From a virus (lineage: Duplodnaviria > Caudoviricetes): 33,619 nt of DNA. Location: IMG/VR virus record IMGVR_UViG_3300032216_001682, positions 1 through 33,619 of that record, one strand, 5' to 3'. A program made the translations under genes and the position numbers. The notes below the pieces were generated by a model, which did not search any database, was not told where the DNA came from, and was given only the letters and a program-made list of their open reading frames with translations. Position 1 is the stretch's first letter; each line of letters starts with the position of its first letter. Positions 1 to 33,619 of this stretch are shown here, piece after piece.

Positions 1-123
1 CATGCGCAATGACCGTTTCGGCGCCCCCATGGCTTCCAACGAAGCTGTCCCACGCCAAGCGCTCAGCAGCCCCGACGCTGTGCGCCAAGTGGTGCGGTCC
101 AGCCTTCAAGGCATTGACGACGC
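1..123 (+). repeat. Terminal direct repeat, identical to 33497-33619 (circular assembly overlap)
   Basis: catgcgcaatgacc...gcattgacgacgc is present at both ends and lies within a CDS. Confidence 0.97.
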
Positions 124-781
124 CCGCACGGCACGCAACCCCAACGTCAACCCGGATGTGTTGCTTGAGCAGCACCGCAATATGATGAGCGCGCTGCGCG
201 GGCAGTTTGTTGAAAATATGATGAAGGCGGCTCAAACCACGGCTGTGTTTACCAATTCAGGCGGAAATACGCAGCTCGGTTTAAACATCAAAAAATTCAA
301 TGATTTTGTGAGAGACAACAACCGCATTGCCCAGGAGCTTTTTGAGCCACACCAATATCAGCAGCTTTCGCGCATCGCCTCCGATTTTGCAGAGGGCAGC
401 ATGGCGGCAAACACCGGCGCCACGCGCAACAGCCAGACCGCGCAGAACATGAGCGTGGCCAATATGCTGTCACGGGTGAGCAATGGCATGATTAACTCGG
501 ATAATCCCACGGCGAGGCAGTTTGGCAGCCTGGGTGGGTTGCTCAAGATTGCATACGCGACACCAGAGGCGGCCATGCGCGACATGCTGACGCGATCCAT
601 GACCGATCCCGAGTTCGCCCAGATGATCCTCGCACGGGCCACCCCGGAGGCCATGCAGCGGGTGGTGACGCGCTTGGAGCTGAATGGCGTTCAGCAGCTG
701 CAGCGCGCGGCGACCGGCGCGGCGTTGCGGCAGACTACCCGAACAGCAGGCGCGCTAGAGCAGCCCCCGCAAGAGCCATAA
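2..781 (+). CDS. C-terminal 259 aa of the large internal virion/ejection protein that starts at 31914
   Basis: The ATG at position 2 corresponds to the ATG at 33498, which is in frame with the ATG at 31914. The sequence is helical and A/Q/N-rich, and the gene precedes the tail fibre. Confidence 0.8.
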   Translation: MRNDRFGAPMASNEAVPRQALSSPDAVRQVVRSSLQGIDDARTARNPNVNPDVLLEQHRNMMSALRGQFVENMMKAAQTTAVFTNSGGNTQLGLNIKKFNDFVRDNNRIAQELFEPHQYQQLSRIASDFAEGSMAANTGATRNSQTAQNMSVANMLSRVSNGMINSDNPTARQFGSLGGLLKIAYATPEAAMRDMLTRSMTDPEFAQMILARATPEAMQRVVTRLELNGVQQLQRAATGAALRQTTRTAGALEQPPQEP

Positions 782-824
782 CAAGGGCGCCAGCGCCCCT
801 TAGAATAAACACAGCCGGTTCCAT

Positions 825-856
825 GCCTGCCATCCTACCGGGTGCGCGGGCTTTTT
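825..856 (+). terminator. Intrinsic terminator-like hairpin before the tail fibre gene
   Basis: GCCTGC-CATCC-tacc-GGGTG-c-GCGGGC followed by TTTTT. Confidence 0.6.
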
Positions 857-870
857 GCATGAGGTAATTG

Positions 871-2595
871 ATGCCCCGTTCCGCGTCCACCGGCGTCTAT
901 ACGGCGCCGAGCAATACCTTCAATCCTGCGGTGACGAATACCACCATCAGCAGCACGGCCTGGAACGCCACGCAGGCGGATTATGTGACTGCGCTGGCCC
1001 ATACTGCCAGCACGACGCGCGCGCTGTATCCCACGACCGCCCAGGTGCAAGACGGCGCGCTTTTGTGGGGCGGCACGGCCGGCGGCACGGCGGATGCGCT
1101 GACGATCACGCTGACGCCGGCCATTACCGCCTATGTCACGGGGCAGGTTTTTCAGTTTGTGGCATCCGCAGCTAACGCCACCACGACGCCTACAATAAAC
1201 GTCAATTCGCTGGGCGCAAAATCAATCAAGCGGCAAAATGGCGCCACGATACAGCCCGGCGACATTCCATCTGGCGCCTTGGTGCAGGCGGCGTACAACG
1301 GAACAGATTTTTTACTGACTAGCGTGACGGCAGTGCAGGCCGCTTCTGGCGGCGTGTTGTGGGGCGGAACGGCGGGCGGTACAGCGGATGCGCTGACGCT
1401 TACGTTAACGCCAGCAATTGCGTCCTATACCACGGGCCAAGTGTTCCAGTTTGTGGCATCAGCTACCAACGCAACCACAACACCCACAATTAATATAAAT
1501 TCTGCTGGCGTTAAAACGATCAAGCGCCAGTCTGGCGCTGCAATGCAATCTGGCGATATTGCATCCGGCGCCTTGGTTCAAATTGCTTATAACGGCACAG
1601 ACTTTTTGTTAACCAGCATAACTGCAGCTCAAGCAGTTAATATAGGTATTATACCATATGTCGCAAGAACCAGCAACACGTTATTGACTGCTTCAGACCG
1701 CGGCTATTTGATTGACGTTACGTCTGGAACTTTCACGCAGACATTTGCGGCTTGCACGGCGCTTGGTTCTGGGTGGAGCATATACCTCCGAAACAGCGGC
1801 ACGGGAGACATTACGCTTGACCCGAACGGCGCTGAGACGATTGACGGCCTTGCCACGTTTATCGTGTATCCTGGCGAAGTGCGGATAATCCAGTGCGATG
1901 GCACCGCGCTACGGTCTGTAGTGGTGCAGCCATTTTCCAGGCAATTTGACGCAAGCGGCACATTTACCAAGCCACCAGGTTATTTGCAATTTGGTGTGCG
2001 AGCGTGGAGTGGCGGCAGCAGTGGCGAAAAGCGATCAACCGTCGGTGCCTACGGAGGCGGCGGCGGCGGGTGTGGTGATTTTCTTCTTCTTGCTAGTACG
2101 GTTGGAACGACAGAGACGGTGACAATTGGCGCGGGCGGCGTTGCTGTGACCGCTGCCAATACAAATGGAAATTTTGGTGGAGACACGACGCTTGGCTCAC
2201 TTGTGACAGTTTACGGGCCTAAAGATGCTCATTATAGAGGCGGAGGTATATTCAGTACATCTAACAGTACTGGGCGACAAGCGTTTGGTTTTGAGGGTGC
2301 TACTAGTGGCTCTACGGCGGCCCTCAATAGTGCAGTTTACGGTGGATCGGCAGCTAATAATACTATTGCGTCTGGGACAAGTGTTTTTGGCGGGGCTGCC
2401 GGCGGAAGTATTACTGCCGCTTCGGCAATTTTAGCTGCTGGAACAAGTATTTACGGAGGAAACGGCGGCGCTGCGTCCGTTGCTTCTTCGGGCACGGCCG
2501 GCACTCAGCCGGGCGGCGGTGGCGGGGCAACAGTAACCGGCACGGCATCTGGCGCAGGTGCAGCGGGCGCAATGCGCATCTGGGGGCTGACATAA
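871..2595 (+). CDS. Tail fibre / receptor-binding protein with a tandem 98-aa duplication and Gly-rich C-terminus
   Basis: GAGGT SD before the ATG at 871. N-terminus MPRSASTGVYTAP resembles podovirus fibre anchors. It contains two copies of a WGGTAGGTADALT...YNGTDFLLTS module and a Gly-rich tip (GGGGGG, PGGGGGA). Confidence 0.8.
   Translation: MPRSASTGVYTAPSNTFNPAVTNTTISSTAWNATQADYVTALAHTASTTRALYPTTAQVQDGALLWGGTAGGTADALTITLTPAITAYVTGQVFQFVASAANATTTPTINVNSLGAKSIKRQNGATIQPGDIPSGALVQAAYNGTDFLLTSVTAVQAASGGVLWGGTAGGTADALTLTLTPAIASYTTGQVFQFVASATNATTTPTININSAGVKTIKRQSGAAMQSGDIASGALVQIAYNGTDFLLTSITAAQAVNIGIIPYVARTSNTLLTASDRGYLIDVTSGTFTQTFAACTALGSGWSIYLRNSGTGDITLDPNGAETIDGLATFIVYPGEVRIIQCDGTALRSVVVQPFSRQFDASGTFTKPPGYLQFGVRAWSGGSSGEKRSTVGAYGGGGGGCGDFLLLASTVGTTETVTIGAGGVAVTAANTNGNFGGDTTLGSLVTVYGPKDAHYRGGGIFSTSNSTGRQAFGFEGATSGSTAALNSAVYGGSAANNTIASGTSVFGGAAGGSITAASAILAAGTSIYGGNGGAASVASSGTAGTQPGGGGGATVTGTASGAGAAGAMRIWGLT
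1054..1641 (+). repeat. Two-copy 294-bp intragenic tandem duplication (1054-1347 and 1348-1641)
   Basis: GALLWGGTAGGTADALTITLTPAI... aligns without gaps to GGVLWGGTAGGTADALTLTLTPAI... Confidence 0.9.
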
Positions 2596-2993
2596 TGAAT
2601 TACGCCATCCTCGACGCGGGCAGCGTCGTCATCAACATCGCAGTGGCCGACGACAGCTGGGAGCCCGGCGAGGGCCTAACCAAGCGCGAGGCCACGGCCG
2701 GCTGCGAAATTGGCTGCCGCTGGACAGGCAGCGGGTGGGAGCCAAAGCCCGTCCCGCCTGCGCCTGTGCCCGAGGCCATTACGCCGCTACAGGCTCGCCG
2801 CGCGCTGCGTGCTGCTGATCTTCTAAATGCCGTCAACGCCTGGATCGCAACCCAGCCGGACGACGCGCAAGAGGCGTGGGAATACTGCATCGAAGTGCGG
2901 CGGGACAGCCCGCTTATTGCCGGCGCGCAGGAGGGGCTGGGCCTGACTGGTGAGCAGGTGGACGACCTGTTCCGGGCAGGGGCCGCGCTGTGA
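2595..2993 (+). CDS. Putative tail fibre assembly/chaperone protein
   Basis: Coupled to the fibre gene (TAATG). It has VPEAITPLQARRAL...AWEY...VDDLFRAGAAL, typical of genes that follow fibre genes. Confidence 0.65.
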   Translation: MNYAILDAGSVVINIAVADDSWEPGEGLTKREATAGCEIGCRWTGSGWEPKPVPPAPVPEAITPLQARRALRAADLLNAVNAWIATQPDDAQEAWEYCIEVRRDSPLIAGAQEGLGLTGEQVDDLFRAGAAL

Positions 2994-3199
2994 GCCCGGG
3001 CGACCTTAGCCTCCTGAATAGGATCGCTGAGAGCAGCCCGGTTGTCGTCCTGATCCTCAGCGTCGCCTGCACCGTCCTTTGGCGCACGCTGCGGGAAGAG
3101 ATGCGCGAGTGGCGCAACATCGCTGCGGCCAATTCTGAGGCCGTCCATGCCCTGACTATCGCCGTGGACAGGCTGCGCGAGAAAATTGACGGGCCGTAA
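2990..3199 (+). CDS. Small single-TM plus coiled-coil protein (holin-like or lysis-associated)
   Basis: GTGA overlap with the previous gene. Hydrophobic PVVVLILSVACTVLW is followed by an amphipathic helix. Confidence 0.5.
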   Translation: MSPGDLSLLNRIAESSPVVVLILSVACTVLWRTLREEMREWRNIAAANSEAVHALTIAVDRLREKIDGP

Positions 3200-3237
3200 G
3201 GCTGCGCGCGACTGGGCGGGTTTACCGCGGGCGGTGA

Positions 3238-3555
3238 TCAGGCTTCGGGAGCGAGAGCCTGGCGCACCGCGTCGGGGTTCTTCTCAATAACCTGCAGCAG
3301 CACGCGCGCTGCCGGGTCTGGCTTTCGGCGCCCCTGCTCCCAGTTGTTCATCGTCGCTGCCGGAATGCCAAATTGGGTCTCAAAGTCCCTGGTGGAGCGG
3401 GCCGCCTTTCGCCGGATGGCGCGGATGCGGTAAGCTGGCATCGGGTCAACATGAACGACCTCAAGCGCCAGTTCGCCCCGCTTCCACGCCACAGCTTCCT
3501 GCAATCCCTCAATCAGGCCGTCAGCGAAAGTTGGCTCAGCCTCATCCATTGCCAT
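3238..3555 (-). CDS. higA: HigA-type antitoxin (XRE HTH)
   Basis: LIEGLQEAVAW N-terminus and HTH with TMNNWEQGRRKPDPAARVLLQVIEKNPDAV. It lies downstream of, and overlaps, the toxin gene. Confidence 0.88.
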   Translation of the reverse strand: MAMDEAEPTFADGLIEGLQEAVAWKRGELALEVVHVDPMPAYRIRAIRRKAARSTRDFETQFGIPAATMNNWEQGRRKPDPAARVLLQVIEKNPDAVRQALAPEA

Positions 3556-3871
3556 CGGTCAGTTCCTTTATGAGCGCCAGTGCGTTCTTGCGTTGGTCAG
3601 GAGTCAAATCGGTTTGCTCAGCCTTTGAGTAGGCGCGGATCATAAAGGCCGTATCGCGGGCCATGATCAGCACGTAGACGGCACGGCCACCGCCGCGCTT
3701 GCCTTTGTTGCCCAAGGCGAAGCGCAGCTTGCGCAGACCGTCCAGGCCAGGAACCACGTCGCCCGCCTGAGGATTTTGAGCAATAGCCTGCATGAGGCGG
3801 TCCATGTCCCTAGCGTTTGCGCCCATCCGCTGCATGTCTTTCATGAAGCGGGGCATCGGAATGATATCCAT
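3542..3871 (-). CDS. higB: HigB/RelE-family mRNA interferase toxin
   Basis: NPQAGDVVPGLDGLRKLRF...GKRGGGRAVY...YSKAEQTDLT. GGAG SD before the ATG at 3871. Toxin-first gene order. Confidence 0.88.
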   Translation of the reverse strand: MDIIPMPRFMKDMQRMGANARDMDRLMQAIAQNPQAGDVVPGLDGLRKLRFALGNKGKRGGGRAVYVLIMARDTAFMIRAYSKAEQTDLTPDQRKNALALIKELTDGNG

Positions 3872-3881
3872 GTGGCTCCAA

Positions 3882-3929
3882 TATGCCAATGGCGCAGTTT
3901 TGTCCATCCTAAATTACGCCAATGGCGTA
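3882..3929. promoter_or_regulatory. Two 15-bp palindromic operators, probably HigA autoregulatory sites
   Basis: TATGCCAATGGCGCA (3882-3896) and the perfect palindrome TACGCCAATGGCGTA (3915-3929) flank a minus-strand TGGACA -35-like hexamer. Confidence 0.75.
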
Positions 3930-3945
3930 TTTTGTGGAGTTCCCG

Positions 3946-5031
3946 ATGGCACCGAAATCTCTACCGGAAGCCCTGTGCCGTGAGGCATGGGAGGCTGTAG
4001 CCACGACCGGCACATTAGCGGCCGCAGCTCGCAAATTGGATGAGCATCGAGAAACCGTCAAACACCGCTATCACGAAGGCATCAGGCGTTTTGGCTGGGA
4101 TGACGTGCTGCGCTCGGCCTTTTCGGCCAAGGCGTATAAAGAGCAGCCGCGCTTTACGCCACCAGAACTGGCGGATGCCTCAGAGGATATTGAGGCGTGG
4201 CTTGACCGCCGGGAAAGTGAGTTTGCCCGCAAGAAGGCGGCCGGCGATGCTCGCGAGTGGATGGAGTTTACAATCACCGAAAACGCGCCGTTCGCTCTGG
4301 TTTTTGTGGGCGACCCGCACGGCGACGACGATGGATGCGACATTTCCCTATTGCGCCGGCATGTCGCGCTGATTGAGCGCACGCCCGGCATGTTTGGTGT
4401 CGGGATGGGTGACTGGGTAAATGCCTGGGTGGGCCGGCTTGAGCGCTTGTATGGCGAACAGGCCACGACCAAGGCCCAGGGCTGGCGGTTTGCTGAGTGG
4501 ATACTTGGCAAGGAATTTTGGCTGTTGATGCTGCTTGGCAACCATGACCTGTGGCATGGCGCCGGCAGCCCATTGCGCTGGATGTCGCGCGGCCACGCTG
4601 TCATGGCGGATTGGCAGGCGAAATTCCAAGTCCGGTGCGGCGATCAGGTTTGGCGCATCTGGGCCGCGCACGATTTTCCCGGCAGCAGCACATGGAACAG
4701 GCTGCATGCACCGGGGAAACGGGCGGCCCTTACCGGGCATGATGCTGACCTGTTCATTGCTGCGCACCGCCATTGTTTTGGCCTGGCAGAGCAGCAGGAC
4801 GAACATACTGGCCGCGTGTCATGGCTGGCGCGGGCCAAGGGCTACAAGGTGGCCGACACCTATGCCGCCAATCTTGGCTATGGCCAGGCGCAGGATCGCG
4901 GCCATTCCATCGTTGCCGTCTGCGACCCAGCAACTGGGCGGATGACCTGCTTTTCGGATGTGGAGGAGGCGGCACGCTACCTGACTTGGCTGCGGCGCCC
5001 ACGGGTGCGAGTGCCGGCGGTGGCGGCATGA
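3946..5031 (+). CDS. N-terminal HTH fused to a calcineurin-like metallophosphoesterase
   Basis: Motifs GDPH, GDWVN, GNHD, AHD and AHRH occur in canonical order. HTH-like TLAAAARKLDEHRETVKHRY at the N-terminus. GGAG SD before the ATG at 3946. Confidence 0.8.
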   Translation: MAPKSLPEALCREAWEAVATTGTLAAAARKLDEHRETVKHRYHEGIRRFGWDDVLRSAFSAKAYKEQPRFTPPELADASEDIEAWLDRRESEFARKKAAGDAREWMEFTITENAPFALVFVGDPHGDDDGCDISLLRRHVALIERTPGMFGVGMGDWVNAWVGRLERLYGEQATTKAQGWRFAEWILGKEFWLLMLLGNHDLWHGAGSPLRWMSRGHAVMADWQAKFQVRCGDQVWRIWAAHDFPGSSTWNRLHAPGKRAALTGHDADLFIAAHRHCFGLAEQQDEHTGRVSWLARAKGYKVADTYAANLGYGQAQDRGHSIVAVCDPATGRMTCFSDVEEAARYLTWLRRPRVRVPAVAA

Positions 5032-5237
5032 GCAAGTCCGTTTCCCGCAGCCCGCTCTACGCCGCCGCAGAGGCCGCTGTAGAGCGCGGCGCAACCGTCG
5101 CGCTGCTGACATACCTCGATGACGAGGGCGCACTGCATGTGGTGCCCATCGGCGACTCAAACACCAGCCCGATCATGTTTGCCGGGATGCTCGCGCATGC
5201 ACAGCTTTTGATGCTGATGGGAGACGACGACGAATGA
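5028..5237 (+). CDS. Hypothetical protein (69 aa, MSKSVSRS...)
   Basis: ATGA overlaps with the neighbouring genes at both ends. Confidence 0.65.
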   Translation: MSKSVSRSPLYAAAEAAVERGATVALLTYLDDEGALHVVPIGDSNTSPIMFAGMLAHAQLLMLMGDDDE

Positions 5238-5392
5238 AGGCATATCTGAAGGCCCGCCTGTGCGAGGCCAGCAGCTGGAACGCGGTTTTGGGGGTGGTGA
5301 TGGCAAGCTATATGCTGCCGCCGCCCTGGGCGTGGCTCGCCCTGGCCGCTGGCGTGGCCGGCGTGATGCTGCCGGACGGCGGCAAGCCATGA
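5234..5392 (+). CDS. Putative holin, 52 aa (not in the ORF track)
   Basis: MKAYLKARLCEASSWNAVLGVVMASYMLPPPWAWLALAAGVAGVMLPDGGKP has two hydrophobic segments and an RLxExSxW motif, with ATGA coupling on both sides. Confidence 0.65.
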   Translation: MKAYLKARLCEASSWNAVLGVVMASYMLPPPWAWLALAAGVAGVMLPDGGKP

Positions 5393-5622
5393 TGGCGCTG
5401 CTGGCCTTGGTGCCGCTGCGCGTGGGCATCGCGGTGGGTGCGGCCATGGCTGTGATGGCTGCGCTGGCCTGGCTGCGTGTGGATGCGGCGCACGACGCGC
5501 GGCAGGCGGTGGCGGTGGAAGCCGCGCGACATGAACAGGAGCGACGACATGAAGCCGAAACCGCTGCTCGCGCTGCTGAGCGCGATAGTGCTGCTGACCG
5601 CCTGCGCGCCGGGCATTTCTAG
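5389..5622 (+). CDS. Inner-membrane spanin (Rz-like)
   Basis: N-terminal TM followed by a charged helical domain. It overlaps the lipoprotein gene. Confidence 0.7.
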   Translation: MMALLALVPLRVGIAVGAAMAVMAALAWLRVDAAHDARQAVAVEAARHEQERRHEAETAARAAERDSAADRLRAGHF

Positions 5623-5764
5623 CCGGCCCTGCCCTCGGGTGTCGGAATTTCCAGCCGCGCAGCAGGCTCAGGCGGCGGTGGAGATCGAAGGCCGACCGGC
5701 CATCACCAGCATGATGCAGGCGATGGCGGCGGATCGGGCGTATAATAGAGAGGTGTGCCGATGA
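5549..5764 (+). CDS. Outer-membrane spanin lipoprotein (Rz1-like)
   Basis: AGGAG SD, MKPKPLLALLSAIVLLTA-C lipobox, and a start inside the Rz-like gene in another frame. Confidence 0.8.
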   Translation: MKPKPLLALLSAIVLLTACAPGISSRPCPRVSEFPAAQQAQAAVEIEGRPAITSMMQAMAADRAYNREVCR

Positions 5765-6402
5765 GGCTACTATCCTGGGCGCTTGCCACTATCCGGGGCA
5801 AGGCCCCGCCGCCGGGCTCCGACATCCTGGGCGCTGCCACGCTACCATGGACGGGCGGTGTGCCGGCCGAGGCGCTTGAGCTGTCGCACGCGCTGGAAGG
5901 GCTGCAGTTCAAGCCGTATACGGATGCCGGCGGCGTCTGGACAATCGGCTATGGCAGCACGCGCGACCTGGCCGGCAAGCCTGTCACGCCAGCCACGGGC
6001 GTAATCACCCAGGCGCAGGCCGAGGCTATGGCCGAGCGCGATCTGCAGCACGCTGCCCGGCTGGTGGCCGAGGCGTTCCCGCAGGGGTTGCCGGCGCGCT
6101 GGGCTGCGGCGCTGATCCTCATGGCCAACAATTTGGGCGACATCCGGCGATGGGGCGGTAGCCTAAAATTCATGGTGGACCACAAGCAATGGGGCGAGGC
6201 CGCCTACCAGATGCGGAAATACCGCATGGCCGCCGGCGTGCCGTTGCTGGGGCTGATCCGCCGCCGCTGGACTGAGGCCGCATACGCCAGCGGCTACAGC
6301 GCGGCCGAGGCCAAGCGTCGGGCCTGGGCGGAGATTAAAAGCCTGGACGACTGGCCCCGGCTGCCAGGCGATCCGAGGCCGGCCCAAAAGAACACGGCGT
6401 GA
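5761..6402 (+). CDS. Endolysin, GH24 phage lysozyme
   Basis: Catalytic E-x8-D-x5-T in LEGLQFKPYTDAGGVWTIGYG, plus a GLIRRRxxE motif. Confidence 0.9.
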   Translation: MRLLSWALATIRGKAPPPGSDILGAATLPWTGGVPAEALELSHALEGLQFKPYTDAGGVWTIGYGSTRDLAGKPVTPATGVITQAQAEAMAERDLQHAARLVAEAFPQGLPARWAAALILMANNLGDIRRWGGSLKFMVDHKQWGEAAYQMRKYRMAAGVPLLGLIRRRWTEAAYASGYSAAEAKRRAWAEIKSLDDWPRLPGDPRPAQKNTA

Positions 6403-6438
6403 ATCTTGGTGTCTGCCAGGTGTCAGCGGCGGCGGTGC

Positions 6439-6453
6439 GTTCCGTTCCTGTTC
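6439..6453. promoter_or_regulatory. Alphaproteobacterial LexA (SOS) box
   Basis: GTTC-CGTTCCT-GTTC is an exact GTTC-N7-GTTC match in intergenic DNA. Confidence 0.55.
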
Positions 6454-6476
6454 TGCATTTCTTGTCATGGTAGGGG

Positions 6477-6505
6477 TTGCCAGTTCCCAGCCATATCGCT
6501 AGGAA
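6477..6505 (+). promoter_or_regulatory. Candidate sigma70 promoter for the tRNA half-gene
   Basis: TTGCCA-N17-TAGGAA ends 11 bp before the tRNA 5' end. Confidence 0.5.
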
Positions 6506-6516
6506 ATCCCTCGTTC

Positions 6517-6559
<43 letters not shown>

Positions 6560-6644
6560 CAGCGCGACCCGCAAGCCCCTGAAAATTAATAGCTTTATTG
6601 TGGCTTGCTGGATTTGGTGTCTAAATCTGCCTTTTTGGCTCAAA

Positions 6645-7658
6645 TCAGCCCGCCATTTTTCGGCTCTGAACATTCGGCACCAGCCCCCAGATCCTGCGGA
6701 TCTCGCCTTCGTGCCCCGCTGGCATAAGGTGCGCATATGTCTCGACCTGCTGCACTGTGGCCCAGCCGCCCTCAGTGCGCAGCAGCATCAAATCCCGCTC
6801 AATAGCGTAATGCCAGGATGCCCAGGTGTGGCGCAGGTCATGCACGCCGCGCAGCTCTACCTCGGCATTGCGCGCGGCAGTGGCCAGCGACTTCTTGATG
6901 TCAACGGCGCCGAACACTGGCCCCTCCCTATGCGGCAGGCTGGCCAGCATCGCCACGACTGCGGGCACCAGGCGCACGATGCGTTGCGTGCCGGCCTTGG
7001 TGGTGTCGGGCCATAGGCGGGCGATGCCACCCCGCAAATCCACGTCTGCCCAGTCCAGCAGGTAGGTTTCCCCGCGCCGGCAGCCGGTGGCCACATACCA
7101 TGTAATGAGCGGCGCCAGCCTGGGCGCGGCCTGGCGCAGCCCCTCTACCTCTGCCGGCAATAGGCATGGCGTGCGGCTTTTGGGCTGCCTCGGCGCCTCA
7201 AAGTGCGGCATATCGCACCAGCCCCGCCGCGCTGCGTGGGTCATTACGGCCCTAATCGGCACGATCACATTTCGCAGCTTGGTCGCTGGGCTGGCATGCG
7301 GCCGCAGCAGCGCGCGACATGCTCTGTCCACTTCAGCCTGGCCAATGGCGCTGAGCGGCGTCTCTCGAAAATGCCGCAGCAGCCGCGCCAGTAGGTCAAG
7401 TGTGCCTTTGCTGCGCTGTTCAAACTGGCGATAGCTGGCGCTGGCCTCTACCCACGACCGAGTGCCACGACGCGGCCCATGGTAGGCATCGCGGAGGATT
7501 TGCGCGGTAAGCGCGGCGGCTTCCTCATTTGCTGTTCGGCGGTCATCGCTGCCAGCTCTGCGGCGTATCCTGACCCCTTCTGTCGAGCCGGCGGGCGTAA
7601 CGGTGCCGGTGATCCAGAGACCTTCACGGCCCTCGCGGGCTCCGACTTTAAGCGGCAT
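6645..7658 (-). CDS. int: Tyrosine integrase
   Basis: TGCRRGE, TK, HDLRHTWASW, GGW and ETYAH motifs give the catalytic set R-K-H-R-W-Y. Confidence 0.95.
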   Translation of the reverse strand: MPLKVGAREGREGLWITGTVTPAGSTEGVRIRRRAGSDDRRTANEEAAALTAQILRDAYHGPRRGTRSWVEASASYRQFEQRSKGTLDLLARLLRHFRETPLSAIGQAEVDRACRALLRPHASPATKLRNVIVPIRAVMTHAARRGWCDMPHFEAPRQPKSRTPCLLPAEVEGLRQAAPRLAPLITWYVATGCRRGETYLLDWADVDLRGGIARLWPDTTKAGTQRIVRLVPAVVAMLASLPHREGPVFGAVDIKKSLATAARNAEVELRGVHDLRHTWASWHYAIERDLMLLRTEGGWATVQQVETYAHLMPAGHEGEIRRIWGLVPNVQSRKMAG

Positions 7659-7813
7659 GCGTCCTCCAGTGCGGCAATAGCGATGGCATCATAAATCACG
7701 GCTCGGCCTGGCCGCAGTACGGGAATGCCGTAGTCTTTTTCTAGGCGGTGCAGCGTGCGGGGATGGATGCGGTATTCGCGCGCCACCTCGGCGCGGGTCT
7801 GGCGCGCGCTCAT
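7448..7813 (-). CDS. Excisionase-like HTH protein overlapping the 5' end of int
   Basis: GGAGG SD; TRAEVAREYRIHPRTLHRL winged-HTH; immediately upstream of int. Confidence 0.65.
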   Translation of the reverse strand: MSARQTRAEVAREYRIHPRTLHRLEKDYGIPVLRPGRAVIYDAIAIAALEDACRLKSEPARAVKVSGSPAPLRPPARQKGSGYAAELAAMTAEQQMRKPPRLPRKSSAMPTMGRVVALGRG

Positions 7814-8247
7814 GGCTTCACCTCCAAGGCTGCGCGGGCCGCCACCCATTCAGGCGGGTCTTTCCACTCTGTTTTTCCGCCCATATCATCCGCCCACTTG
7901 GCTCCGCAGCAATCGCAAATTTCCCAGAGAAACCCGCCACGGTGCGTTTCTTCGTGCTGGCATGTGTGGCGTTCGTCGCGGTCGAGTAGGTTCTTCAGCG
8001 CTTCCCGCAGCCGCGCGTTCTCGGCGCGGAGGGCGTCTGCTTCAGCGGAAGTTGGGCATGGCCCAATGTACTCTGCCCAGGATTGACCGGCCAACAATTC
8101 GGGGGTCTGCAATTTTGAGCTTCCGATAATTGCCCATTTTTTCAGGTCAGCAACCCAAAGGGCGACTGAATCAGCAATGTAATGTTCGCCCGTGACATCC
8201 TGGTTCAACGGCACGCCGGGCTTGTCGGGGTCGGGCCAACCGCTCAT
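7810..8247 (-). CDS. Hypothetical protein with coiled coil and Cys/His cluster
   Basis: ATGA-coupled, with HTCQHEETH...ICDCCG. Confidence 0.7.
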   Translation of the reverse strand: MSGWPDPDKPGVPLNQDVTGEHYIADSVALWVADLKKWAIIGSSKLQTPELLAGQSWAEYIGPCPTSAEADALRAENARLREALKNLLDRDERHTCQHEETHRGGFLWEICDCCGAKWADDMGGKTEWKDPPEWVAARAALEVKP

Positions 8248-8549
8248 GGCTTCACCCCCGGCGCTGCTGCGAGCATGATCCGATATCCATCAGCCCAAAG
8301 CAGATCAGTGTGAGAAGCCCAATCTGCGCGAAGAACCGCTTCCAGCATTTTATCAGTTGGCTCAACAGGCACCACAGCCCACCCTGCCGCGCGGATTGCG
8401 GTGAGGGCGGCTTCCGCTTCCGCCTCACGATAGTACCGCTCAACTTTGCTGGTGTACTCCCACTTGGATTGCCCCCTATAAACCGAATCTTGCATCGCCT
8501 TGGCCATGCACTCGACAAGGTCGGCTTCGTCTTTTGCTGGTTCGCTCAT
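8244..8549 (-). CDS. Hypothetical protein
   Basis: ATGA-coupled. Contains the GWAVVPVEPTDKML...YRIMLAAAP motif common in phage early genes. Confidence 0.7.
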   Translation of the reverse strand: MSEPAKDEADLVECMAKAMQDSVYRGQSKWEYTSKVERYYREAEAEAALTAIRAAGWAVVPVEPTDKMLEAVLRADWASHTDLLWADGYRIMLAAAPGVKP

Positions 8550-8806
8550 GACTCATGCTCCGGGGCGATCATTTTCCCGGCGTCGGCAGAATGATCGGCC
8601 TCTGGCGTGAGGGCAGCGCGGGCCATGCGCCAGAGGGCGCGGCGTTGCTCTACCGCATCGCCCGGCATGGCAGCGTTTGCGGCGATTCCGCGCAGCGCCT
8701 CCCGCAGGCCATCCCGCTCATCAAGCAGCGCAATCATGTGGCGGCTTTCGACCATGACCACGGCCGGGCCAGCGGCGATGATGGCGCGGAACTCTTCGTC
8801 GGTCAT
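8546..8806 (-). CDS. Hypothetical protein
   Basis: ATGA-coupled to both neighbours; GAGGT SD. Confidence 0.65.
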   Translation of the reverse strand: MTDEEFRAIIAAGPAVVMVESRHMIALLDERDGLREALRGIAANAAMPGDAVEQRRALWRMARAALTPEADHSADAGKMIAPEHES

Positions 8807-9681
8807 GCCGCCACCTCTTGCTTGACGGCCGCAGCCACCTCCAGCGCTTCCATCAGCTGGTCCTCAACGTGCTGAGCGGCGTCGGCGTCATGGTTTGCGC
8901 GGACGTTCTCAACGTGCGGGGCCATCGTCGCCCACCAGGCGCTCAGCGCGTCCCAGCCCTCGCCGGCCAATGCCTGCATGGTGCGCTTAACCGCCATTAC
9001 CCAGCGGTCGAGAGACGGGTCCGTCACCAGCGTGGCGTCGCGCGTCAGGCGCTGCAGCGGCGTGCTGTCCTCTGCCTGGACAGGTGCCGCCTGGCGCACA
9101 TAAGGCGCCGCAGCGTCAACCGTGGGGCCGCGTGCGGGGGGCATGGGTTCGGCCGGCATGTCCTGCGCCTCTTCCTGCGTAATCAGGCCGCGCATGGCGT
9201 CGGCGTAAACGTCGCGCAGCAGGAAGCCGCGCGCCCGCAACTGCATCATCCGGTCGGGGTATTGCTGCCACGGGCCTTGCTTGCCCCACAGCGCCGCCTT
9301 CTTGGCATCGGCCACAGAGAAGGTGCGGCGCTCGGCCTTGGGTGCGCCTCGGCGCTTGGTTTCGCACCACCCAAAGCGGGCCTCGCCCTCGCCCTCGACG
9401 CCTTCGGTGATGTATTCGCAGGCCGGATGCGAGCGGGCCAGAGCAATGGCGGCGTCGCCCCAGACGCTGGGCCGGCCATTGATGACCGCAATGTTCTGGA
9501 TAGCCTGTAGCGGGCCAAGGCCAATTTCCGCGCCCCACTGCATTGCCACCATGACGTTGCCGGGTTTTCCTCGAAAATCCTTTGGCACCATGTCGCTGTT
9601 GGCCAGCATCGTGGCAAAGTGCTGGGCTTCGGAGAAGTTGCTGGGGGCAAGCGCGTTGCCCATGCGGGTTGTCAGGCTCAT
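8803..9681 (-). CDS. recT: Single-strand annealing protein (RecT/Red-beta superfamily)
   Basis: SDMVPKDFRGKPGNVMVAMQWGAEIGLGPLQAIQNIAVINGRPSVWGD...WQQYPDRMMQLRARGF. AAGGA SD before 9681. Confidence 0.8.
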   Translation of the reverse strand: MSLTTRMGNALAPSNFSEAQHFATMLANSDMVPKDFRGKPGNVMVAMQWGAEIGLGPLQAIQNIAVINGRPSVWGDAAIALARSHPACEYITEGVEGEGEARFGWCETKRRGAPKAERRTFSVADAKKAALWGKQGPWQQYPDRMMQLRARGFLLRDVYADAMRGLITQEEAQDMPAEPMPPARGPTVDAAAPYVRQAAPVQAEDSTPLQRLTRDATLVTDPSLDRWVMAVKRTMQALAGEGWDALSAWWATMAPHVENVRANHDADAAQHVEDQLMEALEVAAAVKQEVAA

Positions 9682-10145
9682 GTTGATTTCCTTGCGTTGA
9701 TGCGGAGACTTGGCGCCCCGCCATTTGATAGGGTGCAACCGGCGACGGGCGTGCCGGCGTTCAGCAGCTTGAGGATTGCCGCCTTATCGGGGCTCGGCGG
9801 CGGTTGCCGCATCAGCTCGGCCGGAATGGCGTCGATGTCGGTGATGCGCACGCCATCGCGGGCGGCGCTGATCGTGTAGGTGTGGTGCTTGCCCTCGATC
9901 GGCAGCACCTTGCTGGGCAGCTCCTGCAGGACCATGGCGAAGCGCTCGCGCATGTCTTTGCAGGCGGCCTCAATGCCGGTGGCCATGGCCTCGGCCATAG
10001 CAATGGCGTCACCCAGCGCAGCGGCGGCGGTAGGGGCGTCCTCGGCCGTGGCGACCCTGGCCAGCGCGGCGCGGACGGCAAACGGCAAGGCGGCGCTATC
10101 CGCGTGCGCCTCGGCCGTCTCTGCGATCATGGCAAGGATGCTCAT
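9678..10145 (-). CDS. Siphovirus Gp157-like protein
   Basis: C-terminal VRITDIDAIPAELMRQPPPSPDKAAILKLLNAGTPVAG; adjacent to the annealing protein. Confidence 0.7.
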   Translation of the reverse strand: MSILAMIAETAEAHADSAALPFAVRAALARVATAEDAPTAAAALGDAIAMAEAMATGIEAACKDMRERFAMVLQELPSKVLPIEGKHHTYTISAARDGVRITDIDAIPAELMRQPPPSPDKAAILKLLNAGTPVAGCTLSNGGAPSLRINARKST

Positions 10146-10423
10146 ACCTCGCCCTTCCAGGCGCGGGCGGCCATGTCCAGGCAGCGCATGGCGTCGGTCA
10201 CGTCATTGATGCCGAGAGCGATCACCGCCTCAGACAGCCAGGCCGTGGCGGTGTATTGATGCTTCAGCGGCAGATCGGCGCCGGCGCGGCGGATCAGGGT
10301 GGCGGTGCGCTGCGTGGCGGCCATGTCGCCCAGCAGCGGGCGCTCATCGCGCACCATGACGGCGCCGGCGGGGATCGGCGGAATGCGGATCGGGTCGGGA
10401 AAGCGGATGACGGTCGCGCTCAT
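10142..10423 (-). CDS. Hypothetical protein
   Basis: ATGA-coupled within the early-left operon. Confidence 0.65.
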   Translation of the reverse strand: MSATVIRFPDPIRIPPIPAGAVMVRDERPLLGDMAATQRTATLIRRAGADLPLKHQYTATAWLSEAVIALGINDVTDAMRCLDMAARAWKGEV

Positions 10424-10782
10424 GCTGCGCGCCCCTGGATCAGCGCGTTCAGCGCAGCAACGCCGCGCTGGAAAACAGCGTCGCTGCGGTCGTCGTCGAT
10501 CCGGGTGTTGATCTCGCAGTTGCTGATAAAGGTGTCGATGCGGCTACGCAGCGGGGCCAGCGCGGCCTCCAATGCCGCCGCGACCTCGGCCACAAGCTCA
10601 TCGCCGCCGCAGCCGCTGGCGATGTCAGAGCGCTGGTCCCAGACCTCATTGAGCAGGCCGCAGAGGCTCTCCAGGCGGAGCGCGGCAGCGGAGAAGCGCT
10701 CGGTGGGCGTCTCGCTGTAATCGGCGTCAAAGGCGTAAGGGCTGGCCGGGTGATCGGCGCGGAAATCGTCGGGGTAGGACAT
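10420..10782 (-). CDS. Hypothetical protein, first gene of the early-left operon
   Basis: GGAGG SD before the ATG at 10782; acidic protein. Confidence 0.65.
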   Translation of the reverse strand: MSYPDDFRADHPASPYAFDADYSETPTERFSAAALRLESLCGLLNEVWDQRSDIASGCGGDELVAEVAAALEAALAPLRSRIDTFISNCEINTRIDDDRSDAVFQRGVAALNALIQGRAA

Positions 10783-10815
10783 CGGGGCCTCCATCGTCGG
10801 TGTTGCGATGGAGGC

Positions 10816-10867
10816 TTTATGGCAACTAATTTGCCGTTACGCAAGCGGTTTTAGCAAAAAAATTGCC
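10816..10867 (-). promoter_or_regulatory. PL-like promoter with two repressor operators
   Basis: Minus-strand TTGCGT-N17-CATAAA. Operators GGCAACTAATTTGCC (10821-10835, in the spacer) and AGCAAAAAAATTGCC (10853-10867). Confidence 0.75.
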
Positions 10868-10973
10868 ACTATCAAAAAAATGCCGCACGTCACATTTTTG
10901 TGTTGCCTTAGCGCAATTTGCTAAAATATTGTGAAGCCATCATGGGAAAAGCGCAATTTACCAGGATGATAAT

Positions 10974-10989
10974 CCCCCCCCCCCCCCCC
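10974..10989. repeat. C16/G16 homopolymer
   Basis: 16 consecutive C in the intergenic region downstream of cI. Confidence 0.9.
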
Positions 10990-11020
10990 GGAAGCATATA
11001 ATCCAATAGCGGGGGTTGCG

Positions 11021-11350
11021 TTATGATTTCGGTCCGATGGCGGGTGCCGGGACAGGCCGCTCCGGTGAAGCCGCCGAAATTTCCGCTTCTGCCCTGGCCA
11101 AATCGTCCGCCACGTCGCCAGGCAGGCCAAAAGTCATGCCCCGATAAAGGTAGTCCATTGTCATGCCATATCGAGCGCAAAACAGAGTCATGAGGTACTC
11201 GTTCGGGTAGGCTCTGCCGCCCGTCCAGTTTCCAAACTTGCTTGTCGTCACGCCAAGGAATTTTGCCGCCTCAACGGTTTTGACGCCGCGAAGCTCCATA
11301 AATAATCTGAGTCTTTCGGCCACTCGGGCCATGTGCAGGCTGCTGGTCAT
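11021..11350 (-). CDS. cI: CI-like immunity repressor (XRE HTH only, no S24 peptidase domain)
   Basis: ERLRLFMELRGVKTVEAAKFLGVTTSKFGNWTGGRAYP...MDYLYRG; divergent from cro. The start is uncertain (11350 or 11332). Confidence 0.8.
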   Translation of the reverse strand: MTSSLHMARVAERLRLFMELRGVKTVEAAKFLGVTTSKFGNWTGGRAYPNEYLMTLFCARYGMTMDYLYRGMTFGLPGDVADDLARAEAEISAASPERPVPAPAIGPKS

Positions 11351-11351
11351 A

Positions 11352-11430
11352 GGCAAACTGTTTGCCGTAGTTCCGTCTCGGCGGGGTGGCAAAAAATAGG
11401 CTTGCGGTATGGCAAATAATTTGCCATTTA
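11352..11430. promoter_or_regulatory. OR/PR switch region
   Basis: GGCAAACTGTTTGCC (11352-11366), a half site at 11388 and GGCAAATAATTTGCC (11411-11425). The last lies within TTGCGG-N17-CATTTA. Confidence 0.8.
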
Positions 11431-11438
11431 TCGTCGCC

Positions 11439-11648
11439 ATGAGTGAACATCCTTTAGCGGCAGCAGTGGCGACGGCCGGCGGCGTGACAGCGCTCTGCAA
11501 AAGTCTCGGCATCAGCGTTCGGACCTATTCGTCATGGAGGAACGGCGTTCCTGCGGTGCGGGTGATTAGCGTTTCTGAGGCCACTGGCATTTCACCAGCA
11601 AAGCTCAACCCGGACCTGGCCGCCGCGTTTGCGAGCGCCACGCCATGA
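11439..11648 (+). CDS. cro: Cro-like (YdaS-type) repressor
   Basis: AGGVTALCKSLGISVRTYSSWRNGVPAVRVISVSEATGISPAKLNPDL. Confidence 0.85.
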   Translation: MSEHPLAAAVATAGGVTALCKSLGISVRTYSSWRNGVPAVRVISVSEATGISPAKLNPDLAAAFASATP

Positions 11649-12166
11649 ACCACCTTGAACTGCGCGCCATCATCCGGGCCAATCCCACCGAGCCCCCGGC
11701 GGCCATTGCCGCGCGCGTTGGCATGTCTGTGTCGGCGGTGGGCTATGCGCGGTCCTACTTGATCCGCATTGGCCAAGTGGCGCCGCTTAAGCCGGCCAAC
11801 CGGCCAATTACCGCCGCAGAGCGCGAAACGATCATTGCTATGCGGCGAGAGCTGCGCAGCTTTGAAGAAATCCGCGCTCACACCGGGCGCGGCATGGGCA
11901 CGCTCACGGATATTGTTCGCGCGGCGATCAACGCCGGCGAGCTGCCGCCCGTTAAGCGGGTAGAGGTCCGGATTACCGCGCCCGAGCCAAGGCGACGCCC
12001 AGCTCCCGAGGTGCGGCTGGGCCTGAATATGACCGACTGCGAGCGCAGCGCCGTCGCCAGCCTGCGGCAGAGCGGTCATCGCGGCACTGACCTTGAATTG
12101 CTCAGCATTTACAGGGGTTTTGTTGCTCGAAAGGCGCATGTCCATGCCGAGAGAATGCAGGCATGA
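11645..12166 (+). CDS. Putative DNA-binding protein with two HTH-like segments
   Basis: AAIAARVGMSVSAV and SFEEIRAHTGRGMGTL; coupled to cro. Confidence 0.65.
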   Translation: MNHLELRAIIRANPTEPPAAIAARVGMSVSAVGYARSYLIRIGQVAPLKPANRPITAAERETIIAMRRELRSFEEIRAHTGRGMGTLTDIVRAAINAGELPPVKRVEVRITAPEPRRRPAPEVRLGLNMTDCERSAVASLRQSGHRGTDLELLSIYRGFVARKAHVHAERMQA

Positions 12167-12474
12167 GCGAGCAAAACGCTATGCCCCGCAATGGCAATGA
12201 CGCCGCCGCCGCTGTCACGCTCGCGTGTGCAGTGCATGGCTACAAGCGCGGGCTTTTTCTCGTCGCTGCCATGCTCGGCATCAAGCCTGATACGGCGCGC
12301 AAGCTGGCGCAGGGCGTCACCAGCGGCGCCACCATTCCGACTGAAACAGCCGTAGCCGCCCGCCTGGAATTTTCCCGGCAGCGGTCGGCACAACTGCGTG
12401 CAGAGCTGCGCGCCCTGGAGAGCCATGACGCCTTACTTGCTGATAATCGCCTCGGCGTTGATTTGGCTCAGTGA
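12163..12474 (+). CDS. Hypothetical HTH-like protein (CII position)
   Basis: VAAMLGIKPDTARKL; ATGA coupling. Confidence 0.6.
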   Translation: MSEQNAMPRNGNDAAAAVTLACAVHGYKRGLFLVAAMLGIKPDTARKLAQGVTSGATIPTETAVAARLEFSRQRSAQLRAELRALESHDALLADNRLGVDLAQ

Positions 12475-12532
12475 GCGATGCGACGACATCGCCGAGGCGG
12501 CGTTGCGCTGCGTTGCCCGGCTGCGGGGCTAA
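12425..12532 (+). CDS. Small hydrophobic peptide, 35 aa (not in the ORF track)
   Basis: GGAG SD; MTPYLLIIASALIWLSERCDDIAEAALRCVARLRG. Confidence 0.5.
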   Translation: MTPYLLIIASALIWLSERCDDIAEAALRCVARLRG

Positions 12533-12535
12533 GCC

Positions 12536-12664
12536 ATGATCTGGCTGGGCATCACAATCGGCGCGGTAATCGGCGCGGCCATCCCCGGCGCGCTGCTTTG
12601 GTGGGCGAGCGTCTCGGCCGAGCGCGATTTCCGGAAAGATGACCGGGGGCCGCATGGCCTTTGA
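12536..12664 (+). CDS. Small single-TM peptide, 42 aa (not in the ORF track)
   Basis: MIWLGITIGAVIGAAIPGALLWWASVSAERDFRKDDRGPHGL; fills a gap in the operon. Confidence 0.55.
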   Translation: MIWLGITIGAVIGAAIPGALLWWASVSAERDFRKDDRGPHGL

Positions 12665-12914
12665 ACAAGCTTCCCGGGAGTCCTTCCCACCGGGCGAGGC
12701 GGTGAGCGCTGCTCCCGCGCAAACTGCCCCGGTCGCTGCGCCAACGGCGGCCGGGGGCTCTTTGCCTCGCATGGTTGCGTTCCTGCCCGTCCTCACATGC
12801 AGCCGCTGCTCTGCACAACACGTCTATGGCGGCGGCCATGACTGCCTTGAGGCCATGCAGACGGCCCGGGCCGTGATGCTGTGCCAAGCGATCATGGGGG
12901 GCATCAGAATATGA
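12654..12914 (+). CDS. Hypothetical protein with CxxC...HxC cluster
   Basis: TCSRCSAQHVYGGGHDC. The start is uncertain. Confidence 0.45.
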   Translation: MAFEQASRESFPPGEAVSAAPAQTAPVAAPTAAGGSLPRMVAFLPVLTCSRCSAQHVYGGGHDCLEAMQTARAVMLCQAIMGGIRI

Positions 12915-13009
12915 GCAGCTTGGACCTCATCGCCGGATTTGCCTTTGGCGCGGCTGCTACTTTGATCGCGTGCGGTGCCGTCGCTTGGTGGCTGGGGGGC
13001 GGCGAATGA
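12911..13009 (+). CDS. Small single-TM peptide, 32 aa (not in the ORF track)
   Basis: MSSLDLIAGFAFGAAATLIACGAVAWWLGGGE; ATGA overlap at both ends. Confidence 0.6.
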   Translation: MSSLDLIAGFAFGAAATLIACGAVAWWLGGGE

Positions 13010-13179
13010 GTGCGCCCGACACAGACACGCTCAACCGCTGGAGGGCCACGCTGGCCAGCTATGGCGGGGCCTATGCCGCTGCGGCTTACACGCTGGGGAT
13101 CACTGAGGCGCTTTTGCGGAAATGGTGTCCGCCTCCAAAGGCGAAGGCGCCATACCGGCCTGTCAGGCGGTTTCGGTGA
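13006..13179 (+). CDS. Small HTH-like protein
   Basis: YAAAAYTLGITEALLRKW; ATGA/GTGA coupling. Confidence 0.55.
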   Translation: MSAPDTDTLNRWRATLASYGGAYAAAAYTLGITEALLRKWCPPPKAKAPYRPVRRFR

Positions 13180-13559
13180 TCCAGATAACGCTGCCCCTGC
13201 CGCCATCCGCTAACCGCATGTGGCGCATGATGCGCGGCCAGATGCGCAAGAGCCCGGAATATCGCGCCTGGATGGCTGATGCGGCCGTTCTGGTGGCCGT
13301 CCAGGCCGGTGGCGACCAAGCCCAGTGGTTTGGCTGCTCCATCGTGCTGCCGGCCACCAGGCGCGACCCAGACAACAGTGTCAAGGCGATTTGCGATGCC
13401 CTGCAGGCCGGTGGTGCCGTGCAGAATGACCGCATGCTGCGCCGGCTGGAGCTGAGCGTGGACGACACCCGCGCCGAGGCTGATGGCGCCCTGATCCGCG
13501 TGTGGGCGACCGATGCGCCAGCGCCAAAACCCCGCAAGAGGAACCCCCGCAATGGATGA
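13176..13559 (+). CDS. rusA: RusA-family Holliday junction resolvase
   Basis: LPLPPSANRMWR...RRDPDNSVKAICDALQ...ND. Confidence 0.85.
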   Translation: MIQITLPLPPSANRMWRMMRGQMRKSPEYRAWMADAAVLVAVQAGGDQAQWFGCSIVLPATRRDPDNSVKAICDALQAGGAVQNDRMLRRLELSVDDTRAEADGALIRVWATDAPAPKPRKRNPRNG

Positions 13560-13866
13560 AATCCAAGTCCGCACGGTGCCGCTGCGCGAGCTGGCCCGGC
13601 ATGTGTCGGAAGCCTACGGCGTCAGCACTGCCGACCTCGTGAGCGAGCGTCTGAGTGGCGAAATCGTGCGCGCCAGGCTGTGCCTCTACTGGCTCGCCCG
13701 GCACCACACGCTGCACTCCTACCCGACCATCGGGCGCGTGCTGCGGCGGGACCATACCACAGTCCTGAGCGGCCAGCGCAAGCACGCAGCGCGGATGCAG
13801 AGCGATCCGCAGGCCGCGCGGATCACGTCCGAAATCGAAGCCAAAATTTGTGAGGTGACGGCATGA
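13552..13866 (+). CDS. DnaA C-terminal-like HTH protein
   Basis: IVRARLCLYWLARHHTLHSYPTIGRVLRRDHTTVLSG matches the DnaA domain IV signature. Confidence 0.85.
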   Translation: MDEIQVRTVPLRELARHVSEAYGVSTADLVSERLSGEIVRARLCLYWLARHHTLHSYPTIGRVLRRDHTTVLSGQRKHAARMQSDPQAARITSEIEAKICEVTA

Positions 13867-14402
13867 GCGAACGTCAACCCGTGTCCCTAAAACTGCGCTT
13901 TGACGTGTTCAAGCGCGATGGGTTCATCTGCCAATACTGCGGCGCGCATCCGCCGGCTGTTGTGCTGGAATGCGACCACATCACGCCTGTGGCGCTTGGT
14001 GGCGGCAGTGAAATTGAAAACCTAGTTACCGCCTGCTTTGAGTGCAATCGGGGCAAGGGTGCTGGCAGCCTGCATGTGGCGCCTCAGTCGCTTGCCGATA
14101 AAGCGGCGGAAGTGAGCGAGCGTGAGGCGCAGTTGCGCGGCTACGCCGAGGTGATGGAGGCCCGGCGCCTGCGCATTGAGGAGGAGGCGTGGTGTGTGTT
14201 GGCGCTGCTTTATCCCGGCCAGGATACGGTGCCGCGTGATTCACTCCTCAGCGTCAAGCGGTTCATTGAGAAACTGGGCTTCCATGGTGTCCTTCATGCA
14301 GCGGAAATTGCATGTGGTGGCCCCGCCTATGGCAGCCGCGTGTTTAAGTATTTTTGCGGAGTTTGCTGGGGGAAACTTAGGGATGCGGAGGCTTGCGAAT
14401 GA
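13863..14402 (+). CDS. HNH endonuclease with C-terminal helical domain
   Basis: LRFDVFKRDGFICQYCG...DHITPVALGG...NLVTACFECNRGK. Confidence 0.9.
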   Translation: MSERQPVSLKLRFDVFKRDGFICQYCGAHPPAVVLECDHITPVALGGGSEIENLVTACFECNRGKGAGSLHVAPQSLADKAAEVSEREAQLRGYAEVMEARRLRIEEEAWCVLALLYPGQDTVPRDSLLSVKRFIEKLGFHGVLHAAEIACGGPAYGSRVFKYFCGVCWGKLRDAEACE

Positions 14403-15325
14403 GCCGCCCATCGTTCCAATTTTACCCTGATAATTGGCGCAACAATTCCAACTTGCGGCGATGCTCCTGGGCGGCGCGCGGCGTGTGGGTGGAGGTGATC
14501 TGCCTCATGCACGACAGCGACCGTTACGGCACGCTGGGCTGGACGCTGAAGGAGATCGCGCAGGCGCTGGGCTGCCCGATGGCGCTGCTCAAGGAACTGG
14601 CCGCTAAAGGCGTGTTGAAGGGCTGCGACGCAGGCGAGTGCGAGCCCATGGTTTACACCCCACGCAGCGGCCGGAAGGATGGCGAGCCCATCACCCTGCT
14701 TGCCACCCAACCGGGGCCGATCTGGTATTCTAGCCGCATGCTGCGCGACGAATACGTCAGGCAGAATGCAGGTGCGTCTTCCCGGTTTGGTGGCACCAAA
14801 CAAGACACCTTGCCACCTGCTGGGGGCGCACCTGACCCTTCACCCAGCCGGCGGCGTGGTGAAGATCAAAGTGACGGCTCTACATCTTCATCTCCATCTC
14901 CACCTTCAGAAGTAAAAGAACCTTCGCTTCGCTCAGGGCTTTCGCCGGCTGCGCCGACGACGCCGGCCGGGCCAGCCTCGGCTGCTCCAGACGCCAGAAC
15001 AGCGCTTTTCCGAGAGGGCTTGGATCGGGCCGTCCGGCTGACCGGGAAGCCGCCGGCTGCATGCCGGGCGATGCTGGGCCGCTGGCTGCGGGATGCCGGC
15101 GACGATGCTGCGCTGCTCGGGCTGGTGCTGGCCGAGGCCGAGGTAAGCCGCCCGGCTGATCCCTCGGCGTGGGTTGTGGCGGCGATCCAGGCCCGTGTTG
15201 GGCTGAGACACAGCCCGCAGCGCCAGCCCGCCAACACCGGCCTACGCGCCGCCGCCCTGGCAAATTTCCAAAACGTGCGCCCGATTTTCGACCTTGAGAG
15301 CTTTGCCGAGGAGCTGCCGCAATGA
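14399..15325 (+). CDS. Putative replication initiator
   Basis: RPSFQFYPDNW...CSWAARGVWVEVICLMH N-terminal winged helix, an S/P-rich linker and a C-terminal helical domain. Confidence 0.7.
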   Translation: MSRPSFQFYPDNWRNNSNLRRCSWAARGVWVEVICLMHDSDRYGTLGWTLKEIAQALGCPMALLKELAAKGVLKGCDAGECEPMVYTPRSGRKDGEPITLLATQPGPIWYSSRMLRDEYVRQNAGASSRFGGTKQDTLPPAGGAPDPSPSRRRGEDQSDGSTSSSPSPPSEVKEPSLRSGLSPAAPTTPAGPASAAPDARTALFREGLDRAVRLTGKPPAACRAMLGRWLRDAGDDAALLGLVLAEAEVSRPADPSAWVVAAIQARVGLRHSPQRQPANTGLRAAALANFQNVRPIFDLESFAEELPQ

Positions 15326-16032
15326 ACGCCGTCACCCGCCTGCCGGCCCTGTCCCAGCCGCTCGCCATGGCCGTGGATGCCGAACTGCGCAGGCCAGCAG
15401 CGCACCCGGACGCAGGCCGTCAGCCCGTCCAGCCCATCGCTCCGCACCTGGCCGCCGAGGCCGAGCGCATGGCCCGCGCTGCCCAGGCCGCCATGATGCC
15501 GGCCAGCGCTGACGACATCGCGGCCTGGATTGGCCCGCTCAACGCCGCATGTCGCAACCCGCAATCCGCCGGCGACATCGCAGCCTGGGCCATGGCGGTT
15601 TCGTTCGCCGCTGACCGCATCCCGCGCCAGGCGTTTGGCCCCGATGCGCTGCGGGATTTGATGGCGGCCAGCGCGTTTTTTCCGGCGGCCGCTGACGTGA
15701 TGGCCATCGTCCAGCCCGAGGCCAACAGGCTCGCCGCCAAGCTGCGGGCCTTGCGCGCCATCGCAAGCCGGCCCACCAGCGCGCCGGCCAAGTCAGAGCC
15801 CGACGCCGCCCCGTTCGCCCTGACGCCAGAGCAGCAGGCCGCGCTGGCCGCGATGAAGGCCCCCAAGCGCGCAGCCGCCGTCACGGCCGCCGCTCGCCCG
15901 GCCCATCCCGCAGTCCTGCTGGCCGGCTACCGCGAGCAGCTGGCGCGCGGCGGGCTCATGGCCGAGGCGGCGCGGATCAGGATTGCCAAGCTGGAGGCGG
16001 ATTTTCCGGAGCTGGCCGAGGCTGTCCAATGA
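15322..16032 (+). CDS. Replication-associated protein (helicase loader position)
   Basis: Coupled to the initiator; FFPAAADV motif. Confidence 0.55.
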   Translation: MNAVTRLPALSQPLAMAVDAELRRPAAHPDAGRQPVQPIAPHLAAEAERMARAAQAAMMPASADDIAAWIGPLNAACRNPQSAGDIAAWAMAVSFAADRIPRQAFGPDALRDLMAASAFFPAAADVMAIVQPEANRLAAKLRALRAIASRPTSAPAKSEPDAAPFALTPEQQAALAAMKAPKRAAAVTAAARPAHPAVLLAGYREQLARGGLMAEAARIRIAKLEADFPELAEAVQ

Positions 16033-16256
16033 GCAAGAAAATGAAGTGGATGCTCGCGTTTAAGCTGGCGCCTGAAATGGCCACGATGTTTCTGAAGGGT
16101 ATGGTCGAGATTGATGGCGCGCCGGTTTATTCGTGGACGCGGGACGCAAAGCAGGCTTTGCAATTCAGCCTCAATCACGCGACAGAGCTTTTGCCCATGG
16201 TTGAAGCAACCGCAGGCCACGGCGGTCATGGCCGAATTTCCTTGATTGCAGCCTAA
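16029..16256 (+). CDS. Hypothetical protein
   Basis: ATGA coupling; WTRDAKQALQF motif. Confidence 0.6.
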   Translation: MSKKMKWMLAFKLAPEMATMFLKGMVEIDGAPVYSWTRDAKQALQFSLNHATELLPMVEATAGHGGHGRISLIAA

Positions 16257-16472
16257 TGAAAGGCCCCGGCAGCGGCTCTAATGCAATCGCGGTTTGTGCC
16301 GATCGTTCGTCCACAAACAAACACGCGCGCGGCCCCGCCAGGGGCTTGCGGCACGTCTCTGCACCTCCCCTACCAGACGAGCGCCAGAGGGCGCTCAGCG
16401 GCGCTCAGGGAGCGCTACAGCGGCATTCTACACGCGCCTGGCATCCCGCTGGGCTGACATGAGGGTGAAAGC

Positions 16473-16970
16473 ATGAGCAAGCAGCACCGAAAGCCTACGC
16501 CGGTCGAGCCCGGCATGCGCCAGGCGATTGCGCGCGGAGCGATGCCCATCACGCTGGTGATGCGCGGCGAGCATGGGGGGCTGCAGCGTCACGCGGCCTA
16601 CCGGCTGCCGGCGACGCATGGCGACCAGCATCTGATCGACCAGATGGCCGGTCATGGCGTGCTGACCCAGCAGCAGCATCAGAACGCCTCGGCGCTGCTG
16701 TACGTTTTCCGCGCGGCGGGCCTCGATCCTGCGACATCCGCGCGCTACTCTGACCGGGTGCACGGCCAGGACGCTGGGGCCGTGTGTTTCATGACGATCT
16801 ACCGCGACGAGATGGCGCGCATGTCGGCCAAGCAGTCGCACCTCATCAGCAAGGTGCTGCGCGGCGAGGGTGTGGTCCTGCACGATCTGGAGCAGCTCTG
16901 CGCTGGGCTGGACAAGCTGGACGCGCTGGCCGCGCGCTATGACGTGCTGCCGTGGTCGGAGGAAGATTAG
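16473..16970 (+). CDS. Putative late transcription regulator (Q position)
   Basis: Last early-right gene, directly before a TTGACA element, a terminator and the terminases. GAGGGTG SD. Confidence 0.55.
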   Translation: MSKQHRKPTPVEPGMRQAIARGAMPITLVMRGEHGGLQRHAAYRLPATHGDQHLIDQMAGHGVLTQQQHQNASALLYVFRAAGLDPATSARYSDRVHGQDAGAVCFMTIYRDEMARMSAKQSHLISKVLRGEGVVLHDLEQLCAGLDKLDALAARYDVLPWSEED

Positions 16971-16973
16971 CGC

Positions 16974-17004
16974 TTGACAGCCCACGCCGTCCCGTGGCAG
17001 TCAA
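16974..17004 (+). promoter_or_regulatory. Candidate late promoter within an imperfect palindrome
   Basis: TTGACA -35 with a weak -10. TTGAC..CCACG / CGTGG..GTCAA dyad. Confidence 0.45.
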
Positions 17005-17025
17005 CTTCTCAAGTCGATTTTGCAC

Positions 17026-17057
17026 GCCCGGAGCCTGGAAAGGCTGCCGGGCTTTTT
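17026..17057 (+). terminator. tR'-like intrinsic terminator
   Basis: GCCCGG-AGCCT-ggaa-AGGCT-g-CCGGGC-TTTTT. Confidence 0.75.
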
Positions 17058-17197
17058 GCTATTCCGGCCCTTCTCCACACGCTGCTGCCCGGCGCGGCGT
17101 ATCCCTCGATCCAGCGTGCAAGCGTCAAGCGGCGGGCCGGTGCATGAGGGCCGCATGGACCGAAGCCGGGCAGTTTTCAACAGATCAGGAGGCGAAC

Positions 17198-17251
17198 ATG
17201 GCCAAGAAACCCATGCCCAAGGGCGGCAAAAAGGGCGGCGCGGGCTGCTGA
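17198..17251 (+). CDS. 17-aa basic micropeptide MAKKPMPKGGKKGGAGC
   Basis: AGGAGG SD with 5-nt spacing; stop codon 1 nt before the terS ATG. Confidence 0.55.
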   Translation: MAKKPMPKGGKKGGAGC

Positions 17252-17252
17252 T

Positions 17253-17648
17253 ATGGCGGCCTCATCCACCACGCGCCGAGGTAACGGCGCCGGCTGGGGT
17301 GGCGCTGCCAAGGGCGCCGGCAAGCAAGGCGCAGGGCAGGGCCAGGGCCGCCCTGACGGCGTGAAAGACGGCCAGGGCAAGCAGGCGCAGGCGCGCGCAG
17401 CCCTGGAAGATGCGCTGCCGCTGGCGGTGCAGACGGTCATCGGCATTGCCGGCGACATCACAGACCAACGCGCGCTGCAGGCCGCGAGCAACATCATCGA
17501 CCGGGTGCTGGGCAAAGTGGGCGACAAGCTGACTGTGGCCGGTGACGCGGACGCGCCGCTCGTGATCCGGCGCATCATTATCGACCCGAAGGGGCCAAAT
17601 GGACATTCAGACGCCGCGAGCGTTTCAGCCGTTTCTGCGGCCGAGTAG
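17253..17648 (+). CDS. terS: Terminase small subunit (putative)
   Basis: Overlaps the terL start; GAGQGQGRPDG...ALQAASNIIDRVLGK...GDADAPL. Confidence 0.7.
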   Translation: MAASSTTRRGNGAGWGGAAKGAGKQGAGQGQGRPDGVKDGQGKQAQARAALEDALPLAVQTVIGIAGDITDQRALQAASNIIDRVLGKVGDKLTVAGDADAPLVIRRIIIDPKGPNGHSDAASVSAVSAAE

Positions 17649-19542
17649 GTACAAAGGGGCGTTTGGGGGCCGAGGAAGCGGCAAGAGCCATTTCTTTGCG
17701 GAGGCGGTGGTAGAGCGTTGCATCATGCAGCCTGGCAGCCGGATCGTTTGCGTTCGTGAGGTGCAAAAGAGCTTGAAGGACAGCGTAAAGCGGCTGATTG
17801 AGGATAAAATTTCCGCCCTAGGCGTTGGCGGCAAGTTTGACGTGAAGGCCACGGAGATCGGCACGCCGGGGGGCGGCGTGATCGTCTTCCAGGGCCTGCA
17901 GGATCACACGGCCGAGAGCGTGAAGTCGCTTGAGGGTTTTCATGTGGCATGGGCGGAAGAGGCGCAGAGCCTTTCGGCCAGGTCGATGGAGCTGCTGCGG
18001 CCGACGATCCGCGCGCCAGGCTCGGAGCTGTGGTTTAGCTGGAACCCGCGCAGTGCGGCCGATCCGGTGGACGAGCTGCTGCGTGGCATTACGCCGCCGC
18101 CGGACGCTATCGTGCGCCAGGTCAACTATAGCGATAACCCGTTTTTTCCGGTCGAGCTTGAGGCCGAGCGTGAATATGACGAGCGGACCAAGCCGGCGCG
18201 GTATGGGCATATCTGGCTGGGCGCTTATGAGCCTGTGGCCATTGGTGCCATCTGGGATCGCCTGATGCTGCACCGCAATCGCCGGCAGGACATGCCGGAG
18301 ATGTCGCGCATTCTGGTAAGTGTGGATCCGGCCGTGTCGAACGAGGCCGGCAGCGACGAGCATGGCATCGTGGTCGTCGGCATCGGTGCGGATGGGCGCG
18401 GCTACCTGCTGGCGGATTACAGCCTGCGCGGATCGCCCATGCAGTGGGCAGGGCGGGCGGTGGCGGCGCTGGACGAGTTCGGCGCGGATGCCATTGTGAT
18501 CGAGCGCAACCAGGGCGGCGACATGTGCGCCCAGACGTTGCGCACGGTGCGGCCGCATCTGCGGATCATCGAGGTGGTGGCCACGCGCGGCAAGCATGTG
18601 CGGGCCGAGCCTATCGCGGCGCTCTATAGCCTGGATCGGATTAGCCATGTGGGCACGTTCCAGCGGCTGGAGGATCAGATGTGCGTGGCGGCCGGCACGC
18701 TGATTGAAACTGAACGAGGACAAATAACAATTGATCAGGTGACAGTTTGTGATAAAGTGCTGACAAGGAACGGCTTTGCCCCAATCAAGTGGGTGGGTCG
18801 GACTGGATCAGCAACTGAGATTGTCGAGATAGCGACATTTCAATCACGATTGAAGGTCACTGCATGTCATCCGATCTTCTTACCGCTTCGTGGCGAGTTT
18901 GTGAGTGCCGCGACTGTGCGGCATACGGACTGCCTGCTCGAAAGCCCCAATTGGGGGTGTATGGCGCGCCCATTGCGTGGCGGGGAAAGTGGTATCACAG
19001 GATGCGCGCCGGTCATTACAGGCACGCCAAGGGAAAATTACTGCACCGAGCCGTTTACGAGGCCCATATTGGGCCGCTTGCGCCGGGCCTTGACGTGCAT
19101 CACCGCGATGATAACCCAGGCAATAACTTGCCTGAGAACTTGGTCGCCCTTACGCGGGCTGAGCACCACGCAGAGCACAGGCGTGTCGGTTTTGACGTGT
19201 TTGGCCCCGGGAGCACAGGCGTCTGCGTTGTCTGCGGCGCCAAAACTAGAACAGTTCGAGCCGTCCCAGCGCAGTATTGCGGAAATACGTGTGTTGTCCG
19301 CGCTATCCGAAAGCGTGCCCGTTTACAACTTAAGTGTGGCTGACGGGTATTTGCCTGAATATTACGCAAACGGCATTCTTACGCATAATTGCCAGATGAC
19401 CGCCGGCGGGTACGAGGGCGATGGATCGCCTGACCGGGTGGACGCCATGGTCTGGGGCTTTACGGAACTATTTCCGGCAATCAACCGGGCGAAGGCCAAG
19501 CCGCGCGAGCGAGAGCGCGCGCCAGTGAGTTGGATGGGATGA
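17599..19542 (+). CDS. terL: Terminase large subunit containing an intein (411 aa after splicing)
   Basis: Walker A GGRGSGKS, Walker B AWAEEAQ, and nuclease motifs VSVDPA and SPDRVDA. Confidence 0.95.
   Translation: MDIQTPRAFQPFLRPSRYKGAFGGRGSGKSHFFAEAVVERCIMQPGSRIVCVREVQKSLKDSVKRLIEDKISALGVGGKFDVKATEIGTPGGGVIVFQGLQDHTAESVKSLEGFHVAWAEEAQSLSARSMELLRPTIRAPGSELWFSWNPRSAADPVDELLRGITPPPDAIVRQVNYSDNPFFPVELEAEREYDERTKPARYGHIWLGAYEPVAIGAIWDRLMLHRNRRQDMPEMSRILVSVDPAVSNEAGSDEHGIVVVGIGADGRGYLLADYSLRGSPMQWAGRAVAALDEFGADAIVIERNQGGDMCAQTLRTVRPHLRIIEVVATRGKHVRAEPIAALYSLDRISHVGTFQRLEDQMCVAAGTLIETERGQITIDQVTVCDKVLTRNGFAPIKWVGRTGSATEIVEIATFQSRLKVTACHPIFLPLRGEFVSAATVRHTDCLLESPNWGCMARPLRGGESGITGCAPVITGTPRENYCTEPFTRPILGRLRRALTCITAMITQAITCLRTWSPLRGLSTTQSTGVSVLTCLAPGAQASALSAAPKLEQFEPSQRSIAEIRVLSALSESVPVYNLSVADGYLPEYYANGILTHNCQMTAGGYEGDGSPDRVDAMVWGFTELFPAINRAKAKPRERERAPVSWMG
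18682..19389 (+). mobile_element. Class-1 intein, 236 aa, in the TerL nuclease domain
   Basis: Block A CVAAGTLIET, block B VTACHPIF, block F VYNLSV and block G ILTHN followed by extein Cys. Removal restores RLEDQM-CQMTAGG. Confidence 0.95.
18864..19343 (+). CDS. HNH homing endonuclease nested out of frame inside the intein
   Basis: LHRAVYEAHIGPLAPGLDVHHRDDNPGNNLPENLVALTRAEHHAEH plus CVVC...YCGNTC. GAAGGT precedes the ATG. Confidence 0.88.
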   Translation: MSSDLLTASWRVCECRDCAAYGLPARKPQLGVYGAPIAWRGKWYHRMRAGHYRHAKGKLLHRAVYEAHIGPLAPGLDVHHRDDNPGNNLPENLVALTRAEHHAEHRRVGFDVFGPGSTGVCVVCGAKTRTVRAVPAQYCGNTCVVRAIRKRARLQLKCG

Positions 19543-19754
19543 TGGCGCCGGCACCGCTGCGCATTGTGCATGCCGGCATCCGCTACGGCGTGACTGCTGA
19601 CGGCAAGCAGGTGGCTTGGCTGCCCCCGTCCATGTGGGCGGCTGCGGCGGCTTTGGTGCGGCAGATGGACGAGATGAACGCGACGGCTGAGCGCATGCAG
19701 ATGCTCTACGACGCGGCGGAAAATGCGGCTTTTGCGGAATTAGCAAAGCCCTAA
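19539..19754 (+). CDS. Hypothetical protein between terL and portal
   Basis: ATGA overlap with the terL stop. Confidence 0.6.
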   Translation: MMAPAPLRIVHAGIRYGVTADGKQVAWLPPSMWAAAAALVRQMDEMNATAERMQMLYDAAENAAFAELAKP

Positions 19755-19761
19755 CGAGGGA

Positions 19762-19785
19762 CCGGCACGCTGTGAAGCGCCCCGG
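19762..19785 (+). promoter_or_regulatory. CGCT-GTGA-AGCG hairpin, copy 1 (portal leader)
   Basis: CCGG-ca-CGCT-gtga-AGCG-cc-CCGG between GAGGG and the ATG. Confidence 0.7.
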
Positions 19786-19791
19786 CATCGC

Positions 19792-21714
19792 ATGCCTGAC
19801 GACATCATTGAGGACGCGCTAGAGCAGTATCGCTTCAGTGCGGAAGGTAGCGCGCATATTCGCGAGCTGGCGCTTGAGGACATCAAATTCGCTAGGTTGG
19901 GCGATCAGTGGAAAGACAAGGACCGCCGCGCCCGTGAAGAAGAAGGCCGGCCCTGCCTGACGGTCAACCGGCTGCCGACATTCATCCGCCGCGTGGTCAA
20001 CGACGCGCGCCAGAATAAGCCCAGCATCAGCGTGCATCCGGTGGACGGTGGCGCGGACTATGACACGGCGCAGGTGATTGGTGGGCTGATCCGGGCCATT
20101 GAGCGCGGCAGTAACGCGGCCCTGGCCTATGATACGGCAATCGACAACGCGGCCAGCTGCGGCTTTGGGTTTTTCCGCATCACGACCGACTACTGCAACC
20201 CTGAGAGTTTTGATCAAGAGGCGCGGATTGAGCGGGTTGCCAATCCGTTCTCAGTGCATTGGGACGTGTCCAGCACGCAGTTTGACGCCAGCGATTGGGG
20301 TTTCGCATTCGTCTCTGATCTGCTGACTGACGACGAGTTTAAGCGCCGTTACCCCAAGGCCGACCATGCTTCCGACTGGCGCGAAGGCCAGGGCGAGGGC
20401 ATGGAAGACTGGGTAGACGAAGAGCGCATCCGCGTGGCCGAATACTGGCTGCGCGAAGAGCGAAAGCGCAAAATCCTGCGGCTGACTGACGGCCGCGTAA
20501 TGCGCGCGGACCAGATGGACGAGCTGGTGCAGATCGGCCCCGGCCTGATGCTGCCGATGAAGGAAACGCTGGCGTTTCAGGGGCTGGCGGTCAACGGCGA
20601 GCGCGAGGCAACCTATTTTGACGTGACGCGGCGCGTCATCAACGCGGTTGAGGTGCTGAGCGAAGAGAAATGGCCTGGCACCATGATCCCGATTTGCCCT
20701 GTCTGGGGTGAAGAGGTGATTTACCGCGGCAAGCGGCATTTCCGCAGCCTGATCCGCGATGCGCGCGACAGTCAGGTCATGTTCAACGCTTGGCGCAGTG
20801 CTTCGACTGAGCTGGTGATGTTGGCGCCGCGCGCGCCGTGGCTGGTGGCGACCGGCAGCATCCCGCCCGATGAGGTGCTGAAGTGGGAGACGGCAAACAC
20901 CCGCAACCACGCATATCTTGAGTATGACCCGGCCATGGGGCCGATGCCGCAGCGCATCCCGTTTTCTGGCGTGCCGGCTGGTGCGCTGCAGGAAGCGCTG
21001 AATGCGCAAGACGACATGAAGGCGGTAACGGGCATCTATGACGCGGCGCTTGGCGCGCGCGGCAATGAGACGAGCGGCCGGGCGATTATGGCGCGGCAGC
21101 GCGAAAGCGACACCGGCACGTTCCATTTTATCGACAACATGAGCCGCGCCATTCAATACGCCGGCCGGGTGCTGATCGAGATTATCCCGAGCATCTACAG
21201 CGAGCGCCAGACCATCCAAATCCTGGGCGACGACGAGAAGCAGCGGGTGGAGCGGGTGACGGCTGCTGTGGGCTCGCCGCCCAGCGCGGAAGACCCAGAC
21301 GGCAAGATCTATAACTTGGCCGCCGGCAAGTACGATGTGACGGTTAAGGTGGGGCCAAACTACCAGACGCAGCGCGAAGAGAGCGTGGCGGCCATGACGG
21401 AGCTGATGCGGTCGTATCCGCCGGCCGCCGAGGCGCTGGGCGATCTGGTGGTGCAGAATATGGACTGGCCGGGCGCCGACAAGGCGTCTGAACGCATCCA
21501 GGTGCTGCAGTTTGCCAAGGGTATGGAGATGGGCCTGCCCTATCAGGTGCTGGCCGAGATGATGCCGCAGGCCGCGCGGAAATTCCCGCCGCCGCAGCCT
21601 CCGCAGCCGCAAGGGCCGCCTGGGATGCCCCCGGGCATGATGCCACAACCAATGCAGGGGATGCCGCAGGGCATGCCCCCAGGAATGCCGCCGGGGCAGA
21701 TGCCCCAGGGGTGA
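19792..21714 (+). CDS. Portal protein, P22-like
   Basis: GDQW...RPCLTVNRL, RVAEYW, ETSGRAIMARQ and YDVTVKVGPNYQTQREE motifs; P/Q/G/M-rich tail. Confidence 0.92.
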   Translation: MPDDIIEDALEQYRFSAEGSAHIRELALEDIKFARLGDQWKDKDRRAREEEGRPCLTVNRLPTFIRRVVNDARQNKPSISVHPVDGGADYDTAQVIGGLIRAIERGSNAALAYDTAIDNAASCGFGFFRITTDYCNPESFDQEARIERVANPFSVHWDVSSTQFDASDWGFAFVSDLLTDDEFKRRYPKADHASDWREGQGEGMEDWVDEERIRVAEYWLREERKRKILRLTDGRVMRADQMDELVQIGPGLMLPMKETLAFQGLAVNGEREATYFDVTRRVINAVEVLSEEKWPGTMIPICPVWGEEVIYRGKRHFRSLIRDARDSQVMFNAWRSASTELVMLAPRAPWLVATGSIPPDEVLKWETANTRNHAYLEYDPAMGPMPQRIPFSGVPAGALQEALNAQDDMKAVTGIYDAALGARGNETSGRAIMARQRESDTGTFHFIDNMSRAIQYAGRVLIEIIPSIYSERQTIQILGDDEKQRVERVTAAVGSPPSAEDPDGKIYNLAAGKYDVTVKVGPNYQTQREESVAAMTELMRSYPPAAEALGDLVVQNMDWPGADKASERIQVLQFAKGMEMGLPYQVLAEMMPQAARKFPPPQPPQPQGPPGMPPGMMPQPMQGMPQGMPPGMPPGQMPQG

Positions 21715-21738
21715 CGACACGTCCGCATGTGCGGGCGC

Positions 21739-21758
21739 GCAGCGCTGTGAAGCGCCGC
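21739..21758 (+). promoter_or_regulatory. CGCT-GTGA-AGCG hairpin, copy 2 (scaffold leader)
   Basis: GC-a-GCGCT-gtga-AGCGC-c-GC. Confidence 0.7.
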
Positions 21759-21804
21759 TTTCTCAGTGCCGGGGGCAACCCCGGCCCGATAGACCGGAAT
21801 AAAT

Positions 21805-22719
21805 ATGTCAGAGACCATCGAGACCGCTGGGCAACCAGGAACGGTTGACGAGGACCTGCGCGACGTAGCGGCGCCCGCTTACGGCATGCAGGACGATGGC
21901 GCGGAAGGCGCCGACGAGCAGGACGAGGCCAAGCCGGAAGAGATCGAAGAGATCGAACTTTCGTTTGGCGCGAAAACGCTCAAAGTGGCGAAGAGCGCCA
22001 TTCCTGACGAGGTTCGGACTGAACTCGAAGAGTTCACGAAGAACATTCAGGGCGATTACACCCGCAAGACGCAGGAAGTCGCCGAGCAGCGCAAAGAGGT
22101 TGAACTGCAGCGCGAGCTGTACGGCAAACTTCAAACGCTGGGCGGTGAGGCTAGGACTGCGTTTTATGCGGGCGAGGCTCTACTGAAAGAGCTTCAGCAG
22201 CTTGAGCAGATCGACTTGCGCCAGTTGCGGCAGTCCAACCCGGACCAAGCCCGCTGGATCAGTGACGAGATTGCCATCAAGCGCGGTGAGTTTAACCGCC
22301 AGGTCAATGCAGTTTCGCATTACGAACAAGCCATGACCGCAGAAGAGCAGCGCGCAGTTGCCACGCTTGCGGAAGCTGGCCGGGCGCGTATTGCCAAAAC
22401 TGTGCGGGGATTTGACCAGGCCGCAGAGCGCCAAATGATCGAATATGCGGTGAAGGCCGGCATAAGCGAGCAGGACGCGCAGAAGTGGCCGCTCAATCCG
22501 ATTACCGCGGAGTTCGCTTGGAAAGCAATGCAGTACGACAAACTGCACGCATCCACCAAAGCCGCAACTGCGGCAAAGCCTAACGCTGCTCCCTCGGCTC
22601 CGGTTCGTGCCGTCAGCGGGAAGTCAACCGGCGCTTCGGTCAAGTCTCCCGACCAGATGAGCGACGACGAGTATTATCGCTTCGAAATGTCCAAAACCGT
22701 CAAGGCGATGCGCCGCTAA
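21805..22719 (+). CDS. Capsid scaffolding protein
   Basis: Lies between portal and coat. Acidic N-terminus, DYTRKTQEVAEQRK motif, coiled coil and C-terminal MSDDEY. Confidence 0.85.
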   Translation: MSETIETAGQPGTVDEDLRDVAAPAYGMQDDGAEGADEQDEAKPEEIEEIELSFGAKTLKVAKSAIPDEVRTELEEFTKNIQGDYTRKTQEVAEQRKEVELQRELYGKLQTLGGEARTAFYAGEALLKELQQLEQIDLRQLRQSNPDQARWISDEIAIKRGEFNRQVNAVSHYEQAMTAEEQRAVATLAEAGRARIAKTVRGFDQAAERQMIEYAVKAGISEQDAQKWPLNPITAEFAWKAMQYDKLHASTKAATAAKPNAAPSAPVRAVSGKSTGASVKSPDQMSDDEYYRFEMSKTVKAMRR

Positions 22720-22747
22720 GAGCGGGCCGCCTGACACAGATAGGGAA

Positions 22748-22769
22748 CGGAGCGCTGTGAAGCGCCCCG
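22748..22769 (+). promoter_or_regulatory. CGCT-GTGA-AGCG hairpin, copy 3 (coat leader)
   Basis: CGG-a-GCGCT-gtga-AGCGC-c-CCG between AGGGA and the ATG. Confidence 0.7.
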
Positions 22770-22778
22770 CGTAAACGC

Positions 22779-23963
22779 ATGTCGAATACACTTCTTACTG
22801 TTGACAAGATCACGCGCAAGGCGCTTGTGGTCTTGCACCAAAACCTGAACTTCATCGGCAACATTGACCGCCAGTATGACAGTTCGTTCGCCAATGCTGG
22901 CGCGCAGATCGGTGACACGCTGCGCATCCGCCTGCCGAACCAGTACACGGTTCGCACCGGCAGCACCTGGTCTGCCCCGGCCATCACCGAGCAGTCGGTG
23001 AGCCTGCAGGTCAACCGCTATCGCGGTGTGGACATGAACTTCTCCGATCAGGACCTGACCCTGAAGGTGGAAGATTTCACCGAGCGCCACATCAAGCCCG
23101 CCATGGCGGTGCTGGCCTCGCACATTGAGAACGACGCGCTCTCCATGTGCAACAGCGTCTATCAGGCGGTGAACAACGTGGGCACTGCCATCGGCACCCG
23201 CAACGTGAACCTGGCCGGCAAGGCGCTGACTGACGCGCTGGCGCCGCCGAGCGACCGCAACATCATCCTGAATACCACCGACCGCGTGGATTTCTTGGAA
23301 GCCACCAAGGGCCTCTTTCAGGATAGCACGGCAATCAAGCAGCAATACCGTGAGGGCATGATCGGCCGGATGGGTGGTTTCGACTTCTACGAAAACACGC
23401 TGATCCCGACCTCGACGACCGGCACCGCCGCATCGGCCACCACCTACACGGTGAACGGTGCATCGCAGACCGGCTCCAGCATCACCGTCGCTACCGGTTC
23501 CACGACCTTTGCCGTGGGCGACGTCATTACCTTCGCCGGTTGCAACCGCGTCCATCCTGAAACCAAGGCGGACACGGGCGTGCTGCAGCAGTTTGTCATC
23601 ACGGCGGCTTATGCCGGCGGCGCTGGCAACCTGACCATTGCGCCTGCCATCGTGACCTCTACCGCCCGTCAAAACGTCTCCGCCAGCCCGACCAACGGCG
23701 GCGCGGTGGTGAAAGTGGGCGGCGCCTCGGCCGTCTACAAACCGAGCCTGGCGTTCCACAAGGATGCGTTCACCTTCGCTACGGCTGACCTGCCGATGCC
23801 CAAGGGCACCGACATGGCCTACCGCAGCGTGATGGACGGCATTTCCATGCGCATGATCCGGGACTTTGACAGCGTCAACGCGCGCTACATCACCCGCCTG
23901 GACGTGCTGTATGGCTATGTGGCGCAGCGCCCCGAGCTGGCCTGCCGCATCCTCTCGAACTAA
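22779..23963 (+). CDS. Major capsid protein, P22 coat-like
   Basis: MSNTLLT...IGDTLRIRLP...LAFHKDAF...RLDVLYG...RPELACR; strongly biased codon use. Confidence 0.93.
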   Translation: MSNTLLTVDKITRKALVVLHQNLNFIGNIDRQYDSSFANAGAQIGDTLRIRLPNQYTVRTGSTWSAPAITEQSVSLQVNRYRGVDMNFSDQDLTLKVEDFTERHIKPAMAVLASHIENDALSMCNSVYQAVNNVGTAIGTRNVNLAGKALTDALAPPSDRNIILNTTDRVDFLEATKGLFQDSTAIKQQYREGMIGRMGGFDFYENTLIPTSTTGTAASATTYTVNGASQTGSSITVATGSTTFAVGDVITFAGCNRVHPETKADTGVLQQFVITAAYAGGAGNLTIAPAIVTSTARQNVSASPTNGGAVVKVGGASAVYKPSLAFHKDAFTFATADLPMPKGTDMAYRSVMDGISMRMIRDFDSVNARYITRLDVLYGYVAQRPELACRILSN

Positions 23964-23978
23964 GGGGGGGGCGCGCAC

Positions 23979-24317
23979 ATGGCAGTCTCAACCATTGGCG
24001 GCAATATCCTTGCCGCTGGCGTGTTTACCATCAGCATCGACGTGGCGTCTGTCGCGGCCAATATTTCGGCAGAGCAGACGTTTACCGCGCCAGGGGTTCT
24101 CCCTGGCGATATGGTGTTCGTGAACACGCCGTCCGTCGGCACCGCAACCTTGAACGCGGGCCTGGGCGTGACCGGCGCCCGCGTGACGGCGGCCAACACT
24201 ATCGGCCTGCGGTTTATGAACAGCACGGCCGGCGCGCTCGATCCATCGGCGGCGACTGCTTACACCGTTTTCGTGGTTCGCCCCGAAAGCGGCACGCTTA
24301 CGGGCTTCGCGCCCTAG
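23979..24317 (+). CDS. Putative capsid decoration / minor head protein
   Basis: Beta-rich A/T/V/G protein co-transcribed with coat up to a strong terminator. Confidence 0.6.
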   Translation: MAVSTIGGNILAAGVFTISIDVASVAANISAEQTFTAPGVLPGDMVFVNTPSVGTATLNAGLGVTGARVTAANTIGLRFMNSTAGALDPSAATAYTVFVVRPESGTLTGFAP

Positions 24318-24323
24318 TCGGCT

Positions 24324-24353
24324 GGGCGGGGGTTTCGGCCCCCGCTCTTTTTT
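24324..24353 (+). terminator. Intrinsic terminator after the capsid genes
   Basis: GGGCGGGGGT-ttcg-GCCCCCGCTC-TTTTTT. Confidence 0.9.
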
Positions 24354-24366
24354 CTTGGAGGATCAA

Positions 24367-24579
24367 ATGCCGTATATCGAATTTCCAAAAGCGCTCTATC
24401 TGCGCGGCTGGGACGATCTGGACGCCTGCGTCACGGTGCAGAATGCTGAGCAGGAGCAGGACGCCCGCGCACAGGGCTACAGGAGCCTTGCTGAGCCGCC
24501 TGTGGAGCTAGAGGCGGGTGAGGATACCCCGGACGCGCCCAAGCGCCGTGGGCGGCCGCCAAAGGCGGCTGAGGCGTGA
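24367..24579 (+). CDS. Small protein with a C-terminal AT-hook
   Basis: GGAGG SD; PKRRGRPPK. Confidence 0.75.
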   Translation: MPYIEFPKALYLRGWDDLDACVTVQNAEQEQDARAQGYRSLAEPPVELEAGEDTPDAPKRRGRPPKAAEA

Positions 24580-25304
24580 GCCTTCTTACGATTTGCCAGG
24601 CGGTGGCCGACGATATCGGCCTCGACGTGCGCCCGACTGTTGTGTTTGGTAATCCAGACGTTGACGCGCAGCGCATGCTGCGGATGGCTGGTCGGGTGTG
24701 TTCCGACCTTGCCACGCGCGCGCCATGGCAGGCGCTGCGGCGCGAGGTGACATTCACGACCGTGGCGGCCGAGGCGCAGCCTGGCGTTTTTCCGGCGGAC
24801 TTCCATCGCATGTCACCGGAAACGCTATGGGACCGGACCAACAACATTTTCATTTCGGGCCAGATGAGCCCGACCGAATACCAATCCCGCAGAAACTCGC
24901 CGCTAATGGCTGGTTATGCCGGACCGATGCGATGGTTCACGCGGCGTGATGATGCGCTGCTGATCTGGCCTGCGCCGCCGGCTGGCCTCACTGTCGCATT
25001 TGAATATCAGAGCGTGGCCTTCTGCCGCTCGGCCGCGGGTGTGGATCAGACGGCGTGGGCGGCTGACACCGATCTGTCCAATCTGTCGGAAGAGCTGGTG
25101 ACGCTGGGCCTGATTGCCCGGTTCCTTGAGGCGGACGGCCAGCCCTGGCAAGGGGCCAAGGCTGAGTTTGAAAAGCGCTTGACGCGCGAAATGCGGGCCG
25201 ACCGCAACGCGCCGCGCATCCTAATGGTGAGCGACATCTTTGGCGGATCGCGGCGCTTTAGCGGCGAGCCTGGACCGGATGGCAATATCGGGTACTACTA
25301 CTGA
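24576..25304 (+). CDS. Head-tail adaptor / tail tubular protein A-like
   Basis: MSLLTICQAVAD N-terminus, LIWPAP...VAFEY, and gene position. Confidence 0.7.
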   Translation: MSLLTICQAVADDIGLDVRPTVVFGNPDVDAQRMLRMAGRVCSDLATRAPWQALRREVTFTTVAAEAQPGVFPADFHRMSPETLWDRTNNIFISGQMSPTEYQSRRNSPLMAGYAGPMRWFTRRDDALLIWPAPPAGLTVAFEYQSVAFCRSAAGVDQTAWAADTDLSNLSEELVTLGLIARFLEADGQPWQGAKAEFEKRLTREMRADRNAPRILMVSDIFGGSRRFSGEPGPDGNIGYYY

Positions 25305-26812
25305 TGGCGGACGTTCGCGCGGCTTCTCTGCCGGCCCCTGTTGGTGGGTGGGACGTTCTCAACGCCATTGCGGACATGCCGGCGCAGAATGCCGTGCGTT
25401 TGGATAACTGGTTCTGCGAGCCTGACCGGGTGGAGACGCGCGGGGGTTACACCAGCCACGTCACAGGCTTTACCGACACGGTGGACACGCTTTTCGCATA
25501 TCGGCCGCCGAATGGTGGCGATAGGCTGGCGGCGGCGGCCGGTGGGTCGATCTTTGATGCCACCACAGCGGGGACTGTTGGGACGGCCATAGCCGTGGGC
25601 TTCACCTCGGCGCGCTGGCAATATGTGCAGGTGACGACTGCCGGCGGTCATTTCATTCTAGCGGTGAACGGCTCTGACGCGCCAATCCTTTATAATGGCA
25701 GCGTGGTGACTGCGGCCTCGATCACCGGCCCGACACCGGCCAACCTCGCATGGATCAGCCTGCACCAGAGGCGGGTGTGGACCGGCGAGCGCAACTCGCT
25801 TGTGGCCTGGTATCTGGCACCCAACGCAATTGCGGGCGCTGCTACGCGGTTTGACCTGACGAGCGTGGCGACCTTGGGCGGCTCGATCTCGACGATGGCC
25901 ACCTGGTCGCGCGACGGTGGCGCGGGCGCTGATGACACGGCTGTGTTTATCACCAGCGAGGGTGAGGCGCTGATTTACGCCGGCACTGACCCGAGCAGCG
26001 CCAGCACCTGGGGCCTGCAGGGTGTGTTCCGCATTGGCCGGCCGCTGGGGCGGCGCTGTGTGGTGAAATTTGGCGCTGACCTCTGCGTGTTCACGGAAGA
26101 CGGCATCATCCTGTTGTCGCAGATTTTGCCAGTGGACGCAGCGCAGCGCAGCGCGGCAGCGGTATCCCGCCAGATCAATGCAGCGGTGACGGCGGCGGCG
26201 CGGGAATACGGCAGTTCGTTTGGCTGGGAGCCTTTCCTGTATCCGGCGCGCAACATGGCGATCTTTAATGTGCCGACCGCTTATGGAGCGTTTGACCAGT
26301 TCGCCTTCAACACAATCACGCGCGGGCCTTCGCGCTTTACTGGCGTGCCGGCGCGCTGCTGGGGGCTTATCGGCGGCCTGCCGTATTTCGGCTCTACCAA
26401 TAGCGTCTGCCTGTTTGACAACGGCTCTACCGATAACGGGGCCACGATTAACGCGGTTGCGATCCAGGCGCCCAATGCGTTCGGATCGCGGCCTCAAAAG
26501 AAAATGTTTCGCCGGGTGCAGCCGATCCTGCGCGCGGCCGGTGCGCCATCGTTTGGCGTGGATATTGCGCTGGATTACCGCACCTTTGCGGCGTTGCCTG
26601 CGGTGGTCGGTTCCGATGCTGGAGACATATTGTGGGACAGTGCGCGCTGGGATAGCGCGACCTGGCTGGAACTGATCCTGATCGACGAAATGCGCGGCGT
26701 GCGTGGCATTGGGCGAACTGGCGCCGTGCGCTTGGTAGTGGAAACGGGAGCAGCCGGCCGGGTGGCCTGGGTGGGCACCAATGTCCTTTATGTGCCGGGC
26801 GGGCTGCTGTGA
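25304..26812 (+). CDS. Tail hub/nozzle (packaged-DNA stabilisation gp10-like)
   Basis: LPAPVGGW...AVRLDNWF N-terminus, beta-propeller-like composition and WDSARWD motif. Confidence 0.75.
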   Translation: MADVRAASLPAPVGGWDVLNAIADMPAQNAVRLDNWFCEPDRVETRGGYTSHVTGFTDTVDTLFAYRPPNGGDRLAAAAGGSIFDATTAGTVGTAIAVGFTSARWQYVQVTTAGGHFILAVNGSDAPILYNGSVVTAASITGPTPANLAWISLHQRRVWTGERNSLVAWYLAPNAIAGAATRFDLTSVATLGGSISTMATWSRDGGAGADDTAVFITSEGEALIYAGTDPSSASTWGLQGVFRIGRPLGRRCVVKFGADLCVFTEDGIILLSQILPVDAAQRSAAAVSRQINAAVTAAAREYGSSFGWEPFLYPARNMAIFNVPTAYGAFDQFAFNTITRGPSRFTGVPARCWGLIGGLPYFGSTNSVCLFDNGSTDNGATINAVAIQAPNAFGSRPQKKMFRRVQPILRAAGAPSFGVDIALDYRTFAALPAVVGSDAGDILWDSARWDSATWLELILIDEMRGVRGIGRTGAVRLVVETGAAGRVAWVGTNVLYVPGGLL

Positions 26813-27240
26813 CGCTGGTTTATGGTCAAAGCCGGGCGGTGGCCGAGTGGGTGGCCGCTCAAATGCCGCACATTATGGACCCGCCGGCCGACTGCGCCGC
26901 CATCGGTGTGGCGCGCGATGGGGTGCTGATCGCGGGCGTGGTCTACCATAACTACTTTCCTGCCTATGCGGGCATTGAGATGAGCATAGCCGCGACCTCG
27001 CCGCGCTGGGCAACGCGCGGCGTTATTCGTGAGCTGCTGGCCTATCCTTTTGTGCAGCTGGGTTGCCGCTGGGTGGTGGCGAGCGTGGAGCATAGCAACA
27101 CACGCGCGCTGCGGTTCAACAAAGGGATCGGCTTTGTCCAGCGAGGCATTATGCCTGATTTTTATGCGCCGAAAAGGCACTGCGTCCTGATGTCATTGCC
27201 GGCGCGTGGCTTCGCGCGGCTGTTTAAAAAGGCCGGATAA
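26809..27240 (+). CDS. GNAT-fold protein of the podovirus tail/ejection module
   Basis: AYPFVQLGC...NTRALRFNKGIGFVQRG; lies between the nozzle and ejection genes. Confidence 0.8.
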   Translation: MTLVYGQSRAVAEWVAAQMPHIMDPPADCAAIGVARDGVLIAGVVYHNYFPAYAGIEMSIAATSPRWATRGVIRELLAYPFVQLGCRWVVASVEHSNTRALRFNKGIGFVQRGIMPDFYAPKRHCVLMSLPARGFARLFKKAG

Positions 27241-29627
27241 TGAGCAAGAAATCGCCATCGCCGCCGCCCGCACCCGATCCCGTCGCCACGGCGCAGGCGC
27301 AGGGCCAGGTCAATGCTGAGACCGCCCGGCTACAGGGGCGCATGAACAGGCTGGATCAGGTCACGCCCTACGGCAATGTCACCTATGACGACATCGGCAA
27401 CGACCGCGCCCGCGTCACGACGACGCTAGCCCCGGCGCAGCAGCGCCAGCTTGAACTGACAAATCAGGCGCAGGAGCTTTATGGCACGGCGGCAGTGTCG
27501 CAGCTTGGCCAGGTGCAGAATGCCCTATCTCAGCCGTTCCAGTATCAGGGGCCGGGCGTGCAAACGCTCGTGGCTGATCGCGCTGGTGGGCTCTTCTATA
27601 ATCTTCCTGGCACTTATGAGAACGATCTTCGGCGCAGCGTTACCGACCGCACTGGCCAGGTTCAGCAGAGCGTGCAGGACCGCAACGGCCAGCTCCAGCA
27701 AAGCGTCACCGACCGTACTGGCCAGTTGCAGCAAGGGGTGCAGGACCGAACGGGCGGCCTAAACTATGCCATCCCTGGCCAATACGAGGGCCAGCTGCAA
27801 ACCAGCGTCATGGACCGCAATGGCCAATTGCAACGGGGCGTTTCTGATCGCACGGGCCAACTTCAACAGGGCATCATAGACCGGAATGGTCAGTTACAGC
27901 AGAATGTGACAGACCGTACTGGCCAATTGCAGCAAAGCGTGCAGGACCGCACAGGCCAATTGCAGCTCAGCGTACAGGATCGCACCGGCGACGTTCAACG
28001 CGGGGTTATGGACCGCACTGGAGAACTGCAACGTAGCGTACAGGATCGCACCGGAGATGTCGCGCAACGAGCTGATTTTACTGGTGTTGGGGACGCAAAC
28101 CAAGCCCGCTCGGATGTAGAGGCGGCGCTTCTGGCGCGCATGAACCCCCAACTAGAAGCGCAACGTGCGGCACTTGAAGCGCGGTTAGTAAATCAGGGCA
28201 TTACGCCGGGCTCGCAAGCCTGGGAGACTGGTATGCGCGACTATGCGCAACAGGCCAATGATGCGCGCTATGGCGCCATTCTTAATGCTGGCCAAGAACA
28301 AAGCCGCATATTTAATTTGGGTTTTGGTCAGACTAATTTGAGAAACCAAGCGATTGCTCAAAATATGGCCAACGACCTACAGCGTGGGCAGTTTGCAAGT
28401 AACGCGACAGCACAACTAATGTCCAACGACTTGCAGCGTGGGCAGTTCGCAAACGAAGCGACAAACCAAATTATGTCGAATGATTTGCAGCGCGGTCAAT
28501 TTGCCAACAATGCGATTGGCCAAGCGGCGCAAATGGATCTAGCGCGGGCCGGGTTTCAAAATCAGGCGGCAGGCCAGGGTTCTGGTATGGACTTGGCTAA
28601 TGCGGCTTTCCGCAATCAAGCAGCGGGCCAAGCAACGCAAGCGGATTTGGCGCGAGCACAATTTGTAAATCAGGCCGCAGGCCAAGCGTCCGGCATGGAT
28701 TTGGCAAATGCACAGTTTGGCAATCAAGCGACGGCGCAAGCTACGCAAGCGGACCTAGCTCGGGCGCAATTTGGCAACCAGGCGGCCGGCCAGGGCCAGC
28801 AGATGTTCATGGACCGCGCAGGCTTTGGCAACCAGGCGCTGCAACAAGCCTACGGCATGGACATGGGCCGTGCTCAGTTTGTCAATCAAGCAGCCGGCCA
28901 GGCGTCCGCTCTTGACCTAGCGAACGCCGCCTTTCGCAACCAAACAACGGGTCAAGCAACACAATCCGATCTGGCGCGGGCTGGCTTTGGCAATCAGGCT
29001 GTGCAGCAACTATACGGTATGGACCTGGGCAACGCGCAGTTTGCGAACGACACAACGCAGCGCGCTGCCGACATGTACACGCAGCGCGCGCAGTTCAACA
29101 ATCAAGCGCAGCAGCAGGCGTATGGCATGGATATCGGCCGGGCGCAGCTGAACAACGCAGGCGTGCAACAGTCGCTGCAGCAGCAGCTCGCGCTGCGCGG
29201 CCAGCCAATCAACGAGGCCGCGGCGCTGCTGTCTGGCCAGCAGATACAGTATCCGCAGTTTCAGAATGTGCCGCAGGTTCAAATCCAGGCGCCGGATTAT
29301 CAGGGCATTGTGGCGCAGAATTATGCGGCGGCAAACTCGCAATACAACGCAGCCCTGCAGCGGCAGGGGGCCAATAATGCCGCGATTGGGCAGTTTGGCG
29401 GCCAAGCGTTGGGCGCGGCGGCGATGGCGTTCTCTGACCGCCGGTTGAAGCGCAACGCCGAGCGTATTGGCACCGGCTCTCACGGGCTGCCGATCTACCG
29501 ATATGAATACCTCTGGGGCGAGCCTGCCATTGGCTACATGGCCGACGATGTGGCGGCGGTGGCGCCGCATGCGGTCACGGTGGGCCCTGATGGGTTTGCG
29601 CAGGTCAATTATGGAGCGCTGGCATGA
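27240..29627 (+). CDS. Ejection/DNA-transfer protein with long repeat arrays and a C-terminal peptidase S74 chaperone domain
   Basis: MSKKSPSPPPAPDPVATAQAQ N-terminus, Q/N/A-rich repeats and FSDRRLKRN...YRYEY...GYMADDV. Confidence 0.8.
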   Translation: MSKKSPSPPPAPDPVATAQAQGQVNAETARLQGRMNRLDQVTPYGNVTYDDIGNDRARVTTTLAPAQQRQLELTNQAQELYGTAAVSQLGQVQNALSQPFQYQGPGVQTLVADRAGGLFYNLPGTYENDLRRSVTDRTGQVQQSVQDRNGQLQQSVTDRTGQLQQGVQDRTGGLNYAIPGQYEGQLQTSVMDRNGQLQRGVSDRTGQLQQGIIDRNGQLQQNVTDRTGQLQQSVQDRTGQLQLSVQDRTGDVQRGVMDRTGELQRSVQDRTGDVAQRADFTGVGDANQARSDVEAALLARMNPQLEAQRAALEARLVNQGITPGSQAWETGMRDYAQQANDARYGAILNAGQEQSRIFNLGFGQTNLRNQAIAQNMANDLQRGQFASNATAQLMSNDLQRGQFANEATNQIMSNDLQRGQFANNAIGQAAQMDLARAGFQNQAAGQGSGMDLANAAFRNQAAGQATQADLARAQFVNQAAGQASGMDLANAQFGNQATAQATQADLARAQFGNQAAGQGQQMFMDRAGFGNQALQQAYGMDMGRAQFVNQAAGQASALDLANAAFRNQTTGQATQSDLARAGFGNQAVQQLYGMDLGNAQFANDTTQRAADMYTQRAQFNNQAQQQAYGMDIGRAQLNNAGVQQSLQQQLALRGQPINEAAALLSGQQIQYPQFQNVPQVQIQAPDYQGIVAQNYAAANSQYNAALQRQGANNAAIGQFGGQALGAAAMAFSDRRLKRNAERIGTGSHGLPIYRYEYLWGEPAIGYMADDVAAVAPHAVTVGPDGFAQVNYGALA
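27576..28075 (+). repeat. About 13 coding DR(T/N)GQLQQSVx units (11-aa period, two 23-aa variants)
   Basis: Read from the translation. Confidence 0.9.
28371..29180 (+). repeat. 15 coding 18-aa units, consensus MDLARAQFxNQAAGQAxx
   Basis: Read from the translation; ungapped 54-bp period. Confidence 0.9.
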
Positions 29628-30004
29628 GCATGTCTTTCGGCGGTGGCGACCCCTATGGCGCGCTGGTGCAGGCTATGGCGCAGCGTCGCCAGCGGATGGC
29701 GCAGCAGGCCCCGCAGCAGCAGCCTATGCAGCCCATGGGCGGCACCATGGAGCTTCGGGTGCCGCAGATGCCGCAGATGAGCGGGGCGGCCTCTAACGGC
29801 GTTGGTGGCGCTATGGGCGGCATGTCGGCATCGTCCATGGCCGATATGCTCAAGCGCATGCGGGGCAACCCAGAGGATGGGCGCAGCTTTATGGAGCGGC
29901 TTGGCGGCGCAAGGCCGGACCTCGGCAGCCGCATGGGCGAATTTAAGGGCCAGCCTCTGCAAACCTATGACCTCGGGCAAGCGCCGACCGGGGGGCTCTA
30001 CTGA
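29624..30004 (+). CDS. Low-complexity M/G/Q-rich protein, possibly a minor virion protein
   Basis: Coupled to both neighbours; GGAG SD. Confidence 0.65.
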   Translation: MSMSFGGGDPYGALVQAMAQRRQRMAQQAPQQQPMQPMGGTMELRVPQMPQMSGAASNGVGGAMGGMSASSMADMLKRMRGNPEDGRSFMERLGGARPDLGSRMGEFKGQPLQTYDLGQAPTGGLY

Positions 30005-31917
30005 TGGCCGAAAACGACATCCTTGCGCAGCAGCTGCTTCAGCAATCGCGCCAGCAGGGGCGGCGGCAATCTGTATCGTCGCGCTTGGCCGAGCAGATGA
30101 TGGCCGGGCTGAACAACCCCACGCCGGTTTACAGCACAGGCGCCACGCTGGCGCGGGCTGGGTCTGGCTTGCTGGCCGGGCTACTGGCGGCGCGGGCCGA
30201 TACCCAAGAACAGCAGCGAGAAGAAGAGGATTTTAAGCGGGTCGCGCAATATCAGGATCAGGTGCGCACACGTGACATGAATGATCTGCGCGCGCTTGCG
30301 GGAGGGGCCGCTCAGCCGGCAGCGGCTCCGCCCATAACCATGCAGCCGCTATCGCCGCCGCAAGATGGGGGCGGCTCTAACCTTCCTCGCGGATATCGCA
30401 ACAACAACCCGCTTAACATCACTGACGCCCCGTTTACGCGCGAGCAGCCTGGGTATCAGGGCAGCGATGGCAGGTTTGGGCGCTTTGATACGATGGACAA
30501 CGGCATTGCGGCGGCTGACCGCTTGCTACAGTCATATGCTGGGCGTGGCCTGAACACGCCGCAAGCCATCATCAACCGCTGGGCGCCGGCTGGCGACGGC
30601 AATAACAATCCGGCCGCTTATGCCACGACAGTCGCGCGCGCGCTCAACGTTGAACCTAGCGCCGCGCTGGATATGAACGACCCCGCTGTAAGGCGCCGGC
30701 TTATTGACGCGATGGCGGTGGTGGAGAATGGGCGCCCGATGGCACCCGCCGGGACACAATACGCAGGCCGACCAACCGCGACAGATGCCGGCCCCGCCTC
30801 CAACGCGCCGCCGCCGAGCCCTGGCCCAGCATCCGCGCCCAGCGGCGCCCCGACCGCAGCCTACATTGCACAAGTCCAGGCTCTGGCGGCCGGCGGAAAC
30901 GCGGCGGCGACGCGCCTTTTGCCTGGGCTGCAATGGCAATATGAGCAGGCGCAACGTCGGCAGACTCCCAACCCGACTGTCGAAATCAACGGCCCGCAAG
31001 GCCCAGGCACTTATGAGCGCCGCCCGGATGGGACGCTGGCGTTTATCGGCGCCCGGATGCCGCCGCAGGAAGGGCCAAGCAGCAGCCGGGGGCCAATTCC
31101 CGAGGGCATGCGGCTCAATTCGGCTGGCACGTTGGAGGAAATCCCAGGATATCGGCAGCGCCCGCAACAGCCGGATGAGACTGAACGCCTATTGCGTGCG
31201 TCTGGCTACACGCCAGGCACACCAGAATATGAGGCTCAGGCCCGCAGGCTGTTGGAGCGGCGCGGGCAGCCGGCTCAAACAAACGTCAACGTCAGCCCGG
31301 AAACCTCGCTTATGCGGGCCGACAGCGACACGCTTAAGGCGATCAATGAAGGCCAGGGGCAGGCTCGATCTCTTATCAGCCTGCTTGACCGCACCGAGCG
31401 CGCCGTTCGCGCGGTGCCGGAAGGCCAGGCCGCCCGCTTCCTTCCGGCGGTGGGGCAAACGCTGGCTTCGTTTGGCGTGCAGGTGCCGGGCACGTCAGAG
31501 GCTGAAATCCTCAACGCGCTGACCGGGCAGCTTGCCGGCCTGCAGCGCATCCCGGGCAGCGGCGCGACGACTGATTACGAAATGCGCCTTTTCCTCCAGG
31601 CTGTGCCCCGCCTCGGCAATACCCGTGACGGCAACCTCGCGCTGCTGGACATGGGCCGCCGCTTGGCTCGCCGCCGCATTGAGGAGGCCGCCATCTGGCG
31701 CCGCCATGTGGGGCAGCCTGACCTGATGGAGCGGCTGGACGCGCTGCCGCCAGTCTTTGGCGACAGCGACATGGAGGTACTGATGAGCGGCCCTGCGGCC
31801 CGCGCCGCGCCTCCTCCTGCGCCGCCAAGGCCGCCCGGTATGATTGACCGCGCGCGCAACCGAGGCAATGCGAGCGGCACGCCACAACTGCCCCCCGGTT
31901 TTGAGGTGGTCCAATGA
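30004..31917 (+). CDS. Internal virion/ejection protein with a putative peptidoglycan-hydrolase domain
   Basis: Lysozyme-like module PRGYRNNNPLNI...FDTMDNGIAAA...IINRWAP...AMAVVENG; C-terminal LPPGFEVV. Confidence 0.75.
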   Translation: MAENDILAQQLLQQSRQQGRRQSVSSRLAEQMMAGLNNPTPVYSTGATLARAGSGLLAGLLAARADTQEQQREEEDFKRVAQYQDQVRTRDMNDLRALAGGAAQPAAAPPITMQPLSPPQDGGGSNLPRGYRNNNPLNITDAPFTREQPGYQGSDGRFGRFDTMDNGIAAADRLLQSYAGRGLNTPQAIINRWAPAGDGNNNPAAYATTVARALNVEPSAALDMNDPAVRRRLIDAMAVVENGRPMAPAGTQYAGRPTATDAGPASNAPPPSPGPASAPSGAPTAAYIAQVQALAAGGNAAATRLLPGLQWQYEQAQRRQTPNPTVEINGPQGPGTYERRPDGTLAFIGARMPPQEGPSSSRGPIPEGMRLNSAGTLEEIPGYRQRPQQPDETERLLRASGYTPGTPEYEAQARRLLERRGQPAQTNVNVSPETSLMRADSDTLKAINEGQGQARSLISLLDRTERAVRAVPEGQAARFLPAVGQTLASFGVQVPGTSEAEILNALTGQLAGLQRIPGSGATTDYEMRLFLQAVPRLGNTRDGNLALLDMGRRLARRRIEEAAIWRRHVGQPDLMERLDALPPVFGDSDMEVLMSGPAARAAPPPAPPRPPGMIDRARNRGNASGTPQLPPGFEVVQ

Positions 31918-33619
31918 GCGGAAATGTCGCCATCAACCGGGAAACCGGCGAAATCCTGGTCATTTCACCGCAGGGCGAATGGGCGCCGGCGCAGCGCGCC
32001 CGCAACCCGCAGACTGGCGAGGACTTGTTCAATGATGGCGCTATGTGGCGGCCGGTTCCTGCCGCGCCTGCACCACGCCCGCCCGATGAGGGCATGCGCC
32101 AGATCGGCCTAGGCACGCGCGCGACGGCGCAGGGCTTGGCGGCCATTCCCGGCGTGCTTTACGACGCGGCCGGCGGCATCATCAACATGGGTGTTGATGC
32201 GTTAAATTCGCTGGCTCCGCGTGAACAGTCGCTTTCTGGACTGGTGACAGGCGAGCAGCCGCGCCCGAGCTGGCAGTTACCGCGCGTGCGAACTGCGCGC
32301 GAGAACGTCGGTTCCGTTTTGGATGCTGCCGGCGCCCCTGAGCCTGCCACGCCAGCCGAGCGCATTATGGGCGCGGGCATTGAGGGTGCCGCATCCATCA
32401 TCCCCAGCATGGGCGCTGGGGTGGCATTGCAAGCCGCAAGGGCTCCGGGGGCTGTGCAATCTGTGGCGCAGGCCAGTGCAGCGGCACGGCCAATGGCGGC
32501 CCCGGCGTCCATGGGCAACCTGGCTGCGCCCACTGGCCCGCTGACTCAGATGCTTCTAACCCCAATGTCCACGCAGATCGCAGCGGGCGCGGGTGGCGGC
32601 GTAGCGCAGCAGGGTGCGGTCGAAAGCGGCGCTGGCCCGGTCGGACAGCTTGCGGCAAACTTGGGCGGCGGCGTGACCGCAGCGGGCGGCGCGGAGCTAT
32701 TGCGCGGCGGCGGCAGGCTGGCCTCATCGCTCCTTGAGCCACTGACCGAAGCGGGGCGCCAGCGCATCGTGGCTGAAGCGCATTTGCGCTCAACGCCTTC
32801 GCCAGAAACGCTGGCCACGCGGCTGCAGCAGGGGTTGGCGGATACCGGCAACCGGCTACCTGAGAGCGTTCCCACATTTGGAGAGGCGGCGCGCGATCCT
32901 GCCCTGTTGCGGGTGGAAAGCAGCGTTCGGTCTGGCGCACTGGGGCCGATTGCTCAGTCCACCATGGGTGATGCGGACTTCGCCCGAAACGCCACGCGCA
33001 CGCAGGCAATTGAGGCCATGGGCGACGGCGCCACGCCAGACGTTCGCGGCGCTACCATTCGCCGGGCGCTCCAAGGCGCTGAGGAGGGCATGGGCGCGCG
33101 GGTGGATCAGTTGTTCAACCTTGCCCGGGACCGCAACACGTCGCGTTATTCGGTTCAGCCGGTGCTGCAAGATGCGCGCGCGGCCACGCGGATGTTTGAC
33201 CCAGCCCAGGGCGGCGGCGGCGTGCCTGCCGAGCTGCAGAGCGTCATTGACGACATTGCGAACCTGCGGGCTGTGGATTTGTCGCAAGCGCAGAACATCC
33301 GCGCGCGGCTGGGTGAGATTGCAGGCCGCGCCAGTATGGCGGGAGATAACCGCCTGGCGTCGGCTGCTGGGAGCATATCCACCTCGCTGGAAAATACGAT
33401 AGACGACCCACGATGGATGCAGGCGGTGGAAGCCCGGCGCACAATGGGCGGCAATCTGGGCCGCGATGACACCGGCACCAATGCGGTCGGCGGCATCATG
33501 CGCAATGACCGTTTCGGCGCCCCCATGGCTTCCAACGAAGCTGTCCCACGCCAAGCGCTCAGCAGCCCCGACGCTGTGCGCCAAGTGGTGCGGTCCAGCC
33601 TTCAAGGCATTGACGACGC
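31914..33619 (+). CDS. Large internal virion/ejection protein, N-terminal part (continues through the junction to 781; about 787 aa)
   Basis: GAGGTGG SD and ATGA overlap; MSGNVAINRETGEILVISPQGEW... It is in frame with the ORF at 2-781 and presumably missing from the track because no stop lies in the window. Confidence 0.85.
   Translation, partial: MSGNVAINRETGEILVISPQGEWAPAQRARNPQTGEDLFNDGAMWRPVPAAPAPRPPDEGMRQIGLGTRATAQGLAAIPGVLYDAAGGIINMGVDALNSLAPREQSLSGLVTGEQPRPSWQLPRVRTARENVGSVLDAAGAPEPATPAERIMGAGIEGAASIIPSMGAGVALQAARAPGAVQSVAQASAAARPMAAPASMGNLAAPTGPLTQMLLTPMSTQIAAGAGGGVAQQGAVESGAGPVGQLAANLGGGVTAAGGAELLRGGGRLASSLLEPLTEAGRQRIVAEAHLRSTPSPETLATRLQQGLADTGNRLPESVPTFGEAARDPALLRVESSVRSGALGPIAQSTMGDADFARNATRTQAIEAMGDGATPDVRGATIRRALQGAEEGMGARVDQLFNLARDRNTSRYSVQPVLQDARAATRMFDPAQGGGGVPAELQSVIDDIANLRAVDLSQAQNIRARLGEIAGRASMAGDNRLASAAGSISTSLENTIDDPRWMQAVEARRTMGGNLGRDDTGTNAVGGIMRNDRFGAPMASNEAVPRQALSSPDAVRQVVRSSLQGIDD
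33497..33619 (+). repeat. Terminal direct repeat, identical to 1-123
   Basis: Exact 123-bp match. Confidence 0.97.

Follow-up and report, generated by a model that had tools for sequence, protein, structure and literature searches.

The scaffolding protein of phage P22 regulates its own translation, and post-transcriptional control in a P22-type head module is the theme that this system shares with the leaders described here; P22, however, lacks their motif and has almost no leaders in its head module, whereas the motif also precedes coat, portal, and tail genes. Genes 25 and 38 of T4 have split ribosome-binding sites (RBS), with a hairpin between the Shine-Dalgarno sequence (SD) and the AUG (PMC3014915). 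The portal and coat leaders of the present phage likewise combine a distant SD with an intervening hairpin, which the scaffold leader does not; in contrast to T4, the hairpin (P1) has a fixed loop and stem, recurs on three genes, and is placed 5' of the SD in most relatives. The Com operator in the Mu mom leader (PMC6483171) is likewise a hairpin followed by a C-rich tract and GGAG, and the loop of the second phage helix (P2) resembles its CC(N)2-3GAG with one base extra, but P1 has a GNRA tetraloop (GNGA) instead of the Com hexaloop and is accompanied by no com gene in 28 genomes or records. Ribosomal-protein leaders (the uL1, uS8, and bL20 operators; PMC10931766, PMC7247131) share with the phage element a covarying rRNA-like 5' leader that overlaps the translation start, although the phage element stands on structural genes rather than on a ligand-encoding operon and its ligand is putative; an autogenous loop of this kind was not found, since the downstream genes encode virion proteins and no S4-domain gene is present in 23 phage records.

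The remaining comparison is with the junction of helices H93 and H73 in 23S rRNA (E. coli 2588-2612 and 2053-2058), which includes the substrate stem-loop of the pseudouridine synthases RluB and RluF; their S4 and catalytic domains read the H93 loop and its 5' strand, 2590-2596. According to PMC3919597, RluB flips base U2605 and also contacts A2602; Arg108 stacks between 2588-2606 and 2590-2604, while the loop is covered by the S4 domain. The CG-UC-GUGA-GA-CG stem-loop of this junction is identical to the commonest phage variant, and the two share the spacing to a paired CC, a GA-N-GGA partner strand, and an unpaired position where U2605 flips. Conversely, the phage element lacks the A2602 bulge, mostly has C at the 2605-equivalent, and resides in mRNA leaders, and the order of its H73-like strands is permuted, with a short loop or a further hairpin, P3, closing them.

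Three hairpins in one head module

The source genome is a complete temperate P22-like phage, and the window, i.e., the whole stretch of DNA analysed, spans 33,619 nucleotides; all features given below are on its + strand. The 14-mer CGCTGTGAAGCGCC occurs at 19768, 21743, and 22753, with no further exact copy in the whole window; a poly-C run aside, it is the only 14-mer with three genome copies, and such a triple is expected by chance about 0.001 times (calculated at 63% GC). This exact search agrees with the first-pass annotation, which had placed the motif in the portal, scaffold, and coat leaders and had noticed it nowhere else, and isolated folding reproduces the portal and coat hairpins as they had been drawn there.

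At the portal gene (19792..21714; phrog_156, PF16510), P1 spans 19762..19785 and consists of an outer CCGG/CCGG stem, a 2x2 mismatch, and CGCU-GUGA-AGCG (covariance model, CM, E 0.004). At the coat (major capsid) gene (22779..23963; phrog_283, PF11651), it spans 22748..22769, with an outer CGG/CCG stem, an A.C mismatch, and GCGCU-GUGA-AGCGC (CM E 3e-5). Folded in isolation, the two hairpins are more stable than their shuffles (z -2.75 and -4.45, respectively), but in a longer context the leaders are not (z -0.67 and 0.19), and for this reason the case for structure rests on covariation and not on energy.

Both hairpins separate a displaced SD-like AGGGA from the start codon. In the portal leader, where no other SD adjoins the ATG, it lies at 19757..19761, directly against the hairpin (0 nt), which ends 6 nt before the ATG; in the coat leader, it lies at 22742..22746, with 1 nt to the hairpin and 9 nt from the hairpin to the ATG. 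With the hairpin formed, 6 of the intervening 30 nt stay unpaired at the portal gene and 10 of the 32 nt at the coat gene. The AGGGA is unchanged in 10/10 rows of alignment A1, and the split-RBS spacing is kept in 8 distinct coat leaders as well as in portal leaders, with the reservation for the latter that AGGGA was part of the search pattern; coat genes that are 47-100% identical retain a constant arrangement of AGGGA, 6 nt, core, 12 or 14 nt, and ATG. SD bridging is conserved and limited to the sub-clade of this phage. The proposal of a hairpin-bridged SD thus stands for portal and coat and fails for scaffold, where a GGA stands 6 nt ahead of the start codon, and it does not extend to a general function of the motif: among 110 unselected family copies, an SD-like site lies between hairpin and ATG in 77 and only upstream of the hairpin in 4.

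A 74-aa open reading frame (ORF; 19530..19754) is called between terL and portal; it has no PHROG, Pfam, NCBIfam, or Atlas match and, among 27 clustered genomes, is common to G018 alone. In the predicted fold, its end, 19749-19752, which overlaps the stop codon, is able to base-pair to the SD of the portal gene, and portal translation may therefore be coupled to termination of this ORF.

The scaffold copy (21739..21758; CM E 5e-5) is H93-like, with an A.C mismatch at the 2589/2605-equivalent, and forms the first third of a longer P1-P2-P3 element (21739-21793) ahead of the scaffold gene (21805..22719; phrog_3927). P2 (21761..21793) pairs UCUC (21761-64) with GAUAGA (21788-93), is H73-end-like, and represents the compensated form of the UCCC/GAUGGA of the family; it encloses the variable hairpin P3, predicted by folding at 21768-21785. 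An extra hairpin is predicted upstream (21720..21737), the arms of which are kept in close relatives while the loop varies. The GGA at 21796..21798 is a weak SD-like site that an alternative small hairpin would bury, in competition with P2 (compare the predicted folds for 21716-21825 and 21738-21795). Formation of P2 in this leader would free the SD, not bury it, so that the direction of control may differ between copies.

Four metatranscriptome contig sets contain head genes of relatives, although genes cannot be ranked by their contig depth. At the scaffold leader, one contig begins at 21738 with adapter and one of a second run at 21805, and both ends are spanned in a third RNA run and in run X7, all within one study; these ends were left uncounted because they come from a single study and a reverse-transcriptase stop at the upstream hairpin explains them equally well.

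Pairing in relatives and the wider family

Compared across relatives, the element is an RNA hairpin and not a DNA site. In sense occurrences within the head-gene leaders of relatives, both free pairs are Watson-Crick in 37/40, against 1/5 in antisense, and at the 17 loci with copies unlike in arm sequence, 36 of the 38 copies are still self-complementary, while half-sites are never mixed within genomes. The portal copy undergoes a C-G to U-A double change in L123, L204, and L206, at a portal identity of 96-98%, and in L257 variants of the motif occupy the portal, scaffold, and coat leaders alike. The GNGA loop is strand-specific (111 sense versus 34 antisense). Among protein-anchored head-gene leaders dereplicated by removing those more than 80% identical (224 reduced to 183), 34 carry the motif, against a mean of 0.335 and a maximum of 3 in 200 shuffles; covariation and position ahead of head genes, both anticipated for relatives, are thus borne out.

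The family, whose locus set was reduced from 53 to 44 by removing duplicates and rows of the phage's own clade, has the P1 consensus CG-YY-GNGA-RR-CG, often followed 3' by the second covarying helix P2, with the SD inside it. In 46 unselected copies, the P2 pair is C-G in 34, U-A in 5, and mismatched in 7 (Fisher p 0.004), and across IMG/VR the compensated form has 11 matches, 3 of them doubtful (L621, L626, L623), against 1 for the uncompensated form; the pairing survives even where the GGA is lost. An ORF starts 6-17 nt 3' of the element in 38/42 GTDB matches, and 26 of these 38 ORFs encode head or tail proteins. The family precedes at least six different major-head families, as well as protease, major tail, sheath, scaffold, and portal genes, and tandem and nested arrays of copies exist. 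The motif is consequently restricted neither to head genes nor to P22-type phages, its carriers being mostly alphaproteobacterial prophages with podo-, sipho-, and myo-type modules.

The element thus belongs to a family of leader RNAs that is widespread in phages and has not been catalogued. Rfam 15 has no family over any leader copy, either in 19400-24500 of the window (E<=10) or at 20 motif loci (E<=1), and for a single sequence variant about 230 stretches are estimated in IMG/VR. P1 is absent around the head genes of the cultured phages PAE2, P26218, PBR31, VvAW1, phiAX1, and P22 (in P22, both strands of 1-9000 are free of the P1 pattern), and two elements compared with INPHARED by blastn gave no useful match. 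The full pattern is not host-chromosomal, with occurrences in 3 of 201 Rhizobiales genomes versus 11 for controls, and in 5/5 hosts the P1 pattern by itself occurs less often than its control.

Likeness to helices H93 and H73 of 23S rRNA

The leader family statistically resembles 23S rRNA positions 2586-2612 and 2053-2058, a match of sequence and pairing that was noticed post hoc. Neither this likeness nor the P2 helix figures in the first-pass annotation. The top match of the phage-only model R1 in the E. coli rrn locus is H93, with A2602 as an insertion (E 8.5e-6; E-values of R1 are rough, and most of its rows derive from author-designed CGTCGTGAGACG patterns, which raises the score of that variant), and 23S rRNA accounts for 5/30 fetched host matches. 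P1 corresponds to H93 without A2602, and P2, equally spaced, to the end of H73: the linker between them has a modal length of 6 nt (14/34; 5 nt in 11 and 7 nt in 8), which sets the paired C-Y onto C2611/C2612. When the partner-strand profile is run along 23S rRNA, the true H73 partner (2051-2061) ranks 3rd of 276 GG sites, the G at 2053 being fixed by the regular expression. The equivalent of the A2589-U2605 pair is mismatched in 16/20 and 9/10 rows, while both flanking pairs hold better. The equivalents of 2591, 2592, and 2595 are kept (fixed by the pattern, and near-invariant in an unbiased count), and 2593 and 2594 vary as pyrimidines.

The likeness has its limits. P1 alone matches rRNA near chance, as 2/14 GNRA hairpins of E. 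coli 23S rRNA fit the pattern. The A2602 bulge is missing, and at 2605/2604, instead of a U, 3/3 window copies have C at both positions, C being also the family mode; the window copies further depart from H93 at two stem pairs. Neither the portal nor the coat copy has any P2, and P3 is out of register with H73. A GGA inside P2 is expected from SD function regardless of any likeness to H73.

Candidate readers and competing explanations

The hairpins are proposed to form an H93/H73-like translational operator that would capture a host H93-binding protein at virion-gene starts, a reading of the comparisons above that falls just short of an even chance. We infer that such a protein would bind P1; an RluB/RluF-type pseudouridine synthase fits best as candidate ligand, with free uL2 or an assembly GTPase as alternatives. 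Once bound, the protein would keep the 30S subunit from loading: it would either favour the P2 helix, which buries the SD, or, in the portal and coat leaders, occupy the hairpin lying between SD and AUG. Early in infection or in the lysogen, this scarce host protein would prevent the expression of leaky late transcripts, and the surge of late mRNA would titrate it out; in the sub-clade, the unbound hairpin would also bring back SD-AUG spacing, as in T4 genes 25 and 38. More tentative is the extension to a broad class of tailed phages and prophages, in which a mimic of H93 and the end of H73, part of the peptidyl-transferase centre of the ribosome, would make an RluB-like maturation protein or free uL2 the gatekeeper of virion translation. 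In the host, no element was found in the rluB leaders of 11 TIGR00093 matches examined (of 17), and the CM places a family-like element upstream of 1/30 rluB loci, namely L598, where it lies at a distance of 797 nt, ahead of the preceding gene.

It is unlikely, although not negligibly so, that the hairpins have no protein partner and serve as a stable structural device, which would space the SD or make it accessible, protect the 5' part of abundant late mRNAs against nucleases, or bring its GNRA loop into direct contact with the ribosome; the resemblance to H93 would then be a coincidence or by-product. The constant AGGGA-core-ATG geometry across coat genes 47-100% identical, which recalls T4 genes 25 and 38, the terminator-like hairpin at the same site in many motif-negative relatives, and the near-chance match of P1 alone to rRNA are consistent with such a device; a spacer or stabiliser, however, would need neither the CG at -4/-3, nor GNGA rather than GNAA or UUCG, nor a fixed mismatch, and the tandem and nested arrays and the P2 pairing kept despite GGA loss argue against it. 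Intramolecular GNRA-receptor docking of P1 on P2, considered in the light of receptor rules, was dropped on geometry.

The first-pass annotation had suggested a reading by scaffold, coat, or AT-hook protein, through which feedback would set head-protein ratios, and this is now disfavoured and improbable. Three copies do lie exactly on portal, scaffold, and coat, likewise in L257, and head proteins and integrase are the only clusters common to most motif-positive genomes. On the other hand, the motif precedes the many major-head families and the protease, major tail, and sheath genes listed above, with unrelated capsid, tail, and scaffold proteins; P22 lacks it; motif-negative relatives possess the same head proteins; and the likeness to H93/H73 is left unexplained. 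The AT-hook protein, whose Atlas neighbours are unnamed viral proteins, was rejected as reader, because its gene, present in 5/20 motif-positive versus 4/7 motif-negative genomes, does not track the motif. Blastp clustering at E 1e-3, which a highly diverged phage reader could escape, brought up no other shared phage regulator or small protein, whether the window was grouped with 62 loci reaching up to +-9 kb or with 26 largely whole records. A Com-type activator, considered in view of the Mu mom leader, was rejected, as the com gene (PF10122) is above cut-off in 0/28 genomes or records and the window has no matching small Cys4 ORF.

Still less probable is a decoy on the most abundant late mRNAs, which would soak up a ribosome-maturation enzyme or an rRNA-targeting defence protein with the start-codon position incidental: the rRNA likeness, the tandem arrays, and the non-U at the 2605-equivalent in most copies suit it, but the SD/ATG spacing is tight in every layout and one copy precedes the low-copy portal gene. 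A transcriptional role, either at the DNA level as a palindromic operator or as a boxB-like hairpin for antitermination or pausing, is the least credible, for although the core is an inverted repeat and some copies (L251, L257) lie just 3' of promoter-like sequences, the strand bias of GNGA, the unmixed half-sites, the spacer of 4 or 5 nt, and a head module with no promoter or terminator above chance (terminator scan from the motifs to the coat-gene end) oppose it.

Only a few model phages have shown how temperate phages hold their structural genes silent until lysis and adjust the amounts of portal, scaffold, coat, and tail proteins, and the family provides a short, searchable RNA at virion-gene starts across podo-, sipho-, and myo-type modules that is directly testable because named alphaproteobacterial lysogens carry the element. 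If the rRNA likeness is functional, a virus would use rRNA mimicry to place virion synthesis under a host ribosome-assembly protein, and an rRNA-modifying enzyme or uL2 would gain a role on mRNA. Even without mimicry, the family offers a hitherto uncatalogued means of marking where virion genes start, also where no SD adjoins the start.

Hairpins in the head-gene leaders

The window, a complete virus record with direct repeats at its termini, carries genes for an integrase and a repressor along with a P22-like head module (terL at 17599, portal at 19792, scaffold at 21805, coat at 22779). Three exact copies of one 14-mer, all on the coding strand, lie at 19768, 21743 and 22753 in the leaders of portal, scaffold and coat; poly-C aside, it is the sole 14-mer present three times. 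Fold computation returns the portal and coat hairpins as the first-pass annotation drew them, and AGGGA, a displaced SD-like site, is placed 0 nt (portal) and 1 nt (coat) 5' of the hairpin, with the ATG 6 and 9 nt, respectively, 3' of it.

Elsewhere in the window, a 16-C run occupies 10974-10989 in the immunity/early region, and terL (17599-19542) holds an intein-like insert with a Hint-domain match from about residue 361, within which an HNH endonuclease ORF (18864-19343) is nested in a different reading frame; contigs of relatives part from this terL at 19405 and 19437, as would be expected of alleles without the insert. At 23697-23730, within the coat gene, relatives from two RNA runs have other sequence inserted or swapped in, a difference seen as loose ends. 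A small hairpin of the GGC-GTGA-GCC type (24569-24586), without the CG pairs of the family, holds the GTG start codon of the adaptor gene (24576) in its loop, and a virion gene (27240-29627) contains 33-nt and 54-nt tandem repeats.

Among relatives gathered by protein similarity alone (80 loci via coat, 71 via portal), a Watson-Crick CG-NN-GNGA-(N)-NN-CG hairpin is present in 34 of 183 dereplicated leaders (coat 22/68, portal 6/62, scaffold 6/53), while in 200 dinucleotide shuffles of these leaders the count averages 0.335 and never exceeds 3. The element is an RNA hairpin, with both free positions paired in 37 of 40 sense occurrences versus 1 of 5 antisense ones. When the stem is left unfixed, GUGA (13) and GAGA (10) are the top loops in head-gene leaders, nearly always with CG at -4/-3, and a C-G to U-A double change separates phages with 96-98% portal identity. 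A palindromic DNA operator is unlikely, because self-complementarity is kept in 36 of 38 copies at 17 loci with differing arms, a set that includes pattern-selected copies. Sigma70-like promoter sequences stand just 5' of the hairpin in three portal leaders (L251, L257, L226), and in L251, L257 and L266 the ATG is at most a few bases past it, with no intervening SD. Ten motif-negative loci (L133, L136, L139, L140, L145, L147, L151, L178, L182, L192) carry terminator-like hairpins with U-runs just 5' of the coat SD.

A widespread leader RNA family

The leader RNA family is real and widespread. Exact 14-mer matches in IMG/VR precede head, tail or connector proteins in 17 of 44 downstream ORFs, and the pattern with a downstream TTCCC occurs in at least 122 stretches (about 230 estimated), most of which continue with GA(U/A/C)GGA and ATG and some of which are tandem or nested. 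The fuller pattern has 42 matches in GTDB, 29 with alphaproteobacterial titles; an ORF starts 6-17 nt 3' of the element in 38 of them, and 26 of these 38 ORFs code for virion proteins, namely 16 major head and 8 tail proteins plus one scaffold and one portal. Beyond the 14-mer hairpin (P1), a second helix that includes the SD (P2) pairs N-C-Y-C with G-A-W-R-G-A, and it covaries in 46 unselected copies (34 C-G, 5 U-A, 7 mismatches), with a p of 0.004 that rests on noisy regex assignment; in IMG/VR, its compensated form has 11 matches (3 doubtful) versus 1 for the uncompensated form. The scaffold leader of the window is a full member of the compensated type, including the variable hairpin inside P2 (P3). 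A covariance model of 20 non-window rows, some chosen through pattern matching, finds exactly the three leader copies in the window (E 3e-5, 5e-5 and 4e-3; next 0.44).

The first-pass annotation had the hairpin bridge a displaced SD. This arrangement is real, and it is kept as the layout of a sub-clade rather than of the family, since an SD-like site lies 3' of the hairpin in 77 of 110 unselected copies and only 5' in 4 of 110. The AGGGA-first layout turns up in 19 stretches of viral and 37 of metagenome sequence. In the genuine cases, which are starts of P22-type coat or portal genes, AGGGA precedes the core by 6 nt and the ATG follows the core at 12 or 14 nt, a spacing held across coats 47-100% identical; their alignment shows double changes in 4 of 9 pairs, and one case (L639) has an extra earlier ATG. 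AGGGA is able to pair with the 16S 3' end. The AGGGA-hairpin-ATG order of these starts matches the arrangement of T4 genes 25 and 38 as set out in PMC3014915.

The family was apparently not catalogued before. Neither the motif nor H93 mimicry in phage mRNA is described in the full-text literature searched, whose coverage excludes most subscription journals, and the main text of PMC5737381 nowhere mentions capsid, GNRA or rRNA. Candidate RNAs upstream of capsid genes are listed in PMC10690425, and overlap with some, e.g., DNAVirus_1925, is possible, the comparison covering its text and supplementary tables on this point.

Likeness to helices H93 and H73 of 23S rRNA

When the covariance model built from phage sequences only is run on 101 alphaproteobacterial genomes, 5 of 30 fetched matches are the same 23S rRNA stretch, 2586-2612 in E. 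coli numbering; in the E. coli rrn locus it is the top match (E 8.5e-6), A2602 counting as an insertion. In the Rfam structure line, H93 pairs 2588-2594 with 2599-2606 around a bulge at 2602, and after a 4-nt linker C2611 and C2612 are paired to G2057 and G2056 of H73. The commonest phage linker (14/34) places the paired C-Y on 2611/2612, exactly the spacing of the window scaffold copy, and the profile of the phage partner strand ranks 2051-2061 third among 276 GG sites in 23S. On the other side, the match came to light post hoc, 2 of the 14 GNRA hairpins in 23S fit P1 by itself, the role of the SD would call for GGA anyway, and P3 does not keep to the form of H73. Four loci (L253, L313, L326, L347) have a P1 variant, CGCA-GUGA-UGCG, resembling the second pattern-fitting 23S hairpin, at 2853. 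A simple captured rRNA fragment is ruled out because the two H73 strands stand in the phage element in reverse order relative to rRNA; selection for a shared binder would be the simpler reading.

Putative readers and a proposed mechanism

RluB clamps the 2587-2607 stem-loop with its S4 domain on the loop and flips U2605 between pairs 2588-2606 and 2590-2604, according to PMC3919597. The phage family leaves the equivalent position unpaired (16 of 20 and 9 of 10 rows) and mostly has C there, which would suit binding without turnover. Conversely, the missing A2602 weakens RluB as the ligand, because RluB contacts this base. Other candidates are uL2, which has its extension in the major groove of H93 (PMC2330241), and the EngA KH domain and ObgE, both reported to contact h93 in bioRxiv 10.64898/2026.02.15.706057. 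A family-like element lies upstream in only 1 of 30 rluB loci. In that one, from a host genome (G271), a strong family-like element (L598:2937-2973, CM E 2.6e-6) lies 5' of a 238-aa gene that is directly upstream of an rluB homologue.

As for a phage-encoded reader, no small protein common to motif-bearing phages was found among the genomes and loci compared, Com is absent from the 28 genomes or records searched and S4 domains from 23 records, and the AT-hook gene is present in 5 of 20 motif-positive versus 4 of 7 motif-negative genomes. The motif was not found in P22, and the full pattern is no chromosomal feature of the host genomes searched. The operator idea proposed at first survives, and a phage head protein is a less likely reader of the leader RNA than a putative host H93-binding protein, the most likely one.

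In every layout, P1 lies within the ribosome-binding region or is coupled to it via P2, which favours a protein-bound operator in which bound P1 would repress initiation. The scaffold leader of the window has two competing folds in fold computation, and this copy could even be activating. At the repressed leaders, relief would come once late mRNA outnumbers the host protein.
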